Below are positions 1 to 64,000 of a stretch of 64,000 bases of DNA, piece after piece. The DNA is from Candidatus Kerfeldbacteria bacterium. Its GTDB lineage: Bacteria > Patescibacteriota > Patescibacteriia > UBA9570 > XYC2-FULL-38-9. Numbering within the stretch: the stretch's first letter is position 1; each line of letters starts with the position of its first letter. The stretch covers positions 386,555 to 450,554 of the forward strand of contig JACPGJ010000008.1 of NCBI GenBank assembly GCA_016182555.1. The letters are read 5' to 3'. Position numbers and translations under genes: made by a program. The notes beneath the pieces were generated by a model. That model had not been told where the DNA came from. It saw only the letters and a list, made by a program, of their open reading frames with translations, and did not search any database.

Positions 1-729
1 CTCATTCCGGAAGAAGTCGGATTTCTGGTGAACGATTTACTCGTAGAACATTTTCCAAATATTGTTGATTACGATTTCACCGCAAAAATGGAAGCGGACT
101 TAGATGAAATTGCTGAAGGCAAAAAAGAATGGCAACCGTTGTTGAAAGAATTTTATGATCCGTTTAAAAAACACCTCATGGAAAAAGACAAAGAAATTTC
201 CAAAGAATCGTTAACGCAAGAAACCACCAACGAAATTTGTCCAAAATGTGGAAAGCCGATGATTATCAAAATGGGTCGTTTCGGCAAATTCTTGGCGTGC
301 AGCGCTTACCCTGAATGTAAAACAACTCGGCCACTCGGTGAAGATGGCAAAGCCGCACCCGAAGAAGTGATTGATGTGAAATGCGATAAGTGTGGAAAAC
401 CGATGGTGAAAAAACGTGGTCGTTTCGGCGAATTCCTGGGCTGCTCCGACTACCCCACCTGCAAAAATATTGTGAATATTGAAAAAAAAGTTGGTGTCAC
501 GTGTCCGAAGTGCAACGCTGGTGACATTATTGAAAAACGCTCACGCTACGGCAAAACATTTTACGCGTGTAACCAATATCCAAAATGTGAAAATGCGTAT
601 TGGTCAAAACCCAACGGAGAAACATGCCCAAACTGTAAATCGTTACTCTTGTACGGTGCGAAAAACACCATCCGTTGTTCCAATAAAGAATGTGGCTTCA
701 AAAAAGAACAAGAAGAAGTTGCAGAATAA
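1..729 (+). CDS. topA: DNA topoisomerase I, C-terminal zinc-ribbon region (5'-truncated at window edge; ORF track start is GTG at 28 but the frame is open to base 1)
   Basis: Tandem C4 zinc-ribbon modules (CPKCGKPM...GRFGKFLACSAYPECK, CDKCGKPM..., CPKCNAGD..., CPNCKS...) are typical of the TopA C-terminus. Confidence 0.7.
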   Translation, partial: LIPEEVGFLVNDLLVEHFPNIVDYDFTAKMEADLDEIAEGKKEWQPLLKEFYDPFKKHLMEKDKEISKESLTQETTNEICPKCGKPMIIKMGRFGKFLACSAYPECKTTRPLGEDGKAAPEEVIDVKCDKCGKPMVKKRGRFGEFLGCSDYPTCKNIVNIEKKVGVTCPKCNAGDIIEKRSRYGKTFYACNQYPKCENAYWSKPNGETCPNCKSLLLYGAKNTIRCSNKECGFKKEQEEVAE

Positions 730-831
730 TTCCGGAGAATAAAAACAAAGGTTCAGGATATCGATGAGTGGTTTCATTCATCGACAATAGCTGAATTTGT
801 CAAGGGTGTACAATGGAGGTACACTCAAGAT

Positions 832-2364
832 ATGCAAGAAGAGATTATTCGCACCATTGACGGTAGAACTATTGATGACTTGGTGGTGATTATGAAAAAA
901 CATAACCCACAAGCGGATTTAGATTTGATTGTCCGCGCATTTCATTTCACGAAGGACGCCCACGCTGGACAACAGCGCAAATCAGGTGAACCGTATATGA
1001 CGCATCCACTCGCCACAGCCATCATGCTCGCGGAACTTGGGCTCGACGAACAAACTATTGCCGCAGGCTTGCTGCACGATGTGCCCGAAGACACGCAACG
1101 AACATTGAAAGATATAAAAAAAATATTTGGGAAAGACATTGCGTTTTTGGTGGAAAGCGTCACAAAATTAGGTATGTTAAAATATCGCGGGGTCGACCGC
1201 TATATTGAAAATTTACGCCGCATGTTTATTGCCATGGCGAAAGACGTTCGTGTGATTCTGATTAAATTCGCTGATCGGATTAACAATTTGCAAACATTAG
1301 ATGCACTGCCACCAGAAAAACAGCATCGCATCGCCCTAGAGAGCATGGAAATTTATGCACCGATTGCCAACCGTCTAGGCATGGGGAACATGAAGGGACA
1401 ACTTGAAGATCTTTCTTTCCCATTTGTCTATCCGGAAGAATATAAATGGATGATGAAAAAAATTGGCCCACGTTTGAAAGAGAAAGAAGCATTCATGCAG
1501 CGTTTTATGACCTTTATCCGCAATGAATTCAATATCCATGACCTCAAAGTCGTTTCTGTTGACGGCAGAACGAAACATCTCTATTCTCTCTATAAAAAAT
1601 TATTAAAACATAATCGTGATCTTTCTGAAATTTATGATCTTGTTGCATTACGCATTATTGTCAATGATGTCGCAACGTGTTATGCGGCTCTCGGAGTGAT
1701 TCACAAAATATGCAAACCATTAAAAGGACGAATTAAAGATTATATTGCACAACCAAAACCAAACGGATACCAATCATTACATACAACTGTTTTTGCTCCC
1801 ACTCAATTTTTTCATGAAGAAGCCGTGTATGGTGAGATTATTGAAATACAAATCCGCACGCTCGATATGCACAAGGAAGCTGAATTTGGCATTGCGGCTC
1901 ACTGGCAATATAAAGAAGGACGGTTCATGCCAGAAAAAATGGGGCAAAAACTGCATTGGATGAATGAAATTGTTGAATTACAAAAACAGGTACAAGATGA
2001 AAAACAATTACTAGAAACGCTCAAAATTGATGTATTTCAAAATTATATTTTTGTCTTTACACCAAAAGGTGATGTGATCGAACTTCCGGAAGATTCTACG
2101 CCAGTCGATTTTGCCTACCGAGTCCACACCGATCTTGGAAACAAATGTGTGGGGGTAAAAATTAATGATCAAATCGCTAGTTTGCAAACTCGTTTGAAAA
2201 ATGGAGATGTCGTTGAAATTACGACGGACTCGCATCGTAAGGGCCCATCAGCTAGCTGGCTCGAATTTGTGAAAACAAACGCCGCTCGTAGTGCGATTCG
2301 TCAGTATTTAAATAAACAATCGCGTGGATTATTGGAAACATTTTCTCGCGCACGAAAAAACTAA
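832..2364 (+). CDS. rel: RelA/SpoT-family bifunctional (p)ppGpp synthetase/hydrolase, short form (HD + synthetase + TGS, no ACT/RIS domain)
   Basis: HD motif HPLATAIMLAELGLDEQTIAAGLLHDVPED. RelA/SpoT synthetase block DLVALRIIVNDVATCYAALGVIH. TGS-like VFTPKGDVIELPEDSTPVDFAYRVHTDLGNKCVGVKINDQ. At 510 aa it is C-terminally short relative to canonical Rel. Confidence 0.85.
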   Translation: MQEEIIRTIDGRTIDDLVVIMKKHNPQADLDLIVRAFHFTKDAHAGQQRKSGEPYMTHPLATAIMLAELGLDEQTIAAGLLHDVPEDTQRTLKDIKKIFGKDIAFLVESVTKLGMLKYRGVDRYIENLRRMFIAMAKDVRVILIKFADRINNLQTLDALPPEKQHRIALESMEIYAPIANRLGMGNMKGQLEDLSFPFVYPEEYKWMMKKIGPRLKEKEAFMQRFMTFIRNEFNIHDLKVVSVDGRTKHLYSLYKKLLKHNRDLSEIYDLVALRIIVNDVATCYAALGVIHKICKPLKGRIKDYIAQPKPNGYQSLHTTVFAPTQFFHEEAVYGEIIEIQIRTLDMHKEAEFGIAAHWQYKEGRFMPEKMGQKLHWMNEIVELQKQVQDEKQLLETLKIDVFQNYIFVFTPKGDVIELPEDSTPVDFAYRVHTDLGNKCVGVKINDQIASLQTRLKNGDVVEITTDSHRKGPSASWLEFVKTNAARSAIRQYLNKQSRGLLETFSRARKN

Positions 2365-3287
2365 TTTTTCCGTAACAACTGTTTCATCACTCGCGTAAAA
2401 TCTTCTGACGAATGCGTTTCGATCATAATTTTTCGTACCCCCGAATTTTTGCTGGAAATTTTCACTTTGGTGCCGAGTGTCTTCTGCAATACATCTTCTG
2501 CCTGCTGCAATTCATAATTCATCACCGGTCGGCGTACTGGTTTTTTGCTAGTCGCTTGAACTGATTCCGATAGTTCTTTCACACTCATCGCCGCACCACT
2601 GGTCATACGTGCGTATACGGCCATCCGCTCTTCATTCGTTGGCAAACCGAGTAACACTTTTCCGTGACCTTCGGTAATTTTCCCCATAGCCAGACCAGTT
2701 TGAATTTCTGCAGGTAAATCAAGCAGACGAATAATATTGGCCAGCGTTGAACGCGCCATACCAATTTTTTTTGCTGCCTCTTCTTGCGTAAGACCAAATT
2801 CGTCTACCAACTTTGCCAGACTCACCGCTTTTTCCATCGGGTTCAAATCTTGACGTTGAATATTCTCAATTAACGCTAATTCCAATTTCTCTAATTCTGA
2901 GGTCGAACGAATAATCGCGGGAATAGTTTCTTTCTCCAACCGTTGAAAAGCACGGAAACGTCGCTCGCCAGCCACAATTTGCCAGCGTTGCGTTTTACCA
3001 CCAAGGGCATCTGCGGAATGCAATGGCGTTACCACGATGGGTTCCAGTAATCCGTATCGGCGGATAGATTCTGTGAGATCTTCCAAATTTTTCGGGTCGA
3101 AATGTTGGCGTGGCTGCAATGGATTCGGTTCAATGTGTGCAATCGGAATATCGACAACCGTGGTACTAGCAGAGCGTGGCATCTCTGAAGAAACTGGTGA
3201 CAATGTAAATACCGGTTGAGCCTGTGGTGCGCTCACCGGTTTTTGTGGTATGAGTGAACTTAATCCTCGTCCAAGTCCTGTTGCCAT
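2361..3287 (-). CDS. parB: Chromosome partitioning protein ParB/Spo0J
   Basis: ParB N-terminal box (IPIAHIEPNPLQPRQHFDPKNLEDLTESIRRYGLLEPIVV...GERRFRA) and HTH region. Overlaps rel stop by 4 nt and lies directly downstream of parA. Confidence 0.85.
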   Translation of the reverse strand: MATGLGRGLSSLIPQKPVSAPQAQPVFTLSPVSSEMPRSASTTVVDIPIAHIEPNPLQPRQHFDPKNLEDLTESIRRYGLLEPIVVTPLHSADALGGKTQRWQIVAGERRFRAFQRLEKETIPAIIRSTSELEKLELALIENIQRQDLNPMEKAVSLAKLVDEFGLTQEEAAKKIGMARSTLANIIRLLDLPAEIQTGLAMGKITEGHGKVLLGLPTNEERMAVYARMTSGAAMSVKELSESVQATSKKPVRRPVMNYELQQAEDVLQKTLGTKVKISSKNSGVRKIMIETHSSEDFTRVMKQLLRKN

Positions 3288-3295
3288 AAAAAAAT

Positions 3296-4117
3296 TTAAT
3301 TAATCTCTTCTTGATTGTTGATCTCATTGAGTGTAGTTCGTGGGTGTGGCCCCGTGGACGTGGTAGAGAGCACCTCTCGAGCCAGTTTACTATATGCTCG
3401 TGCTCCTTTGGAAAAACGGTCATACGCAGAAATCGGTTTCCCATGCGAAGGTGCTTCAGCCAAGCGCACATTACGCGGAATGACGGAACGAAATACACGG
3501 TTCGGAAAATATTTGTAAATATCGCGGAAGACCGCTTCAGACAATTTATTCCGTTTGTCATACATCGTTAACACTGCTCCAAGGAGGTGCAAATTCGGTT
3601 GTAAGTGCTGCTGCACTAATTCCACCGTGCGTAACAATTGTCCTAAACCTTCCAGGGCATAATACTCCGTTTGTACCGGTACCAAAATTTCATTGGCACC
3701 AACAATGCTGTTAATAGTGAGCAGCCCAAGCGAAGGCGGACAATCGATAAAAATAAAATCATAATGCGGTTCAACACTCGGAGTAGCATTGCGTAAACGA
3801 AACTCTCGTGCTTCCATTGGCACAAGTTCGACAGAGGCACCAGCCAAATCCACATTCGCTGGAGCAATGTGCAGGTTCTCCACAACGGTGGTGAGTAAAA
3901 TATCCGCAAGCGGCGTTTGATTCACCAACACGTCATACATCGTTTTTTCCACACGTTGAATATCAATCCCAACACCAGAACTCGCATTCCCCTGCGAATC
4001 CATATCAATTAAAAGCACACGTTGACCAAGAGCCGCGAGGCTGCTGGCCAGATTCACGGCAGTGGTCGTTTTCCCAACCCCACCTTTTTGATTCACGACC
4101 GCAATAATTCTTGCCAT
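3296..4117 (-). CDS. parA: ParA/Soj partitioning ATPase
   Basis: Deviant Walker A motif AVVNQKGGVGKTTTAVNLA. Gene pair with parB. Confidence 0.9.
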   Translation of the reverse strand: MARIIAVVNQKGGVGKTTTAVNLASSLAALGQRVLLIDMDSQGNASSGVGIDIQRVEKTMYDVLVNQTPLADILLTTVVENLHIAPANVDLAGASVELVPMEAREFRLRNATPSVEPHYDFIFIDCPPSLGLLTINSIVGANEILVPVQTEYYALEGLGQLLRTVELVQQHLQPNLHLLGAVLTMYDKRNKLSEAVFRDIYKYFPNRVFRSVIPRNVRLAEAPSHGKPISAYDRFSKGARAYSKLAREVLSTTSTGPHPRTTLNEINNQEEIN

Positions 4118-4187
4118 ATAGTGTATAGTATACCAAAAAAACGCACGCGTTGACAGTGGAGACGTTTTCTTTTAGGATAATAGTCAC

Positions 4188-4269
4188 GCCGGAGTGGCGG
4201 AACTGGCAGACGCACACGACTCAAGATCGTGCGGGGCAACCCATAAGAGTTCGATTCTCTTCTCCGGCA
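4188..4269 (+). tRNA. tRNA-Leu (anticodon CAA), type II with long variable arm, CCA not encoded
   Basis: Acceptor GCCGGAG/CTCCGGC. Anticodon stem-loop cacga-CTCAAGA-tcgtg. T-arm GAGTTCGATTCTC. Length 82 nt. Confidence 0.75.
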
Positions 4270-4283
4270 CATTTTTTTCTTCT

Positions 4284-4958
4284 ATGCCAAAAAAATCGCA
4301 CCCACACCAACGACTCACTCATTGTCGCGATGGGAAAATTCATTATGTTGATGTGCCACAAAAATTTGTTCGCACAATCGACCAACAGATCAATACCGCT
4401 ATTGCCCAGGCTGCAAAGTTATTTGAATATTCGTTTGATCCGCATATTATACTGTGCCACGATGAATATTCTATTATTCCGGAAACCGGCATTACTGGGC
4501 GCGCGGTCAATGCTCATCGTATCATGATCGAAATTGATTTTTCACGAACAGATATTGCCAGCATTATTTCTGAACAACTTCCTTCTACTCTCTATCACGA
4601 AACTTCTCACCTTGTTCGACAATATACCCATGGATTCAAATGGACTCTCCTAGACTGTCTTGTATCTGAAGGTATCGCAGGATACATTGAAAAGAGCACG
4701 CAGCCAGATATTTATGTTCCCTACATAGAACCAATGAAAAATGAAACGGCACTTATGAAAAAAGCACGGCGTGTGTTCAACAGCAAAAATTTTAATTACA
4801 ACGATTGGTTTTTTGGAGGAAATACAATTCCACGATGGGCAGGCTATCGGTTAGGGTATATTCTTGTTGAATCTTACATGAAAAAACACGACATCTCTAT
4901 TGCTAAACTGATTCGTCTTTCTTCAAAGAATTTTCTTCCAAAAAAAATAATCGTATGA
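4284..4958 (+). CDS. HExxH-motif putative zinc metallopeptidase (DUF2268-like); start moved to M31 to clear the tRNA
   Basis: HETSH zinc-binding motif. C-terminal block IPRWAGYRLGYILVESYMKKHDISIAKLIRLSSKNFL is shared with the frameshifted paralog at 43599-44146. Confidence 0.5.
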   Translation: MPKKSHPHQRLTHCRDGKIHYVDVPQKFVRTIDQQINTAIAQAAKLFEYSFDPHIILCHDEYSIIPETGITGRAVNAHRIMIEIDFSRTDIASIISEQLPSTLYHETSHLVRQYTHGFKWTLLDCLVSEGIAGYIEKSTQPDIYVPYIEPMKNETALMKKARRVFNSKNFNYNDWFFGGNTIPRWAGYRLGYILVESYMKKHDISIAKLIRLSSKNFLPKKIIV

Positions 4959-5542
4959 ATCGAAAAATTATTTTAGCATCGCAATCACAAGCACGGAAGA
5001 AAATTTTTTCCTTGTTAAATATTCCATTTGCCGTTGTGCCAGCACATATTGATGAACAAGCTATTCGACATGATGACCCAGGCATGCAAGCCGAACTGAT
5101 TGCTAGAGCAAAAGCAGAAGCCGTGGCGAAAGAACACCCCAATGCGATTATTATTGCGGCAGACACATTCACCGTGTGTGATGGTATTATTCTCGAAAAA
5201 CCGCACGACACAAAAGAAGCGGCACAAATGTTGCGCTTGCAATCCGGAAAACCAGGCATGGCCTATTCCGGTTTTTGTTACATCGATGCCGTGAACAAGA
5301 TACAGTATTCCACAACTGTCGAAACTGCATTCACTTTTCGAGAACTACAAGAAGAAGAAATAGCGGTATATGTACGAAAATTCCCTGTAACTACGTGGTC
5401 TGCGGCGTATTCTCCAGCCACCGCGTACACCCTCACCATGATTGCGTCGATGAACGGTTCCGCCACCAGCTTCACCCATGGTTTACCAATGGAAGTGCTC
5501 ATTTCCCTCCTCCAAAAATCTGGGTTCAGCGCACACCCATAA
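4955..5542 (+). CDS. maf: Maf-like nucleoside triphosphate pyrophosphatase
   Basis: N-terminal Maf signature IILASQSQARKKIFSLLNIPF and mid-protein IIAADTFTVCDGIILEKPHD. Confidence 0.7.
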   Translation: MNRKIILASQSQARKKIFSLLNIPFAVVPAHIDEQAIRHDDPGMQAELIARAKAEAVAKEHPNAIIIAADTFTVCDGIILEKPHDTKEAAQMLRLQSGKPGMAYSGFCYIDAVNKIQYSTTVETAFTFRELQEEEIAVYVRKFPVTTWSAAYSPATAYTLTMIASMNGSATSFTHGLPMEVLISLLQKSGFSAHP

Positions 5543-6976
5543 CTACCGCGCTTCCACACCTAAATATAATCGAATTATTTTTTTCATACCGCCAGCGTGT
5601 TGTAACACCAACGTATGGTGACGCACACGAATATGCTTGAGTGTTGAATCTGCGCTATACTTTTTTTTAAAAAATCGTTGTTCTTTTTTACCAGTCACTG
5701 TTTGAATTTTTTTTGAACGTTCAAATAGACTCACGACATACCGATCTCCTGTTCGGGCCACCTTCACCAAAATTTTTCGCCCTTGAAAATGAACAATTTT
5801 TTTATACACTTTATGAATCACTTCCTGCTGTTGAGATTTACCTAACGGATTATACAATGATTCATCAATCGTTGCCGCGCCCAACTGCGCCAGTGCTTGA
5901 TTATAATATCGCCAATCCGCATCCGGATCTTTGGCACTAAATGCTTTTTCTGATGGATTATAGAATGAACGCAATTCATCGATAAACGCTTCCTTTATAG
6001 AAGCATCTTGGCTAGATCCTTGTACACCGGCTGCCCACATGGCAACAGAAAGTTCATTATGCCATTCAACCGCATTACCACTTAAATCATACATTTTAAT
6101 TCCCGTTACTCCGCTCACATCCAAAACAGTTGGAAATACCTTATCCAAATATTCTTGAGCGCGTGGCTCACTGTTCCACAAAGCGTCAATTCCTATACGC
6201 CACGGTATACGAATGGCGTCATAGGTCATATTATACGGCCGGCCCGTTGGTGTTGGGTCTCCATTCTCTGTGCACCAATCAGGAATAATTCCATTATATC
6301 GCTCTGCAACTCGCAATAATATTTCGTACTGTTTATCAATCACTCCTTGCCAATCATGATCGGTACTTTCATATTCATCAAACACGCGGTACCATGCTGG
6401 TGCAAAATAGGACAAATTCAATTCTTGTGGGCTACCAAAAACATCACCAGGATACAAATAATCATTCTCGGTCATGTAATCAAAAATATTGTTAATCAAC
6501 ACCTGCGCTTTGGCGCGATATGCGCTGTTTGCACTCCACACGCCGCTCTTCTGCAACTGGTCAGCCATAATCAACGCAAATGCGACATCTTCATCAGCAT
6601 CCGTGGCGGCATTCGTTCCCCACTTCGCACCGTCAGTGGCAATTTTCCAATCATACGAATGCCCATTCCACATCCATTTCTCTGTTGCGGCAAAAATTTT
6701 ATCGAATGTTGCTTGGTCTTTCTGTGTCGCCGCAAGAATCAACCCATACCCCGCCCCTTCACTCACGGCATAGTCACATGAATCATTTGAGGTGAGGTTA
6801 CATGAACCAGCATCAAACAATAACCCATAGGCTGGATACGACGTATACCCTTCTATATTATGCTGCGTAAATGTTTCCCATGCATCATGGCGTTCTTGCG
6901 AAAAATCTGCTGCGTAGGTACGCTGAGCAAACCCCACAGTAAATAGAGTTATTAGTGCAATGAGTATCTTAGACAT
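5543..6976 (-). CDS. Secreted glycoside hydrolase family 8 (endoglucanase/chitosanase-like) with signal peptide and Lys/Arg-rich C-terminal tail
   Basis: GH8 signature ATDADEDVAFALIMADQLQ (A-[ST]-D-[AG]-D...). N-terminal signal MSKILIALITLFTVGFAQRTYA. C-terminal ~100 aa is highly basic. Confidence 0.7.
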   Translation of the reverse strand: MSKILIALITLFTVGFAQRTYAADFSQERHDAWETFTQHNIEGYTSYPAYGLLFDAGSCNLTSNDSCDYAVSEGAGYGLILAATQKDQATFDKIFAATEKWMWNGHSYDWKIATDGAKWGTNAATDADEDVAFALIMADQLQKSGVWSANSAYRAKAQVLINNIFDYMTENDYLYPGDVFGSPQELNLSYFAPAWYRVFDEYESTDHDWQGVIDKQYEILLRVAERYNGIIPDWCTENGDPTPTGRPYNMTYDAIRIPWRIGIDALWNSEPRAQEYLDKVFPTVLDVSGVTGIKMYDLSGNAVEWHNELSVAMWAAGVQGSSQDASIKEAFIDELRSFYNPSEKAFSAKDPDADWRYYNQALAQLGAATIDESLYNPLGKSQQQEVIHKVYKKIVHFQGRKILVKVARTGDRYVVSLFERSKKIQTVTGKKEQRFFKKKYSADSTLKHIRVRHHTLVLQHAGGMKKIIRLYLGVEAR

Positions 6977-7035
6977 ATATGTTTTTCATACCACGAACTT
7001 GAACATTGAGCAACCTGAACAATAACAGGCTATTT

Positions 7036-7056
7036 TGTGGATATAAATTATCCACA
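7036..7056. promoter_or_regulatory. Inverted pair of DnaA-box-like 9-mers (TGTGGATAT...TTATCCACA)
   Basis: Perfect E. coli-type DnaA box TTATCCACA at 7048-7056 and near-perfect inverted copy at 7036-7044, in the intergenic region upstream of the GH8 gene. Confidence 0.3.
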
Positions 7057-7344
7057 GACGATGTATGTAAGTATTGACAAATCGTCGCTCATCTACTAGG
7101 ATTTTTTCAACTTCGATTGGCTATATTGAAAATCGGAGTTTTTTGTTTCCAGGAGGAAGATTTCAATACGCACATGACAATAGAAAAAACCATGCGTTCA
7201 GCGAAAAGAATATTTTAAAAGTTGTATTCTCCTTGCTGAGCGCATGTTGCGCTCAAATCCTACCTATCGCCCGCACGGCGCGCTGATTTCCAGTGTGCCG
7301 TGGAAGAAAAAAAGAAAAGAAAGAAGGGAAAGAAGGGAAAGAAA

Positions 7345-7791
7345 ATGAAGAAACTTAGTTTGTTTGCGTTCGTTGTCGCCGCCGGCTTCATGACCGGCGT
7401 CTCGTCCTGCGACGTCGACAACGACAGCGACGGCTGGACCACTGAAGATGGCGACTGCGACGACAACAATCCGTCGATCCATCCGGGTGCCACCGAAGTG
7501 TGCGACGGGAAGGACGACGACTGCGATGGCCAGATCGATGAGGACGAAATAAATCCGGCCGTTGTCTATTACATAGATAGCGACCGCGATGGCAGTGGTG
7601 GAACCTCGTCCTTCTACTACTGCTCGGGAGCTTATCCCGAGTGCGCGGCTGTCAGTGATGATGCGTTGTGTGCATCGCTGCAGTCGGGTGACTGCGACGA
7701 TCGCAACGCCGCCGTGAACCCGGGCGCAACCGAGACCTGCAACAGCATCGATGACGACTGCGATGGTTCAATCGACGAGGCCTGCCTCTGA
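7345..7791 (+). CDS. GC-rich lipoprotein with three MopE-type putative metal-binding repeats (DCDDxNPxxxPGAxExCxxxDDDCDG)
   Basis: ATG at 7345 is preceded by a purine-rich RBS-like repeat gaaagaagggaaagaaggg. Signal with Cys (LFAFVVAAGFMTGVSSC). Three repeats of the Cys/Asp-rich motif. The gene and flanks (~7260-7930) are far more GC-rich than the surrounding genome. Confidence 0.6.
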   Translation: MKKLSLFAFVVAAGFMTGVSSCDVDNDSDGWTTEDGDCDDNNPSIHPGATEVCDGKDDDCDGQIDEDEINPAVVYYIDSDRDGSGGTSSFYYCSGAYPECAAVSDDALCASLQSGDCDDRNAAVNPGATETCNSIDDDCDGSIDEACL

Positions 7792-8196
7792 GCAGCCCAC
7801 AAACCGCCAAAACCACTGGCCATGCGAATAAAACCGCGTGATCAGTGACTGTTCTGGCGGGGACAAGGCTCAGACTCAGTACATCCACAAGGTGTATCGG
7901 GTCTGGGCTTCTTTTTTTTATCCTACACAAATATTCATCCTCCTCCTAAGTAACTCCTCACTGACCCCAGTGTGATATTTTTGCATTAGCTAATATTAGC
8001 AAATTTTATTTTTAGCCCCTCTATAATTTCAAAATTGATGTCGCTAACATTAGCCATTCTTAAAATTATTTTAAAGGGTCAGTGAGCACTTACCCTCCTA
8101 AACCTTGCATCTTTTTTCAGTATCTGGTATCGTATACTACGACTTCGACAGCGCCTCTAACCTGTGCATGATCCACTTTTCTTAAGGTTTATCATG

Positions 8197-8569
8197 CGCG
8201 GGGTGGAGCAGTCTGGCAGCTCGCCTGGCTTAGTCTCTTGGGAGATCAAGTTCTCTCAAGCGTTCTTTACAGAATGAATCTGGGCGTCTTTGTTAGAAAT
8301 AACAGAGATGATTACCTGTCAAATTCGGGGAAGTCCCCATCAGCTTTAGGCTGACGGATAATCCCGAGCTAACCTTGCTTGATATTTCATTGGGCAAGAA
8401 ACGTGTAGAGACTAGATGGCAGGCACCGCACTTTGTCAGAAATGGCAAAACGGTGAAGGGATAGTCCAGACCACGAACTCAACTGCATTGACTACAGCAG
8501 ACTGAGGCGATGAAAATCGAAGTGGTACGCATAACCAGGAGGTCGCCGGTTCAAATCCGGCCCCCGCAA
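8197..8569 (+). tRNA. Initiator tRNA-fMet (CAU) interrupted by a group I intron in the anticodon loop (exons 8197-8230 and 8530-8569)
   Basis: Exons join to CGCGGGGTGGAGCAGTCTGGCAGCTCGCCTGGCT|CATAACCAGGAGGTCGCCGGTTCAAATCCGGCCCCCGCAA. This is near-identical to E. coli tRNA-fMet, including the C1:A72 mismatch and CAU anticodon. Confidence 0.75.
8231..8529 (+). ncRNA. Group I self-splicing intron (no ORF) inserted between U33 and C34 of tRNA-fMet
   Basis: 5' exon ends in U and the intron ends in G. R-like element GAGACTAGATGG and S-like element GGGATAGTCC give the P7 pairing GACTA/TAGTC. P4/P6-like GCTGACGGA resembles the Tetrahymena core. Confidence 0.65.
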
Positions 8570-8598
8570 CAAGAAAAATTCCTCGCCAGGAAAATACA

Positions 8599-9123
8599 TT
8601 GATACCAAAATATATGACGCTTACGACGCATGCAGCGACGGGAATGATTATCACACAATGGACGAATAATCCTATCCTCGGTTTTTTTGCTGCACTCATG
8701 AGTCATTATCTCCTCGATGCTATCCCGCATGCAGATGAATGGATTTATTGGCGGCACGTCCACAATTCACGCGATACCATTGCATTGATTGTTGCTGCTT
8801 GTGATGTTTTTGTGTTGAGCATTCTCTTGATTGCCGTTCTCAATACGCATTCGGGTGCCGAATCTTCACGCATTACCGCTGGGGTGATTGGTGGCATTCT
8901 CCCCGATATTCTCATTACACTGCATACCAAAAGCCGACGGAAATTCCGCAACGCTTATCATGGCATTATGCAAAAATTACAGCACGCCTACCACTTTTTT
9001 TTACAAAAACATTATACCTTTCACATGACATTCCATAATGTCATGCATGCACCCATTCGCTTTCGCACCGCTCTTTTCTATCAATCGCTCTACATCATTT
9101 GGTTTGTGTTCTATTTTATCTAA
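8599..9123 (+). CDS. Hypothetical polytopic membrane protein (possibly membrane-bound metal-dependent hydrolase-like)
   Basis: Several hydrophobic helices and a His-rich loop (LDAIPHADEWIYWRHVH). No confident family assignment. Confidence 0.35.
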   Translation: MIPKYMTLTTHAATGMIITQWTNNPILGFFAALMSHYLLDAIPHADEWIYWRHVHNSRDTIALIVAACDVFVLSILLIAVLNTHSGAESSRITAGVIGGILPDILITLHTKSRRKFRNAYHGIMQKLQHAYHFFLQKHYTFHMTFHNVMHAPIRFRTALFYQSLYIIWFVFYFI

Positions 9124-9163
9124 GCACAGCTATACTGTAACCCTACACCAACCCCTTTCTTAT

Positions 9164-10774
9164 ATGAAAAAAGCTTTTCTTTTCCTTGGTCTTCTGCTCT
9201 GCATCACCATCCCCCACCACTTTGCGCAGGCGAAACAATTTCACAAATTAAAATCGAAAGAACCAAAAAGAATTGTGGTGCAATATGTCGCTGACCGCGT
9301 GACACCAAACGGTACGCATCTCTCGAATTTTGGTATGATCAAACTGGCAGAAGGCGAAACATTGGATGAAAAAATTGCTGAGTTAAAAAAAGACCCAAGC
9401 ATTTTGACTGTTGCTCCAAACTATAAGCGCGGCATGGTAGAAATTACGCCAAACGACACACATGTTGATGAACAATATAGCGTAAACCAAGACGCGGGAG
9501 CAAATATCGATATCACTAAAGCCTGGACCGTGACAAAAGGAAAAAAGGATACGGTGGTTGCGGTAATTGATACTGGAGTACAAACAAACCACGAAGATAT
9601 TAACGGGAAAATTTGGCATAATACCGCAGAGATCAAAAACAACGGCATTGATGATGATGGTAACGGATTTGTCGATGATCGTCGTGGGTGGGATTTTTTG
9701 CATGACAACAATGACCCGAACCCAGACCCTTGCACGGACGGTACGAGTAATGATGGGTTGGCACACGGCACGCATGTTGCCGGTATTGCCGCAGCAAATA
9801 CAGATAACTCAACAGGGGTAGCAGGGATTGGTTGGAAAACACAAATTATGGCGCTGCAAGTGGGTGACTGCGATGGCAGCATGACTGATGATGATATTGC
9901 ACAAGCGATTGAATATGCGGTGATGATGGGCGCAGATGTGATTAATATGAGCCTGGGTGGGTTTGGAACAAGCAGTGTTTTAGACAGTGTGGTTCAAGAT
10001 GCCATAAACGCGGGAGTGGTGGTCGTTGCCGCCGCCGGAAACAACGCAAAAAATGTGGATATTTTTTCTTTTATGCCCGGTTGCATTGACGGAGTGATTA
10101 CGGTTTCTTCTACGGACGAAAATGATAACGCGAGTAGCTTTAGTAATTTTGGAAGCGGGTGCGTGGATCTGGCTGCGCCCGGAGAAAATATGTTGAGTAC
10201 CGTCTATTTTGATCAAGACAGCAGCGAATTCAATGTGAAATATGATAGCTATTCTGGCACCTCTATGGCAACGCCGATTGTCGCCGGTGTAGTGGCCTTG
10301 CTGAAAGCACAAGAACCCGGTCTGACTCAAGAAGAAGTGCTGAACATTTTGCGTGATACCGCGGATGATGTGGGTGTAGACGATGCGTATGGCACGGGTC
10401 GTGTGAATGCGGTAGAAGCATTACTCGCACTGGATTCAGTGAATGAAGTGTATATCAAAGCCTTTAATAGTTCAGAAAAAAATCATCGTTTTCAAACCGG
10501 AGAAACACACGATGACCGCACTCCTTTCTTTAACTGGGTGACACCAAAGTTATTCAGCGAAAATATCTCCGGCTATTATGTTTATTTTGGTACTGATGAA
10601 GATGCCGATGCAAAAAAGAACGGCACATTCCAAACGAAAAACAAATTCGCACCCGACAAATTGCCGAGTGCGAATGGAAAAACCTATTACTTGAAGCTGG
10701 CCGTGAAGTTAGCTGATGGTTCAACTTACTCCCACCGCGGTAAATTCACTTATATTCTGGATTCGGAAGAATAA
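9164..10774 (+). CDS. Secreted subtilisin-like serine protease (peptidase S8)
   Basis: Catalytic triad motifs VAVIDTGV (Asp), HGTHVAGIAAA (His), GTSMATPIVAGVVALL (Ser). Signal peptide MKKAFLFLGLLLCITIPHHFAQA with RBS. The upstream in-frame extension from 9038 overlaps the previous gene and was rejected. Confidence 0.85.
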   Translation: MKKAFLFLGLLLCITIPHHFAQAKQFHKLKSKEPKRIVVQYVADRVTPNGTHLSNFGMIKLAEGETLDEKIAELKKDPSILTVAPNYKRGMVEITPNDTHVDEQYSVNQDAGANIDITKAWTVTKGKKDTVVAVIDTGVQTNHEDINGKIWHNTAEIKNNGIDDDGNGFVDDRRGWDFLHDNNDPNPDPCTDGTSNDGLAHGTHVAGIAAANTDNSTGVAGIGWKTQIMALQVGDCDGSMTDDDIAQAIEYAVMMGADVINMSLGGFGTSSVLDSVVQDAINAGVVVVAAAGNNAKNVDIFSFMPGCIDGVITVSSTDENDNASSFSNFGSGCVDLAAPGENMLSTVYFDQDSSEFNVKYDSYSGTSMATPIVAGVVALLKAQEPGLTQEEVLNILRDTADDVGVDDAYGTGRVNAVEALLALDSVNEVYIKAFNSSEKNHRFQTGETHDDRTPFFNWVTPKLFSENISGYYVYFGTDEDADAKKNGTFQTKNKFAPDKLPSANGKTYYLKLAVKLADGSTYSHRGKFTYILDSEE

Positions 10775-10780
10775 GTTATT

Positions 10781-11221
10781 TCAGACCCAGATCATTTTTC
10801 CAGTAATCCACGCGGAAAAAATCTGCTGGAGCAATAATCGAAGCAGTACAATTTCTTGTTGCCGCGGGGGAAGCTGGTCAAGAACAGCATAGACCCGTTG
10901 AAGGTCCATAGCGGTATCAACAGTGTTTTCTACCCGATCATGGTGGGCGATCTCTGCAGAAGATTCTGCCACGTCCAAAGAATCTGGTTGGTGATGTTGC
11001 TTTCGATAATAATCGATGAGCGTATTCCGAGCAATGGCAAAAATCCAGCTCCGAATGGTCGCTCCATGTTGTTGTTGAAATGTGTGCTGCTTTTTTAGTA
11101 TTTTCTCAAACACATCTGCGACGATGTCTTCCGCATCTTGTTGATTACGAACACGGAAAAAAACATACTTGTACACAGAGGTGAAATACTCGTCAAACAA
11201 GCTCGCAATGGAGGACTCCAT
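10781..11221 (-). CDS. ECF-type sigma-70 factor, apparently C-terminally truncated (region 2 and start of region 4 only)
   Basis: Region 2 block ASLFDEYFTSVYKYVFFRVRNQQDAEDIVADVFEKIL...IFAIARNTLIDYYRK. Region 4.1 LPPRQQEIVLLR is followed by a non-conserved 18-aa tail. The stop abuts the convergent protease gene. Confidence 0.55.
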   Translation of the reverse strand: MESSIASLFDEYFTSVYKYVFFRVRNQQDAEDIVADVFEKILKKQHTFQQQHGATIRSWIFAIARNTLIDYYRKQHHQPDSLDVAESSAEIAHHDRVENTVDTAMDLQRVYAVLDQLPPRQQEIVLLRLLLQQIFSAWITGKMIWV

Positions 11222-11275
11222 AGGAATAATGCGTGTTCATACCTCTGATAACGCAGGAAAAACCAAAATACTCGC

Positions 11276-11599
11276 TTAAAATAGTTCCCCTTTTACGATA
11301 CGTTCAAAGGTTTCTCGATCTTCCTCTAACACATGCATGACTTGACCCAATACCTCTTCTGGGTTTTCTAATAAACGCAACATCATCGCGTTATCGGCTC
11401 CACGCAATAAAATGGCATCATTCACTTTCACAATTGGCCCTTGCTCACAATCGCCCATACAATCCCCAACTTGAATTTGTAGCTGAGGATATTTCGAACG
11501 AAATTTTTCATCATATTCTGATTGCAAACGATACAACACCGCTTTGGAGCCTTTATTTTGACAAACGATATTTTGGCACACCGTAATTTTACGTAACAT
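11276..11599 (-). CDS. Thioredoxin-like [2Fe-2S] ferredoxin-like protein
   Basis: Cys pattern C..N.VC...GS ... GDCMGDCEQGPIV, as in NuoE/HoxF-type Trx-like ferredoxins. Confidence 0.45.
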   Translation of the reverse strand: MLRKITVCQNIVCQNKGSKAVLYRLQSEYDEKFRSKYPQLQIQVGDCMGDCEQGPIVKVNDAILLRGADNAMMLRLLENPEEVLGQVMHVLEEDRETFERIVKGELF

Positions 11600-11637
11600 A
11601 TAGAAGGAGTATACGAAGGAAGCCTGTTCTGGTCAAG

Positions 11638-12174
11638 CTAGAGGATATACAAATAAATGGGTAAATCTTTCTCTGTGGGTTTATCGACGCTACTGGGTGT
11701 AAGGCCAGCAATCGGGAATGTATAGGTAATCACTCGGGTTCCCGGTTTCAGTTCCGCCAGTAATTTCTGTTTCAATTTTTTGGCGAGTGAATTGGGCATA
11801 CCGAAAATATAGACAACGTTCGCGTCGCTGATGTTGTGGCGAAACAGGTTCCCCCACCGAAAGTGAATATCGAACCGCCAATTCAACAATTGATGTAACA
11901 GACAAATGATATAGAGTGGCAATGCCAATTCAATACCGGTCGCCTTGGCACGAAAATGGCGCGCCGCATACACCACGGTTTTTCCATTACCACAACCAAG
12001 ATCATAAAACACTTCTCTGGGTTGCAGACGCGCGAGTTCAAATACCCGCTTCAAATCGCGGCTCCGCATCGGTACCCAGGGCGCCAATGAAATTGCCGCT
12101 AAAAACGGAGTCAGCAGAAAGACAGAAAAAATAATAAGAAAACTGAGTAAAGAAGTATTCATAGAATGCAACAA
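11638..12174 (-). CDS. Membrane-anchored class I SAM-dependent methyltransferase (paralog of 20653-21225)
   Basis: N-terminal TM followed by MTase motif I VFYDLGCGNGKTVVYAA. Collinear similarity to the 20653-21225 product. Confidence 0.55.
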   Translation of the reverse strand: MLHSMNTSLLSFLIIFSVFLLTPFLAAISLAPWVPMRSRDLKRVFELARLQPREVFYDLGCGNGKTVVYAARHFRAKATGIELALPLYIICLLHQLLNWRFDIHFRWGNLFRHNISDANVVYIFGMPNSLAKKLKQKLLAELKPGTRVITYTFPIAGLTPSSVDKPTEKDLPIYLYIL

Positions 12175-12290
12175 GTATAAGGTGTAGCGAATTGAACGTC
12201 AATAGATTTTTCTCATGCAACATTGGTATATATTCAAAAAATATGCTTTAATAGTTCTGTATAAGCTCTATTATCAATAGCATAAACTCC

Positions 12291-15200
12291 ATGTATAATC
12301 GGCTGCAGACGATTATGGCGCGTCTGGAAATGAGAATGACACAAGAACATTCTTTTTTTTTACGTGTATTTTTATCTCTTGGATTTATTCCTCTTGCATG
12401 TCTTTCCATTCTCTATGCGACATTTTTATTAGTATTTTTTTCTCCTCAGAATAGTTTTTCAACACTATCTTCATTGGATCCTGATAAAGGATATTTGCAA
12501 TCCTATACATATCATCGATTATGGCAACGGAAAATACAAATTTCTGTTGTGGCCATTTCTATTCTCATGGTGCTTATTTCTGTTTTATCAGGAATACTTA
12601 TTCCGAAAGGTAGTGTGCATGCAAACACCTATAGCGTGACATGCTCAGGAACGTCTGATTCACCGACGAGCGTCACCGAATCTACATATACCAGTAGTGA
12701 TGATGTCACATTTACAGGCAGTGGTTATTGCACGCTGGATGCCGCATTCACAGCACAATCGGTAACCGTGCAAAATGGAGTCACACTGACACATCCGGCG
12801 AGTAATACCACCGGTGTATCTTTCACCGTCACAACACTCACTGTTGATACTGGCGGCTCTATCAATGTAGACGGAAAAGGATGCCAGGGCGCAACAACGA
12901 GTGGGGCGTATGGGCCTCAATCTAGTTCGCCTTATACCTGTTCAATGAGTGGGGGTGGTTATGGTAATAGTGCCTATGGAACAGCTGGTTCCGGAGCTGG
13001 CTATGGAGGCCGTGGAGGCAATGGTTCAACAGGTTCGTTGGGTGGAAATCGATATAATACGAACGGTAACGCAGGCGGTACACTTGGTGCCGGGGGAGGA
13101 AGAGATGCTAATGAATCAGGAGCAATCGGTGGATATGGTGGCGGAAAAATATATATTCAAGCGACGAATATAACGATCAATGGGATACTGAGTGCCGATG
13201 GAGCAGATGGAGCGGTTGGCACCACTTCAGCTGGTGGTGGAGGTGCGGGAGGAGCTGTATTCATGACAACAACAGCCATGGGCGGAACAGGAACGATTAC
13301 TGCTATAGGAGGGAATGGTGGCGATGGATCATCTCAAGATGGTGGTGGTGGAGGTGGTGGGCGTGTACTGGTGCAATATGCAACATTTGCAAGTGGGGAA
13401 ACTATTTCTAGTCAAACAACCGTCACTGGTGGACAATCCAGCACCACTGGATTGGGGGGAAGCGATGGTTCAGCGAGCTATACTGTACAGATACCGAATA
13501 CACCAACCATCAGTAGTCCAGAAAATGGAGCAACAAACGTGAGCGAAAATCCTACGTTCACCAGTTCTTCGTATTCCGCCAACTCTGGCACCCATACATC
13601 GAGTGATTGGAAAGTGACCAGTGATTCCAGTGGTAATACAACGGTGTGGAGTGCCACTGGTTCTACAACAAATAAAACCAGTATTATTGTCAATAGTACC
13701 AATGGTACTTTCAGCGGTACATTAAATGGACAAACAACTTTAGCGGCAAATACGCAATATTATGCATTTGTTCGCTACACGAACTCTTCCGGAAATTCTG
13801 ACTGGTCTTCAGCAGTGAACTTTGTCACATCATATACAGGCAATACAACTACACAAACCTGGCAATTTAATAATGCAACACCCACCGGTGCATTTTCTTA
13901 TCAAAATTCGTATATTGAAATCAATGCGAGCAGTAATAGTTTGGCACGCTTAAAAGATCAAGGTTCAAACACGTATGTACAGTCCACTGGTATAACAAAC
14001 TGGACAACACGCAAACAAATAACCATTAGTGGATTAAGCACTCCATCCGGAGTACTCACCAGCAATTATCCTGCGCGAATAACGGTAACCCATGCTACCG
14101 GAATGAATGCAGATTTTAGCGATGTTCGATTTACATCTTCTGATGGTATAACCGAATTGAGCTATTGGTTAGAATCGAAAACCAATTCGAGTAACGCCGT
14201 ATTTTATGTCAAAATTCCGACCTATAGCAGCGGTTCAGCAACAATATATATGTACTATGGTAATAGTAGTGCCACCACAACATCTGACATTTCATCACTA
14301 TTTATCTTTGCTGATGAGCTTGATAGTGCATTGAGTAGTTCGTGGACGGAAATTACTGCTGGTAACGCTTCTACGGGAACGTTTTCTGGTGGTAGTTGGA
14401 TAAAATCTTGTAACGGGGAATGTACGATGTCTACAACATCAGCCCTTGATGCGGGAATAACGACAAATATCCCCACGAGTTCTGTTGCATCCCAATGGGA
14501 AGCGATAACGAAACTTTCTGCAGTCACTGGAACAGGAAGCAGTCGTCAAGTTGGTATTATGCTGAATGAAGGATTAACAGATGCATATAATTTAGGATAT
14601 TATCCGGATACGCAGTATGGACTGTATACCACCAATACCGCGACATCGACATGTACTGTTGCTGGTACGAGTTTGCCGGTATATTTAAAAATAACCAAAA
14701 ATGCTACGGCAAATAGTTATTCATTTTCTACTTCCACGAATGGAACATCTTGGACAACCTGTACCACATTGACTGATTCTACTATCAGTACATATGGATT
14801 ATTCGTACGTGATTCTACCACCGGTGAAACTGCCGGAACATTTGATTACTTTATCGTAAAAAAACCAGCGACGACAGAACCCAGTGCGAGTTTTGGTAGT
14901 GCACAGTCGTTAGCGAGCTTGGATAATGTACAAATTATTCCTGCATCCACCGGGGATCATCCACAGTTTAATACGCTCTATACATTGAGTGAAACATTGG
15001 GTGGAAGCAATCAGGGAACTGTATATTACCAAATTGGGTTAGACAGTGATCGCGATGGAACGATAACGAATGATGTCGATGCGACGGAAGATGGCTGGTA
15101 TGTTGTATCCGAAAATACCTGGACATTGGCTGATAACGATAGCCAGGACAAAAATACTATTTCAACAATAAACAGTTATTTACCAAACTTTGCTTCTGAA

Positions 15201-16970
15201 ATTGGTAATGGCGATTTTTACTTCAAAACATTTTTATTTGGTACCGGTAGCCAACCAACAGAAATAGATTCTGTCACCCTCACCTATACGGTAGCACCTA
15301 CGTTTTCTGGCTCAATTTCCACCACTACAACGAATGAAGATACAAACGCCACTGATATTATTGCTCTTCCTTCCTATTTTAGCGATCCAGAAGATACGCT
15401 GAGCTATAGTATTGTTGACGATTTAGATCCGGCATTAGGAAGTCTTTCCATTGATGGGTCTGGAAATGTTCATGTCACAGTCATAACGAATGCAAATGGT
15501 TCCGACACGCTTCAATTTCGCGCTTCTGACGAAGAAGGATTGAATACAGATACCAATGCCTTTACGTTTAGCATCACTGCGGTCAATGACGCACCAACAG
15601 CCAATGCGGGCACAGACATCAATGCAAACGAAACAGACGGAACAGTGATATTGGATGGATCCGGTTCGAGTGATATTGACGAAGATGCATTACAATATAC
15701 GTGGGTTGAATTGATTGACGATGATAATGCCTGTAGTTTGAATGATGTAAATGCAATACAGCCAACAGTCAACATGAGTAACAACAGCTCGAATTACTCG
15801 TGTGCATTCCGTCTCACCGCTGATGACGGAACCACCACTGCAACTGATACGGTGAATGTGAATGTCACCGCGGTAAATGACCCACCGACATTTACTGGTT
15901 CAATTACAAATCAAAGCATGTACACGAATACATCTATTCAGGATGCGGTACAACTGGAACAATATTTCTCTGCAGGAGATAGTGATGATACATGTACATA
16001 TTCGGCATCTAATGATCTCGATACGAATATTGGTACCATGAATATTCAAGATGATGGCGCAGTAGATATAGATATCACTACGCAAACAAGTGCGACAGAT
16101 ACTCTCCAATTTCGTTGTACTGATACGGGAAATGAAACAATAGATTCAAATACTATTACCTTAACCATTACATCAACAAATGCTGCACCAGTGTTTTCAG
16201 ATGCATTACCCGAAATTTCATTTTTTGCAGGAACAACAACACGAACAGTTTTTAATCTCTCAAATTATTTTTCTGATCCCGAAGGTGAGCCGTTGACATA
16301 TAGTGTATCTGGAAATACGGCTGTTGAAGTCATGATCACAGATGGACAAGTTATTTTTTCAGCAGAGAGTGATTTTACTGGTACAGAATGGCTTACGTTT
16401 TTTGCTTCTGATGGTCAAGGAAATACAACAACGAGTAATATCATTGTGGTGACTGTTTCTGCTGCAATAACACCATCGATTATTAATTATGCGAGTGGAA
16501 CAGCAACAGGCGAAGGTATTATTACGCTTGTTGGCAACGACGAATCCACACTATATTCATGGGTGGCATTTCCAAAAGGTGGCGTGATTCCACGTATTGA
16601 AATATTCAATAATGACATTTTTGTTTTTTCGGTGAAACGGCAAACGGGCACGACTATGCATTTGTATAATCAGTACGGAAACATTTTAAAAAAAATGAAA
16701 GTGTCGCCCCGCGTGCATTGGCGCAAACTAGCGATTGGTTCTTTAGATAAAAACACAGATAGCATTGAAGTAGTGACGGGCACGAAAAGAGGAAAAAATA
16801 TTTATTTCAAAATTTTCTCCTATTACCCGGAACAGAATACATTTGTATTACGACGGCAAGCTCGCTATCACTCTTTTGCAAAAAAACGATATCAGATCGA
16901 TATTCAAGATAAACGTATTCAATTGCGAAATACACATGGACAAATACTGTTTATGTGGCGTCCGTATTAA
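12291..16970 (+). CDS. Giant surface protein (1559 aa): two-TM leader, FN3-like domain, Gly-rich repeat region, beta-sandwich/cadherin-like repeats, conserved basic C-terminal domain
   Basis: Two hydrophobic segments flank a DPDKGYLQSYTYHRLWQRK loop. GGxGxGG glycine-rich tract. Cadherin/Ig-like repeats (TAVNDAPT, APVFSD...FNLSNYFSDPEGEPLTYS). C-terminal ~150 aa are Lys/Arg-rich and homologous to the C-terminus of the 50264-54565 product. Confidence 0.7.
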   Translation: MYNRLQTIMARLEMRMTQEHSFFLRVFLSLGFIPLACLSILYATFLLVFFSPQNSFSTLSSLDPDKGYLQSYTYHRLWQRKIQISVVAISILMVLISVLSGILIPKGSVHANTYSVTCSGTSDSPTSVTESTYTSSDDVTFTGSGYCTLDAAFTAQSVTVQNGVTLTHPASNTTGVSFTVTTLTVDTGGSINVDGKGCQGATTSGAYGPQSSSPYTCSMSGGGYGNSAYGTAGSGAGYGGRGGNGSTGSLGGNRYNTNGNAGGTLGAGGGRDANESGAIGGYGGGKIYIQATNITINGILSADGADGAVGTTSAGGGGAGGAVFMTTTAMGGTGTITAIGGNGGDGSSQDGGGGGGGRVLVQYATFASGETISSQTTVTGGQSSTTGLGGSDGSASYTVQIPNTPTISSPENGATNVSENPTFTSSSYSANSGTHTSSDWKVTSDSSGNTTVWSATGSTTNKTSIIVNSTNGTFSGTLNGQTTLAANTQYYAFVRYTNSSGNSDWSSAVNFVTSYTGNTTTQTWQFNNATPTGAFSYQNSYIEINASSNSLARLKDQGSNTYVQSTGITNWTTRKQITISGLSTPSGVLTSNYPARITVTHATGMNADFSDVRFTSSDGITELSYWLESKTNSSNAVFYVKIPTYSSGSATIYMYYGNSSATTTSDISSLFIFADELDSALSSSWTEITAGNASTGTFSGGSWIKSCNGECTMSTTSALDAGITTNIPTSSVASQWEAITKLSAVTGTGSSRQVGIMLNEGLTDAYNLGYYPDTQYGLYTTNTATSTCTVAGTSLPVYLKITKNATANSYSFSTSTNGTSWTTCTTLTDSTISTYGLFVRDSTTGETAGTFDYFIVKKPATTEPSASFGSAQSLASLDNVQIIPASTGDHPQFNTLYTLSETLGGSNQGTVYYQIGLDSDRDGTITNDVDATEDGWYVVSENTWTLADNDSQDKNTISTINSYLPNFASEIGNGDFYFKTFLFGTGSQPTEIDSVTLTYTVAPTFSGSISTTTTNEDTNATDIIALPSYFSDPEDTLSYSIVDDLDPALGSLSIDGSGNVHVTVITNANGSDTLQFRASDEEGLNTDTNAFTFSITAVNDAPTANAGTDINANETDGTVILDGSGSSDIDEDALQYTWVELIDDDNACSLNDVNAIQPTVNMSNNSSNYSCAFRLTADDGTTTATDTVNVNVTAVNDPPTFTGSITNQSMYTNTSIQDAVQLEQYFSAGDSDDTCTYSASNDLDTNIGTMNIQDDGAVDIDITTQTSATDTLQFRCTDTGNETIDSNTITLTITSTNAAPVFSDALPEISFFAGTTTRTVFNLSNYFSDPEGEPLTYSVSGNTAVEVMITDGQVIFSAESDFTGTEWLTFFASDGQGNTTTSNIIVVTVSAAITPSIINYASGTATGEGIITLVGNDESTLYSWVAFPKGGVIPRIEIFNNDIFVFSVKRQTGTTMHLYNQYGNILKKMKVSPRVHWRKLAIGSLDKNTDSIEVVTGTKRGKNIYFKIFSYYPEQNTFVLRRQARYHSFAKKRYQIDIQDKRIQLRNTHGQILFMWRPY

Positions 16971-17156
16971 AAAAATATTTTTCAAAAAATTTTTGCGTAA
17001 ATAATTTTCATACATAAAAATTATTTTATGAATTATTTTTTCATGTAAAAAAATCTTTTCCACAGTTGTACACAACATCGCTATCTTTTTTTTAACAAAG
17101 CAGTTATACTATATGCACCGAATAATTATTTACTATTTTGAGAGGAGGTGAATAGT

Positions 17157-17279
17157 ATGCCAGTAAAAAAGAAAAAGAAACCAGCAAAAAGAAAAACAAC
17201 AACAAAGCGCAAACCAGCAAAGCGTAAAGCTGCAAAGAAAAAACCAGCGAAACGCAAACCAGCAAAGCGTAAGAAATAA
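17157..17279 (+). CDS. Unannotated 40-aa Lys/Arg-rich small protein (MPVKKKKKPAKRKTTTKRKPAKRKAAKKKPAKRKPAKRKK), histone H1/Hc1-like PAKRK repeats
   Basis: Perfect RBS agaggaggtg 7 nt upstream of the ATG. Open frame ends TAA at 17277-17279 and is followed by a bidirectional terminator. Not in the ORF track because it is under 60 aa. Confidence 0.5.
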   Translation: MPVKKKKKPAKRKTTTKRKPAKRKAAKKKPAKRKPAKRKK

Positions 17280-17304
17280 ACTCTAGCGAAGAGATCTTCG
17301 CAGA

Positions 17305-17340
17305 CAAAAAAAGATAGGCACTGATCGCCTATCTTTTTTA
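17305..17340. terminator. Bidirectional rho-independent terminator between the small basic ORF and hup
   Basis: A-run, then stem gataggc / loop actgatc / stem gcctatc, then T-run. Confidence 0.55.
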
Positions 17341-17353
17341 TTATTCTCTATCT

Positions 17354-17638
17354 TTAGAGCACCGCTTCCTTCGCTGCTTTCGCGACACGGAATTTACAAA
17401 CGGTCTTTGCAGGAATTTGAATTTGTTGGCCAGTAGCAGGGTTACGACCCATGCGTGCTTTTCGTGATTGTTTTACCATCTTTCCAAGTCCTGGCAATGT
17501 GATCATGCCAGCATCACGTACTTCGGTGTACGCAACATTCACGAGCATATCCCAAAATTCACCCACTTCTTTCTTGCTCATGCCAGATTTTTCTGCGAGC
17601 ATTGCAATGAACTGAGATTTTGTCATTGGCTTCTTCAT
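17354..17638 (-). CDS. hup: DNA-binding protein HU
   Basis: Canonical HU sequence MTKSQFIAMLAEKSGMSKKEVGEFWDMLVNV...GRNPATGQQIQIPAKTVCKFRVAKAAKEA. Confidence 0.9.
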   Translation of the reverse strand: MKKPMTKSQFIAMLAEKSGMSKKEVGEFWDMLVNVAYTEVRDAGMITLPGLGKMVKQSRKARMGRNPATGQQIQIPAKTVCKFRVAKAAKEAVL

Positions 17639-17784
17639 GGTTTTTTCTTAGTGATTAGTTATTTAACCCTCATATTGTACACGTTTTGTGAATAGCCGAC
17701 AAGTTTTTTGCCTGTGTATAGCCAAAATTAGATAAAATACCATAAAAACAGCCTAATATTAGCAAAATTTCATTTGCTATGCAT

Positions 17785-18081
17785 TTACACAGAATGAGTT
17801 GTCCCAGATTTCATGCTGCTACGCATATCCGTTTTATTCAAACCGCTACGTATCGCATCTACAATAATCAACAAGATAATTGCGCCAACCGTTGCCGTAA
17901 TGAAATCTCCCCAAATATTGTTTGGAGCGATGTCGAAATAACGGAAGACGATATTGCCAATCACTGCACCGAGAATACCCACCACGATATTGCCCATAAT
18001 ACCTAAACCGTGGCCCTCCACAATTTTACCGGCTATATAGCCAGCAACGAGACCAACAATAATTGCCCATAGAATATTCAT
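17785..18081 (-). CDS. GlsB/YeaQ/YmgE-family small membrane stress protein (transglycosylase-associated protein family)
   Basis: MNILWAIIVGLVAGYIAGKIVEGHGLGIMGNIVVGILGAVIGN with RBS aaggaggtg upstream. The longer upstream extension has no RBS. Confidence 0.7.
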   Translation of the reverse strand: MNILWAIIVGLVAGYIAGKIVEGHGLGIMGNIVVGILGAVIGNIVFRYFDIAPNNIWGDFITATVGAIILLIIVDAIRSGLNKTDMRSSMKSGTTHSV

Positions 18082-18227
18082 AATATTCACCTCCTTTCTT
18101 AATGATTTTAATGAAAAGTAGTATCTAAACTCAATCATAAATAGAAAAGATAAATAGAGATACAAAAAAATGGATAATATCTATTTTCATTTATTATCCA
18201 CTATGGCCGTTAAATATGAATATATGT

Positions 18228-19313
18228 TTATATATCGTGCAATTTTTTCAACATCATGGCTAAACCAAACTGAAGAGCATATTCAAACGATGCGGGGTTC
18301 ATGTCTGTTTGTTTTTGTATCGCATGCAAACGATATTCTAATGTATGCCGGTGAATACCTAAACTCTTTGCTGCACGCGAAACATTCAGATCATTATCCA
18401 ATAGGGCTTGTATTGAAGCAAATAACTGATCATCTTTTTTGTCCAGATGTTTACATACTAACTGCACAAAGCTGTTGGCGGCTTGAGGAGAAATATCGCT
18501 CAAAATAACGTACATGGGTATGGATTCATATAAAAATAACTGAGATTTTTTATACAAACGCGCAGCAATGCGAACCACATTTTTTAATGAAATAAATGCT
18601 GGTGACAACTGCTCAATAGAATAATGTTCTTCGCTTACTCCAATAATAATATGCGCACTAGCTAATTGTGGATGTGCATGTAGCTGTTTCAGAATATTGG
18701 ATGCATACACTTTCAGTTTCTGGCGCAACTTCGGTACAACAGAGCGCTTTGTTGGTGATAATTCCATCAATACCGCTATCTCTCCAAAACCTGTTGTATA
18801 GGTATACGTCATCGCAAATTCATTCATATATTGATTAAACACCTGTTGCACGAGCTGCAATATATCATCATTACATTTTACAGCCGGACTTATTTTTAAA
18901 AATGCATTGGCATAGGTATGCCCATTCGGAATATTAAATTTGTGTATAAACTCCACAAATTCATCTTTCTGTAAATCTCCATATAGCACATGTTTCCAAA
19001 ATGAACGCTTACTCTCTTGCAAGATACTCTGTCGTTCGTGGTTGACGTGCCTATCAATATCTTTGATATACTGTTCTATAATCATCTTTTCTCGCGGGGA
19101 AAGGGCTTCGTGGAGAACCGTATATCCAACAATGGAATTATTCGTTTGCAAAGGCAAAACCTCGATCGTGCGGTCTAATAAAAGAGTACTGATCTCTGAT
19201 GACAGTTCATGCGGCTGGGAGGCGAACAACACACGAGCGTTTACATCAATAATACTAAACTCAAACGGGAGGTGTTCGAATGTGTGCCGAATATGCTTGA
19301 TGAATAATTCCAT
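18228..19313 (-). CDS. PucR/CdaR-family transcriptional regulator
   Basis: C-terminal PucR-type HTH VSRAAKSLGIHRHTLEYRLHAIQKQTDMNP. Confidence 0.6.
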   Translation of the reverse strand: MELFIKHIRHTFEHLPFEFSIIDVNARVLFASQPHELSSEISTLLLDRTIEVLPLQTNNSIVGYTVLHEALSPREKMIIEQYIKDIDRHVNHERQSILQESKRSFWKHVLYGDLQKDEFVEFIHKFNIPNGHTYANAFLKISPAVKCNDDILQLVQQVFNQYMNEFAMTYTYTTGFGEIAVLMELSPTKRSVVPKLRQKLKVYASNILKQLHAHPQLASAHIIIGVSEEHYSIEQLSPAFISLKNVVRIAARLYKKSQLFLYESIPMYVILSDISPQAANSFVQLVCKHLDKKDDQLFASIQALLDNDLNVSRAAKSLGIHRHTLEYRLHAIQKQTDMNPASFEYALQFGLAMMLKKLHDI

Positions 19314-19381
19314 ATAGGTATATATACTCTAGTCTCATGAATTTCGGCAAGCTCAACTGTTGAAGTGTATCGTCCAGCTTA

Positions 19382-20401
19382 CTATTCATGAGTTCGATAT
19401 TGCTCAACTTCCGCCATCTCTGCAGCACGTTCTGCGGGAAGTTTCAAGGCAGCCATATATCCTTCGATGATTTCATTTTTTTCTTCGCCAGCACCTTCCT
19501 CAAACATCCATTCAATATGAAGTACTTGTGCAACGTGCTTCGGATCCTGCAATGCATATTGTAGCTGAACCCCCTCTTCCGTTATACGATATCCGGTAAT
19601 GAGGTAGTGAATATCGACATGAACATTTTTCCCGTGAATAGGAAATGAAGGGTTAAAATTCAGATAATCCACAATATCTTTTTCGGTGCCATAATCTGCA
19701 GTTTTTATTTTCGTGACAGCGGTCACCAGTCTACCGCTGACTCGATGTAACTGCCCATCATAGAATTCGGCAGTAAGCGTTGTATAGGAATAATAGCCAT
19801 CAACAACAACACGAACAATGGTTTTATTTTGAGTGGATTCCAACACATAATTCTTTCCAATCAGTAACTCCGGATGAGTTGCAATAAATTGTCGTATCAT
19901 CGACTCCTGTTCTGTATTAGTCAAATGTTTTTGATCTGAATAATCGAGGTATTTTACTGGAGTGAATAACTGAAATTCAAACATACTTGATTGATCGGGT
20001 CCACGAAATTCAATGTATGCACCATCCGTTCTATAGGTTATTCTGCCATCATCACTTTCTTCTATTGGAAAATTGAGAAATGCCGAATCAACACTTGCGA
20101 CGATAGGATCCGTATTCGATCGAGTCATTTCCATATACGTCATTTGATAGATGGGGAAAACCTGCGGCCACTCAAAAGTTGGTGAAAAACTATAATGCAC
20201 ATGTTTTCGAGTCCATTCATCAGCTACATAGATTGGATATGCTGTCGTTTGGTTGGTTTGTTCTGATATATTTCGAGTAACGATAACGCCAAGCACGGCA
20301 ATAAACACCAAAGAACTTGCCAATGCTGTTTTCCATTGCCAAGATGTCACAGGGGAATTTTTTTTCTTCATTTTTCTATCCATATTGTTTATTAATGCCA
20401 A
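19382..20401 (-). CDS. Membrane-anchored protein with large extracytoplasmic domain (anti-sigma-like topology), unknown function
   Basis: Short basic N-terminus, single TM (TALASSLVFIAVLGVIV), ~290-aa external domain. Overlaps a sigma-region-2 fragment gene by 10 nt. Confidence 0.4.
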   Translation of the reverse strand: MALINNMDRKMKKKNSPVTSWQWKTALASSLVFIAVLGVIVTRNISEQTNQTTAYPIYVADEWTRKHVHYSFSPTFEWPQVFPIYQMTYMEMTRSNTDPIVASVDSAFLNFPIEESDDGRITYRTDGAYIEFRGPDQSSMFEFQLFTPVKYLDYSDQKHLTNTEQESMIRQFIATHPELLIGKNYVLESTQNKTIVRVVVDGYYSYTTLTAEFYDGQLHRVSGRLVTAVTKIKTADYGTEKDIVDYLNFNPSFPIHGKNVHVDIHYLITGYRITEEGVQLQYALQDPKHVAQVLHIEWMFEEGAGEEKNEIIEGYMAALKLPAERAAEMAEVEQYRTHE

Positions 20402-20586
20402 TTTCCATTCCGGTCGAGGCGCGTCGCTGGAATGTGATGTTCAAATGCTTTCAAGAAAGTTTCACTGGCTAAATCTTCCGCAATTTCTTGCTGTTGATTC
20501 ACAGCAAAAAAGAGGAATCGATAAATTTCATCAATATGTTGTGTGTAGCGCTGTGCAAATAGCTGAGAATGATGATTCATGAACAT
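20392..20586 (-). CDS. Sigma-70 region-2-only fragment (64 aa), possibly pseudogene or split ECF sigma
   Basis: FLFFAVNQQQEIAEDLASETFLKAFEH matches ECF sigma region 2.1-2.2. No region 4. Confidence 0.4.
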   Translation of the reverse strand: MFMNHHSQLFAQRYTQHIDEIYRFLFFAVNQQQEIAEDLASETFLKAFEHHIPATRLDRNGNWH

Positions 20587-20652
20587 GAGTCAATGGTTCT
20601 GCTGGTATATACGTTTGGGAAGCAGAAAGGTGTCACAGACGCGTTTATGCCA

Positions 20653-21225
20653 TTACAATGAACATTTTGTGTATATCCATATTTGTTTTTTGGAATACGG
20701 AATGTTTATCTCTTGCTTTGAAAAGGCTGGGTGATCCGGCAGTGGAAAGGTGTGACAGATGACAACGGCCCCCGGGCGTAATTCTTTAGCGAATTTTTCC
20801 AGCAGTTGTGGCATGACCACTTGAATCCAGTAACCCACCACAGCGTCGACATTCTGGAGCGAGTACGCAAACATATCGCCGGTGATAATCGTGGGTCTGC
20901 CCTTCTTTCGCCAGAAGAAAAAACGTGCACGAGCAAAAAAATTTAATGCACGGTTATGCTCAACTCCTACCAATTCCGCAGCACGATGACGCTTTCCAAT
21001 GGCCAGCAGCAATTCACCCGTGCCAGAACCAAGGTCCACAATTTTTTTTCTGCCGTCGAGTACTGGTAACCGCGCAATCGCTCGTTGCGGAACCCAGTTA
21101 CTTGGTGCATACGGAAGTGATTCATGAAAGAATAAAATAAATAATACGAGTCGAATAACAATTCGAAATAATACAAACAGCAAAATGAATTGCACGCCAA
21201 CAAATATCCACGCAATCCAATTCAT
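20653..21225 (-). CDS. Membrane-anchored class I SAM-dependent methyltransferase (paralog of 11638-12174)
   Basis: N-terminal TMs followed by motif I KIVDLGSGTGELLLAIG. Confidence 0.55.
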   Translation of the reverse strand: MNWIAWIFVGVQFILLFVLFRIVIRLVLFILFFHESLPYAPSNWVPQRAIARLPVLDGRKKIVDLGSGTGELLLAIGKRHRAAELVGVEHNRALNFFARARFFFWRKKGRPTIITGDMFAYSLQNVDAVVGYWIQVVMPQLLEKFAKELRPGAVVICHTFPLPDHPAFSKQEINIPYSKKQIWIYTKCSL

Positions 21226-21238
21226 ACTTTATACTCCA

Positions 21239-21979
21239 CTATTCCACAATACTCTTAAAATCGAGACAACCTTTGTTCACTAGGTTTTGTGCAACATCAA
21301 AATTCACATTACTCGCTTTTTCAGCAATCGTATTTTTTAATGCCGTTGCCCCTTCTCCTGTTTTAAATACCTGTATTATTTGTTCTACTGTGCTTTGGGC
21401 ATTAGCTGTACTCGGCAAATCAAAAACATGTTCTTCGAAATTAATAACCACCAGTTTTGGATTTTTCGCATACTTCACCAAATCCACTGGGCTCGTGGGC
21501 AGTCCTTCTTCACCGTTAAATTGATATAACCCATACGCCAAAATCTTTTCGTGATCTTGCGTATCACCAAATATTGTTACTTTTTGTGGTGTCATACCCT
21601 TCGTCGCAAGCAACTTCTTGGCATTTGTCACACTTTGCCACAACATCAGCGAGCAATCGTCTCGCCATACCTGAACATTTCTTGCAGTAAGATCATTTTT
21701 ATCAACCACCGTGTTAAAATAATTCTCCATCACTGCTGCCTCAGAAGTATCTTTTAATGCGCTATACGTTCCCGTAAATATCACCGCATCTACATCATTT
21801 TTTTTATAGTTCACATACTCGACAACATCATCAATATAGGCTTTATACTGTTCGTTGGATTCCCCAACGATACCATACGCTGGCACAACCACCACATGTG
21901 TTTGGTCTTTTTTCAAGCACCCTGGAAGAATGATTAAAGCGACGGCAAGCACGAGGTAAAAACGTTTCATAGGTAACAT
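21239..21979 (-). CDS. Lipoprotein, unknown function (possibly DUF218/YdcF-like)
   Basis: Signal plus lipobox MKRFYLVLAVALIILPGC. No recognized catalytic motif. Confidence 0.4.
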   Translation of the reverse strand: MLPMKRFYLVLAVALIILPGCLKKDQTHVVVVPAYGIVGESNEQYKAYIDDVVEYVNYKKNDVDAVIFTGTYSALKDTSEAAVMENYFNTVVDKNDLTARNVQVWRDDCSLMLWQSVTNAKKLLATKGMTPQKVTIFGDTQDHEKILAYGLYQFNGEEGLPTSPVDLVKYAKNPKLVVINFEEHVFDLPSTANAQSTVEQIIQVFKTGEGATALKNTIAEKASNVNFDVAQNLVNKGCLDFKSIVE

Positions 21980-22019
21980 AGAGATAATATTTTATTGTAC
22001 TATACCATAAAAAATCTCA

Positions 22020-24299
22020 TTATTTGAATGTGACCGTTCGAGAATGAGTACGTGTATATTCTGCGCGATCTTTTTTTGCTGGCTTCCACACAGCGCGATA
22101 TTTTCCGCGGGTTCCCACAGCAAACTGTATTTGCACTTTCCCATTCGCGTTTGTTTTTACGGTATTCACTAACTTCCATTTTCCTAATTTCTTTTTATAG
22201 ATACCAACAACACGCTGGTCAAGCGCTATGTTAGTGGTGGCATCTTTCAGTGTAACAGCAAGCACACGCTGTGAATGCTTTTTCACCGTTAATTTTCCAA
22301 GTGAGTGTGCGTTAAATACTCCACGGTCATTGCCAAATGTTAACGCATCAAACAACAATGCGTAGAAAAATTCTTGCTTCAACCCGGTATAATACACCCC
22401 CCAACTCTCACCTGCGTCACTCGATTTATAAATCACTCCATTTCCGGAATCATCATCTTGGCCAGCCATATACAATGTTGTTGGTGAGCTGTCAGCATCA
22501 GCAACAATGGTGTCTAAGTGGTTCACCTGTTCCAATCCATCGCTGATTGTTGACCACGTGGAACCGCCATCTGTGGATTTATACAAACTGCCTTCTGTCG
22601 ATTCTGCCTCTGCAGTGATAAACATTGTTTGCGAATCATTGGGATCAACAAGAATATCATTGATAACAATATTATTAAAATTCTCTTCCAACTTCGTCCA
22701 TTCATCACCGTCAAATGTATATACACCGGTTGGTTGCGCATCACCGCCAATGCCCACAAACAAAGTATCATTGTCACCAACCGCCAACGCAGTCGCGGGC
22801 AAATCATCTGTCAAATTCAAACTCACCCACGTCGCGCCGGAATCAGTACTCTCGAGAACGCCGCCGGTATCATCTAATGAAATACTACCGTTCATAAACA
22901 CGGCATAAAATGTATTTTTATCCACACGCGAAGGCATAATCTCCAACACTTGCCCCGAAAATTCAGGTGTTTCTGCGGCTACCCAGGTGGAACCGCCGTC
23001 TGTAGAGCGGTAGATCACCGCACTCATTCCGGCAATCAAGGTATCGTTGTCATTCGGATCAACAAACATGCTCGTTGGTGTGGAAGAACCATCTGGTAAC
23101 ACCGGGTATTCCCAATCTGGCGCATCATCGGTAAAATTCGTGGTGTGCGCAAGCCCACCATTCGCCGCAATCCACACCACATCTTTATTTTCTGCTTGGC
23201 TAATACTGTAGGTTTTGACTTGGGTAATCCCTTCCACCACATCCACCCAACTGGAGCCACTATCTGTACTTTTCGCCACGCCATACGGGGTATTGCTGAA
23301 TAACACCGTTTCGTCAGTTGGATCAATAAATATACGATCAGCAGATACGCGAGAATTCGGTGTTTCTGTGGCCATCTCTGTCCAGGTCGGTGTTTCACTT
23401 TGCGCATTGTCGGAATAATATTGGCTGATATATAACCGGCCATTGGTATCAAACGCGCCGATCGTTGAACCAATCCTATTCTCGCCATTCGTTAATTCCA
23501 ACCAGGCCACGCCGCCGTCCAAGGTATGGTAACTGGCGGATTCCGGATCATAGGATACCAGAACCAAATGATCGTTGTTGGTTGGATCAACCAATATGGT
23601 ATAAAACCGGTCACCCGTTGCCACGCCAGCAGAAGTCACATCCATCGTTGTCCAAGTACTTCCATCATCTGTACTCGTAAACAGATAAGATGTATCGGCG
23701 TCATTCAATACCGCATACGCCGCACCATCTTGCGCTACCGCAAAACTGGTGACATAGACACCACTCTGTTCTTCAGAAAGATCTACAATAACAGCAGCAG
23801 ATTGATCCATAGTCATTGACAGAATTCCACCGCCGGTCAGTGCCACATGTAATCGAGTATCTGAAATGAACATCGCTTCCGAAAGCAATGCGCTCCCTAA
23901 ATCCAACTCCATCACCTCCCAGTTCTCACCATGGTCAGTGCTTTTGAGCAAATCATCGCCAATCAACGCATACACATCACCAGTTGCCGGATCTACTTCC
24001 ACCGCATACGCCGCACCAAAATTGGTGTCATTCGGCAGACCTTGCCACGTTTCACCACCATCACTGGAATGAAAAATACCATTCGGACCACTAATGGCCG
24101 CATACACATACGCATCGTCATTTGGATCGATAGCGATATCGTTTGGTGGCCCGCCAAACAACCCTAAATTTGTTGCTATTGCTGTTTTTTGAACATCGGC
24201 CAATAAATTATTTGTCGCTGCTATCGCTGGTACGGTGAATGACATAACACCAAACTGAATACAGAAAGCGTTTATCAATATAATGAAGAACCTCCTCAT
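22020..24299 (-). CDS. Secreted BNR/Asp-box repeat beta-propeller protein (sialidase/sortilin-Vps10-like fold) with basic C-terminal tail
   Basis: At least 9 Asp-box repeats S-x-D-x-G-x-T-W (SSDGGETWQ, STDHGENWE, STDDGSTWT, STDSGSSWV, STDGGSTWV, STDSGATWV, STDGGSTWS, SSDAGESWG). N-terminal signal peptide. Lys-rich C-terminal ~100 aa. Confidence 0.7.
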   Translation of the reverse strand: MRRFFIILINAFCIQFGVMSFTVPAIAATNNLLADVQKTAIATNLGLFGGPPNDIAIDPNDDAYVYAAISGPNGIFHSSDGGETWQGLPNDTNFGAAYAVEVDPATGDVYALIGDDLLKSTDHGENWEVMELDLGSALLSEAMFISDTRLHVALTGGGILSMTMDQSAAVIVDLSEEQSGVYVTSFAVAQDGAAYAVLNDADTSYLFTSTDDGSTWTTMDVTSAGVATGDRFYTILVDPTNNDHLVLVSYDPESASYHTLDGGVAWLELTNGENRIGSTIGAFDTNGRLYISQYYSDNAQSETPTWTEMATETPNSRVSADRIFIDPTDETVLFSNTPYGVAKSTDSGSSWVDVVEGITQVKTYSISQAENKDVVWIAANGGLAHTTNFTDDAPDWEYPVLPDGSSTPTSMFVDPNDNDTLIAGMSAVIYRSTDGGSTWVAAETPEFSGQVLEIMPSRVDKNTFYAVFMNGSISLDDTGGVLESTDSGATWVSLNLTDDLPATALAVGDNDTLFVGIGGDAQPTGVYTFDGDEWTKLEENFNNIVINDILVDPNDSQTMFITAEAESTEGSLYKSTDGGSTWSTISDGLEQVNHLDTIVADADSSPTTLYMAGQDDDSGNGVIYKSSDAGESWGVYYTGLKQEFFYALLFDALTFGNDRGVFNAHSLGKLTVKKHSQRVLAVTLKDATTNIALDQRVVGIYKKKLGKWKLVNTVKTNANGKVQIQFAVGTRGKYRAVWKPAKKDRAEYTRTHSRTVTFK

Positions 24300-24351
24300 A
24301 TATGCTTATAAAATCAATAGTTAATATGACTCCTATTATGATCCATTTCCT

Positions 24352-24780
24352 TCACAGATGCAATCTCAAAAATTTTTTTAGATAAGGATGTATGTAGTAA
24401 ACCACGAACATTGCGAGCAGCCCCCATATCAGCGCATGTATGGGGTCGGTGTAGCGGCCAAGTGTGAACGGAAAACCGCTATAATCCCATAACCGGCGCC
24501 CCAAAAACCATTCGCTAAACATTCCACCACTATATTCATACATGCCAGCAGTCACGGCATAGAACACGACCTGCTGCCAAAAATGCCATTTTTCAATAAC
24601 CGGATGAATCCAAATAATGGCGATAGCTGCAATGCCATACATTGGGCTAAATGGAATTCCTAATGCATTGCCTGTTTCCCAACGCATGTCGTAGAGTGAC
24701 CGTGTGGTTGAATCGATTGCCCACCCAAAAACACTATAGAAAATAAATGAAAAGAAAACCTCCTTTTTATTCATATACAC
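24352..24780 (-). CDS. Hypothetical small polytopic membrane protein
   Basis: Four predicted hydrophobic helices, Trp/Tyr-rich. No family assignment. Confidence 0.35.
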   Translation of the reverse strand: MYMNKKEVFFSFIFYSVFGWAIDSTTRSLYDMRWETGNALGIPFSPMYGIAAIAIIWIHPVIEKWHFWQQVVFYAVTAGMYEYSGGMFSEWFLGRRLWDYSGFPFTLGRYTDPIHALIWGLLAMFVVYYIHPYLKKFLRLHL

Positions 24781-24894
24781 ATATTACAATATTTTCGTGA
24801 ATACAGAAAATACAATCGTATGCCGTATATCAATTTAGACAAGCGGAAAAATTTTTCCCTTATATTCCGACAACAAATTGTATATAAAAAACGG

Positions 24895-25017
24895 TGTCCC
24901 GATAGGCAAACTCATGTGCAGTGAGTGTATGCCCCGAACACCGTTTGACTACTCTTTACTCAGGTGGCACCTGAGAAGAGTGTTGATTGCGCACGAGGGC
25001 GAGCTGCCCTCTTTTTT
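24895..25017 (+). ncRNA. Candidate small structured RNA (two long hairpins plus intrinsic terminator), antisense to the 3' end of ORF 24956-25399
   Basis: Hairpin 1: AAACGGTGT...ACACCGTTT with nested GGCA/TGCC and ACTCA/TGAGT. Hairpin 2: ACTCTT-ta-CTCAGG-tggca-CCTGAG-AAGAGT. Terminator GAGGGC-gagct-GCCCTC-TTTTTT at 24995-25017. Locally elevated GC. Confidence 0.3.
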
Positions 25018-25399
25018 CGGATGGGCCAGCACCCTCTCCGGGGATGAGCCGGAGAAGCGGTTTTGGTCTGGTGCCCTGTGGTTGTGATTCCATAGGGATG
25101 AGCCAACCGAAACCTGTTAATACCAGCCATGGTATTGACCCAAATCCAACCACCGTCACCGTTAACAATACCACCCGCAGGGAGGCCGGTGCGGCAAGTT
25201 GATTACAAAAATCGTTTGCTTCCTCCACCCCATATACAATATTTGCCCAAGCCATCCCAGCGATGGCCAAAAAAGCGATAAACGTAGCCCTATCGTAAAA
25301 CTTCATAAGCCCTCCACTTGCCCCATACACCACAATCACAGTGGCACGGGGGCATAAATTTTTCAAAAAACAGTTCCGCAACATTGCAGAACAGTACAC
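24956..25399 (-). CDS. Hypothetical small membrane protein (C-terminal 40 aa low-complexity, overlaps candidate sRNA)
   Basis: Hydrophobic helices (FIAFLAIAGMAWANIVYG; VVLLTVTVVGFGSIPWLVLTGFGWLI). Start site uncertain. Confidence 0.3.
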   Translation of the reverse strand: MYCSAMLRNCFLKNLCPRATVIVVYGASGGLMKFYDRATFIAFLAIAGMAWANIVYGVEEANDFCNQLAAPASLRVVLLTVTVVGFGSIPWLVLTGFGWLIPMESQPQGTRPKPLLRLIPGEGAGPSEKRGQLALVRNQHSSQVPPE

Positions 25400-25512
25400 T
25401 ATATTTCAAAAGTATTATTTTGTCAATATATATATGGTGATAATTATATGACAAAATATACTTGATTTATTTATTCAATATGCTATAATGTCATATATAA
25501 CATGACAAAAAT

Positions 25513-26271
25513 ATGATTTATTCAAAAGATCTTCAAACAATTGGATTTTCAAAAAACCAAGCAAAGGTCTATCTTGCTCTTTTTAATCTTGGGCAAGCGA
25601 AGGCATCCGCACTTATTGAAGCTACAGCATTGCATCGCAATCTTGTGTATACAGCCTTACAATCACTGGTGACGAAAAAACTGATTACCACCACCACAAT
25701 CCGCGGTGTTGCCTATTTCAAAATGCTTGATCCCGAACGAATTCTGAATGAAATTAAAATGAAAGAAACCGTCGCCCAACAATTCGTTGAAGAACTGCGT
25801 GCACAACGCAAACCACATGCGCAAGAAATTGTTGTATATGAAGGAATCGATGAAGTACGAAGGAAAGAATTAGAAAGTTATACGAATATGAAAAAAGAAG
25901 GAAGCATGTATTATCTTGGAGCATCTCCTCATTGGCATGAAGCCATGGGTGAACAACTGATACGTCAAATGACGCGTATCCAACGCGAAAAACAAATCAC
26001 TATTTATGGTATTGTCAGCACCAAAACACCAGAACTTGATTATTTTATGCATAATCGCAAACTCACGCACATTCAATATATTCCACACATCACTTCAGCA
26101 ATCAGTGAAACACAAATTCTTGCTGATCGTATCATGATTAAAACTTTTCTACCCCCTTACGCTGTTGTGGAAATTATCAACCCTGATATTGCCAAAAACT
26201 ACCGTGACTATTTTGATTTTATGTGGAAAGGCGCAAAAAATACAGTTGAACACGATATCACCACTGCGTGA
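25513..26271 (+). CDS. TrmB-family transcriptional regulator (paralog of 31088-31855)
   Basis: N-terminal TrmB wHTH (LQTIGFSKNQAKVYLALFNLGQAKASALIEATALHRNLVYTALQSLVTKKLI) and C-terminal sensor-like domain. Confidence 0.6.
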   Translation: MIYSKDLQTIGFSKNQAKVYLALFNLGQAKASALIEATALHRNLVYTALQSLVTKKLITTTTIRGVAYFKMLDPERILNEIKMKETVAQQFVEELRAQRKPHAQEIVVYEGIDEVRRKELESYTNMKKEGSMYYLGASPHWHEAMGEQLIRQMTRIQREKQITIYGIVSTKTPELDYFMHNRKLTHIQYIPHITSAISETQILADRIMIKTFLPPYAVVEIINPDIAKNYRDYFDFMWKGAKNTVEHDITTA

Positions 26272-26307
26272 ATTCGCTCTCGATGAAGTTTATTCCGACT
26301 CACAATT

Positions 26308-27090
26308 TTATACCGGCCGTAATGTACCAGCAAATACTTGCCAAGCCAGTAAAGACTTGGCAACCAAACTCATAATAATGTAGACTTTCTCACCGTAGGT
26401 GTAGTCTTTCCACTTGCCTACCTTCTTGTACTGTAGCACCATATTCACCGCAAACGAGTTGAAGAAGAGAAACATTGAGAAGAAAATCCAATACACAAAT
26501 GTTGGCGCATGATGATCCGCATCACCGGAAAAAACTAAATAGCACGCAATCACGATCCACGGAATGGCGCCAGCAATGCAACCAAAAATGTAGGCTGTCC
26601 AATTGGTTTTTTTAGTCGATTGATTATGCAATTCCATCATCCAACCAAATAAAATCATCATCGCATTTAAACCAAACATGAGGAGTAAGCTAAAAACATC
26701 ATAGATGCCAACGAGCATGCCAATCACTACAATCATGAGCGACGAGCTCAGTGAATATTCAACCCAACGCGCATAGTTCGCGCCTTTTTTCAAATTCTTC
26801 ACATACCATTCATATATACCGGGTAATGACACCAATAAATGTGCCAAGGCCGACAGCGCAAAAAAACCCGCAACCAATGGTCCAACGGGTATTGTGGTTA
26901 ACTGCTGCAAATGTTGTTGCAGTGTAAATGTACGCGTATTAAAATTTAAAAATGCGGTCGTTAATGGCACTGCAAAAGAATTGCTCAACACCAGCACAGC
27001 CATAGCTTGTATGGCATGCAAGAAAAACATGACGATGTTCCACCGCCGAAGATTACGAAACGTTTTTGTATTTGGCATACTCCTCCTCAA
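26308..27090 (-). CDS. Heliorhodopsin (7-TM retinal-binding protein)
   Basis: Strong collinear identity to heliorhodopsin 48C12: RWVEYSLSSSLMIVVIG (48C12: RWVEYSLSSSVMIVLIA), MILFGW, FGCIAGAIPWI, SMFLFFNSFA, and the TM7 Schiff-base lysine in YIIMSLVAKSLLAWQVFAGTL (48C12: YIVLSLVAKSALAWQIFSGTL). Confidence 0.85.
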   Translation of the reverse strand: MRRSMPNTKTFRNLRRWNIVMFFLHAIQAMAVLVLSNSFAVPLTTAFLNFNTRTFTLQQHLQQLTTIPVGPLVAGFFALSALAHLLVSLPGIYEWYVKNLKKGANYARWVEYSLSSSLMIVVIGMLVGIYDVFSLLLMFGLNAMMILFGWMMELHNQSTKKTNWTAYIFGCIAGAIPWIVIACYLVFSGDADHHAPTFVYWIFFSMFLFFNSFAVNMVLQYKKVGKWKDYTYGEKVYIIMSLVAKSLLAWQVFAGTLRPV

Positions 27091-27221
27091 TTAATTTAAT
27101 TATAAAATATACTATAGCATAATAGTAAAATATATTCCTAAAAATGGCTATCATACATTCGCATTTTCAAAATTCGATAGTTTAAAGGAGCGTCGGCCCA
27201 TATACTCGATTTCTTTTTCAT

Positions 27222-28763
27222 TTAATGTAAACGGCGAGTTTCAAAATGTAATTTTCCCCCATGTACTGCTTGAAGATACAAAAATGATTTTTCTACTGAT
27301 TTAAATTGTTCCTCTACCGATATTATTTCTGTTCCTACATCAATTGGCTGTGCTAAAAAAAATAATTTTTTTTGTATAGTTGAATCTTTCCCCCGTCCTA
27401 CCTGCACATTGATTTCAAATTGATTATAGTCCGCAGAAATTGATCGAGCAGTATCAGCATTACAAATGAGATAACGACCATATAATGTTCTCTCAACATC
27501 TCGCATAATAAATTCATGCTCTAATTTCATAAATCCAGATCGACCTTCTATTGCGTTCACTTGATCAATAAGCTGTATAAAATGCTGATTACGTTCTTCA
27601 CTAGGAATATTAGTGTTTACATTTTCAAAATATGCTGAAGTGACTACCTGCTCAAGTAAACCATTGTCAAATAAACGATCTAACTCTTTACGTTCATCTA
27701 CATAAGAAGTTGAACCTTTGTAAGCATTTTCTTGTTGATCGTCATCATAACCAGATAAACGAACGGCGAGCCATTCTGTAATGGCTTCGTTCAACCAGTT
27801 AAACTTCATCTCCCATGAATCATATTTTTTTACTACAACACCGCTTTTACGAGATAAAAGGTCATGAACTGAAGATAGAGGATTATCTTGTTTCGTGTAT
27901 ATGTTAATTGATTTGCCTGCAATTTCATGAAGTAATTCATGAAAAATTGTTTTTCTCAAACGTGTCAATAATTTTGGCTGTAGTTGCTCATTGCTTACAG
28001 TAATTTTACCAGTATCAGAATGATCCCCTAATTTCGAAGATAATATATCTTCCATTTTATCTTGCAAGCATACTGTAACATCATCTATACGTGATAATGC
28101 ATTTTCAGCTTCTTGCGGTAACCAGCCATTTGTTACTGCTTCTTTTACTGCTTGCTTAAATTCTTGCTTTGTTTGCTGAACAAATTGTTCTAATTGTTCT
28201 TCCTGTTGTTGAACATGTTCTGAATGCTGTTTTGCGACTGCAAATAACAAATCGTCTGAAATGGAACCATCAGCAATTTTTCCATATAAGTTAGATGCTG
28301 TAAATTGAGAAAAATCATTACCAAAATGCTTTTGTAATTCTGCACGTATCCCGCTTGCACCAAACATCTGTTGTATTTCACTCATAACAAAGCCTCTTGC
28401 TCTTTCAAATTTATCATATATGAATAATTGCTCTAAATTTTGGACCATCCGTAGAAAAGGTGCACGGATGAATTCACTCATTTCTTTTTTCAATTGCTCA
28501 ATCAATTTAGTATTATGAGATATTCTACTTTGAATTGATTCCGTGCTGAGATTAGAATGACCGACTGAATCTAATTCTTGCTGTAATTCGTTGTTTTGTT
28601 GCTGCACATGCTCAATATCTTGCTTGTTACGTTCATAGATCTGCATGCCAACTCGTGCAAATACACGACTACTAGCAAAGCGACGGCTATTTTTGCGCTC
28701 TTTTATATATACGGCGTCACTCTCCGGTACCTGTGTACGAATTGACCAATTTTCATGTTGCAT
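27222..28763 (-). CDS. Hypothetical 513-aa cytoplasmic protein with coiled-coil N-terminus and HExxH motif (HELLHEIAG)
   Basis: Gln/Glu-rich coiled-coil segments. Single HExxH zinc-peptidase-like motif. No recognized family. Confidence 0.35.
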   Translation of the reverse strand: MQHENWSIRTQVPESDAVYIKERKNSRRFASSRVFARVGMQIYERNKQDIEHVQQQNNELQQELDSVGHSNLSTESIQSRISHNTKLIEQLKKEMSEFIRAPFLRMVQNLEQLFIYDKFERARGFVMSEIQQMFGASGIRAELQKHFGNDFSQFTASNLYGKIADGSISDDLLFAVAKQHSEHVQQQEEQLEQFVQQTKQEFKQAVKEAVTNGWLPQEAENALSRIDDVTVCLQDKMEDILSSKLGDHSDTGKITVSNEQLQPKLLTRLRKTIFHELLHEIAGKSINIYTKQDNPLSSVHDLLSRKSGVVVKKYDSWEMKFNWLNEAITEWLAVRLSGYDDDQQENAYKGSTSYVDERKELDRLFDNGLLEQVVTSAYFENVNTNIPSEERNQHFIQLIDQVNAIEGRSGFMKLEHEFIMRDVERTLYGRYLICNADTARSISADYNQFEINVQVGRGKDSTIQKKLFFLAQPIDVGTEIISVEEQFKSVEKSFLYLQAVHGGKLHFETRRLH

Positions 28764-28963
28764 ATGAATTATTTAGCAATAAAGAAAAATCGAGTATCAT
28801 GTATTGGCATATTTTGAATACCATTTCTGAATAACCTGCTTGGCTGACTACTGACGATGAAATTCGAACATATTATACCCAAAATTCGCATGAAACGAAA
28901 TAGGTTTGCTTAAAAAAAGAAATACTATCGCTATTGATAAATGAATGAATTCTATGTACACAA

Positions 28964-29701
28964 TTATTCACTCTTCTGTTCTTCTTTTAGTTTCGCAAAT
29001 TCTTCATTAAGAACACGTATAGCATAAGCATACTCTTTATCACTCATTTTGTCGGCTCCCAAAAACGGATTTTTTTTGAGCTTCTTTATAGATTGCTCTA
29101 TTTTTAATACGAACTGAACTATAGTTTGTTTGACTAATTTCTCTATTTCAGAACGAGACACCGATTGTATATCTTCTTCTGATATTTCTGATTCGTCCGC
29201 ATGAAATGCTACATATAATTGTTTTTCCAACGTATCAAGTTCTGGATAACTACGGGGTTCTCTGTAATATTCTATAGACCTTGCGCATACAGAAAGCCTT
29301 CCATTAATTGTCGCCATAAAACTATTACGTAAATCGTGTATATTCATAGCAGGAGGTGCAGCGACAGTGAAGCGCAGGCGTAATAATTTCTGCTCCTTCA
29401 TTTCATCACTTAATGATGGGTCATTTTCTATTGCCTGACGCTTATCTACTAAGACTTTTGTAAAGTCTGTTTCATCTGCAATCCTTTCTAATGCATTTGA
29501 AATAGCCTCATCATATAATCTTGTTTCCGCTGCACATTGTTGAATAACTTTCACCTGTGTTTCTAAATCACTACTAACCGCTTGTGTAAGCTTTTGCACA
29601 ACAACAGTAAGTGAACCCTCAAACGGAAGTTCATAGACTCTCTCACGTTCCTGCTCCGCTGTTCTTTTTGGACCATCTAACCCCATTCTGTTTTCTCCCA
29701 T
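28964..29701 (-). CDS. Hypothetical 245-aa coiled-coil protein
   Basis: Same strand and tight spacing with flanking genes. Charged, helical composition. Confidence 0.3.
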   Translation of the reverse strand: MGENRMGLDGPKRTAEQERERVYELPFEGSLTVVVQKLTQAVSSDLETQVKVIQQCAAETRLYDEAISNALERIADETDFTKVLVDKRQAIENDPSLSDEMKEQKLLRLRFTVAAPPAMNIHDLRNSFMATINGRLSVCARSIEYYREPRSYPELDTLEKQLYVAFHADESEISEEDIQSVSRSEIEKLVKQTIVQFVLKIEQSIKKLKKNPFLGADKMSDKEYAYAIRVLNEEFAKLKEEQKSE

Positions 29702-29728
29702 AAATATATCGTTAAGAATCTTTATAAT

Positions 29729-30892
29729 TTATTTCGCTTGAATAACAGTTACATTATGTTCATTATCAAAATCATGCTCCATAGGTCTGAGCAATGGATG
29801 TTGTTCAGCTAAATCTATAAACTTATCTTTTAGTTCAGCTAACTCACTTACCCTATAGCGCAAGGATGAAGAAAAAATAGCGTATCCTCCTGGCTTTACC
29901 AGAGATAACGCATTAAACAACGCTTCTCCATATACACTGTCTACTTCTGTGACAAATGTCATAGTGGAAATAACGGCATCATATTGTTGATTTCTAATGT
30001 TCTCAGGCACTGTATGCATATCAGAAATATCTCCTCTATGCACGATAGAATCATCCGGATCATTTGGAAATTGTATATCCAACCCAAATACTTCTGCACC
30101 AAATTCTTGAAGGGACTTCACGAACCTTCCTTGTCTTCCACATCCAATATCTAAAATGCGCATGCCTTGTAACACTTGTCTTTCTTTTAATTCATTTATG
30201 TTGGTTTTTTCGTAGCTTTCTCTTTGAGTTTTTAAAACTGTAGATAACACTTCTGTATTTTCCGGTCTTTCTAGGGCATATCCTAACAACATACCCATAG
30301 TGTATCCTAAATACTTAGAACCTTCTGTCCTCGTATCATAAAAACCGGAGGATATTAACCATTTACTCCGTAAATAATGATGAGCTCTATGTATCAAGCC
30401 AGATCGCATCCGTTGTTTTATTTTTGCATCATCCATGAATTCATAAAATGCTTCAGGGTGGGCAATGAAATTACGAATGTCGTTTAAACTATAGAGTTGA
30501 ATATCGTTACTATAATGTTTGACCGGAATATGCCCAACACATTTACTCTCTACACTATATTTTTTACTTTTATTAACGGTTACCCAAGCACCGTTTTCAT
30601 TTACATAACGTACACTGTATCCAGTGTATAGTTCGCTTTCCGGTAATGGTTCAACCGAGAATGAGATATCTGGAAACGCCACTTGTAGTGCTTCAATTAT
30701 TTGATCTGAGGAAAGATATTCAGGATTCAAATACCATGGTCTTTCCGGATTATAACGCTTGGGAAAAAGCTTTTGCCATTCTTCTGTAATACGCTGAGCA
30801 GTTGATTCATGCTCTATATTTTGATTTGGGGTACCAAATTTTTCCTCCCTCATAGGTATATTATTAATGATTGAGCTCTCTTTGGCAACCAT
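29729..30892 (-). CDS. Two-domain protein: N-terminal unknown domain + C-terminal class I SAM-dependent methyltransferase
   Basis: MTase motif I ILDIGCGRQGRFVKSL, acidic post-I FGLDIQ, motif IV-like LVKPGGYAIFSS. Confidence 0.5.
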   Translation of the reverse strand: MVAKESSIINNIPMREEKFGTPNQNIEHESTAQRITEEWQKLFPKRYNPERPWYLNPEYLSSDQIIEALQVAFPDISFSVEPLPESELYTGYSVRYVNENGAWVTVNKSKKYSVESKCVGHIPVKHYSNDIQLYSLNDIRNFIAHPEAFYEFMDDAKIKQRMRSGLIHRAHHYLRSKWLISSGFYDTRTEGSKYLGYTMGMLLGYALERPENTEVLSTVLKTQRESYEKTNINELKERQVLQGMRILDIGCGRQGRFVKSLQEFGAEVFGLDIQFPNDPDDSIVHRGDISDMHTVPENIRNQQYDAVISTMTFVTEVDSVYGEALFNALSLVKPGGYAIFSSSLRYRVSELAELKDKFIDLAEQHPLLRPMEHDFDNEHNVTVIQAK

Positions 30893-31042
30893 GTGTCGTG
30901 CTGCGTTCTCTTTCGCAGCACTTTGCCACGATCAAGGAACTTTATATACTATCAAATGTTTGAAATTTTTACACTTATATTTATTAACAAGGCATGAATT
31001 TAGAAAATGATCCACTTATAATAAAGAGTATTTTAAAAATAT

Positions 31043-31063
31043 AATGTCAAAAAACGTGACATT
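31043..31063. promoter_or_regulatory. Palindrome AATGTCA-N7-TGACATT upstream of TrmB paralog 2 (candidate autoregulatory operator); similar ATGTCA-N8-TGACAA at 25488-25508 before paralog 1
   Basis: Perfect 7-bp inverted arms 25 nt before the ATG. Both loci also carry an extra TATGACA half-site. Confidence 0.35.
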
Positions 31064-31087
31064 ATTAAAATTCTATGACATAATAGC

Positions 31088-31855
31088 ATGATGAATATCC
31101 AACAATCCCTGCAAGAATTTGGAATGACTGAACGTGAAGCTACAATCTACACAACACTTCTCCAAATAGGTGAAGGCAGTATTTTGGATATAGCAAAAAA
31201 TTCCAGCTTAAAGCGACCAACTATTTATACTGCCATGGAAGCCTTGGAAAATAAGGGGCTAATTTATCGTGTTATGCACGGGAAACGGACAAAATTTAAA
31301 GCAGCTCCGCCGCAAATGTTGCAATTGTTTTTGAAAAAAAGGGAACAACAGTTAACCGATTTACTGCCACAGTTGGAAGTTATGAGTAACTCTTCTTCTG
31401 GGGCAAAGCCAGAAATTCGCTATTTTGAAGGAAAAGAGGCGGTGATGTCATTATATCGTGCATTATTCACACGACTGGATAAAAAAGATGAAATATATTT
31501 TATTTCTTCAATTCGTGATCTCAAAATCAACTTTGCGGAACTGATGCATTATTTTGATGCACAATCTATCAAATGGCAGTGGAAAGTTCGCGAAATTGTG
31601 CCACACACAGCAAGCTCTCTTCAATACGTTCAAGAACATGGTCGTTCAGTGAATAAAAATTCACTACATTCTGTGCGCCTATTGCCGAAGGGATTGGATC
31701 TCTTTGATATGGAAATGATAATGACTAAAAATGCCATTATTCTTATTTCCGTTCAAAAAGAGATATTTGCGCTCTCAATGCATAGTCAAGCATTTGTGGA
31801 ATCATTTCGCTCCATTTTTCAAGCAGCTTGGATGGTTTCTATTGAACCAAAATAG
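31088..31855 (+). CDS. TrmB-family transcriptional regulator (paralog of 25513-26271)
   Basis: N-terminal wHTH QEFGMTEREATIYTTLLQIGEGSILDIAKNSSLKRPTIYTAMEALENKGLI. Confidence 0.6.
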   Translation: MMNIQQSLQEFGMTEREATIYTTLLQIGEGSILDIAKNSSLKRPTIYTAMEALENKGLIYRVMHGKRTKFKAAPPQMLQLFLKKREQQLTDLLPQLEVMSNSSSGAKPEIRYFEGKEAVMSLYRALFTRLDKKDEIYFISSIRDLKINFAELMHYFDAQSIKWQWKVREIVPHTASSLQYVQEHGRSVNKNSLHSVRLLPKGLDLFDMEMIMTKNAIILISVQKEIFALSMHSQAFVESFRSIFQAAWMVSIEPK

Positions 31856-31866
31856 CAGTCTACTTT

Positions 31867-32589
31867 TTAGGCATGATGATTGTGATGCTCACAATGTTTG
31901 TTATGCTGACCTTTCTCTGTACGGATCACCTGTCCATCCTCAAACCAAATCACTGTTTTTGCAATTTCTTGTAAACGCATATCATGACTGACAATAACCA
32001 CTGAACGATTTTCTGTACAGGCTATACTACAGAGCAATTTCATCACTTCATGACCAGATGTTGAATCGAGGTTTGCTGTTGGTTCATCTGCTAAAATGAG
32101 CGTTGGATTATTGACCAGTGCCCGAGCAATAGATACACGCTGTTTTTCACCACCTGAGAGATCACGTGGAAGATTATGTAAACGACCTCCTAAGCCAAGT
32201 TTTTGTAATGCTCCTGTAGCAATCATCATGGCCTCCTTTTTACTCTTTCCTGCGGCAATCAGTGGAACGGCGGTATTTTCTTGGGCAGTGAGTGAAGCAA
32301 GTAAGTTAAACGATTGAAAGATAAAACCGAGTTCTTTTAATCGTAATTGCGCTAATTCCTGTTCATGTAAATTGCCTAACACCTTTCCATGAATTTTAAC
32401 TTTGCCTTTTGATGCTTTGAGTAATGCACCAATCATAGTAATAAGTGTAGTTTTGCCAGAACCACTGGGACCCATAATGAGCATGATATCTCCTTTTTTT
32501 ACGTTCAAAGATACATCATTCACTGCGGTGACTTGTGTATTTCCAGAACCGTATATTTTGGATAAATGTTCTATTTCTGCAACAAACAT
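31867..32589 (-). CDS. ABC transporter ATP-binding protein (MacB/LolD-like) with His-rich C-terminal tail
   Basis: Walker A GPSGSGKTT. ABC signature LSGGEKQRVSIARAL. Walker B ILADEPT. C-terminal HNKHCEHHNHHA. Start set at MFVAEIEHL, just after the upstream permease stop. Confidence 0.8.
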   Translation of the reverse strand: MFVAEIEHLSKIYGSGNTQVTAVNDVSLNVKKGDIMLIMGPSGSGKTTLITMIGALLKASKGKVKIHGKVLGNLHEQELAQLRLKELGFIFQSFNLLASLTAQENTAVPLIAAGKSKKEAMMIATGALQKLGLGGRLHNLPRDLSGGEKQRVSIARALVNNPTLILADEPTANLDSTSGHEVMKLLCSIACTENRSVVIVSHDMRLQEIAKTVIWFEDGQVIRTEKGQHNKHCEHHNHHA

Positions 32590-32602
32590 ATAGATCAAGG
32601 AA

Positions 32603-33715
32603 TTAATTTTTAAATACCTCTGCTGGATCAATGGACGCCAAACGACGAACCGGGATATAGGTTGCAATAAGCGCCATTCCAATAGTAGCGCCGAACACCC
32701 ACACAATATCGATCAGTCTAAACTCAGTCATAAAACCTGCCACAAAATAGCGTGATAATCGAGCAACAGGATATGCAAGAATTAATCCAACAACATACCC
32801 AATGATTCCTGAAACAAGGGATTGAAACATGACAATGGCGTAGAGTTGTCGGTGAGTAACACCAATTGCTTTGAGCACGCCATATTCACGTGATTTTTCT
32901 ACAGTCGCCGAATAAATCGTAACACCGATGACCGCACTTCCGATAATGAACCCGATAATGACTAATACGTAAATAATAGGTAAGAAGCTATCTTTGATCA
33001 CTTGACGAGATGTATCAACAAACTCTTGCTTTGTTAGAACTTTGACACCTGGAATATCATTGATAATGGTATTTTTAATTTTTTCCTGATCTGCTTGCGG
33101 TGCAACTTGAATAACATAAAAGTTGACTTTGTCGCCTAATTGAAATAATTCCTTTGCCTCATTGAGTGTGACAAAGGCATATTGAAAAACCATCATGTTT
33201 CCACCACTTGAGATACCTCCTATCTTCAGCTTGCGTTCAGCAATCTGTATTTCATCACCAATGTTAAGATGCTGTTTTTTTGCAAACACCTCATCAATAA
33301 TGATTTCTCCATCTTTAAGGTCTTCCCATCGTCCATCTTCCATTGTTTTGGGTTTTCCAAAACCGGTTGCGGGATCCACTGCAACAATAAATAAAGACGT
33401 GTCTTCTCCATTCAATTTCAGTAACGTTTGACGGCCAAGGTATGGGTGAACCGTATTTACTCCATCGATCTGTTTCAGTTGGTCTGATAAATTATTGGGT
33501 AGAAATGATAATGCGTGGAACATATCTCCTACTCCATCCTGTTCGACCCATAAATCAGCTGGGATACTCTTGGGATACGCCCCCATGGATTCATTCCATC
33601 CTTCGTATAATCCATTGAGTAAAATAATAAGCACTACAGCAAAAGCAACGCCTCCTATACTCATGAAGAGTTTTGTGCGCTCTTGAAGTAAATTTTTTAA
33701 AGCGATAAATAACAT
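32603..33715 (-). CDS. ABC transporter permease, FtsX/MacB-type
   Basis: N-terminal TM, large periplasmic loop, C-terminal FtsX-like 3-TM bundle (AIGVTHRQLYAIVMFQSLVSGIIG). Confidence 0.75.
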   Translation of the reverse strand: MLFIALKNLLQERTKLFMSIGGVAFAVVLIILLNGLYEGWNESMGAYPKSIPADLWVEQDGVGDMFHALSFLPNNLSDQLKQIDGVNTVHPYLGRQTLLKLNGEDTSLFIVAVDPATGFGKPKTMEDGRWEDLKDGEIIIDEVFAKKQHLNIGDEIQIAERKLKIGGISSGGNMMVFQYAFVTLNEAKELFQLGDKVNFYVIQVAPQADQEKIKNTIINDIPGVKVLTKQEFVDTSRQVIKDSFLPIIYVLVIIGFIIGSAVIGVTIYSATVEKSREYGVLKAIGVTHRQLYAIVMFQSLVSGIIGYVVGLILAYPVARLSRYFVAGFMTEFRLIDIVWVFGATIGMALIATYIPVRRLASIDPAEVFKN

Positions 33716-33728
33716 AAAAAATAGTGTA

Positions 33729-35804
33729 TTAAATTAATTGATGCTCTACTCGTTTTAACAACACTGCATTCGTGGCCACAATAATAGAGGAGCCAGACAT
33801 TAACAACGCTGAAATTTCGGGACGTAAGTACCAACCAAACGTGGTGTAGAATACACCAGCTGCTACGGGAATGGCTAATATATTATAAATCGCTGCCCAA
33901 AACAGATTTTGTTTCATTTTTCTTACTGTCGCTTTACTTAATTGAATCGCTCGAACAATATCAAAGGGGTCTGATTTCATAAGCACTACACTAGCCGTTT
34001 CTATGGCTACATCGGTACCAGCGCCAATCGCAATGCCAATATCGGCTTGAGCTAATGCGGGCGCATCATTCACGCCATCACCCACCATTGCTACAAATTT
34101 ACCTTCATGTTGTAGTTGTTTCACATGATCGGCTTTTTTAGCTGGTAAGACATTGGCAAAAATTCGTTGAATACCAAGTTTCTTACCCACAGCTTCCGCT
34201 ACCGCCTGATGATCGCCTGTAATCATAGCAGGTTCAATCCCTAGCTCTTGTAAAGCAATAATGGCTTGCTTGGCGGTGGATTTAATAGTATCCGCTGCGG
34301 CAATAATGCCAGCACACTTGTCATTAACCGCTACAATGATTACTGTTTTACCTTCTTGCCCTAACTGTTGAATTGATTCTTGGATACTCATAGTATCAAT
34401 CTTCTGCTGTCTGAATAAATCTTCTTTGCCTACTAAAATAGTTTTACCTGCGATAGTTGCTTTTAAACCATAGCCAGTAATGGATTCAAAGTGTTCTACA
34501 GTATCCTTTAAACTAATCTTACGTTGTTGTGCTTCAGTCACCACAGCTTTCGCTAAAGGATGATTTGAGCCAGCCTCAACTACTGCTGCGTATTCGAGTA
34601 CTTGCGTTTCAGAAAATGCGTTCACCGCTATTACATCCGTCACTTTAGGTTTACCCTCTGTGAGGGTACCTGTTTTATCTAGCACAATAGCTGTTATTTT
34701 AGAAACATTTTCAAGCGTGGCAGCATCTTTAATTAAGATATTATGTTTTGCACCAATCCCTGTGCCAACCGCTACTGCAGTAGGCGTGGCTAAACCCAAG
34801 GCATCCGGACAGGCAATGACCACAGCTGAAATGGCAAAGGTAAGCGCTGTAATAAAGTTCACTTCACCAAATACAAACCAACCCACAAATGTAATGACAC
34901 CCGAGCCAATAGCTAGAATCACTAGCCAGGCAGCGGCTTTGTCGGCAATGCGTTGCCCAGGGGCTTTGGAATTTTGAGCGGTTTCAACTAACTTAATGAT
35001 TTGAGCCAGTACAGTTTCTGAACCTACTTGGGCAGCGGTAAATTTTAATACCCCCGTTTGATTCACTGAACCACCAACGACTTGATCGCCTTTTTGTTTG
35101 GTGACGGGAATAGATTCACCAGTGACTAATGATTCATCGACCGCAGATTCACCTTCAATTACTGCACCATCAACAGGAATTTTATCGCCAGGTTTTACTA
35201 GAACAATATCGTTATGCTGAATGTCTTTACTATCCACCTGTAACTCTTTACCGTCTCGAATTACGATCGCTTGTGGTGGTATTAAATCAAACAACGCTCG
35301 TAATGCATCCGACGTTCCTCGCCTGGACCTCATCTCCATCCAGTGGCCAAACAACACGAATGTCACTAATAACGCTGCTGCTTCATAAAAGCTCTCCCCA
35401 CCAACCGTAAACGTAAGTAATACACTAAATAGATATGATGCTAACACACCCGTCGCAATGAGCACCGACATGTCTAATTTGCGAGCTTTGAGCGCATAAT
35501 AGGTACCGGTAATAAAAATAGACCCTGCCCAGAACACCACCGGTGTCGTTAAGATAAATAATATCCAGTTCACAGGTATCGGTGCAGGTAACACAATCTT
35601 CAGCACATTCATACCAACAGGTGAATACAAAAAGATGGGAATCGATAAAATAAAAGAAATTAAAAATCGTCGTCGCATATCGGCTTCCATCTGTTTGGCC
35701 ATGCGCGGGTCGGTCATGGCTGCAGCATGATCGTGATGACTCATGTGCTGCATGGAATTATCTGTGTGTTTCGCTGTATGTTCCAAGTGTTGATGATCCT
35801 CCAT
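33729..35804 (-). CDS. P1B-type heavy-metal ATPase with His/Met-rich N-terminus and atypical CPD transmembrane motif
   Basis: [12 protein letters not shown] (CPx variant), [18 protein letters not shown]-terminal [30 protein letters not shown] metal-binding-like stretch. No HMA domain. Confidence 0.85.
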
Positions 35805-35969
35805 ATATATTACTGATTTATCATAACATATTTACATGCAAAAAACTTCATTCAGTGCATTTGATTGTGATCACGAGCATTTGAATGATCCTTATTTTCG
35901 GCATGATGTCCGCCATGCATAAACAGGTGAAAAAATCCGATTTTTGCTTGTTTTTTCATAGGTGTGCTA

Positions 35970-36248
35970 TTATTTTTTCTTTGATAGTTTATACACATTC
36001 ATGATCTCTCCTGTTGCTTTAGCAATATTTCCACTCTTCATCTGCTGCGCAACACATCCTGAAAGATGATTTTCTAAAATAAGATCTTCCACGGAAGAAA
36101 GCGCCTGTTTAACCGCTGCTGATTGAGTCAATATATCAATACAATATGTTCCTTCTTCAAGCATGCGTTGTAATGCACGCACTTGTCCTTCAACTATTTT
36201 TAGGCGACGAATCCCTTTGGTTTTATTGTCTTTCTTCATATGTGTCAT
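35970..36248 (-). CDS. csoR: CsoR/RcnR-family metal-sensing transcriptional repressor
   Basis: DUF156 fold with metal ligands (YCIDILTQ ... ENHLSGC). Confidence 0.75.
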   Translation of the reverse strand: MTHMKKDNKTKGIRRLKIVEGQVRALQRMLEEGTYCIDILTQSAAVKQALSSVEDLILENHLSGCVAQQMKSGNIAKATGEIMNVYKLSKKK

Positions 36249-36267
36249 TATACCCCTCTAGGGTATA
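36249..36267. promoter_or_regulatory. Candidate CsoR operator TATACCC-N5-GGGTATA between csoR and the divergent Met-rich gene
   Basis: 7-bp perfect inverted arms. Same ATACCC-N5-GGGTAT architecture recurs at 42981-42997, and both resemble the B. subtilis CsoR site TACCC...GGGTA. Confidence 0.45.
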
Positions 36268-36377
36268 TAGATCAAATTATTGGAAAATTATTGTATAAAA
36301 TATTTTAACCTATTGCTATTCTGTTTTTTATGGACTATACTTTGTACATAATCAATAAAATTATTAAGGAGGAATTT

Positions 36378-36704
36378 ATGGACAACAAAATTTTAACAAC
36401 AGTAGTAATAACACTTATTGTTGCTGGACTTGGTGGGTTTTATATCGGTAGAGCAAACCAACCATTCTCAAATTCATATATGCAGGGTTCTGCTTCAATG
36501 ATGAAAGAAAACGGAACAACAATGACGCAAATGGGACAAATGATGATGGGCGGAGGAAAAATGATGAAAGAAAAGGGCACACAGTACAATGACACTGACA
36601 TGATGCAACAAGGAAAAGAATGGGAAACAAAAGGACAAATGATGAATGATAAAGGTACAGAAATGATGGGTCGAGGCAACGGCATGATGGACATGATGAA
36701 ATAA
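36378..36704 (+). CDS. Methionine-rich small secreted/membrane-anchored protein (putative Cu(I)-binding MxxM protein)
   Basis: RBS aaggagg, N-terminal TM, then many MxxM / MMxxGxxMM motifs (QMGQMMMGGGKMMKEKG...GRGNGMMDMMK). Followed by terminator. Confidence 0.5.
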   Translation: MDNKILTTVVITLIVAGLGGFYIGRANQPFSNSYMQGSASMMKENGTTMTQMGQMMMGGGKMMKEKGTQYNDTDMMQQGKEWETKGQMMNDKGTEMMGRGNGMMDMMK

Positions 36705-36724
36705 CAAACGTATCTAAATAAAAA

Positions 36725-36757
36725 TACTCCCCTGAAATTATTGGGGAGTATTTTTTT
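36725..36757 (+). terminator. Rho-independent terminator after the Met-rich gene
   Basis: Stem tactcccc / ggggagta with loop tgaaattatt, then T7. Confidence 0.55.
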
Positions 36758-36772
36758 GTATAACAGGTATAT

Positions 36773-39700
36773 CTATTCTATACGGAACTCAGAACCAACC
36801 AAGTGCATTTGATCAAGAACAGTTCCAGTTTGCGGAAGCACGCCTGCAATAATCACATTATTCCCAAAGAAGTTATCCATACGATCACCTTCCTTCTGAA
36901 ATAGATTCTCCTTGCGCATAATTTCTGCCTCTTGCGAACCAATATACATCGATTGATAATTCTTTCCACCAATTGCTACTGTCGAAAAACTCTCTTTTCC
37001 AATTATGATATCCTTGTACACTGCTGGAATTGAATTTCCTTTTATTGGATAGAATAGTTTTAATTCATCACCTACTCGAACAGTCAATACCGGGTTTCCT
37101 TGGATCTGATCAAACGTTGGTATGGTAAGTATATGATAATCATCAAGAATACTGCCGGTGGGATTGAGTATTCCATTGATAGTGATTGTTGGAATTCCAA
37201 AAAAATTCGCTGTTGAATCCCCGGGTTTCTGAAGCAACTGTTTCTGCTTCATGATACTGGCTTCTGTTGCTCCCACAATCATAGCATTCGCATCAATTGA
37301 GGCATTTCCTTCTACCGATCCCACTGCCGGATCAAATTGATTCACTCCCAAGAAGAGTTTCACTTCATCATCAATATAGGCTATTTTTGTTTTTCCAGAA
37401 GAAATAAAGTTTGTTACTTCAGCTGTACTCTGGGTGGGCATCGTCTGTTCTGACTGTTCTTTTTCCATGCCACTACTCAAACGAGCAAATTGGAAAAATA
37501 CTCCTGTAAAGAGAATAACTAATATCACCGGGGCAATAAACGAAAGGTAATTTCGTTTTTGTGGACGGAATAAACGAAGCAGTAATGCATTCCCTACGAC
37601 TGAGATAGAACTGAATGCCATAGCAAGTCCAGCAAGTTCGGGTTTTAAGACTAAACCAAATGACACAAAGATACGTGCGGCAATTGGTATACCAATAATG
37701 TTGTAAAAAAGTGCAAAGAATAAATTTTGTTTAATTTTATTCATTGTCTCCTTTGCGAGTTGGAATGCAGTCACCACATCACGCAAATCACTCTTCATCA
37801 AAATAATACCACCCGTTTCCATGGCCACATCTGTTCCGGAACCCATTGCAATACCCAAATTCGCTTGAGCGAGAGCAGGTGCATCATTGACCCCGTCCCC
37901 TACCATAGCAACTCTGTTTCCGGCATCTTGTAATTTTTTCACTTCACTGGCTTTATGCTCTGGTAATACTTCAGCGAGTACATTCGTAATGCCTACCTGC
38001 TGTGCAATAGCGTGTGCGGTGCGTTGATTGTCACCTGTAATCATATACACATCCATGCCCATGGTTTGCAATTTTTCAATTGCTTGCTTGGATGTGTCTT
38101 TCACTGTATCCGCAACCGCAACAATACCCACAACTTCCTTTTCTGTTGCCAAAATCATCACCGTTTTCCCTTGTTCTTCTAAACGCACCAGTTTTCGATT
38201 TATTTTATCAATGGATAAACCAACTTTTTCACCAATCAATTTTCTGTTACCGAAGAAATAGACCATCGTATCAACAGTTCCTTGTACACCATGTCCTGGA
38301 ATGGCTTGAAATTGTTGAACATCAGCAAAAGATACAGACTCTTCTTGAGCATAGGAATATATTGCTTCAGCCAGTGGATGTTCAGAGAGTTTCTCTAGGC
38401 TTGCAGCAATTGCCAACACATCATCCTCATCAGTCACACCAAGACTCACCACATCAGTTACTTCTGGCTTCCCTTTTGTGATCGTTCCCGTTTTATCAAA
38501 TATCACCGTCGTAATCTTTTGGGCTGCTTGAAGTGGTTCACCTCCTTTAATCAAGATGCCCTGTTCAGCACCTTTCCCTGTCCCAACCATAATGGCTGTT
38601 GGCGTGGCGAGTCCCAACGCACACGGACAAGCAATTACAATCACCGCGGTAAATGCCATTAACGCAAATGTAATGCTAGCGCCCAGAACGAGATACCATA
38701 CAATGAACGTGAGAATAGCAATACCAATAACAATGGGAACAAACTTCGCAGAAATTCTGTCAGCAAAATTTTGAATCGGCGCTTTTGATCCTTGAGCTTC
38801 TTCAATCAGGCGAATAATTTGAGCGAGCGATGTTTCGCTGCCCACTCGAGTTGCTTCAAATTCGAAGCTCCCTTGTTTATTCATTGTTCCACCAATAACG
38901 GTATCGCCCCCATTTTTTTCGACCGGCAAACTCTCCCCGGTAATCATTGATTCATCTACAGCAGAAGAACCACTCACAATTTTTCCATCAACAGGAATTG
39001 TTTCTCCTGGACGCACAATCACCCTGTCGCCATGCAATACATCCTCTACAGGAATATCTTCTGTGATGCCGCCACGAATAACACGAGCCGTTTTTGCTTG
39101 CAAGCCCATCAGTTTTTTAATGGCATCAGATGTCTTTCCTTTGGTGCGTGATTCTAGCCATTTCCCCAACACCACAAACGTAATCAAGAACGCCGCTGTT
39201 TCAAAATACAATTCACCAATTTTTTCACCACCAACACCAATGAGTGAACGATTATTCACTACGTACAGAATGTAATTTACCAAACTGTAGAAAAACGCTG
39301 TGGATGTTCCAATGGCAATGAGACTATCCATATTAAATGTCTTCATGCGCAAGGAAGACCACATGCCTTTATAAAATCCATAGCCAATCACAAATTGCAC
39401 AGGAATGGTGAGGATAAGTGACACAATGCCAATGTATGGTAAGAGTGTTTGCGCACCGGGCATCCACTTGAAAAAATCGAGCAGCATGAAATAGAACATT
39501 GGAAGACTCAGTACTGCGCTAGCGATAAATTTTTTCCAATATAATCGAATTTCCTTTTGACGTTTTCGTGTTTCAAATTCTGTGTCTTTTACATCAACTT
39601 CTTGCGCTTTGTATCCCGCTTTTTCAACGGCTGCAATCAGTTGTGGAATTTGCACTACACTCGGGTTATACGTCACCAACGCTTTTTCTGCAGCAAAATT

Positions 39701-40408
39701 GGCACTTGCCTGCTGTACCCCATTTACTTTTTTAAGCGAGCGCTCAATAATATTGGCGCACGATGCGCAATGCATACCAGATAACGATAAATTCACCCGC
39801 TTCTGTGTTTCGGTTATTGAATCTATCGGTGTTTTTGCTGAAGCTACGGAAGAAACGGTCGTATGATTCTGTGTATTCGTTGGCGTAATCAATGTTTGCT
39901 GTTCTGGAGAAGAACTAAACAACGTTGATACATGCAGCGATTTCATAATTTGTTCAATCAATCCAACAGCAACGGGAGTTTGATCTTGTCCGTCAAATGT
40001 TGTTTTCTTTTGTGTTTTTACATTTCCATCAAAATATGGTTTCCCATCAGCATCAGAAAATATTTTTCCCTCAGCCTCTATGGTTGTTTCCCACGTTGCT
40101 TTGAATGGTTGCCCATTTTGTTGTTCTGTTTCACTTTTTGGAACGATTGGTGCGTGTTGTTCAGGTTTTTGTACAGATTCAATATTCTCTTCTGATGTCA
40201 GAGTGGCAGTATAGCCAGCACGTGTAATCGCATCAAGAACATCTTGAGTACTTTGTTGAGTTGTATCGAGCATTGCGGTGTATATTCCAGTACGATGGTC
40301 AACAACAATTTCACTCAACCCTGATAACTCCTCACATTCTGCGTGAATGATTTTTTCGCATGCATCGCATGTCATGCCTTGTACTTGTATAGTAATTTTT
40401 TTCTTCAT
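36773..40408 (-). CDS. copA: Copper-translocating P1B-ATPase CopA-like with two N-terminal HMA domains and a ~300-aa C-terminal extracytoplasmic tandem-repeat extension
   Basis: Two GMTCDAC/GMHCASC HMA domains. [27 protein letters not shown]. After the last TM there is a duplicated ~100-aa module ([42 protein letters not shown] / [41 protein letters not shown]). Confidence 0.85.
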
Positions 40409-40423
40409 AAGTGTATGTATTTA

Positions 40424-40627
40424 CTACTCAACAATGGTGTATTCTGTATCTTGAAATACTGCTCGAATTTCATCAAGAGAAATTTCTCTATCAGTTTGAA
40501 TTTCCGTTTTCCCATCCAACCCAGAAATATTCACCTCTTGAACTCCGGCAATTTTTTTGAGTTTCATAGTGCTTAAACGAATACATGCATCACAGTGAAA
40601 GCCCTGTATTATAAATGTAATATTCAT
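40424..40627 (-). CDS. copZ: HMA-domain copper chaperone (CopZ-like)
   Basis: MNITFIIQGFHCDACIRLSTMKLKKIAGVQEVNI ferredoxin-like HMA fold with CxxC. Confidence 0.6.
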   Translation of the reverse strand: MNITFIIQGFHCDACIRLSTMKLKKIAGVQEVNISGLDGKTEIQTDREISLDEIRAVFQDTEYTIVE

Positions 40628-40644
40628 ATAGATATAAATTATTT

Positions 40645-42486
40645 TTATAGTACGGTAATTGTTCCTCGTGGCACTCCCATTGCACATGTAATTTCATATG
40701 TTCCTGGTTGTGTTGGAGTGAAATTCATTGCAACTGTTTTGCCTTTCTCCAATAACTCTGGTGTATTGTACAATGTAGGAATCATAATAGTGCTCATACA
40801 ACCAGAACCATTTTCTTTTGCTTCAATTTCAAATCGTACTGGTTTTCCAGATTGAACAGTAAATGTATTTGGCTGAATATCTGTATTATATGTATACGCT
40901 GTTTTAATTAACTGTATATCAGCAGAATCTTGTTGCTGAGTAACTCCTTGGATTTTTTCTGCGCTCACGTTACTGCCTGCACCACAACTCCCTGATCCAC
41001 CACCGCATCCACATCCTCCACTTTTTTGAGCATTCCCACAGGAACCTCCCTGCTGCCCAGACGCAATAGCACTATTACTATTTGAATCAACTTGATTTGA
41101 AGTGGGTTGAACATTATTTGTTTGGCTGGCAGGATTAACTACTTCAAATGACCCTCGATACATTCCCATTGAACAAGAAAACGCGATTTTCCCTGTTTCG
41201 GTTGGAGTAAATTCAATAATATTTTCGCCAGCAACAAGCCTCTTTTGTACATTTAATGCTGATGACACTAGACTACTTGCACAAGAATATGAATCCTGTG
41301 CATCAATGATCCATCGAACAGGAATGCCTTTTTGAATAGTAAACTTATTTGGTGAATACCCACGAGCGGTTTCTGTCATACGCACAATTTGCACTCCGTT
41401 TTCCATTGTGACATTTGGGTCGGCTGCAGTGGTTTCATTGGAGTCTGCAAGACCAGCGTTGAATCCAGTGAGATGATATCCATTAGAAATATTAAACAAG
41501 GCAAATAAGATTACGACAACCCCTGCAAACTTGAAGAACCGTTGTGCAAACACTCCTTTGACTGCAGAAGAAATTCCCCCAATACCTAGTAATCCCGGAG
41601 CTGTACCAAGAGCAAATACCCCCATAATGAGAGCACCTTTTGTAAAGCTGCCACTACTCATTGCATATAATTGCATCGCTTGCGTAAATCCACATGGCAA
41701 GAAAAAGGTGAGCGCGCCAAGAACGGCTGCACCTCGGTGGTTATATTCTTTTTCATGCCGCTCGATTCCCAAAAACTTACTAATGCTTGATGGAAGTGTA
41801 ATGCTCACATCGTCTAATTTTGGAAATATGCCAACAAGTTTTGCTCCAAGAAGCAACATGACTACGCCAATAACTAGAGTTAATATACCAAGTGTAATTG
41901 TTGATAGTTGCAATACTGAACCAACTGCTCCCAAAAGACCACCCAGCACTACATACGACGCAATACGTCCAAAATTAAAGAAAAGATGTGGTCGAAATTT
42001 TTGCATGACCGTTGCTTCCGGATGCCTTTCTGCGTGCCGTGCTGACAAACCAAGAATTAATCCACCAACCAAAGCCATACATGTTGAAAATCCTGCGGTT
42101 AGTCCAATAAGTAATACAATGGGAATACTACTTGGGTTTGATCCTGAAGATATATTGATATTCAATAGTCCTGTTTCTTTTAATAGCAGATATGCGCCAA
42201 AAAGAAATAAGAATGCAATACCAAGGTCTTTATAGTCACGTGGATTTTTACTGAGCCACGTTTTCTTATCTGGGTTGCCAATCGAATATCCAGCTTCCTG
42301 AATTGCTTGTTCAACCTCACTCATTTTTGGCTTCTGCTGATCATAATAAATATGTGCTTTGTGGTTTTTATAACTCACTTCTGCTTTTGATACTTCAGGA
42401 ATTTCTGATAATTTATCACCAATGAGAATTTCACATGATCGACAATGCATTCCACGAATAGGAACTGTAAGACAGTGTTTTTTCAT
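40645..42486 (-). CDS. Fusion protein: N-terminal HMA domain + DsbD/CcdA-like polytopic membrane domain + two C-terminal cupredoxin-like (Cupredoxin_1) domains joined by a Gly/Cys-rich linker
   Basis: MHCRSCE HMA. About 8 TMs. Duplicated FTIQKGIPVRW...SCSMGMYRGSFEVV and FTVQSGKPVRF...TCAMGVPRGTITV. Linker GGSCGNAQKSGGCGCGGGSGSCG. Confidence 0.6.
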   Translation of the reverse strand: MKKHCLTVPIRGMHCRSCEILIGDKLSEIPEVSKAEVSYKNHKAHIYYDQQKPKMSEVEQAIQEAGYSIGNPDKKTWLSKNPRDYKDLGIAFLFLFGAYLLLKETGLLNINISSGSNPSSIPIVLLIGLTAGFSTCMALVGGLILGLSARHAERHPEATVMQKFRPHLFFNFGRIASYVVLGGLLGAVGSVLQLSTITLGILTLVIGVVMLLLGAKLVGIFPKLDDVSITLPSSISKFLGIERHEKEYNHRGAAVLGALTFFLPCGFTQAMQLYAMSSGSFTKGALIMGVFALGTAPGLLGIGGISSAVKGVFAQRFFKFAGVVVILFALFNISNGYHLTGFNAGLADSNETTAADPNVTMENGVQIVRMTETARGYSPNKFTIQKGIPVRWIIDAQDSYSCASSLVSSALNVQKRLVAGENIIEFTPTETGKIAFSCSMGMYRGSFEVVNPASQTNNVQPTSNQVDSNSNSAIASGQQGGSCGNAQKSGGCGCGGGSGSCGAGSNVSAEKIQGVTQQQDSADIQLIKTAYTYNTDIQPNTFTVQSGKPVRFEIEAKENGSGCMSTIMIPTLYNTPELLEKGKTVAMNFTPTQPGTYEITCAMGVPRGTITVL

Positions 42487-42550
42487 ATAGTATAGTTACT
42501 TGTTTAGAATAGGAAACACAGACACGAGCGTGTCTTAACTGTATACTATT

Positions 42551-42931
42551 CTATTCCCGCAAAATGACTGTATTAAACAAATAATGTGGAAAATACCAGA
42601 ATTGCCGTTGCCACTGAAATAGCGGTCTTACCTGAGGAATGATGAACCAATACATCACGGTCACTAATAACGCAAAAACAAATGGTAGTGAAAAACTGAC
42701 AATATTTACTGGTGAAGCGGCACTCAAACAATGTGAAACACATTCAACAGATTTTTGAATAGGTAATTGACAATCTGCAGATTGAACTTGACATGACTCC
42801 ACGGCAAGGTGTTCATTGCTATGTATAGGTATATGATTCACATTTGAAGAATCATGTATGACAAAAAAAGCACCGCCCCACATATACGCAGCGAATGATA
42901 CTCCAATAATGATACTGATCCAATGCTTCAT
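42551..42931 (-). CDS. Small Cys/His-rich membrane protein, first gene of the operator-controlled copper operon
   Basis: Two TMs flank CQVQSADCQ...ECVSHC. Operator-like palindrome immediately upstream. Confidence 0.35.
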   Translation of the reverse strand: MKHWISIIIGVSFAAYMWGGAFFVIHDSSNVNHIPIHSNEHLAVESCQVQSADCQLPIQKSVECVSHCLSAASPVNIVSFSLPFVFALLVTVMYWFIIPQVRPLFQWQRQFWYFPHYLFNTVILRE

Positions 42932-42980
42932 AGATTGTGTATAACCTTATTGTTCATCAACTTTCGTTACCAATGATATA

Positions 42981-42997
42981 ATACCCCTATAGGGTAT
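42981..42997. promoter_or_regulatory. Candidate CsoR operator ATACCC-N5-GGGTAT upstream of the 42931-36773 operon
   Basis: Near-perfect palindrome ATACCCCTATAGGGTAT, same architecture as 36249-36267. Confidence 0.45.
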
Positions 42998-43022
42998 ATG
43001 TGTCAATCAATAGTTATATTTT

Positions 43023-43280
43023 TTACTTTATATCTACATTCACTCCAAAATGTTTTTTGTATACCGCTTTACGCTTTTTAAACATTTGCTCAAAGAAACC
43101 AATCCATTGATCATGATAATCATACACCATACACGGTTGCTGCGATCCACGTTGCAAGCGACCAATGTATTGTTTTAATTTGATCGCTGATGAAAATGGG
43201 TACACTAAAAACAGCACATCAAAGTGAACAATATCTGTACCCTCACCTACTAATTGACCAGTTGCGATCACAATTTCAGG
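43023..43280 (-). pseudogene. Helicase C-terminal domain remnant (superfamily 2 motif V/VI fragment)
   Basis: IVIATGQLVGEGTDIVHFDVLFLVYP...YIGRLQRG matches helicase motifs V-VI. Only ~85 aa remain. The N-terminal part of the ORF is antisense to the IS fragment. Confidence 0.45.
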
Positions 43281-43519
43281 CTTTCTGGGGACGTTCGGAA
43301 AATGCTGTGAAAACCCAAATTTGGTTTGCTGTGGCAACATATGCGCTCGTCGCTATCATTCGAAAAAAACTTGAATTGAGTAAAAGCATGCATGAAATTC
43401 TACAAATTTTAAGTATCTCTCTCTTCGATAAAATGTCCGTAAAACAGTTCCTTTCTGAATATGAAAACAGACTCGAAAACAATACATCAAAAAAACAACT
43501 TACTTTACAGGATTTTTAA
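43262..43519 (+). mobile_element. IS4-family-like transposase C-terminal remnant
   Basis: ENAVKTQIWFAVATYALVAIIRKKLEL resembles the conserved C-terminal segment of IS4/DDE_Tnp_1 transposases. The DDE core is absent and the fragment abuts the helicase remnant. Confidence 0.4.
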
Positions 43520-43555
43520 CCGGCCAGTAGTGTGCGACTATTCGTGAATAACAAG

Positions 43556-43596
43556 AAAAGCTCTACAGACTGTACGCAGGTTTGTAGAGCTTTTTC
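43556..43596. terminator. Bidirectional intrinsic terminator
   Basis: GCTCTACA ... TGTAGAGC stem with 15-nt loop, flanked by A-run and T-run. Confidence 0.45.
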
Positions 43597-43598
43597 TT

Positions 43599-44146
43599 TT
43601 ATAAAAAATTCTTTGCTGAGAATGTAACTAGTTTGCTAATCGCAATATCTGGATGCTCCTGCATGTAGTGTTGAATAAGAAGAAATCCAAGCGTGTATCC
43701 TGTCCAACGTGGAATATTGCGTTTTTTTGAACCGACGATGTGTTTCCTGTCAGGGTAAAGACAACATAATCTGCTAAGCCCTCGCTCACAATGTTGTCTG
43801 CCAACGTTTTGCCCATTACTCCTGCTTCCCAGCGTTTCACATGACACAATTCATGCGCAATGGTTTGACTAAGTACCGTATGCAAATTCTTCTTTACATC
43901 TTTGTGATCAGGATCAATCGTTATCTGCACAAAATGAGCTGAAGGAGAATATCCACCAATGCCTCCCATATTTTTCAGTGGCTCTGGATATAATGCTTCC
44001 ATCACAAGAATATCTACATTATCGATAGCCAACAACTTTTGTACTTTTTGTGATGTGTGTCGAATAATCCGTTTTGCGTCATTTTGTACTGCATTCAAAC
44101 GCCCAGAACTATTTAATACGTGAATTGAAATACTCATACTATTCAC
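43599..44146 (-). pseudogene. Frameshifted paralog of the DUF2268-like HExxH protein (4284-4958)
   Basis: Frame A (43628-44146) carries the HELCH motif and VSEGLADYV. Frame B (43599-43847) carries RNIPRWTGYTLGFLLIQHYMQEHPDIAISKLVTFSAKNFL, collinear with the intact copy. Requires one frameshift near SEGLADYV. Confidence 0.5.
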
Positions 44147-44269
44147 TGGTGTCCGGTTAATTTTTTTGAGAGGTAAGAAATTATTTGCAGGTTAGCCAAT
44201 AATTGGTATTTTTGATATTTTTCTCAAATATTGGCTAATTGTAGAATACAATACGATCTGAATGGAAAA

Positions 44270-44491
44270 TTAACGGGACACGAGTGATTTTGGTATAAAC
44301 TTTTTTTGCCATGTTTCATCATTTATTGATGAATAGCCATTTTTATTTAAATAAGGTAAGAAAATACTCTTCCATTTATCCGCAGTCATAGGATTATCGC
44401 TAGTAGATAATCCCATTTTAACTATATGTATACAATCAACATTCTGCATATCTGCTATATGTTGCATATAAGAATCCAATTTTTTATACAA
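44270..44491 (-). CDS. Hypothetical protein (73 aa)
   Basis: ORF only. Possibly the downstream half of a gene split at the poly-G tract. Confidence 0.25.
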   Translation of the reverse strand: MYKKLDSYMQHIADMQNVDCIHIVKMGLSTSDNPMTADKWKSIFLPYLNKNGYSSINDETWQKKFIPKSLVSR

Positions 44492-44595
44492 CTCTAAACC
44501 AATGCCCTTTGGTAATGTTTCTTGAGAATCAAACTTTTGAATTTGTGTATAAATTTTAAATGGTTCTTCTACCTGTCTAACATAGATAGTTAATT

Positions 44596-44895
44596 TTATG
44601 TACCCCCCCCTGATTGATTACCTAAAATAAATTCCTCATTTATATCAATCTTTTTTCTCATACCACGATTTTCAAATTCTGTAACTATTCTTCTACAATC
44701 CAATGATATACTTTGTTCACCTAAACACATATTTTCTTTTGCTTGAAATGAGGTAACATCTCTATTCCCATAAACTGGATCGGCTATTTCAGCTATCCAT
44801 TGCAAATCAGCTAATTGAAATTCTGAAAAATTCACACCTTCAATTGGACGTATAGCCAAGTCTGGGTTTTTAAAAAAATAATTTTTTTCAGTCAT
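44596..44895 (-). CDS. Hypothetical protein (99 aa) ending in a G8 homopolymer-encoded GGGT
   Basis: ORF ends two codons after an 8-nt homopolymeric tract (C8 on + at 44603-44610). Confidence 0.3.
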   Translation of the reverse strand: MTEKNYFFKNPDLAIRPIEGVNFSEFQLADLQWIAEIADPVYGNRDVTSFQAKENMCLGEQSISLDCRRIVTEFENRGMRKKIDINEEFILGNQSGGGT

Positions 44896-45112
44896 AAAAT
44901 TACTATTAAGCTATAATACTATAGCAATTTTCAAATATAATGCCAAATGCAACACATAAACCAATGTTTTGCAGATTACAAAAAAAAATTCAACCATACT
45001 TCATTTATTATTCCCGCCAACAGAACGAGTTTTAAATTTCGTTTGAAAGACAGTATTTTTTGATGTACTTAATGCACATATTTTTCAATTTGATACATCT
45101 ACATTAAACATA

Positions 45113-45754
45113 ATGAAAGACAACTGTAAAAACAGAAGGAGAAACTTGACCACATTTTCAAAAAAAAATACTGATTTATTAAGGCAAAAATTCCTTCCCC
45201 AAATTTTGTCTATTGATGCCCAGGTCACTGAACTGAAAGAATATGCCAAGCGAGAAGGGCTGAATATTGTTTATACTTTTATTGAATCACAGACCGCAAA
45301 AGAACCAGGACGACCCATATTCAACGAAATGCTTGATTTAATGGAACACGGTAATATTAATGGCACCATTTCTTGGCATCCAGATCGCTTGGCAAGAAAC
45401 TCGGTTGATGGTGGCAGAGTCATTCACTTAATTGATAGAGGAAAAATTTGTGCCCTTAAATTTCCCACTTTTTGGTTTGATAACACTCCGCAAGGAAAAT
45501 TTATGCTCAATATTGCTTTTGGGCAATCCAAATACTACATCGACAATTTATCCGAGAATGTCGCTTTTGATAAAGATTATGAAGAACTGAGCAATTTCCT
45601 CAAAACGGTCGGCTTGAACGCCCAATTGCGGGAGCGGAAGGTGGAACTGCAATTCAAAAAACCCTTTCAACTGCTACACAAAACGCGCCTTCGGTTCGGC
45701 GCGCTCGTGGAACAAAATTCACTTCATCCTTACTGGCTGACCGCTGTGGTCTAG
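45113..45754 (+). pseudogene. Serine recombinase (resolvase/integrase) catalytic-domain remnant
   Basis: ILSIDAQVTELKEYAKREGLNIV and SWHPDRLARN match resolvase motifs (GYSLEAQ..., DRLxR). The catalytic RVSTxxQ serine block is missing. The 3' third is GC-rich and non-homologous. Confidence 0.5.
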
Positions 45755-45846
45755 AACCTCGGCCATTGCAACCTAGTATACAGTATTTTCCGAGTTACCA
45801 ACAAGGCACCTGAGTCACTTACAGGAGGCAGTAAAAATTTATTAAG

Positions 45847-46878
45847 CTACACCTTTTTTTGAGCACCCACTAAATACCAACCATATTCTTTATAATTTTG
45901 GTCAAGGACTTGTTGCCCCTCATCATTAATTTTGCTCCCATATAACTTGTCTGCTTCTTTCTGAAATCTCAGCATTTGTTTAGTTGCAGAAATAGGAGGA
46001 GAGAGAGTTTTCCATTGTTGTCCTAAACTAGCAAGATCTGATTGAGTTTTAGTAAATTTTTTGTAATTACTTTTTCTCGCTTTAGCTTGAAAAGTTGTAT
46101 CTCCATGCTTTTGGGTAATAGAAAGGTTTTGGGACATCCCCATAATAACACTTGCTTGTTCCTTAGTATATTTATCCAAAATATTAGTTAAATTACCATA
46201 CCCCAAGCTTGAATCAAACATCGATTTTTCATAGTAACAATCAATTTTACTTTGCCCAAGAATTTCTTTTATATGATCCGGATCTCTAATGTCACCATTC
46301 GCAATAGTAATCTCTCGTAATCGTTTTTGCGATTCACCTGGATACGCCCAAGGAAAAGATAACTGAATAGAACATGCTCCCTGAACTTTACTAATTTGTA
46401 CTTTATGGAGATCAACTCCTAAAGAACGTAACTCTAATATAATTAGATATGCTGCGTCACTTTCCTCAATAATATTTGCATGATAGAATCCAGATCGTCT
46501 TTTCTTGAATAAAATTTCTTTATTAATAGGATTTTCATCTTGCCATTCATCAATAATTTTCTGAAAATTTTCTACCTGAACCGGACCATAACTCAACCCA
46601 CCAAATTTAATATCAACTCCAATAACATGTGTGGCATCCGACAATAATAATGCCGAACTAATATCAGGGCCAATCCCGCCATACAAGATGCCAAACTCGC
46701 TGTCTTTTTGTGTGGCTGCAGCATCTCCCCTGATTCTTTCTTTCCAACTCATAAAATAGGCTGCCTGTTCTGGAGAATATAAACCACTCTCAACAATAGA
46801 AGATCGTTTAGCAGTATCAAAAATGCGCTTGTACTCAGGATCAATATTATTTCGTTCTATTGTTGATCTTGGTTCCAT
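45847..46878 (-). CDS. Hypothetical 343-aa protein (weak class I MTase-like GxG motif)
   Basis: GILYGGIGPDISSALLLSDATHVIGVDI resembles SAM-MTase motif I/post-I. Otherwise unassigned. Confidence 0.35.
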   Translation of the reverse strand: MEPRSTIERNNIDPEYKRIFDTAKRSSIVESGLYSPEQAAYFMSWKERIRGDAAATQKDSEFGILYGGIGPDISSALLLSDATHVIGVDIKFGGLSYGPVQVENFQKIIDEWQDENPINKEILFKKRRSGFYHANIIEESDAAYLIILELRSLGVDLHKVQISKVQGACSIQLSFPWAYPGESQKRLREITIANGDIRDPDHIKEILGQSKIDCYYEKSMFDSSLGYGNLTNILDKYTKEQASVIMGMSQNLSITQKHGDTTFQAKARKSNYKKFTKTQSDLASLGQQWKTLSPPISATKQMLRFQKEADKLYGSKINDEGQQVLDQNYKEYGWYLVGAQKKV

Positions 46879-46925
46879 ACTAATATAATGCTGTATATTT
46901 TAGGTTGGCGGGTCACCTCTAGAAC

Positions 46926-47000
46926 TTTGTAAACTTGGCTGGGGAGGTAGGGATCGAACCCACGAATGGCAGGACCAGAACCTGCTGCCTTACCGCTTGG
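46926..47000 (-). tRNA. tRNA-Gln (anticodon CTG), CCA encoded
   Basis: TGGGGAG acceptor (U1:A72 as in bacterial tRNA-Gln). Anticodon arm GCAGG-TTCTGGT-CCTGC. T-arm GTGGG-TTCGATC-CCTAC. 3' end CTCCCCA-G-CCA. Confidence 0.8.
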
Positions 47001-47091
47001 CGACTCCCCAATAGAGTTTCTATACAATAGCGAACCAGCCAAAAAATTTCAAGAGCACCATAACAGAGCACCGTATAGATGCAACGTTTTC

Positions 47092-48738
47092 CTACTCTGC
47101 TTGCGCTTTTGGTTGCCCAAATGCCGTGCTCGCTAAATCCCACACATTGGCCACCTCTTCTTCCGAAGGTTGTTCAATATTCGTCACTGGGTTATCTGCT
47201 TTTTTACCGTATTCTTTGCCAATGATCACCTCGACCATCACTGGACCGCCAAATATTTTCTCAAATACTGTGCCGATGACCGGAATATTACGTGCATCCC
47301 GTAATCGGTCTTGATAAAATTGATATTCGAAACCGAGTGTGACCGTATTCCCTTCCGCTGCAACAATTTGCCCCACTTGCAATGTGACATGCAACCCATG
47401 ATTATGGTGTTTCATCTCTTCAAGAACAGCGCTCCATTGCGCCTCAACAGCCTCAATACTGAGGGTTATCGGCAACCGTGGTTTATCCGGTTGAACCGAA
47501 GTTGCTTGTGTGGTGGGTCGCTGCTGACGAATGGTCGATGGCGCAACTGATGCTATTTTTTTTCCTATGCTCGTTGGAGTTGAACGTGGGGCTGTCGTTT
47601 GCTTGGATGGTGGAAGTGTAGACGTTGCCGGCAGACGAACCGGTAAGGGCTTCTCTTTCGCCGAATCAATAATCGCCAATTCTATAGGAAGCTGTGGAAT
47701 GCTTGCAGAACGAAGCTGCTCTGCGGCGCGCATCCAAACATGAATGATCCGTGATAGATCATTCGTACCAAAATCCATGACCAACGTTTTCAGAACTTCC
47801 TGTTCACTACTCACTGCCATATAGTCGAAGACATTGGTGTCTTGCTGAACACTGTACAATAATAACGCACGTAAAAATTCAATAGCATCTTTCGTGAATT
47901 GTGTAAGCACCGCTCCGTCATGATATAGTCGGTTCACTCTCGTTATTGCTGCGGCAATATCTTTTTTCTGAATTTCTTGAAAAAGATTGATCAATTCATC
48001 AGCATCCGAATACGGTAATACTTGGCGTGCAGCGGCCAAGGTAATTGGTGAACTCTGTAAAGACAATACTTGCCCAAGCAAACTTTCTGCATCTCGTAAT
48101 GCTCCTTCACAACGCCGAGTAATAGCATGAAGCACTTCTGGATCCACTTCCACTCCCTCCGCCTGGGCAATATGTGTGAGTCGAGCGACAACATCCGCAG
48201 GGCGAATCGTATGAAACGTAAAACGCTCGCAACGTGAAGCAATCGTGGCTGGCACTTTATGTATTTCAGTAGTGGCCAGAATAAAGATCGTCTGTTTCGG
48301 TGGTTCTTCCAATGTTTTCAATAAAGCATTAAACGCTGAAGTTGATAACATATGCACTTCATCGATGATAAATACTTTCCAAGGCAATCGTGAAGGTGCT
48401 ACACGAGCATTTTCAATAATATGTTCACGCACATGATCTACACCGGTATGCGACGCGGCATCAATTTCCACAACATCTAAAGCGCGGTTTTGCAAAATAC
48501 TCACGCAATATTCACAGGTATTACATGGCTCTCCGTCTGTTATTTGTTGACAGTTTACTGCACGCGCCAGCAACCGAGCCGTACTGGTTTTCCCGGTGCC
48601 GCGTGGACCACAAAATAAATAGGCGTGCGCAACAGCCTGGTCACGGAGTTCATTCTGCAATGTGGTGCGAATATGCTCTTGGCCGACCATGTCGGCAAAT
48701 CGTTGTGGTCGATATTTTTGATATAAGGATGTAGACAT
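47092..48738 (-). CDS. dnaX: DNA polymerase III subunit gamma/tau
   Basis: LYQKYRPQRFADMVGQEHI, Walker A GPRGTGKTSTARLLARAVNC, zinc module CNTCEYC, DEVHML. Confidence 0.9.
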   Translation of the reverse strand: MSTSLYQKYRPQRFADMVGQEHIRTTLQNELRDQAVAHAYLFCGPRGTGKTSTARLLARAVNCQQITDGEPCNTCEYCVSILQNRALDVVEIDAASHTGVDHVREHIIENARVAPSRLPWKVFIIDEVHMLSTSAFNALLKTLEEPPKQTIFILATTEIHKVPATIASRCERFTFHTIRPADVVARLTHIAQAEGVEVDPEVLHAITRRCEGALRDAESLLGQVLSLQSSPITLAAARQVLPYSDADELINLFQEIQKKDIAAAITRVNRLYHDGAVLTQFTKDAIEFLRALLLYSVQQDTNVFDYMAVSSEQEVLKTLVMDFGTNDLSRIIHVWMRAAEQLRSASIPQLPIELAIIDSAKEKPLPVRLPATSTLPPSKQTTAPRSTPTSIGKKIASVAPSTIRQQRPTTQATSVQPDKPRLPITLSIEAVEAQWSAVLEEMKHHNHGLHVTLQVGQIVAAEGNTVTLGFEYQFYQDRLRDARNIPVIGTVFEKIFGGPVMVEVIIGKEYGKKADNPVTNIEQPSEEEVANVWDLASTAFGQPKAQAE

Positions 48739-48743
48739 GAAAA

Positions 48744-49403
48744 TTAAATTAACTCTGCATTGGATCCCCCACCCAGTTCTAAGTCATCGCCCATCGGCAG
48801 TTCCGCGTTCATGCCGTCATTCAACAATAGTTGCATGTGCGCATCCATATCATCAACATCATCGGTCTGCTTAATCACATTTTCAACCGCTGCCCAACGA
48901 GCCGGCATATCTGCTGGAATCAACATAATCACTCCGTCATTTGGTTCACCTTTATAATACGTCACGCTCGCGGTAATGAGGCGATAACTTTTTCCGCGTT
49001 GGGTCACAACCCGGTATGCACCAGTTTCAGCATCGCGAACAAGCGTACCAACTTCTCGGTTCCGTTTCACTGGTCCAATTTGCTTGTAAATAAATGATCC
49101 ATCTTGCTTAATGGTCAACTTCATAATATCGCCTTCAACCAACTTCGACTTACTCGCATAATTAGCAGGAACAGTGTACACACGACCATCAGGACCCACC
49201 ATATTTTGACCATCAAAAACCCCTTCAATAATAGTATCGCGATTATCAGATTCAACACTGCCAAATTCGAGCGCTTTTTCTTTCGATGCCCGTTGTTCGT
49301 CCACTGGACCAAGCGAATCGAGTAACTGTTGAACCTGAGTGAGCTGCGCTTGAATATCTTCAATTTTACGATGAATTTTCTCTACGAATGGTTCTTGATT
49401 CAT
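48744..49403 (-). CDS. Conserved hypothetical protein (219 aa)
   Basis: Directly downstream of dnaX on the same strand. No recognizable motif. Confidence 0.35.
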   Translation of the reverse strand: MNQEPFVEKIHRKIEDIQAQLTQVQQLLDSLGPVDEQRASKEKALEFGSVESDNRDTIIEGVFDGQNMVGPDGRVYTVPANYASKSKLVEGDIMKLTIKQDGSFIYKQIGPVKRNREVGTLVRDAETGAYRVVTQRGKSYRLITASVTYYKGEPNDGVIMLIPADMPARWAAVENVIKQTDDVDDMDAHMQLLLNDGMNAELPMGDDLELGGGSNAELI

Positions 49404-49539
49404 AAGGATATTTATTTTTGTTGTTTGTTAATCCGTTAGGCATCTTACCTGAAAAGCGCCATGTTGTAAATACAAAAAATCGCCCCTATTTCGAGCGTTT
49501 TTCTCGTCACACAAGACATTATTCACACGCTATCCACTC

Positions 49540-49890
49540 CTATGCAGGCAAAGCAAAAGAATCATCGTTGATTTCCTCTTCTGTTTGCTGACCGCGCAAT
49601 TTTTGAATCATAATCCGTTCTTGCGCAAATAATCTATTCAACTCTTCAATATTATGATCAACTAATAACTGTTTTTTCTTTTTGACATAATCCACCACCG
49701 TACGAATTTTTTCTGGATGATCCATAAAATAATCCATTGCCCCTTCCATTTGCTCTGGAGCCAACATATCAAGAATACGAAAAAATACATCTTGCTCACC
49801 CCGTGTTAAATCCTGAAATGGATCTAATGGAGCAAATGTTTCCGGTTCACCAAATTCATCTAATTGTTCATCCTCCTGATACGCTGCCAT
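49540..49890 (-). CDS. Hypothetical acidic protein (116 aa)
   Basis: ORF with high Asp/Glu content. Confidence 0.3.
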   Translation of the reverse strand: MAAYQEDEQLDEFGEPETFAPLDPFQDLTRGEQDVFFRILDMLAPEQMEGAMDYFMDHPEKIRTVVDYVKKKKQLLVDHNIEELNRLFAQERIMIQKLRGQQTEEEINDDSFALPA

Positions 49891-49905
49891 AGAAAATTTC
49901 CTTAA

Positions 49906-50172
49906 TTATGCGGCATGTCTTGCGGTAAAACGTTCTTTAAAACGCTCTTCAACTTCAGCGGCTGGTGCTACACCCTCGGCTAAAGCCAAGTTGCCGGTTT
50001 CAGTCATTTGAAAACTATCAAAAGCATTTGAACCTTCTTGAACCAAAGATTCAAGAACTACAAAAACCCCTGCTAAACCTTCACGTTGTTCTTTAGGCAA
50101 TGGAGCAATACGTTCATCGAGAGAACCTTCGGTTTTGCGCTCTTTTGCGTTTCCAATAGTGCGTTCATCCAT
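49906..50172 (-). CDS. Hypothetical protein (88 aa)
   Basis: ORF only. Confidence 0.3.
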   Translation of the reverse strand: MDERTIGNAKERKTEGSLDERIAPLPKEQREGLAGVFVVLESLVQEGSNAFDSFQMTETGNLALAEGVAPAAEVEERFKERFTARHAA

Positions 50173-50263
50173 AAAATATAGTATAACTTATTTTTCGTAT
50201 ACCGTAAATATCGCTGTCTTTATTGTATTTATCACACTTTTTTGATTTTGTCAAGGGCAAAAA

Positions 50264-53200
50264 TTAAGAAGGAAATGGGGTCCACATAAACTCTGTTTGG
50301 CCACGTTTATTCAACAATTTTACTCGTTTTTTCTGGATATGAATACGAAATTTTTTGTGGTGTATAGGAAAATAGCGAGCTAATTTTCTCAACGTAAATT
50401 TTGCTGTTGCGGTGTTATAAGAAAAAATTTTAAAGTAAATCGTTGCCCCACGTTTTGTACCCATCACCACTTCAACAGTGCTATTGGTTTGATCCAAATT
50501 ACCCACCGCAATTTTGCGTAAATGTAATTTCGGAGACAACCGTTTCTTCTTCAAAATGGTTCCTAATTTAGAGTATACGTGTGTCGTCGTACCTGTTTTA
50601 TTTTTCACAGTAAAAATATACGCCGCTCCACTCACGCTTATCAACCGTGGAGAAACTCCACCAATAGCAAATGCTTCCCAGGAAGCCACCAATTCATTTT
50701 GCTTATTATACACATAGACAATCCCTTTTCCTTTTCGTTTACCACTCACATGATCCACATCAATCTCGGCTCCACTTTCATCCGGTTCTGAAACCGTCAC
50801 CGTTATCTCATTACTCGTTGCACTCGCACCTTGTGGGTCGCGTGCACGAAAATAAATATCTTCGCTACCCGCAAAATAATCTGGTGCAGACATCGTCACA
50901 TTCCCCTCATCATCAATATCCACCGTAATCACGTCTGTACCAACTGCACTGAAGGTGAGTACATCCCCATCCGCATCAGAAAAATAATCGCTCAAATTAA
51001 ACAGGGTATTCGTGGTATCCCCGGCGAGAAAAGAAATATTATCTACACTGCCGGAAAACACCGGAGCCATATTTTCGCCTTCCCCATTACTTTCATACGC
51101 CCCCATATCAACTCCATTTCCTCGTGGCCGACCGGTTCCGAAATAATCAGTTGCCGGCGCATTTGCTGTATCTCCTTCATCCACCACAATAGATTCATCA
51201 GAAATGTTGCCAGAGAGAATTTGATATGACACACCAGAAGAAACGAAATCGGACAATTCATAATCTGTGCTGGTATATAGCGTCAACGTATTTCCGGTAT
51301 GCTGTTGAATCATCCAAACGTGACGCTTCGTTATATCCGTGGTGGCATCAGCAACGAGAAAATAGGGAACGCCAGCTTCAGACATGTCCCATTCACTCTG
51401 TGTCCATGTCGCTGAAGTATCTGTCAATGTGTCGGCGGTGATGCTTGTACTGATGCCAGAAGCCTCTTCCTCAAATAGATTGGTGTCTGCAATGGCAATG
51501 CTCTGATCACCACTCTCCGGGCAATCTGGTGTTGCCGCAAAAAAATTCGTTTCGTTATAGTAACTATAATTATAATTTTCGGTCACGTTTGGGTTACTCG
51601 TCACACAAGTAATGCCACCGCCGTCGCCATACGCCACGATATTATTGAATACCGTAAATGCCGCCGTTGCATCATTCAAGGTCAATTGACCAACATTCGA
51701 TTCTGTAGAACGATTACCCAAAAACGTATTATTGCGAATGCTACCACTCGTATTCATCGCGCTGGCGAGATATCCATAATCATCATTACCAACAACAAAA
51801 TTGTTTTCAATAGTTCCCGGGGTACAGGCAATACCAGAGCCATTACCCGCCACCACACTGGTGCTCAATGAACAGTTATCAAATGTACCATCTACTGCTG
51901 CTGTACCATTACCAGCAATAATTGTATCTTCTACGATCAACTGAGCCGTGTCATCTACACCGCTAATCCCCGCACCCGTTACCGCAGAAATTAAAGAACG
52001 ATCAATCGTTGTGGAAGATGACCCAACATCAATACCATTCTGTCCACAGGATCGTAATTCAACAGAGTCCACAGTCATGATACTGGAGGAGGAAGCGCCG
52101 CCAGCCAGAATACAACTCCCACCAAATTCACCAATAATCATATCTTTAACCGTCGCTTGAGTGAGTGCGCTATCATTCATGATGACCGCCGGAGCATTTG
52201 TGAAATATAATCCAAGCAACGTGGTCGTGTCCTGACCAGTGCGCCCGGCTCCATCAATAATTAAATTTTTGGAACCGAGGTCAATATATTCTACAAAAAC
52301 ACCATAGGGGACGGTAATGGTTTCTCCACTACTGGCTGCAGACACAGCTTCCGCAATAGAATCATACGTTCCCCCACCTCCGCTTCGAGTCACACCATTA
52401 TGGACAAAAACAACCACGTCAAATGAATCGTCACTTTGCACCGTGTTCGTATGATCAATAACAGAAAAATGAAACGTATAATTCGGAATCACTGAAGGAG
52501 TAAAGCTCGGTGTGGCAGTTTGTTCATTTGTGACGGTCAAGGAACTCCCTTCTTGTGTGAAAACATACGTTTTCGCATCACCTTCTGCTATGGAATCACT
52601 AAAATCGAATGTGACTAATTCATTTATCGTGGAATGGATATTTCGTTTAGCTACTACGGGAACAGGAACACTCGCTGTTCCACCCGTAAAACCCATATCA
52701 TTTTGCGAAAGATCATCATCATCATACCGGTCACTAGGATCCCCCGCATTTCTTGCTGACGAAAGCGATTGCAATGTGACATTTGTGACGACATACGGAT
52801 CACCATGGTTGCTACTCGTTTCATAGTTCAACATACTATAACTATTACTGGTACTAGCAACCGTAATAGTCGTAGCGGTATTGGACAGAATATACCAGGC
52901 ACGACGATTCGTACTATTGTTCGTTGTATTTGCAAATAAAAATGAACCAGCAAACTGATTCGCCGTCCAAGATGTACTGGTATCGGTCAGGATGGTATTT
53001 GTCAAATCGCTCGTGTTGCCGGACGCGTTTGTTGTAAATAACGGATCACTGGTGATACCATTACTGAATGTACATTCCGTACTATCTTCATCACCATTGG
53101 TATTATTATAGATATCATTATACGCTGCATCACAGCTCGTCACTGTTTCACTAGTCGTATCAATCGCATTCACATTATTATGAGCGATAATGTTATTGTG

Positions 53201-54565
53201 AATATCTAACGTTTGCAACATATTCTCTGACAAATCTATACCATCTGAATCATTGGCGAGTATCGTGTTGTTGCGGATATACACACTGATGGGGTAATAA
53301 TTTTCTGCTCCCACAACCCGAATACCACTACCGTCTGTTCCAGCCGTACCATTACCGATAATTTTATTATGGTCAACAACGATAGTGCGTTCTTGCGTGG
53401 TGGCGGAATCTGTCTGCAAAAAATCAGCAAATATTCCATTCAATCCATTGCTTGCAATCGTATTATCATGAATAAATGCTGTGGCCTGTGCATCAACCAA
53501 CGCAATACCGGAACCATTGTTATCGACGATATCGCAATCATACACGGTCCCACCAGCTTCCGTCGTTTCTGTACTCATGATTGCCACGCCATCACTCATC
53601 GCATTACGGATAGAAAATCCATGTAATTTTGACCTCAACGTTGTCCCCTCATCAAAGACGACCGCACGCTGGTTTCCACTGGCATCAATAATACTACTAT
53701 TATTCCCAGTCGCACCATTTCCGTTAATATCAATACTCTTTCCGTCAAAATCAACTGATTCCTGATATGTTCCTGCAGCCACCATAATCACATCACCATG
53801 AGAAGATTGATCAATGGTGTAATTGATAGTTAAACAAGGAGAACTTTGGCTAGTGCACGACCCAGTATCAACCCCTCCAGTATCATCGACATATCTCTCC
53901 GTGCGCGTCGTAAAAGCAGAAGCCGCTGACCACGCAGAATCACCGTTACTGTTTGTATAACGCACAAAAGCATAATAGGTGGTATTTGGAGTCAACGTGG
54001 TTGCCACCGTTACTTGTTCACGATCAGTCGTGTCATTATCTTGGCTCCAAACTACACTACTCCCACCACTATCGCTGGTGACTTTCCAATCGGTAGAATC
54101 GTGAAACGCAGAAGAACGATATGTTGAACCAACCAATATTGGATTGAGGCCTATTCCAGCTAAACCAGCACTTGGATAAATGATTGTTGGAGTGTCTGGT
54201 TCATTCGCTGCATGCGTTGGCGATTGCACCAAAAAAATACCATTCGTGCTAACGATAATGATAATAACGATGATCGTTGAGAGCGCACTGGCTTGAACAC
54301 GCCGATGCCAGCGACGATGCTGCGTATAGGAATGCATATATCCTGTATGTGGGTCCACGGTGTAGGCCATAGAAAATACGGAAGCCGGCGGAAGAAATAA
54401 CACCATGACGGTATATGTCAGCGCAAAAACCACATACGCAAAAAATAACACCACACTCAACAAAAAACGGTTGAGAAAAAAATTTCCTTGGTCGCGTACA
54501 CGCGTTTCAATACGAAAAATATATCCTTGTATCTGCGAATAAAGAAAAGAAAATATTCTCCCCAT
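50264..54565 (-). CDS. Giant surface protein (1433 aa): two-TM leader, FN3-like domain, long right-handed parallel beta-helix (PbH1-type) region, cadherin/Ig-like domain, conserved basic C-terminal domain
   Basis: Leader loop DPHTGYMHSYTQHRRWHRR and FN3-like block DWKVTSDSGGSSVVWS...YYAFVRYTNSNGDSAWS are shared with the 12291-16970 product. Many NNTI/NNII asparagine-ladder repeats. C-terminal APVFSGSVDNISFLAGDTTNTLFNLSDYFSDADGDVLTFS plus Lys-rich tail are homologous to the other giant protein. Confidence 0.7.
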   Translation of the reverse strand: MGRIFSFLYSQIQGYIFRIETRVRDQGNFFLNRFLLSVVLFFAYVVFALTYTVMVLFLPPASVFSMAYTVDPHTGYMHSYTQHRRWHRRVQASALSTIIVIIIIVSTNGIFLVQSPTHAANEPDTPTIIYPSAGLAGIGLNPILVGSTYRSSAFHDSTDWKVTSDSGGSSVVWSQDNDTTDREQVTVATTLTPNTTYYAFVRYTNSNGDSAWSAASAFTTRTERYVDDTGGVDTGSCTSQSSPCLTINYTIDQSSHGDVIMVAAGTYQESVDFDGKSIDINGNGATGNNSSIIDASGNQRAVVFDEGTTLRSKLHGFSIRNAMSDGVAIMSTETTEAGGTVYDCDIVDNNGSGIALVDAQATAFIHDNTIASNGLNGIFADFLQTDSATTQERTIVVDHNKIIGNGTAGTDGSGIRVVGAENYYPISVYIRNNTILANDSDGIDLSENMLQTLDIHNNIIAHNNVNAIDTTSETVTSCDAAYNDIYNNTNGDEDSTECTFSNGITSDPLFTTNASGNTSDLTNTILTDTSTSWTANQFAGSFLFANTTNNSTNRRAWYILSNTATTITVASTSNSYSMLNYETSSNHGDPYVVTNVTLQSLSSARNAGDPSDRYDDDDLSQNDMGFTGGTASVPVPVVAKRNIHSTINELVTFDFSDSIAEGDAKTYVFTQEGSSLTVTNEQTATPSFTPSVIPNYTFHFSVIDHTNTVQSDDSFDVVVFVHNGVTRSGGGGTYDSIAEAVSAASSGETITVPYGVFVEYIDLGSKNLIIDGAGRTGQDTTTLLGLYFTNAPAVIMNDSALTQATVKDMIIGEFGGSCILAGGASSSSIMTVDSVELRSCGQNGIDVGSSSTTIDRSLISAVTGAGISGVDDTAQLIVEDTIIAGNGTAAVDGTFDNCSLSTSVVAGNGSGIACTPGTIENNFVVGNDDYGYLASAMNTSGSIRNNTFLGNRSTESNVGQLTLNDATAAFTVFNNIVAYGDGGGITCVTSNPNVTENYNYSYYNETNFFAATPDCPESGDQSIAIADTNLFEEEASGISTSITADTLTDTSATWTQSEWDMSEAGVPYFLVADATTDITKRHVWMIQQHTGNTLTLYTSTDYELSDFVSSGVSYQILSGNISDESIVVDEGDTANAPATDYFGTGRPRGNGVDMGAYESNGEGENMAPVFSGSVDNISFLAGDTTNTLFNLSDYFSDADGDVLTFSAVGTDVITVDIDDEGNVTMSAPDYFAGSEDIYFRARDPQGASATSNEITVTVSEPDESGAEIDVDHVSGKRKGKGIVYVYNKQNELVASWEAFAIGGVSPRLISVSGAAYIFTVKNKTGTTTHVYSKLGTILKKKRLSPKLHLRKIAVGNLDQTNSTVEVVMGTKRGATIYFKIFSYNTATAKFTLRKLARYFPIHHKKFRIHIQKKRVKLLNKRGQTEFMWTPFPS

Positions 54566-54574
54566 GTTGAATGA

Positions 54575-57109
54575 TTAAATAAAAGATTCTGGACCAGTCA
54601 TGCCACCACCACCAAGCTTATCCCACTGGGCACGTTCGCGAATCGTATCTTCCACTTCTTGGCGGTCACGTCCATATTTCATGCGTGATAATTCTCGGAG
54701 TAATGGGCTCATTGAGCGGTTACCATCTGGTGGCAAAATCGTATTCATATTGAATGGCCGTGATGCGGTATTATCAATCAATAACTTAATATTCGCCGTA
54801 TACTGCTCTACATTAATAATATCGTTTTTATTAAAAACCGGAATAAATTCTTTTTCCAGAAATTCGGCGTCTTCCGCGCCTACACGAAATGCCGCCATCG
54901 TACCTGCGTTCCCAAACACCGCATCGCGAATTTTTGTATCGTTATTTGTGGTCAGTTGCGCAATATACTGGTGAGCCATAATCAAATTCAACAAATATTT
55001 ACGAGCTTCAGATAAAATCGTCGCAATCGAATCGGTAGAAAAATTTTGAAATTCGTCCATGTATAAGTAAAAATCTTTGCGTTTTTCTTTTGGCATATCG
55101 GCACGCGCCATTGCGGCCATCTGAATTTTTGACACCATGATTAACCCCAACAAACTAGAGTTCACTTCTCCAATTTTTCCTTTAGACAAATTCACTAACA
55201 AAATCTTTTGGTTATCCATTACATCACGCAAATTAAACGCTGAACGGGACTGACCAATGATATTACGCATCATGTCATTGGTCAGGAAACGACCAATTTT
55301 CGAAATCACGTAAGACAACATATCTGCCGCAGATTGCCCAGCTTGCGACTGTTCATATTCCTGTTCCCAAAAATTTTTCACAATCATGTTTTTCACTTTC
55401 GCTACCTTCTCTTTGCGGAATTTATCATCCGTGAACATGCGTGGAATTTCAATCAACGTTGCTCCGGCTTCTTTGTCTTCCATCAATGCCAACATGGCGT
55501 TACGCATGTAGTGTTCAAACATCGGGCCAATCATTTCTTGACCAAACAATTTGTAGAAAATAGCCACCATCTCCTGCACCGCAAAATCTTTCTGTTCATC
55601 ATTTTCATATTCCAACATGTTCAATCCCATTGGTCGCGTACTATCCGACGGATCAAAAATAATCACATCGTCTATGCGCTCTTTTGGAATGTGCGGCAAA
55701 ATATCTTCCACTAATTCTCCATGCGGATCAATCACGCCAACCCCTTCTCCATTTTGGATATCTTGCAACGCCATTTGGGTCAACAACACCGATTTACCGG
55801 AACCAGATTTACCAATCACATACATATGGCGTCGGCGGTCGGCGCGTTTAATACGCACCATAGTTTCAGTGCTACGATATTTCACCTTTCCAATAATAAT
55901 CCCCTCTTTCGGCATATTCGCGGGTGGTGCAGATTTGCGCGCCATGAGCCAGCGAATATTTGGTGTTTCCGTCGTCGGTAATGGCAAATGCCACAATGAC
56001 GCCATTTCTTTGGTGTTCAATACAAAGCTGTGTTTTGAATCAAACGTACGATAAATAAAACTATTCACCAAATCTTGTTTGTCACTTGGTTTACTGGCCA
56101 CAAATTTATTGCCATATTGGTAACCCGCATATTGCGAAAACACATTCAAAATATTCATCAGTTTTGATTCGGCCTGTTGTGGGCTTGGGCCCGAAGCAAT
56201 CACCCGAATATTCACATCAAAACCAGATTTGGATGTTTTTTCTTCCAACGATTTCACTATTTGGTCTTCCATAGGTGACAAACGGTAATCTCGGTCGGTT
56301 TGTGGATCAATACCAGAATCCCGTTTTGATTTCTTGGGGAAAAATGTGTGCCAAATTTCACGAAATGCTTTTACAAAAATATTGGACATCACTTCGTTAT
56401 AGGCTTGCTCCATACTTTTCCCCTGCTGCATGGTGTGCGCCACTTTTGACGGGTATTCATGCCAATCTGCTTTTGCCGAACGAATAACAAACTGAATGGC
56501 TGCGCCTTCATTTTTTTCAAACTTGGACAAGACATTCGTAATCGCATTCAACGGATCAGATTCCATTTTGTCGTATGTTTGAATCGCAAACATTTGATCT
56601 TTGTCCAGCTTCAGCGAAGAGGCCACAATCGCTCCTTGCGGATCAAAAATATTGTAATCCTCAACTTCATAAATTTCTGCCGTTTCATATTGTGCTTGAA
56701 TTTGGTGTTCAAAATACTGCTTCATATAGCGGGGCACCGCCGCATAAAATGTCACCTGGCCTTCTTTATCTGCCACAATTTCAAGTGATAGATGATCGTT
56801 GCGACCAAAGAGAAAATGCATAAACCCACGCTGTGCTTTTACACCGCCAAGTGTAGCGAAAAATACTTCGGCAACAGAAATTTTTTCTTTAATCTGGTCT
56901 CCGCTTGGCGGCTGGCTACTCTCATCTTCTTGTCCTTCTTTCGGAATCAGAATTTGCAACACCACCATGTGGAAGGCGCTAGGACGTTTCAAACTGCGCT
57001 GAATAATATGGCGAATTACTAACAACACCAGAAATAAAAATACCCCAGAAAGCAAAACATATCCGATGATCAGAATAATGCTATTGAGTGCTAAAATAGT
57101 ATCCAACAT
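54575..57109 (-). CDS. Membrane-anchored VirB4/TrbE-like (TraG/FtsK/HerA superfamily) P-loop ATPase with ~400-aa unique N-terminal domain
   Basis: N-terminal TM segment. Walker A YVIGKSGSGKSVLL followed by IDPHGE. Walker B FYLYMDEFQNF. RK...LIMAHQYIAQL motif analogous to the VirB4/VirD4 RK...TQS..QL box. Walker A is mid-protein, as in VirB4. Confidence 0.6.
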   Translation of the reverse strand: MLDTILALNSIILIIGYVLLSGVFLFLVLLVIRHIIQRSLKRPSAFHMVVLQILIPKEGQEDESSQPPSGDQIKEKISVAEVFFATLGGVKAQRGFMHFLFGRNDHLSLEIVADKEGQVTFYAAVPRYMKQYFEHQIQAQYETAEIYEVEDYNIFDPQGAIVASSLKLDKDQMFAIQTYDKMESDPLNAITNVLSKFEKNEGAAIQFVIRSAKADWHEYPSKVAHTMQQGKSMEQAYNEVMSNIFVKAFREIWHTFFPKKSKRDSGIDPQTDRDYRLSPMEDQIVKSLEEKTSKSGFDVNIRVIASGPSPQQAESKLMNILNVFSQYAGYQYGNKFVASKPSDKQDLVNSFIYRTFDSKHSFVLNTKEMASLWHLPLPTTETPNIRWLMARKSAPPANMPKEGIIIGKVKYRSTETMVRIKRADRRRHMYVIGKSGSGKSVLLTQMALQDIQNGEGVGVIDPHGELVEDILPHIPKERIDDVIIFDPSDSTRPMGLNMLEYENDEQKDFAVQEMVAIFYKLFGQEMIGPMFEHYMRNAMLALMEDKEAGATLIEIPRMFTDDKFRKEKVAKVKNMIVKNFWEQEYEQSQAGQSAADMLSYVISKIGRFLTNDMMRNIIGQSRSAFNLRDVMDNQKILLVNLSKGKIGEVNSSLLGLIMVSKIQMAAMARADMPKEKRKDFYLYMDEFQNFSTDSIATILSEARKYLLNLIMAHQYIAQLTTNNDTKIRDAVFGNAGTMAAFRVGAEDAEFLEKEFIPVFNKNDIINVEQYTANIKLLIDNTASRPFNMNTILPPDGNRSMSPLLRELSRMKYGRDRQEVEDTIRERAQWDKLGGGGMTGPESFI

Positions 57110-57117
57110 CTTGCGTG

Positions 57118-57765
57118 CTATTGGCCAAACTGTTTAGTGCGCTGTTCTTTGCGTAACTTGCGTTGGAGCTTCATCATACGGTCGGTTTTAATTTTGGATT
57201 CCTGTTCAAGAAAGTATTTATTCACGCGCGGAATGGTTGCTAACCAATCACGAATCAACTGTAATACGCGCCGAGCGGTGGCGGAAAATGTGGTCATCAT
57301 CTGTTCAATAGCGCTAGCAGATTCCTCTCCTTTTGTTCGGAATTTTAACTGTTCTTCTGGGGTCATCGATTGATAAATTTTGGTTAAACCATCAGATAAA
57401 ATAGATTCAATATCAACACGAGCGGCGGTTTTTACTGGAACAATAGGCGCAACCGGAGCGACGGGCTGTTGAACAGCGGTCGTCGTGCCCCGCACTCCCG
57501 GGCGCTGCACTTCTGGAATAGCCGGCTGTTGTTGGTCATAGGAAATTTCTTGTTCTTGCTTGTTTTTTTCAACAGGGATGGGAGCAGTAACTTCTGGCTG
57601 GGGTGCCGTCACCGGATAATTCAAAGAAACCTCCGGTGGTTGAGGCGACAATGGTGCATCCAGGACAATACCTAAGTCCTGCTCTTTGCCTCTTTTTTTG
57701 TTCTTACTTAAGATCGGCATGAAATATGAAAAATATGCAAAAAGGATGTAGCTAGTATAACACAA
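57118..57765 (-). CDS. Proline-rich membrane-anchored protein (215 aa), first gene of putative ATPase/giant-protein operon
   Basis: N-terminal hydrophobic segment, PxP-rich spacer (PQPPEVSLNYPVTAPQPEVTAPIPV...QPVAPVAPIVPV), helical basic C-terminus. 9-nt gap to the ATPase gene. Confidence 0.4.
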   Translation of the reverse strand: MCYTSYILFAYFSYFMPILSKNKKRGKEQDLGIVLDAPLSPQPPEVSLNYPVTAPQPEVTAPIPVEKNKQEQEISYDQQQPAIPEVQRPGVRGTTTAVQQPVAPVAPIVPVKTAARVDIESILSDGLTKIYQSMTPEEQLKFRTKGEESASAIEQMMTTFSATARRVLQLIRDWLATIPRVNKYFLEQESKIKTDRMMKLQRKLRKEQRTKQFGQ

Positions 57766-57802
57766 AATTGCCTCTTCTGCAATATATGGTACACTCTTTT
57801 GT

Positions 57803-59197
57803 ATGACACTACAACTGTTTAATACGATGTCGCGCCAAAAGGAAGTATTTACTCCCCTGGCTCCTCCGTCGGTTTCCTTATATACCTGTGGATTGACGGT
57901 CTATGATTATGCGCATATTGGTAATTTGCGTGCATTTATTTTTGAAGATGTGTTGCGGCGGGTATTCGTCGCCAATGGGTATACCGTAAAACATGTACAA
58001 AATATTACCGACGTGGGGCATTTAACCGATGATGGAGATAGTGGTGAAGACAAAATGGAGAAAGGCGCCGCGCGCGAAGGCAAAACCGCTTGGGATATTG
58101 CGAAATTTTTTACTGCCGCGTTTCGTGAAGACGCCGCGGCATTGCATATTGTATTACCCGCATTGATGCCCAAAGCCACTGAACATATTCCAGAGCAAAT
58201 TGCGTTAATTGAACAACTAGAAAAAAAAGATTTTACCTATCGTATTGATGACGGCATCTACTTTGACACCAGTAAATTAACAGATTACGGAAAATTAGCT
58301 CAACTGGATATTGCGGGCTTGCAAGAAGGTGCACGTGTAGAAAAAAATGTGCAGAAAAAAAACGCCACTGACTTTGCGCTGTGGAAATTTTCCCCGGCTG
58401 GTGTAAGACGCGATATGGAATGGAATTCACCGTGGGGCGTTGGCTTCCCTGGGTGGCACATTGAATGTTCAGCGATGGCGATGAAATATTTAGGTGAAAC
58501 GATTGATGTTCATGCAGGAGGAGTGGATCATATTGCTGTACATCATACGAATGAAATTGCGCAATCTGAGGCGGTAACGGGGAAACCGTTTGCGCGTGTT
58601 TGGATGCATGGCGAATTTTTGTTGGTCGACGGGCAAAAAATGAGCAAGTCGAAACAAAATTTTTATCGGGTCACGGATATTATTGAACACGGCTTTGACC
58701 CGCTCGCCTACCGATATTTGTTATTGGGTGCGCACTACCGTTCGAAATTAAACTTTACCTGGGCCGCATTGAAAGGCGCACAGCAAGCCTACGATAAATT
58801 GATCACCCTTTGTGCGGGGTGGGAAGAAGGTGGAAGTGTCCTGGAAGAGTTTCGCGTGCAGTTTTTGGCGGCACTGAACGATGATTTGAATACTCCCCAA
58901 GCACTAGCTGTGCTGTGGGAGATGGTGAAATCTTCTGCCGAACCAGCAGATAAAAAAACGACACTACTGGCAATGGATGAGCTACTCGGATTATCTTTGT
59001 TCTCCAAAGCCGAAGCACTGCGTACGCACCTGGCAGAACTGGGTGGCAAAATGGAAGTGCTTATACGTGAGCGTGAAGAAGCACGCGCGGAAAAAAATTA
59101 TGAACGAGCAGATGCGTTGCGCGCAGAAATTCTGCACATGGGTATTCAGGTAGAAGATAGCGCAGAAGGACCAATATTGAAATTGGCACGCGCATGA
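57803..59197 (+). CDS. cysS: Cysteine--tRNA ligase
   Basis: HIGH-class motif region (YTCGLTVYDYAHIGNLRA), Zn ligands, KMSKS. Confidence 0.9.
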   Translation: MTLQLFNTMSRQKEVFTPLAPPSVSLYTCGLTVYDYAHIGNLRAFIFEDVLRRVFVANGYTVKHVQNITDVGHLTDDGDSGEDKMEKGAAREGKTAWDIAKFFTAAFREDAAALHIVLPALMPKATEHIPEQIALIEQLEKKDFTYRIDDGIYFDTSKLTDYGKLAQLDIAGLQEGARVEKNVQKKNATDFALWKFSPAGVRRDMEWNSPWGVGFPGWHIECSAMAMKYLGETIDVHAGGVDHIAVHHTNEIAQSEAVTGKPFARVWMHGEFLLVDGQKMSKSKQNFYRVTDIIEHGFDPLAYRYLLLGAHYRSKLNFTWAALKGAQQAYDKLITLCAGWEEGGSVLEEFRVQFLAALNDDLNTPQALAVLWEMVKSSAEPADKKTTLLAMDELLGLSLFSKAEALRTHLAELGGKMEVLIREREEARAEKNYERADALRAEILHMGIQVEDSAEGPILKLARA

Positions 59198-60147
59198 AAA
59201 ACCCATGGGCTGATCTTCCAAAACCGTTGGTGTATTTAGCGCCAATGAGCGGTGTTACTAACCGTGCATACCGACAAATAGTGAAACAATTTCACTCCGA
59301 TGTATTGTTTCCCGAATTCGTTTCTATTGATGGCATGCATTTTGGTTCTGAAAAAACAAATGTCCTGTTAGAATATGATGAAATTGAACGTCCAATTATT
59401 GCGCAAGTATTTGGTGCACGGCCAGCATATTTTTTTGAAGCCGCGCAGAAGGTGGTGGAACTCGGTTTTGATGGCGTGGATATTAACTTTGGCTGCCCAG
59501 CACCAAAAGTGGCCAAAAACGGCGGTGGGTGTGCTTTGCTTGGTGACCTGGGTTTGTGTCGCGAAATTATTCAAGCCACACTCGATGGTGCAGCTGGGCG
59601 TATACCGGTTTCGGTAAAAACCCGAATGAGCTTTGGGAAAACCCATGTGCGGGAATTTTGCCGTGTGATTGCCGATTTACCACTAGCAAACTTGTGCGTA
59701 CATGGTCGTCCATTTGAAAAACCATATCTTGGTTCTGCAAACCTAGACCCCATTCGTGAAGCAAAAACCCTTATCCCCTTTCCGGTCACCGCTTCAGGAC
59801 ATGCACATACACCAGAAGCTGCAAAAGAAACACTAGACTATACCGGCTGTGATGGCGTGGCACTCGCTCGTGGTACATTTGGAAAACCTTGGATAGGTAA
59901 ACAAATTAAAGATTATTTGGAAACTGGAACATATACCGAACCAACCTTAAGCGAAAAACTCAATGTGATGTTAGAACATGCGCGCTTGGTAGAACGCTAC
60001 CACACCAATCGCCCATTTGTAGAAATTCGCAAAATTCTCGGTTGGTATGTACGCGATTTCCCAAATGCCGCAAACTATCGCTCACAATTAGTGCGCGTGA
60101 ATACGATACAAGAAATTGAACAGATTGTTACACAAATTCAAAAATAA
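59194..60147 (+). CDS. dus: tRNA-dihydrouridine synthase
   Basis: LAPMSGVTNRAYRQI and INFGCPAPKVAKNGGGCALL flavin/active-site motifs. Overlaps cysS stop by 4 nt. Confidence 0.85.
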   Translation: MKNPWADLPKPLVYLAPMSGVTNRAYRQIVKQFHSDVLFPEFVSIDGMHFGSEKTNVLLEYDEIERPIIAQVFGARPAYFFEAAQKVVELGFDGVDINFGCPAPKVAKNGGGCALLGDLGLCREIIQATLDGAAGRIPVSVKTRMSFGKTHVREFCRVIADLPLANLCVHGRPFEKPYLGSANLDPIREAKTLIPFPVTASGHAHTPEAAKETLDYTGCDGVALARGTFGKPWIGKQIKDYLETGTYTEPTLSEKLNVMLEHARLVERYHTNRPFVEIRKILGWYVRDFPNAANYRSQLVRVNTIQEIEQIVTQIQK

Positions 60148-60176
60148 TTCTCCAAATCTGCCCTTCGTATTTCTGT

Positions 60177-60986
60177 TTACTCGTCTTCTTTTTTGCTACG
60201 CCCAAAAAGCATCATCGCGAGAATAGGCGCAGCAATCCAAGCAAACGCTGGCCATTCATGCGTAAAAATAGTTTGTGTGAGTGGAGCGAACTTTTGCAGA
60301 ACCTGTGGAGGCAAAAACGACAAGGTAATCGAAATCATCAAACCGACATGCAGAATAGAAAAAATCATGGTTTGGTACCAGGTGCCATCGTTAGAATTTG
60401 CGCCGAGTGTACGGCGAAGCGCTGAACGTGAAATAAGAAAAAATAATATGACAAAAACAGTGATGAACGTGGTAATTTTAAATGCGTACTGACCATTAAG
60501 TGTGACATTCAGCACAAATGCTGGTAGCGCATGAACAACGGTAAGGGACATATAAATAGAAACGAGAATCACAATAATGCGGTCGCGCCCAAGTGAAAAC
60601 CCGTAAAGCAATGAAGCAACTACAAAAAAGAGGACAATGAACATATCCCAAGACGGGTTGCTGAAATTCAACTGGGAAAAAAATTGTTGCGTTTGCTCTT
60701 TTGTTTGAGTGATAGCGATTGGCTCGTTCGTGTTGGTAGTTTCTGTGTTCGTTGCGCTTAGGGTTTCTGTCGTGGCTGTTGTATCGATATGTACATTTGT
60801 TTCTGTGGAATTATCTGTTGCTGTGATATTGATATTGCTGTTGGTATTCGCATCAGCAGTTGTATTCGTATTATCTGTGTTTGTATCTGTGGAACCTTTT
60901 TCATCGTTATGAGTTACGCTAAGATCATCATATTTTTTCTTTGCAATCTGGGCAGTTGTGGTTAAAACAATATGCTCCTTCTCCAT
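60177..60986 (-). CDS. Membrane protein with Thr/Asn-rich low-complexity N-terminal region (CvpA-like 4-TM C-terminal half?)
   Basis: TDTNTDNTNTTADANTNSNINITATDNSTETN tract followed by four hydrophobic helices. Confidence 0.35.
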   Translation of the reverse strand: MEKEHIVLTTTAQIAKKKYDDLSVTHNDEKGSTDTNTDNTNTTADANTNSNINITATDNSTETNVHIDTTATTETLSATNTETTNTNEPIAITQTKEQTQQFFSQLNFSNPSWDMFIVLFFVVASLLYGFSLGRDRIIVILVSIYMSLTVVHALPAFVLNVTLNGQYAFKITTFITVFVILFFLISRSALRRTLGANSNDGTWYQTMIFSILHVGLMISITLSFLPPQVLQKFAPLTQTIFTHEWPAFAWIAAPILAMMLFGRSKKEDE

Positions 60987-61112
60987 ATAGAGTAATTATA
61001 CCACAACTATTGACTTTATTCAATAAAACTCTCTATTGGCGCTCTCCTCCTGGACTCTTTTTTATAGAAAGCGTATCTTGAAGAACATAGTTCATTTATT
61101 ACATAGCATGAT

Positions 61113-61538
61113 ATGCCACAACCTTCACCAAAAACAATCCCTTGGGACGAGTTACAAAAAGATTTAACCTTTATTTATCTTTACGTTGAAGGACAAAGTC
61201 CACAACAAGCGGCACGAACGGCGAAAGCATCGATGCAAGATTTACGTCGTTTTGTAGCCACTAATGAAATTACAAAAATCCACGGTACAATCACCCTGTA
61301 TGATCAGGAGCTGGGTGCGCTAGGGCGTTTATTTCCTACTCAAATGTGGGAAAAAATGAAACCCGCTATTCAACGCGCGTATACACAAGAAAATGGCAGT
61401 GTGGAAGAGATGCTCCTGGAAATTATTCTGCCGCAAACAAAAGAATGGAGTAGTGAAGCATTAAGAAGTGCAGCGAAGGAAGATATCGAAGCTACAGGGC
61501 GCGAATACAAGAAAACTTTTTATAGAGGCGCTCGATAA
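61113..61538 (+). CDS. Hypothetical protein (141 aa)
   Basis: ORF followed by putative terminator CCCAGC...GCTGGG-T-run (~61554-61610). Confidence 0.3.
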   Translation: MPQPSPKTIPWDELQKDLTFIYLYVEGQSPQQAARTAKASMQDLRRFVATNEITKIHGTITLYDQELGALGRLFPTQMWEKMKPAIQRAYTQENGSVEEMLLEIILPQTKEWSSEALRSAAKEDIEATGREYKKTFYRGAR

Positions 61539-61750
61539 CAGTATTCATGAATACCCCAGCTGTGCATAACTTGGCTGGACAGTATTTTGCGCTGGGTATA
61601 TATTTTTTTTGTTCTTGTATTCCAAAATAGAATTCACCTTCTTCCATTAGTTATTTTGTAGCATGAGGCGCTTCACGTGTTGAAGCGGCTATAGAAGCAG
61701 CCAGTGGTGGTAGCTGAACTCACTCAACCTGAAGCGGAAAGGAGATCGCC

Positions 61751-62140
61751 ATGCAACTCAGCATGAATGATCTCGTCAACGCCGTCGGGGACCGCTCCCA
61801 CGATGGCGACTTTTTGGCTATGCTCGTCTCTATTGGAATTCCGAATCCCAATGTTGACGAGCGTTTAACGCTGCTCACCGAATTCCGCGCAATTGCCCGC
61901 GAATTGCGCCAAGAACTTGGCGAGCGACAGCCGGCCCCGGGCTTTATCGGGGCGGTAACTATTTGGTTGACGACGGAAGACCGCCTCGCTCCAACATTGG
62001 GGCAGGCGTGGTCTATCGTTCGCGACGAGCTCCTTCAGCGTGCAGCGCAGATGGTGCGGTATGCTGAAGGCGACCTGCCTGTGTTGCCCCCGGCAGTGCA
62101 GGCGCTGCTAGACGCGCAAGCAGCACAAAAAAGCGCGTAA
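61751..62140 (+). CDS. GC-rich hypothetical protein (129 aa)
   Basis: RBS ggaaaggag. Markedly higher GC than surroundings. Followed by bidirectional terminator. Confidence 0.35.
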   Translation: MQLSMNDLVNAVGDRSHDGDFLAMLVSIGIPNPNVDERLTLLTEFRAIARELRQELGERQPAPGFIGAVTIWLTTEDRLAPTLGQAWSIVRDELLQRAAQMVRYAEGDLPVLPPAVQALLDAQAAQKSA

Positions 62141-62172
62141 AAAAACTGAGCCCGCACGAGGGCTCAAAAAAA
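62141..62172. terminator. Bidirectional intrinsic terminator (A-run / GAGCCC-gcacga-GGGCTC / A-run)
   Basis: Perfect 6-bp GC stem with poly-A/T on both sides. Confidence 0.5.
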
Positions 62173-62275
62173 GAGGAAACATGGGTAATCCGAAAAGCCC
62201 TGGCGAGCACGCGACCGTACAGCGTGCACGACAGGGCATCTTTTTTTACAAAAAATACCATCCGCCAATCTTTCA

Positions 62276-62304
62276 TTGACAATGAGAGATTTGTGTGCTA
62301 TATT
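62276..62304 (+). promoter_or_regulatory. Sigma-70-like promoter (TTGACA-17 nt-TATATT with TGc extended -10) for the AAA ATPase gene
   Basis: Consensus -35 and 5/6 -10 with 17-nt spacer, 33 nt upstream of the ATG at 62337. Confidence 0.45.
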
Positions 62305-62336
62305 TTCATTACTAATGAAAGAGCTATTTTACGTTT

Positions 62337-63608
62337 ATGAATACTGAAACACTAAAAGAAATCATCCTTGAACAAACAGAAGAATTACAACAAATGGACT
62401 CCCCGCTTATTGAGCGTGAGCAGTTTTCTTCTGTACTGAAAAATGCTCCCCTTCCGCATGTGGTCACCATTGCGGGTATACGGCGTTGTGGAAAGTCTAC
62501 CTTACTATTACAAACAATGAAACGCCTTCAGGCAAATAGTTATTATTGCAATTTTGAAGATGAACGTTTTGTGGATTTTACGGTGAATGATTTTAATACA
62601 CTCTATGAAGTGTTTGTGCAACTACACGGTGAACAGAATATATTCTTCTTTGATGAAATTCAAAATATTCCTGGCTGGGAACGCTTTGTTCGGCGCATGT
62701 ATAATAACGGGCACAAATTTTATGTCACTGGTTCCAATGCCGCATTACTCAGCAAAGAATTTAGCACAAAGCTCACTGGCAGACATGTCACTGTTCCGCT
62801 CTATCCATTTTCTTTTAACGAATTTCTCGATTTTCATAAACAAAAATGGTCAAAAAAAGATTTTCAATATACAAAACGTAGAGCTATACTTCTTGGTTTA
62901 TTTGAAAAATATATGGAAGAAGGTGGTATGCCAGAATATCTCAAATATCATAATACGAATGTCTTAACAGAGGTGTACAACGATATTTTGTACCGAGATA
63001 TTGTTGCGCGATATGAAATTAAAGAAGTGAAAGTATTGCGCGAATTAGCACTGTATTTGCTCAGCAACGTTGCAACGCAGTTTTCGTACAATGCATTAAA
63101 AAAGATGCTCCAATTGGGCAGCATGAATACCGTAAAAAGTTATATTGAATATTTAGAAAACAGTTTTTTATTTAGCACCGTAAATCAATTTGACTATTCG
63201 CTAAAAAAACAACAATTTGCTCCAAAAAAAATCTATTGTATTGATACCAGCTTTATCAATACCATTGCCTTTAAGCACTCTGAAAATGAGGGGCATATAC
63301 TCGAAAATATTGTCTATATGGCATTACGCCGAAACAAAGAAGATATTTTTTATTATCGTACCGAAAAAGGAAAAGAGGTAGATTTTTTGATTCGTAAAGG
63401 CACAAAACCGACACTCTTGATTCAAGTAGCGCTCAATCTTGCATCGGCAAAAACGAAAGAACGAGAACTTTCTGCTCTCATAGAAGCTATGGATGAATGG
63501 AAGATGAAAACCGGCTACATCCTCACTAAAAATACGACCGATACCATTAAACAAAATGGTAAAACTATTTACATTCTTCCAGTGTATCAATGGTTATTAT
63601 CTCTGTAA
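62337..63608 (+). CDS. AAA-family ATPase with DUF4143-like C-terminal domain
   Basis: Walker A IAGIRRCGKSTLLLQ, Walker B-like FFFDEIQNIPGW. This architecture is common in the AAA_14 + DUF4143 family. Confidence 0.65.
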   Translation: MNTETLKEIILEQTEELQQMDSPLIEREQFSSVLKNAPLPHVVTIAGIRRCGKSTLLLQTMKRLQANSYYCNFEDERFVDFTVNDFNTLYEVFVQLHGEQNIFFFDEIQNIPGWERFVRRMYNNGHKFYVTGSNAALLSKEFSTKLTGRHVTVPLYPFSFNEFLDFHKQKWSKKDFQYTKRRAILLGLFEKYMEEGGMPEYLKYHNTNVLTEVYNDILYRDIVARYEIKEVKVLRELALYLLSNVATQFSYNALKKMLQLGSMNTVKSYIEYLENSFLFSTVNQFDYSLKKQQFAPKKIYCIDTSFINTIAFKHSENEGHILENIVYMALRRNKEDIFYYRTEKGKEVDFLIRKGTKPTLLIQVALNLASAKTKERELSALIEAMDEWKMKTGYILTKNTTDTIKQNGKTIYILPVYQWLLSL

Positions 63609-63644
63609 TCATCTCATTTGCGTCAGTACACTGAAGCGAACAAT

Positions 63645-64000
63645 CTAATTTCCTTCAATGTCCGCTAATTCTTTGAGTATTTTTTTATAATGGCGGTCAA
63701 TATGTTGCGGCACGGCAACGTTCACTTTCAAAATATGGTCACCCCGGCCGCTCGCATTCAACCGCTGCACACCCTTTCCACGCAAACGCATAGCTGTTCC
63801 AGATGTGGTTCCCGTCGGAATTTTCACTACTAAATCACCATCAAGCGTGGGCACCGTTATTTTTCCACCCAACACCATGGTGCTATATGGCACTTCGGCT
63901 TCTGAAAGAACATCATCGCCTTCACGCACAAAATCGCGGCTCGGGCGAACGTGCACCGTGACATATAAATCCCCTGCCTGGCCACCATGCTGCGCTGCTT
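63645..64000 (-). CDS. dnaJ: Chaperone DnaJ, C-terminal domain (N-terminus beyond window)
   Basis: GKITVPTLDGDLVVKIPTGTTSGTAMRLRGKGV...GDHILKVNVAVP matches DnaJ CTD II. The frame continues to the window end. Confidence 0.7.
   Translation of the reverse strand, partial: AAQHGGQAGDLYVTVHVRPSRDFVREGDDVLSEAEVPYSTMVLGGKITVPTLDGDLVVKIPTGTTSGTAMRLRGKGVQRLNASGRGDHILKVNVAVPQHIDRHYKKILKELADIEGN

What the first reader, a model, noticed from the sequence alone, without database searches (positions are those of the whole stretch)
33729..42997. Operator-bracketed copper/heavy-metal island with unusual domain fusions
Two CsoR-type palindromes (ATACCC-N5-GGGTAT at 36249-36267 and 42981-42997) head two minus-strand operons. 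Operon 1 runs from a Cys/His membrane protein through an HMA-DsbD-like-2x cupredoxin fusion and CopZ to a CopA with two HMA domains. That CopA carries a novel duplicated ~100-aa extracytoplasmic C-terminal module with one His per repeat. Operon 2 runs csoR, then a His-rich P1B-ATPase with a CPD instead of CPC/CPH motif, then possibly the MacB-like ABC pair. A Met-rich MxxM protein is divergent from csoR. The CPD ATPase and the CopA C-terminal repeat are not standard architectures.
Basis: partly seen in the sequence, partly recalled or inferred. Interest (0 to 1): 0.55.

Follow-up and report, generated by a model that had tools for sequence, protein, structure and literature searches.

The report
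Copper pump with outside accessory domain
This is a copper-export gene island in an uncultured Patescibacteria bacterium, switched by a known type of copper-sensing repressor. Its main copper pump carries a real, previously undescribed outward-facing domain that, in archaea and bacteria alike, is always fused to or encoded next to such pumps.

Summary
Two ATACCC-N5-GGGTAT palindromes (36250-36266, 42981-42997) are the only ones in the window. Each fills the 17-nt spacer of one of the two best sigma-70-like promoters in the region, and both match the published type-2 CsoR operator. They head two minus-strand operons:
- Operon 1: Cys/His membrane protein, HMA-DsbD_2-2xCupredoxin_1, CopZ, CopA.
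- Operon 2: csoR, a possible His-rich peptide, a CPD P1B-ATPase, a MacB-like permease, an ABC ATPase.

The CopA C-terminal extension is not a mis-joined ORF. It is a ninth TM helix plus a duplicated ectodomain (AF2 pLDDT 92) with no Pfam or NCBIfam model. Its family has 186 representatives at 50% clustering. In 30 of 30 informative loci it is either fused to CopA (12) or encoded directly beside CopA (18). It is weakly MacB-periplasmic-domain-like and conserves E-A-x-M-M...T-x-T-x2-D-x2-H in each repeat.

I infer an outer-face partner that takes Cu(I) from CopA and passes it to co-encoded anchored CupA-like cupredoxins. This function is untested.

The CPD ATPase is not rare. All 120 best homologues carry CPD, and a CPD subtype is already in the literature. 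Its link to the MacB-like ABC pair recurs in other genomes.

The parts
42978..43006 (-). Promoter of operon 1: TTGACA (43006-43001), 17-nt spacer, TATTAT (42983-42978)
   Evidence: Best sigma-70-like match (11/12) in 31000-43600. The sequence was read.
42981..42997 (.). CsoR operator O1, ATACCCCTATAGGGTAT. It fills the promoter spacer, and its last 3 nt are the first 3 nt of the -10 box.
   Evidence: It fits the type-2 CsoR consensus ATATACCCCTNAGGGGTATAT and TAC-N9-GTA (PMC3902906).
42551..42931 (-). 126-aa two-TM protein with a Cys/His-rich loop (4 Cys, 6 His); first gene of operon 1
   Evidence: Translation; no Pfam or NCBIfam hit. Positional analogues with C...C...CVS[HN]CLSA occur between csoR and the DsbD_2 gene in L028, L029 and L025.
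40645..42486 (-). 613-aa protein: cytoplasmic HMA, 1+6 TM helices (DsbD_2 core with Cys136 and Cys265), then outside two Cupredoxin_1 domains joined by a Cys/Gly-rich linker (aa ~480-505)
   Evidence: Pfam E-values: DsbD_2 6e-35, Cupredoxin_1 4e-22, HMA 5e-12. C...CSMGM and the GCGCGG motif are shared with neighbours of CopA in other genomes.
40424..40627 (-). CopZ-like chaperone, 67 aa from Met21 of the 87-aa ORF; motif GFHCDAC
   Evidence: Pfam HMA E=3e-5, 24.7 bits against a cutoff of 24.8. NCBIfam CopZ models match below their cutoffs.
36773..40408 (-). CopA, 1211 aa: HMA, a conserved ~130-aa insert, HMA, a P1B-1 core (CPC 594-596, DKTGT 638, YN(x)4P, MAFSS), TM9 and the ectodomain
   Evidence: The NCBI record MBI2411400.1 starts at Met212, inside the second HMA, but includes the whole tail.
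37469..37555 (-). Ninth TM helix of CopA (aa 952-980), preceded by RPQKRN on the cytoplasmic side
   Evidence: Hydropathy. The AF2 model has a helix at model residues 3-32.
36776..37468 (-). Extracytoplasmic duplicated module of CopA (aa 981-1211). Repeat cores are aa 1043-1095 (37124-37282) and aa 1154-1205 (36794-36949).
   Evidence: Internal repeat E=1e-14. AF2 with 58 sequences: pLDDT 92.2, pTM 0.81. Family of 186 representatives. Conservation profile. Always fused to or adjacent to CopA.
36730..36760 (.). Hairpin plus T-run between the converging ends of the Met-rich gene and copA; likely a bidirectional terminator
   Evidence: stem 36730-36746; sequence read.
36378..36704 (+). 108-aa membrane-anchored Met-rich protein (MxxM and MM runs), divergent from csoR
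   Evidence: AAGGAGG 6 nt upstream of the ATG at 36378. No family hit. The operator does not overlap its predicted promoter at 36313-36341.
36247..36275 (-). Promoter of operon 2: TTGATC, 17-nt spacer, TATAAT. It is probably leaderless, because the -10 box ends 8 nt before the ATG at 36239.
   Evidence: 10/12; sequence read.
36250..36266 (.). CsoR operator O2, ATACCCCTCTAGGGTAT, placed in its promoter exactly as O1 is
35970..36239 (-). csoR (89 aa from the second ATG; the ORF extends to 36248); Cu(I) ligand set C36/H61/C65 in ORF numbering
   Evidence: Pfam Trns_repr_metal 2e-25. The best NCBIfam match is RicR, below its cutoff. Ligand residues were read.
35852..35959 (-). Possible 35-aa His-rich peptide MKKQAKIGFFHLFMHGGHHAENKDHSNARDHNQMH, between csoR and the ATPase
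   Evidence: ORF list. No evidence of expression or conservation; not followed up.
33729..35804 (-). 691-aa P1B ATPase with a His/Met-rich N-terminus, CPD in TM4, YNILAIP and MSGSS
   Evidence: All 120 best homologues have CPD. The closest solved structures are Cu(I) pumps, E=1e-163, against 1e-82 for Cd/Zn pumps.
32603..33715 (-). MacB-like (type VII ABC) permease; starts 13 nt after the ATPase stop
   Evidence: Pfam MacB_PCD + FtsX. Homologues lie next to CPD ATPases in L038, L039, L040 and L033.
31867..32589 (-). ABC ATPase (240 aa from Met40 of the ORF) with the C-terminal tail KGQHNKHCEHHNHHA
   Evidence: Pfam ABC_tran 1e-32. A G-x-H-x3-C-x2-H tail is shared by the partners in L038, L039 and L040.

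Best explanation
The region is a copper-efflux island of a Candidatus Kerfeldbacteria (Patescibacteria) genome, controlled by a CsoR repressor.

Shown:
- Two near-identical type-2 CsoR operators each fill the -35/-10 spacer of a strong promoter and overlap the -10 box.
- The csoR product has the C-H-C Cu(I) ligand set.

Inferred regulation: apo-CsoR blocks both promoters, and Cu(I) releases it.

Inferred action of operon 1: CopZ feeds a CPC-type CopA that pumps Cu(I) out.

The CopA tail. It is a genuine ninth TM helix plus a two-repeat ectodomain. This belongs to an unannotated family that occurs either as this C-terminal fusion or as a single-pass membrane protein encoded directly beside copA. 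The rule holds in DPANN archaea, methanogens, Patescibacteria and some proteobacteria and Acidobacteriota. The domain is probably a distant relative of the MacB/LolC periplasmic core domain. It has gained an E-A-x-M-M...T-x-T-x2-D-x2-H signature in each repeat.

Most likely mechanism (inferred, not shown):
1. The ectodomain sits over the outer mouth of CopA and receives or guides the released Cu(I) through Met/His sites.
2. It hands the metal to membrane-anchored CupA-like cupredoxin domains (C...CxMxM plus a GCGCGG tail) that are co-encoded in nearly every such locus.
3. The Cys ligands of those domains are kept reduced by the fused CcdA-like DsbD_2 core.
4. Exported copper is thus held outside rather than leaking back.

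Operon 2 adds a second pump of the conserved CPD subtype, most likely for Cu(I). It also encodes a MacB-type ABC transporter with a His/Cys tail, which is genetically linked to CPD pumps in other genomes.
For: Operators and promoters:
- Two sites only, 0.03 expected.
- They lie inside the two best promoter matches of the 12.6-kb region: TTGACA-17-TATTAT and TTGATC-17-TATAAT.
- They fit the experimentally defined consensus ATATACCCCTNAGGGGTATAT and TAC-N9-GTA (PMC3902906).
- The same arrangement precedes csoR in Doudnabacteria locus L029, and the same motif lies at the 5' end of the csoR ORF in L028.
- CsoR: Pfam 2e-25; C36/H61/C65 read.

The module is real:
- One ORF.
- P0001 joins the ATPase C-terminus and the module in frame.
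- AF2 pLDDT 92.2.

The family:
- 186 representatives, about 70 of them stand-alone with one N-terminal TM helix and about 15 fused to CPC ATPases.
- No Pfam or NCBIfam model; sources call them 'hypothetical protein'.

Linkage:
- 18 stand-alone genes lie on the same strand directly next to a CopA-type ATPase. The gap is 0-120 nt; in L006 a small cupredoxin gene and in L012 a CopZ gene lies between them.
- 12 are fusions and 2 loci are uninformative.
- Cupredoxin_1 partners occur in 27 of 28 loci with adequate flanks. They share the GC...C[ST]MGM and GCGCGG motifs.

Topology: positive residues precede TM9, and the 613-aa protein has 7 TM segments that obey the positive-inside rule.

Conservation: M 0.95-0.97, D 0.99-1.00, H 0.88-0.91, E 0.94-0.95 in both repeats.

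MacB-like signal:
- The top ~33 Foldseek PDB hits are all type VII ABC periplasmic domains.
- 10 of 58 members hit Pfam MacB_PCD, best E=7e-6.
- hhalign P=0.004 against 0.26 for a reversed control.

Precedent: CopA passes Cu(I) to periplasmic CusF, whose site is one His and two Met (PMC7558416).

CPD pump and ABC pair.
Against: - No metal binding, partner contact or regulation has been measured.
- I had no model coordinates, so I cannot say whether the conserved Met, His and Asp lie together or face the pump.
- The conserved Met sits in the helix that corresponds to the buried A..L helix of MacB-type domains, so it could be a core residue.
- His is replaced in about 10% of members.
- The MacB relationship is weak: Foldseek E >= 8.5e-3 and TM <= 0.35; hhalign probability 8-22%; no PDB hit by profile.
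- There is no control for how often Cupredoxin_1 or DsbD_2 genes sit beside CopA genes that lack the module.
- One fused locus (L019) shows no cupredoxin gene in its flanks.
- The substrate of the CPD pump is inferred only from similarity and neighbours.
Confidence: 0.55

Rival explanations
1. The module binds no metal. It acts as a structural accessory subunit or chaperone of CopA. It would resemble the beta subunit of Na,K-ATPase, KdpC or CDC50, or on the cytoplasmic side the mycobacterial PacL proteins. Its TM helix and ectodomain would be needed for folding, stability, membrane placement or docking of partner proteins.
For: - It is strictly fused to or adjacent to CopA.
- It has a single TM helix plus an ectodomain, like known accessory subunits (PMC10654040).
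- PacL proteins show that P1B pumps can depend on small single-pass partners (PMC13460109).
- Most near-invariant residues are Gly, Phe, Pro or Asp, as expected for structural positions.
- MacB-type domains dock partners: the Foldseek hits include the LolC-LolA complex.
Against: Met at 0.95-0.97 with almost no Leu/Ile exchange, together with His ~0.9 and Asp ~1.0 repeated in both halves, is unusual for purely structural positions. It resembles extracytoplasmic Cu(I) sites such as CusF. The two readings are not exclusive.
Confidence: 0.25
2. The module is a ligand-binding or enzymatic domain that acts on the cell envelope. The conserved Thr/Asp/His/Glu could form a catalytic or sugar/peptide-binding site. 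Its link to CopA would then reflect co-regulation or localisation rather than copper hand-off.
For: - T1084 (0.98), D1089 (0.99) and H1092 (0.91) lie in a loop, and the pattern is repeated in the second half.
- FtsX-type extracellular domains, which are relatives of MacB_PCD, control cell-wall hydrolases (from general knowledge, not tested here).
Against: - All 30 informative loci are copper loci (CopA, CopZ, Cupredoxin_1, CsoR), and no envelope enzymes recur in them.
- Fusion to the pump itself in 12 loci argues for direct cooperation.
- No enzyme family appears in the Pfam or PDB searches.
Confidence: 0.08
3. The CPD ATPase of operon 2 exports a metal other than Cu(I), such as Cu(II), Zn(II), Cd(II) or Co(II). 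The harder Asp ligand would replace the second Cys, and the MacB-type ABC transporter would handle the same ion.
For: - Asp is a hard ligand.
- NCBI names this very protein 'cadmium-translocating'.
- The N-terminus is rich in His rather than CxxC.
- The ABC partner carries His/Cys tails or a YHS domain.
- CPH pumps were long thought to carry Cu(II) (PMC5552934).
Against: - TM5 YN(x)4P and TM6 MSGSS are the Cu(I)-pump signatures listed for P1B-1.
- The closest solved structures are Cu(I) pumps by about 80 orders of magnitude in E-value over the Zn/Cd pumps.
- The gene follows csoR behind a CsoR operator, and relatives sit in CsoR/CopA clusters.
- The CPH pumps were re-assigned to Cu(I) (PMC10654040).
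Confidence: 0.25
4. The CopA tail is an artefact: a separate downstream ORF joined by a missed stop codon, a frameshift or an assembly error.
For: Its length is unusual (1211 aa against about 750-840), and the tail has no Pfam hit.
Against: - The ORF is uninterrupted.
- The identical protein is on record from another assembly, and the NCBI record includes the tail.
- Eleven further loci from different phyla carry the same in-frame fusion, as do about 15 cluster representatives.
- TM9 gives the topology needed to place the tail outside.
Confidence: 0.01

Closest known systems
CsoR-controlled copZA operons (Streptomyces lividans, Bacillus subtilis; type-2 CsoR operators)
   Same: - A Trns_repr_metal repressor with C-H-C ligands.
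- A 17-nt ATACCCC-N-GGGTAT pseudopalindrome with TAC-N9-GTA.
- Autoregulated csoR plus a CopZ/CopA operon.
   Different: - Here the operator sits exactly in the promoter spacer of two operons.
- csoR is co-transcribed with a CPD pump and a MacB-type ABC transporter rather than with copZA.
- The host is a Patescibacteria genome.
E. coli CopA to CusF hand-off (with CusCBA)
   Same: A P1B-1 pump gives Cu(I) to an extracytoplasmic acceptor that uses His and Met ligands (PMC7558416). The module conserves Met-Met and His in each repeat.
   Different: - CusF is a soluble OB-fold protein that docks transiently.
- The module has an unrelated alpha/beta two-repeat fold and is tethered by a TM helix or fused to the pump.
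- No metal binding has been shown for the module.
Periplasmic core domain of type VII ABC transporters (MacB, LolC/E, YbbP, HrtB; Pfam MacB_PCD)
   Same: - A TM helix followed by an alpha/beta ectodomain.
- The top Foldseek hits are all of this class.
- 10 of 58 members hit the Pfam model.
- The motif [IV]xGxxxAxxxxLxxGDxxxxxxxxxxVxGI is shared with the window's own MacB-like permease.
   Different: - There is no FtsX three-helix domain and no cognate ABC ATPase; the partner is a P-type ATPase.
- All scores are weak (TM <= 0.35; hhalign probability <= 22%).
- The E-A-x-M-M and T-x-T-x2-D-x2-H signatures are specific to the module.
PacL proteins (DUF1490) of Mycobacterium tuberculosis P1B 'effluxosomes'
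   Same: Small single-pass membrane proteins encoded in an operon with P1B ATPases and needed by them (PMC13460109).
   Different: - The PacL soluble part is cytoplasmic, with EA repeats and disorder, and binds the pump's N-terminal metal-binding domain.
- The module is a folded, extracytoplasmic domain attached after the last TM helix.
- No DUF1490 hit was found among 58 members.
Extracytoplasmic accessory subunits of other P-type ATPases (Na,K-ATPase beta, KdpC, CDC50)
   Same: A single (or double) TM helix plus an ectodomain associated with the pump (PMC10654040).
   Different: That review describes such subunits for P1A, P2C and P4 pumps, not for copper pumps. It also states that prokaryotic P1B sequences lack terminal domains of the kind seen in eukaryotes. 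No sequence or fold relation is known.
CupA, the membrane-anchored cupredoxin Cu(I) chaperone of Streptococcus pneumoniae
   Same: A Cupredoxin_1-type domain with a bis-thiolate site and a Met-rich site (PMC7558416). The window protein and its relatives keep GC...C[ST]MGM.
   Different: - CupA works on the cytoplasmic side, upstream of CopA.
- Here the topology prediction puts the cupredoxins outside.
- They carry a GCGCGG tail and are often fused to a DsbD_2 membrane core and an HMA domain.
CopB / P1B-3 (CPH) pumps and the CPD subtype noted in Rhizobiales
   Same: A His-rich N-terminus, CPx with a non-Cys third residue, YN(x)4P, and MSGSS exactly as in the Rhizobiales CPD group VIc (PMC5552934).
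   Different: - The Rhizobiales CPD proteins were described as poor in His.
- This clade is large in Patescibacteria and is often linked to a MacB-type ABC pair.
- None has been characterised.

Membership tests
CsoR (Cu(I)-sensing branch of the CsoR/RcnR family) | Trns_repr_metal (PF02583) fold | tested here: met
   E=2e-25, 89.4 bits against a cutoff of 22.8.
CsoR (Cu(I)-sensing branch of the CsoR/RcnR family) | Cys-His-Cys Cu(I) ligand set | tested here: met
   C36 (YCID), H61 and C65 (ENHLSGC) were read from the translation. The C-H-C motif is described in PMC10141476.
CsoR (Cu(I)-sensing branch of the CsoR/RcnR family) | G-tract pseudopalindromic operator with TAC-N9-GTA in the promoters of target genes | tested here: met
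   Both sites read TAC-CCCTNTAGG-GTA. They match 15 of the 16 specified positions of the core (positions 3-19) of ATATACCCCTNAGGGGTATAT and lie inside the promoters.
CsoR (Cu(I)-sensing branch of the CsoR/RcnR family) | Cu(I)-dependent release from DNA | not testable with these tools
   Needs EMSA or ITC with and without Cu(I), or expression data.
P1B-1 Cu(I) ATPase (CopA): the 1211-aa protein | TM4 CPC, TM5 YN(x)4P, TM6 M(x)2SS, DKTGT, N-terminal HMA domains | tested here: met
   CPC 594, DKTGT 638, YNIIGIP, MAFSS and two HMA domains. TIGR01511 scores 629.9 bits against a cutoff of 397.
P1B-1 Cu(I) ATPase (CopA): the 1211-aa protein | Eight TM helices with a cytoplasmic C-terminus | tested here: not met
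   There is a ninth TM helix (aa 952-980) and a 231-aa ectodomain. The protein is a member by its core, but a variant in architecture.
P1B-3 / CopB: the 691-aa protein | TM4 CPH and TM6 MSxST | tested here: not met
   The motifs are CPD and MSGSS; the definitions are from PMC5552934.
P1B-3 / CopB: the 691-aa protein | His-rich N-terminus without CxxC | tested here: met
   The first 30 residues contain 9 His and no Cys.
CPD subtype of Cu-ATPases (Rhizobiales group VIc) | CPD + YN(x)4P + MSGSS | tested here: met
   All three motifs are present. CPD is conserved in the 120 best homologues. CPD and YN(x)4P also occur in L033, L035 and L037-L040, where TM6 reads MS[AG]SS.
MacB_PCD (periplasmic core domain of type VII ABC transporters): the CopA module | Match to PF12704 at the family threshold | tested here: inconclusive
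   The window sequence gives no hit even at E<=10. Of 58 relatives, 10 hit it, best E=7e-6. hhalign against a profile of 114 MacB-like permeases gives P=0.004 against 0.26 for a reversed control.
MacB_PCD (periplasmic core domain of type VII ABC transporters): the CopA module | Fold similarity to solved MacB/LolC/LolE periplasmic domains | tested here: inconclusive
   The top ~33 Foldseek hits are all of this class, with probabilities up to 0.99. However, E >= 8.5e-3, TM is 0.24-0.35 and rmsd is 4-12 A.
MacB_PCD (periplasmic core domain of type VII ABC transporters): the CopA module | Followed by the FtsX three-helix domain and paired with an ABC ATPase | tested here: not met
   The module ends the protein. 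Stand-alone members have one TM helix only.
PacL / DUF1490 | DUF1490 domain with a cytoplasmic EA-repeat region | tested here: not met
   None of the 58 members hit DUF1490. The predicted topology is the opposite.
CupA-like Cupredoxin_1 Cu(I) domain: C-terminal domains of the 613-aa protein | PF13473 match and a Cys...Cys-x-Met-x-Met ligand pattern | tested here: met
   Cupredoxin_1 E=4e-22, two stretches. Domain 1 has SYSC...FSCSMGM. Domain 2 has GSGC...TCAMGV, which lacks the last Met. The CxMxM residue pattern of CupA is recalled from memory; the bis-thiolate and Met-rich sites are cited from PMC7558416.
DsbD/CcdA-type thiol-disulfide transporter: membrane core of the 613-aa protein | DsbD_2 fold with one Cys in each of two TM helices | tested here: met
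   PF13386 E=6e-35. Cys136 (STCMA) and Cys265 (LPCGF) lie in predicted TM helices. Electron transfer itself cannot be tested here.

The most novel reading that the evidence does not exclude
P1B copper pumps in many archaea and Patescibacteria have a dedicated extracytoplasmic accessory domain or subunit, evolved from the MacB-type periplasmic domain. It would be driven or positioned by the conformational cycle of the P-type ATPase. It would capture Cu(I) at the exit through Met/His sites and pass it to anchored CupA-like cupredoxins, which a DsbD_2 core keeps reduced. Together these would form a complete outer-face copper relay in cells that lack a Cus-type system.
Probability: 0.3. Interest if true: 0.8.

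Novelty: new variant of a known kind. Interest (0 to 1): 0.62.

Why it matters
How Cu(I) leaves a P1B pump, and who receives it outside the membrane, is known only for E. coli CopA and CusF. The reviews read here describe no extracytoplasmic accessory subunit or domain for any copper pump.

The family found here has no Pfam or NCBIfam model and is labelled 'hypothetical protein' by its sources. It is nevertheless tied to CopA in every informative locus, across both prokaryotic domains.

That gives a concrete, testable candidate for the missing outer-face partner in organisms with a single membrane. It is present in a cultured methanogen, Methanosphaerula subterraneus.

It also suggests that MacB-type mechanotransmission domains were recruited by a different class of ATPase.

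Smaller practical points:
- The NCBI start of this CopA is wrong.
- The CPD pumps, and the MacB-like ABC pairs with H-x3-C-x2-H tails, form an uncharacterised conserved pairing.

Tried and rejected
- Single-sequence AF2 of the tail gave pLDDT 37.8 and was useless.
- The word-seeded homologue search found only 2 relatives. The full HMMER profile search was needed.
A 10-sequence subset worked.
- A profile search of PDB sequences with the family found nothing relevant.
- hhalign of the family against the single window permease found only the TM helix.
- hhalign against a 114-sequence permease profile stayed weak, so the MacB relationship is left as probable, not established.
- The 126-aa protein, the Met-rich protein and the tail have no Pfam or NCBIfam match.
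- phmmer with the 126-aa and Met-rich proteins found no relatives in 31 loci.
- I looked for repeats of the tRNA-Gln sequence to delimit a genomic island and found none.
- There is no second copy of the module in the window.
- A literature search for DsbD_2 with cupredoxin and copper found no paper.
- A search for an accessory subunit of P1B pumps found only PacL and general reviews.
- I rejected the idea that the conserved His alone defines a metal site: it is replaced in about 10% of members, while Met and Asp are more conserved.

Full report
**Source.** The 691-aa ATPase is 100% identical to an NCBI protein from a Candidatus Kerfeldbacteria MAG, on a 598,550-bp contig. The window therefore comes from a Patescibacteria (CPR) genome. 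G+C is 34-42% between about 26 and 46 kb and 41-46% on either side.

**Operators and promoters.** ATACCC-N5-GGGTAT occurs twice in 64 kb at up to one mismatch, at 36250-36266 and 42981-42997. The chance expectation is 0.03.

A consensus scan of 31000-43600 ranks these two minus-strand sites among its best promoter matches:
- 43006..42978, TTGACA-17-TATTAT, 11/12.
- 36275..36247, TTGATC-17-TATAAT, 10/12.

In both, the palindrome fills the spacer and its last TAT is the start of the -10 box.

The sites match the experimentally defined type-2 CsoR consensus of streptomycetes, ATATACCCCTNAGGGGTATAT, and the TAC-N9-GTA rule shown to be required for binding (PMC3902906).

In Doudnabacteria locus L029 the same motif lies in a TTGACA-17-TATACT spacer upstream of csoR. 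The same motif also lies at the 5' end of the csoR ORF in L028. Among 31 related loci these are the only two exact matches.

The csoR product hits Trns_repr_metal at 2e-25 and has C36/H61/C65.

The first ATG of the csoR ORF (36248) is part of the TATAAT box. The second ATG (36239) begins 8 nt after the box, so a leaderless 89-aa CsoR is likely. This is an inference.

**Operon 1 (42931 to 36773, minus strand).**
- A 126-aa two-TM protein with a Cys/His loop has no family hit.
- A 613-aa protein carries HMA, DsbD_2 and two Cupredoxin_1 stretches. It has seven hydrophobic segments whose loops obey the positive-inside rule. This puts HMA inside and the cupredoxins outside.
- A 67-aa CopZ follows (GFHCDAC; HMA 24.7 bits against a cutoff of 24.8).
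- The 1211-aa CopA has two HMA domains, CPC, DKTGT, YNIIGIP and MAFSS.
- Gaps between the genes are 15-64 nt.
- A hairpin with a T-run follows the copA stop.

**The CopA tail.** After TM8 come RPQKRN, a hydrophobic helix (aa 952-980) and 231 residues with no Pfam or NCBIfam match. The two halves align at 43% over 53 residues, E=1e-14.

The tail is not a mis-join:
- The ORF is uninterrupted.
- The NCBI record MBI2411400.1 contains the tail. However, it starts at Met212, cutting the GMHCASC motif of the second HMA, which is a start-site error.
- A metagenome protein (P0001) reads from GDGINDAPAL through the last TM helices into the module.

**The module family.** A profile of three sequences, searched against 1.84 billion representatives, found 186 proteins at E<=0.001 and 84 at E<=1e-30.
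- Most are 240-285 aa with one N-terminal TM helix.
- About 15 are C-terminal parts of CPC P1B ATPases of roughly 950-1125 aa.
- Where a name exists, the sources call them 'hypothetical protein'.
- No NCBIfam model matches.

With a 58-sequence alignment AlphaFold2 gives pLDDT 92.2 and pTM 0.81. The model shows a TM helix, a linker and two similar beta-alpha-beta-rich units.

**Genomic linkage.** A scan of one genome per GTDB species returned 31 loci. I annotated them by phmmer with the window's proteins.
- In 18 loci the module is a separate gene on the same strand next to a CopA-type ATPase. It overlaps it or lies within about 120 nt. In L006 a small cupredoxin gene lies between them, and in L012 a CopZ gene does. 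These loci come from Methanosphaerula subterraneus (a complete genome), Methanoregulaceae, Methanosarcinales, Micrarchaeota, Woesearchaeota, Nanoarchaeota, Altiarchaeota, Acidobacteriota and two deltaproteobacterial MAGs.
- In 12 loci it is fused to the CopA C-terminus. These are L001 plus Doudna-, Falkow-, Moranii- and Gracilibacteria, another Patescibacteria MAG, a Bdellovibrionales MAG, two 'Pseudomonadales' MAGs and one Gammaproteobacteria MAG.
- Two loci are cut by contig ends.
- So 30 of 30 informative loci link the module to CopA.
- A further CPR contig, L038, has the same 1209-aa fusion.

**Co-encoded cupredoxins.** In 27 of 28 loci with enough flank there is a Cupredoxin_1 gene, either small and anchored or fused to HMA-DsbD_2. 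An alignment shows the following shared features:
- An N-terminal anchor with a basic N-terminus.
- A conserved GC.
- A C[ST]MGM motif.
- A C-terminal GGSCG...GCGCGG tail.

In the window protein the same Cys/Gly motif is the linker between the two cupredoxins.

CupA of S. pneumoniae is the characterised cupredoxin-type Cu(I) chaperone, with a bis-thiolate site and a Met-rich site (PMC7558416). CupA acts in the cytoplasm; these domains are predicted to lie outside.

**What the module resembles.**
- Foldseek against the PDB puts only periplasmic domains of type VII ABC transporters (LolE, YbbP, LolC, HrtB, MacB) in the first ~33 places, with probabilities up to 0.99. The scores are weak: E >= 8.5e-3, TM 0.24-0.35.
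- Ten of 58 members hit Pfam MacB_PCD, best 7e-6. The next family is hit by 6 members.
- hhalign of 63 stand-alone members against 114 MacB-like permeases gives P=0.004 over the segment holding the shared [IV]xGxxxAxxxxLxxGD...VxGI motif. A reversed control gives 0.26.
- Profile searches of PDB sequences found nothing.

I rate a distant MacB_PCD origin as probable, not shown.

**Conservation.** Over 140-170 members each repeat keeps G-x2-E-A-x-M-M, G-D, F-G and T-x-T-x2-D-x2-H.

| Residue type | Repeat 1 | Repeat 2 |
|---|---|---|
| Glu | E1049, 0.95 | E1160, 0.94 |
| Met | M1053, 0.97 | M1164, 0.95 |
| Thr | T1084, 0.98 | T1194, 0.93 |
| Asp | D1089, 0.99 | D1199, 1.00 |
| His | H1092, 0.91 | H1202, 0.88 |

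The Met-Met and D-x2-H positions have no counterpart in the aligned MacB-like profile. They look like a gain specific to this family.

**Mechanism.**
- Shown: the topology signals, the fusion/adjacency rule, the co-occurrence with anchored Cys/Met cupredoxins, and the conserved Met/His/Asp/Glu pattern.
- Inferred: the ectodomain works at the outer face of CopA.
- Precedent: CopA hands Cu(I) directly to periplasmic CusF, which binds it with one His and two Met (PMC7558416).
- Proposed relay: CopZ, then CopA, then the module, then the anchored cupredoxin and its Cys tail, with DsbD_2 keeping the outside thiols reduced.
- Main rival: a non-metal-binding structural subunit, like the beta, KdpC or CDC50 subunits of other P-type ATPases (PMC10654040) or the cytoplasmic PacL partners of mycobacterial P1B pumps (PMC13460109).

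I could not inspect model coordinates, so the spatial arrangement of the conserved residues is unknown.

**Operon 2 (36239 to 31867, minus strand).** The gene order is csoR, a possible 35-aa His-rich ORF (not followed up), the 691-aa ATPase, a MacB_PCD+FtsX permease starting 13 nt later, and an ABC ATPase 13 nt after that.

The ATPase has CPD aligned exactly with the CPC of CopA, plus YNILAIP and MSGSS.
- All 120 best homologues (70-74% identity, mostly Patescibacteria) have CPD.
- The same CPD/YN(x)4P/MSGSS combination was named a novel subtype in three Rhizobiales proteins (PMC5552934).
- Its nearest solved relatives are Cu(I) pumps, 1e-163 against 1e-82 for Cd/Zn pumps.
- CPH pumps have been re-assigned to Cu(I) (PMC10654040).
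- Relatives lie in CsoR/CopA clusters.

The MacB-like pair belongs to the system.
- Homologues of the permease lie beside CPD pumps in L038, L039 and Arthrobacter oryzae (L040).
- One CPD pump (L033/L034) is preceded by a membrane-fusion protein, a YHS-bearing ABC ATPase and a MacB-type permease.
- The ABC ATPases share a C-terminal G-x-H-x3-C-x2-H tail.

**Verdict.** The regulatory and pump parts are ordinary members of known kinds. The CPD pump is an uncharacterised but common and already noted subtype. The CopA ectodomain is the real finding. It is an unannotated, structurally confident family bound to copper pumps by fusion or adjacency in both prokaryotic domains. The reviews read here describe no extracytoplasmic accessory domain or subunit for copper pumps.

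Noticed in passing
window 36773-40408 (aa 70-205 of CopA); L019, L021, L022, L028, L029: The ~1200-aa CopAs share a conserved ~70-aa segment between their two HMA domains (P-F/I-K...E..EAEG...ADGKPYF-E/D-GK...N.EF.VP.G...Y-L-E-Q-L-V-K). It has no Pfam hit and is a possible extra cytoplasmic domain.
   Followed up: partly
window 39775-40408: The NCBI protein MBI2411400.1 (1000 aa) starts at Met212, inside the GMHCASC motif of the second HMA domain. The full ORF is 1211 aa with two HMA domains, so the deposited annotation has a start-site error.
   Followed up: yes
window 35852-35959 (-): A 35-aa ORF rich in His (8 of 35), MKKQAKIGFFHLFMHGGHHAENKDHSNARDHNQMH, lies in the 165-bp gap between csoR and the CPD ATPase. 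It has no obvious Shine-Dalgarno sequence, and its conservation was not tested.
   Followed up: no
window 31867-32589 (-); L038 6110-6937; L039 6118-6837; L040 6104-6832: The ABC ATPases paired with this MacB-like permease subfamily end in a conserved G-x-H-x3-C-x2-H tail. The window's tail is extended to KGQHNKHCEHHNHHA. The L033 counterpart instead has an N-terminal YHS domain. These appendages suggest metal sensing or binding on the ATPase.
   Followed up: partly
L004 6803-7303, L009 3180-3764, L012 10324-10890, L030 2873-3463 and others; window 40645-42486 aa ~480-505: Anchored Cupredoxin_1 proteins next to CopA end in a conserved GGSCG...GCGCGG tail. In the window protein the same motif links the two cupredoxin domains.
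   Followed up: partly
L035 7102-7755; L039 4028-4905; L040 4147-4981: ICMT-family methyltransferase genes, twice preceded by a small DUF2933 gene (L039, L040), recur next to the CPD pump or MacB-like pair in other genomes. They are absent from the window.
   Followed up: no
window 43023-47010: Just upstream of operon 1 lie two overlapping gene fragments without family hits (43023-43340, 43190-43519) and a DUF2268 fragment. Beyond them are a resolvase-domain ORF of 213 aa (45113-45754) and tRNA-Gln (46936-47010, minus). G+C dips to 34-39% nearby. This may be a genomic island, but no repeat of the tRNA was found.
   Followed up: partly
L024 and L027 (Gracilibacteria): The CopA, DsbD_2-cupredoxin and module genes appear as strings of short ORFs under table 11. 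This fits the UGA-recoded genetic code reported for this lineage (from general knowledge). They were counted as fusions on the basis of order and frame only.
   Followed up: no
L019 ~400-440; L020 ~1540-1568; L026 ~2040-2065: Upstream of csoR in other loci there are different palindromes, for example TACCTATACC-A-TAGGTATAGGTA, TACCCTC-N-GAGGGTA and ATACCT-C6-TAGGTAT. This suggests lineage-specific variants of the CsoR operator.
   Followed up: no
L038 4848-4979: A 43-aa Met-rich membrane peptide (MMDYNMMGGAGGSSMMFF...) lies between the CopA-module gene and the MacB-like permease in another CPR genome. It recalls the window's divergent Met-rich protein (36378-36704).
   Followed up: no

Follow-up and report, generated by a model that had tools for sequence, protein, structure and literature searches.

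Introduction

Among the ATPases of type IV secretion systems (T4SSs), VirB4 docks onto VirB3 and VirB8, while classical coupling proteins of the VirD4/TrwB type (T4CPs) usually carry two N-terminal transmembrane (TM) helices. In the PrgB/PrgC plus PrgJ/VirB4 module of pCF10, the genes of a large surface protein and of a T4SS-family ATPase lie close to each other; PrgB belongs there to a complete T4SS operon, and its export is independent of the ATPase.

In Patescibacteria, Quinonero-Coronel et al. 2025 counted 5,713 VirD4-like T4CP homologues in 2,918 of 3,035 genomes, figures which cover roughly two homologues per genome, not all of which may belong to the DUF8128 family discussed below; just 148 of them lie near virB4 (PMC12102498). 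VirB4 was found in 2,417 genomes, fewer than the T4CP homologues, and in class ABY1 virB4 is grouped with comF, recG and radA (PMC12102498). In the one organism tested, Southlakia, the T4SS is essential and the t4cp homologue, which may not be of the DUF8128 type, is non-essential (PMC12102498), the T4SS cluster itself being without a recognizable coupling protein (PMC10633639). T4CP-like ATPases located away from a T4SS in almost every CPR genome are of interest to both the Patescibacteria and the type IV secretion fields.

The window analysed here is the whole of a 64-kb stretch of a Candidatus Kerfeldbacteria (Patescibacteria/CPR) chromosome. An earlier note had tentatively interpreted three of its genes, coding for a Pro-rich protein (gene 1), an ATPase and a giant beta-helix protein, as a minimal, self-contained export or display system, in which the ATPase, assisted by the small protein, would use ATP to push the giant to the surface. 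The results presented below make another reading probable, namely that a conserved unit of gene 1 and a T4CP-type ATPase adjoins an unrelated, lineage-specific giant, that the corresponding channel is encoded elsewhere and that the giant is not the dedicated cargo of the ATPase.

Locus organisation

The three minus-strand ORFs taken for one module (57118-57765, 54575-57109 and 50264-54565) are all present, and proteins identical to their products (P0001, P0121 and P0381) were found in the NCBI records of a 598-kb Kerfeldbacteria contig. The first ORF, however, had been over-extended to 215 aa from a TTG: the ATG at 57720 is kept across 64 homologues and is also the start chosen by gene callers. 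As for the spacers, said to be of 9 nt each, this value is right between the ATPase and giant genes, but gene 1 and the ATPase gene are separated by 8 nt. The features of the locus are listed in Table 1.

Table 1. Features of the Kerfeldbacteria locus and of its paralogous giant, in window coordinates
Feature	Coordinates	Strand	Basis
Small partner protein (gene 1), 200 aa	57118..57720	-	Conserved start in homologues, no hydrophobic segment
Membrane-anchored T4CP-family ATPase, 844 aa	54575..57109	-	Pfam, NCBIfam and PDB matches
ATPase N-terminal TM helix, residues about 8-40	56990..57088	-	Hydropathy and model
ATPase DUF8128 domain, residues 44-402	55904..56980	-	Pfam; VirB4 N-terminal-domain-like fold in model
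ATPase TrwB/VirB4/HerA-type P-loop domain with helical insertion	54620..55900	-	
Giant surface protein, 1,433 aa	50264..54565	-	Beta_helix and choice_anch_Q matches
N-terminal anchor domain of the giant, residues 1-119	54209..54565	-	Common to the paralogue and the L003/L004 ORFs
C-terminal Ig-like module and basic domain of the giant, residues 1165-1433	50267..51073	-	Common to the paralogue
Paralogous giant, 1,559 aa	12291..16970	+	Identity to the giant; Pfam matches
Two small acidic proteins, 88 aa (49906-50172) and 116 aa (49540-49890; w49540)	49540..50172	-	
Conserved cytoplasmic 219-aa protein w48744, motif NYASKSKLVEGD	48744..49403	-	Homologue in 58 loci
dnaX (DNA polymerase III gamma/tau), downstream housekeeping flank	47092..48738	-	NCBIfam PRK05563, 2e-147
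cysS, divergent upstream housekeeping flank	57803..59197	+	Pfam tRNA-synt_1e, 1.6e-97

The intergenic region between cysS and gene 1 measures 82 nt, and a weak promoter-like match for gene 1 was found at 57809-57781, overall site counts being at chance level. Promoter and terminator scans between 46.8 and 58 kb returned as many sites as shuffled controls (27 vs. 28.7 and 9 vs. 10.4, respectively) and are uninformative on operon structure. Since its 9-nt spacing is tight, the giant gene is probably co-transcribed with that of the ATPase, and some functional link between the two may exist in this one lineage. At about 57.8 kb, a GC-skew and strand switch was observed; a replication origin was considered at this point, where no DnaA-box cluster was found.

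The ATPase

The ATPase was correctly assigned to the T4SS ATPase superfamily. Concerning its description as VirB4/TraG-type, the TraG part and the motifs hold, but the sequence profiles are those of VirD4/TrwB/TraG-type proteins and not of VirB4. Pfam matches are TrwB_AAD_bind (38.7 bits, cutoff 20.5), spanning residues 421-744, DUF87 (26.8, cutoff 23.2) and TraG-D_C (25.9, cutoff 22), and the best PDB sequence matches are TrwB (9e-7) followed by DotL (2e-4). Profiles of VirB4 (CagE_TrbE_VirB, AAA_10, TraC_F_IV and P-loop_TraG) matched neither the whole ATPase at E<=0.01 nor its N-domain at E<=10, and the combination that marks FtsK/SpoIIIE (the FtsK_SpoIIIE motor profile, a multi-TM N-terminus and a gamma domain) was not found in the ATPase. 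In NCBIfam, the best match is the VirD4-like CD1115 family (NF045973; 8e-15), with 54.6 bits vs. a cutoff of 250; the scores, far under every curated T4CP equivalog cutoff (CD1115, TraD, TrbC), argue against full T4CP membership.

Walker A (GKSGSGKS) corresponds to residues 433-440 and Walker B to D685-E686; together with R703-K704 and H713/Q714/Q718/L719, they are invariant in 66 sequences, and the catalytic residues are all intact. The protein has one N-terminal TM helix (hydropathy segment 1-40; modelled helix 10-46). Because a basic stretch, RHIIQRSLKR, comes after this helix, the bulk of the ATPase is predicted to be cytoplasmic by the positive-inside rule. In the AF2 model (pLDDT 84.4), eight helices are inserted between the Walker A and Walker B motifs, at residues about 504-632. 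This insertion may correspond in position to the T4CP all-alpha domain; VirB4 C-terminal domains also have a helical insertion there.

As a whole, 5,337 homologues were found at E<=1e-3; those with a named source are labelled as Patescibacteria/CPR, occasionally just as "bacterium", and annotated as T4SS DNA-binding or conjugative DNA transfer proteins. The unusually long DUF8128 proteins (1,078-2,006 aa) contain T4CP domains only in a Pfam scan, with no informative fusions. A HerA-type defence ATPase was also considered and rejected, as the PADLOC matches are weak (mad8, 3e-13; HerA, 3e-6), no neighbour fits a defence model and the context is one of conserved housekeeping genes.

The DUF8128 domain and its plasmid relatives

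The N-terminal region of the ATPase, described in the earlier note as a novel domain of ~400 aa, is an already annotated Pfam family, DUF8128 (PF26449). PF26449 has a precomputed match on the ATPase at E<=1e-5 and is present on all 120 ATPase homologues among the matches listed. The region is matched by 1,728 cluster representatives and, in nearly every full-length protein listed, lies at the N-terminus; the ATPase fits this architecture, i.e. an N-terminal TM helix, DUF8128 and the P-loop domain. The modelled domain matches TrwK/VirB4 only, with TM-scores of 0.41-0.44, and DUF8128 is predicted from this structural similarity to be a VirB4 N-terminal-domain (NTD)-like fold, the AlphaFold model being built from a 15-sequence alignment. 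At the sequence level, the region has no match in Pfam (E<=10) or among PDB sequences, and no profile similarity to the VirB4-like protein of Embleya. No paper was found in a full-text search for "DUF8128".

The overall architecture, which could not initially be placed in any described secretion system, is that of a T4CP subfamily which also has a member in the complete T4SS cluster of an actinobacterial plasmid. In Embleya sp. NBC_00896, the 812-aa plasmid protein WP_331738717.1 aligns with the ATPase family over 670 columns, including DUF8128 (hhalign probability 100, E 1e-50). Its gene is located between those of a VirB4-like ATPase, matching AAA_10, TraC_F_IV and P-loop_TraG, and a Replic_Relax protein, in a cluster that also has TrbL/VirB6-like, PrgI/VirB3-like and NlpC/P60 genes. 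On a haloarchaeal plasmid (Halomontanus rarus), DUF8128 is encoded by an ORF of its own, which overlaps the beginning of the T4CP gene, and this stand-alone domain aligns with that of the ATPase with an hhalign probability of 99.1.

The small partner protein

The description of gene 1 as coding for a Pro-rich membrane protein is right as to composition, the variable N-terminal half being Pro/Gln/Glu-rich and probably disordered, but no TM segment is present: no 19-residue window reaches a Kyte-Doolittle value of 1.6, and the product is taken to be cytoplasmic. The C-terminal domain, of about 95 aa, is conserved and helical, with the motif IPGVNKYFLEQESKIKTD and ten residues invariant in the alignment (G131, W159, P164, N167, Q173, E174, K176, K178, T179 and D180).

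In 62 other loci, the ATPase gene is immediately preceded by a gene 1 homologue; the gap has a median of about 3 nt, and the starts overlap in 15 of these pairs. Both genes form a conserved, tightly and translationally coupled two-gene unit, and the gene order suggests that their products may interact. Gene 1 has no match in Pfam, NCBIfam or PADLOC, and its profile retrieved nothing under E 0.26 from the PDB. Nor was any similarity found with small ORFs that precede very remote DUF8128 proteins (L095 and L097), with the XF1762 protein of the Embleya cluster or with the DUF5663 protein adjoining the Rhodococcus homologue.

Chromosomal neighbourhood

Across 75 loci from other species, the order small protein, ATPase, 200-260-aa protein and dnaX is kept, with cysS nearby; dnaX is present in 59 of these loci and cysS in 55. 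Homologues of w48744, which has no match in Pfam or NCBIfam, usually lie between the ATPase and dnaX genes. Their median distance from the ATPase gene is 63 nt, vs. 3 nt for that of gene 1, and w48744 is probably a unit separate from the gene 1-ATPase pair. In about 12 loci, an ORF of about 177 aa lies between the ATPase and w48744 genes; it was considered as a pilin or partner and discarded, as it codes for a membrane-anchored SAM-methyltransferase-like protein with a DLGSGDGR motif.

That the window has no other T4SS components, as reported, is in line with Pfam scans run on 38 of its ORFs, a set that does not comprise every small ORF. Relaxase genes were likewise not found across the 64 kb, nor were VirB3/PrgI, VirB6 or VirB8 genes, either there or in the conserved neighbourhood.

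These data bear on the idea that the ATPase and the giant are the remnant of an integrated conjugative element or plasmid. Homologues of the C-terminal half of the ATPase were indeed found on 299 plasmids as well as in IMG/VR contigs, and a resolvase gene and a low-GC stretch adjoin a tRNA-Gln about 5 kb downstream. However, the ATPase gene is flanked by cysS, dnaX and w48744 in the majority of the 75 loci, although these come from different species, which reflects vertical inheritance rather than mobility. Moreover, the GC content of the ATPase and giant genes (0.42-0.43) equals that of their surroundings, and none of the adjacent genes codes for a relaxase, an integrase or a T4SS component. 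This origin was rejected on the conserved housekeeping synteny and is highly improbable.

The giant surface protein and its variable slot

As reported previously, the giant is a parallel beta-helix protein: three Beta_helix stretches (2.7e-12) and a choice-of-anchor Q domain (choice_anch_Q, 1.4e-8) were confirmed. From its N-terminus, it consists of a hydrophobic anchor (segments 28-64 and 88-117), an FN3-like module, two beta-helix regions, an Ig/cadherin-like module and a basic, beta-rich C-terminal domain. A search among 5.8 billion proteins returned the giant itself and an FN3 fragment only, without any orthologue; as it also missed the paralogue in the window, this search has a limited sensitivity for such a low-complexity giant. 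The paralogue has the N-terminal anchor (32% identity over 113 aa), the FN3-like module and the C-terminal domain in common with the giant; the C-termini share 46% identity over 267 aa (E 2e-68), of which the basic domain represents about 150 aa. Pfam matches of the paralogue are DUF2341, Big_9 and a K319L-like PKD.

In the five Kerfeldbacteria loci nearest to this one, with ATPases 70-78% identical, the position of the giant has other, variable contents. The 116-aa w49540 is kept in all five (L002, L003, L004, L082 and L083, by tblastn), and it marks the far edge of a variable slot which, counted from the ATPase gene, ranges from about 0.3 to about 4.4 kb and differs in content per genome. 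In L003 and L004, stand-alone ORFs of 139 and 145 aa following the ATPase gene correspond to the N-terminal anchor domain of the giant, with 38% identity over 76 aa for L003 and a weaker similarity for L004 (blastp E 0.004; tblastn 8e-4).

This distribution can be set against the dedicated export system proposed in the earlier note. Such a system would account for the shared strand of the three genes, their short spacers (8-9 nt) and junctions without a terminator-like hairpin, for the giant-type 2-TM domain encoded right after the ATPase in L003 and L004, and for the unrelated giants, of a different protein family, encoded directly downstream of the ATPase in two distant genomes (L013 and L016). 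However, among the 75 loci of other species not one has a homologue of the full giant beside the ATPase, the giant and the 2-TM ORF are both missing from three of the five nearest relatives, and two giant neighbours in 75 loci represent no enrichment over a base rate of 0.8% (P=0.12). The ATPase family extends to nearly the whole phylum, the giant being a singleton, and the paralogue with the same anchor, 38 kb away, has no ATPase gene beside it. In addition, a hexamer with one TM helix per subunit offers no obvious channel, and the giant has a signal-anchor-like segment of its own. The adjacency is not conserved, a result that the earlier note itself had named as contrary to its model, and dedicated export of the giant by its neighbours is highly improbable. 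The giant is a lineage-specific occupant of the variable slot, found at this position in this genome only; it belongs to the many CPR surface proteins that evolve fast, and its place in the genome exemplifies such an insertion slot.

Proposed function

In the preferred reading, a conserved gene 1-ATPase unit next to an unrelated giant, the ATPase would form a membrane-anchored hexamer whose VirB4-NTD-like domain may dock onto small membrane partners, the protein encoded upstream acting as an auxiliary or adaptor subunit. ATP would be spent to recruit a substrate, either protein or nucleic acid, or to translocate it through a channel whose genes lie elsewhere; the best candidate would be the chromosomal patescibacterial T4SS, which has no coupling protein in its own gene cluster. 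As for the giant, its gene would ride on the ATPase transcript, and the protein is presumably exported, like its paralogue, by the general secretory pathway, because of its own N-terminal hydrophobic anchor.

The 64-kb window contains no T4SS gene, which speaks against a T4SS link. A T4SS-independent role is quite possible, because genomes with a T4CP outnumber those with VirB4 and because the t4cp homologue of Southlakia is non-essential (PMC12102498). Along these lines, the DUF8128 ATPase and its small partner could be a housekeeping membrane translocase of nucleic acids in Patescibacteria, involved for example in chromosome or nucleic-acid handling at division, or in the uptake of host nucleic acids. 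Such a role would explain the replication-gene neighbourhood; we consider it unlikely in this specific form, though well ahead of the export and mobile-element readings. More doubtful is the view that the ATPase is a hybrid, with a VirB3-like anchor, a VirB4-like N-terminal domain and a VirD4-like motor, which together with its phylum-specific small partner would be either a T4SS-independent translocase of nearly all Patescibacteria or a VirB4-VirD4 intermediate. Were this true, the hybrid could import or handle host-derived nucleic acids or proteins during epibiotic parasitism, and a surviving intermediate would inform the divergence of the T4SS ATPases VirB4 and VirD4.

Comparison with known systems

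The locus shares with the pCF10 module a large surface protein encoded near a T4SS-family ATPase, but it has no T4SS operon, and the giant-ATPase adjacency is restricted to one genome. The minimal secretion system that had been proposed does not exist; what the locus has is an orphan T4CP of Patescibacteria, together with a partner that is conserved but unannotated.

With VirD4/TrwB T4CPs (TrwB of R388, DotL/IcmO, Cag-beta), the ATPase has in common the FtsK/HerA-superfamily P-loop domain, the T4CP profile matches and intact Walker A and B motifs. It differs from them by its one TM helix, vs. usually two, by the extra DUF8128 of about 360 aa between this helix and the ATPase domain, and by its chromosomal gene, with no T4SS or relaxase gene in the 64-kb window. 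Compared to VirB4 (TrwK of R388, VirB3-VirB4 fusions), the modelled fold of the N-terminal domain appears alike, whereas no VirB4 profile matches the ATPase and the gene context, flanked by cysS and dnaX, is different.

The orphan T4CP homologues of Quinonero-Coronel et al. 2025 share with the ATPase the phylum, the VirD4-like class, the distance from virB4 and the NCBI names; their study is a census and does not describe the VirB4-NTD-like DUF8128, the coupled small protein or the neighbourhood with cysS and dnaX (PMC12102498). The DUF8128 T4CPs of Embleya and Halomontanus lie within T4SS clusters (VirB4-like, PrgI, TrbL-like and Replic_Relax genes), whereas the patescibacterial copy is an orphan between housekeeping genes, with a conserved small upstream partner that has no detectable counterpart in these clusters. 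The VirB4-NTD-like domain, the coupled small protein and the Embleya homologue in the position of a coupling protein provide handles for experiments in the genetically tractable Saccharibacteria. Across both domains of life, these DUF8128 T4CPs and the Kerfeldbacteria ATPase are homologous in sequence and in full-length architecture.

The three genes and the family of the ATPase

The window belongs to a chromosome of Candidatus Kerfeldbacteria (Patescibacteria/CPR). Three adjacent minus-strand ORFs (gene 1, the ATPase and the giant surface protein) were found by ORF check at the positions assigned in the earlier note, and the three-gene arrangement itself is real. Each protein is identical to an NCBI entry, all from one 598-kb MAG contig, and a Logan assembly contig also carries the ATPase gene. 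The 9-nt spacing reported for both junctions holds between the ATPase and giant genes, that between gene 1 and the ATPase being 8 nt. Gene 1 had been extended to 57765, but its true start is the ATG at 57720 (200 aa), which gene callers choose and which 64 homologues share. It had also been taken for a membrane protein; hydropathy shows no hydrophobic segment, and the product is predicted to be soluble. In the homologue alignment, its N-terminal half is variable and Pro/Gln/Glu-rich, and its conserved C-terminal domain of ~95 aa contains …IPGVNKYFLEQESKIKTD….

As for the ATPase, the Pfam profiles TrwB_AAD_bind, TraG-D_C and DUF87 each matched above cutoff; the best NCBIfam match was a VirD4-like family, but with a score far under that family's cutoff, and the closest solved structures were TrwB and DotL. 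Profile searches with VirB4 and FtsK gave no match. The former description as VirB4-like is therefore kept as regards a T4SS ATPase and abandoned as regards VirB4, the sequence placing the protein in the coupling-protein branch (T4CP, VirD4/TrwB type). No variation was seen among 66 homologues in Walker A, Walker B, the RK pair or the HQ..QL box.

The N-terminal region, first thought to be novel, corresponds to Pfam DUF8128 (PF26449), precomputed on the window protein and on 120 of the 120 homologues listed. DUF8128 has 1,728 matches among 1.84 billion cluster representatives, is N-terminal in the matching proteins (mostly starting 40-90 residues in), and is mentioned in no paper found by full-text literature search. 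When the domain was modelled alone, as the earlier note had suggested (pLDDT 81.9, pTM 0.81), Foldseek hits 1-13 were all chains of TrwK, the VirB4 of R388; sequence-profile comparisons gave no support for this likeness. The model suggests a VirB4-NTD-like fold. Given this modelled fold and the sequence matches of the motor, the ATPase would therefore join a VirD4-like motor to a VirB4-NTD-like domain and a membrane helix. Separately, some DUF8128 proteins (P0344, P0363, P0364, P0372 and P0375; 1,694-2,006 aa) have double the usual length, and no Pfam match was found in their C-terminal 900-1,100 residues.

Coordinates of the features discussed (window positions unless a locus is named)
Feature	Position	Strand	Size or match
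Gene 1	57118-57720	-	200 aa
ATPase	54575-57109	-	844 aa
Giant protein	50264-54565	-	1,433 aa
Giant paralogue	12291-16970	+	
w48744	48744-49403	-	219 aa
dnaX	47092-48738	-	
cysS	57803-59197	+	
parA/parB	2361-4117		
DnaA-box-like pair	7036-7056		
Group I catalytic intron	8247-8477	+	Rfam RF00028, whole model covered, 54.2 bits vs. a gathering score of 50
Small ORFs flanking intron	7300-7791; 8599-9123		
Heliorhodopsin gene	26308-27090	-	Pfam PF18761, E 6.5e-102
TrmB-type regulators	25513-26271; 31088-31855		
Metal-handling cluster	33729-42486	-	
Low-GC stretch	43600-47010		
Serine resolvase gene	45113-45754		
ORF in low-GC stretch	45847-46878		343 aa
tRNA-Gln	46936-47010		
Anchor-domain ORF, L003	12498-12917		139 aa
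Anchor-domain ORF, L004	6929-7366		145 aa
Split form, L101	9800-14012		378 aa and 1,027 aa
Short ORF, L084	4944-6242		
Short ORF, L085	4959-6707		

Conservation of the locus

One genome per species was scanned. From the 584 relatives obtained, 80 loci were retained, and their ORFs were called and compared with the window genes. The ATPase ORF is intact in 75 of these 80, and the recurrent order is cysS, gene 1 homologue, ATPase, a 200-260-aa protein (homologue of w48744) and dnaX. In a search of 82 sequences (L001 and the window in addition to the 80 loci), homologues of gene 1, w48744, dnaX and cysS were found in 64, 58, 59 and 55, respectively. Coupling is tight between gene 1 and the ATPase, with a median gap of ~3 nt and 15 overlapping pairs; the gap between the ATPase and w48744 is loose (median 63 nt).

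Six Kerfeldbacteria loci have the order gene 1, ATPase, a variable slot of 0.3-4.4 kb, w49540 (a 116-aa protein), w48744 and dnaX, the slot contents differing in every one of the six genomes. The GTDB class ABY1 includes Kerfeldbacteria. In this class, virB4 is grouped with comF, recG and radA, not dnaX (Quiñonero-Coronel et al. 2025, PMC12102498).

A 174-204-aa protein with an N-terminal TM helix recurs after the ATPase and before the w48744 homologue (L008, L012, L013, L014, L016, L032, L060, L064 and L074); its DLGSGDGR motif is SAM-methyltransferase-like. This slot after the ATPase is so occupied in ~12 genomes.

The giant surface protein

The giant protein starts with a hydrophobic anchor and contains β-helix repeats as well as a choice-of-anchor Q motif, and essentially no orthologue was found in 5.8 billion proteins by a search of limited sensitivity for such a protein. 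Its paralogue in the window resembles it in the N-terminal anchor, at 32% identity, and over the C-terminal 267 residues, at 46% identity; an FN3-like module is also common to both.

The earlier note suggested that gene 1, the ATPase and the giant may be a dedicated ATP-driven export or display system, a proposal refuted, on grounds that the note itself had set, by the comparison of relatives: a giant homologue adjoins the ATPase in none of the 75 loci with an intact ATPase gene, its position holds nothing but small ORFs in the relatives with the most similar ATPases (78% and 76% identity), and the paralogue has no ATPase nearby. A giant ORF lies directly downstream of the ATPase only in L013 and L016, two related genomes, and belongs to another family; these 2 of 75, vs. 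a base rate of 0.8% for ORFs ≥1,000 aa long, represent no enrichment (P=0.12). The sole point in favour comes from L003 and L004, two other Kerfeldbacteria, where stand-alone copies of the giant's anchor domain (the L004 match being marginal), each with two hydrophobic segments, directly follow and overlap the ATPase gene. Since three of the six Kerfeldbacteria loci are concerned and the paralogue is unlinked, we read these ORFs as reflecting shared ancestry of the slot occupant, not coupling to the ATPase.

Relatives outside Patescibacteria

The DUF8128 ATPase architecture also occurs outside Patescibacteria. Relatives of the C-terminal ATPase half were found by tblastn on 299 plasmid records, and DUF8128 alone matched on 33 plasmids, chiefly haloarchaeal. 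An 812-aa protein of an Embleya plasmid could be aligned to the family profile along 670 columns, DUF8128 part included (probability 100, E 1e-50). Its neighbourhood is a textbook monoderm T4SS cluster, in the order TrbL/VirB6-like, PrgI/VirB3, XF1762 family protein, VirB4-like ATPase, the homologue, Replic_Relax and NlpC/P60 hydrolase, the ATPase before the homologue being truly VirB4-like by its AAA_10, TraC_F_IV and P-loop_TraG matches. On the Halomontanus rarus plasmid NZ_CP135525 (L101), the architecture is split: a separate DUF8128 ORF, preceded by a 1,108-aa TraM-recognition-domain protein, overlaps the start of the T4CP gene. These T4SS and T4CP contexts of plasmid homologues provide the best evidence that the family functions as a coupling-type ATPase.

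Concerning the IMG/VR contigs L084-L094, ORFs related only to the C-terminal ATPase half (27-45% identity) were observed; the three checked (L084, L085 and L089) measure 411-582 aa, without TM helix and DUF8128, and at least L085 has cellular neighbours (tRNA synthetase and Na/Pi cotransporter). They probably represent a second family of T4CP-like paralogues, soluble ones, which may account for the approximately two T4CP homologues per Patescibacteria genome (PMC12102498).

Other features of the window

Small ORFs flank the group I intron, and TrmB-type regulators flank the heliorhodopsin gene. The metal-handling cluster comprises a 613-aa fusion protein (HMA-DsbD_2-cupredoxin) and two P-type ATPases, one of 691 aa and another of 1,211 aa that carries two HMA domains. 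The low-GC stretch (0.34 at 44-46 kb) carries the serine resolvase gene and small orphan ORFs, ends at tRNA-Gln and may be a small integrated element; its 343-aa ORF has a homologue in none of the related loci. At ~57.7-57.8 kb, the divergent gene 1/cysS junction, the genes switch orientation and the GC skew reverses its sign; no DnaA-box cluster was found there, the sole close pair of DnaA-box-like sites in the window scan lying a few kb from parA/parB.

Comparison with known systems

The ATPase belongs to the DUF8128-type T4CPs, a family that is known and annotated but whose function is uncharacterized. What is new here is the VirB4-NTD-like fold predicted for DUF8128, the small partner that is conserved and coupled to the ATPase, the conservation of the cysS-dnaX neighbourhood and the tie of the family to a complete actinobacterial T4SS cluster. 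An ATPase hexamer would couple or translocate a substrate, with docking possibly via the N-terminal domain. A 2025 review (PMC12857230) emphasizes that T4CPs act together with auxiliary subunits; gene 1 may tentatively be regarded as such an adaptor or auxiliary subunit of the ATPase.

Wang et al. 2023 (PMC10633639) found the T4SS of Southlakia to be essential and recognized no coupling protein in its cluster. Among 3,035 Patescibacteria genomes, 2,918 were reported to carry VirD4-like T4CP homologues, 5,713 in total, and just 148 of these homologues are near virB4; the Southlakia homologue is non-essential, and exaptation was considered possible by the authors (PMC12102498).
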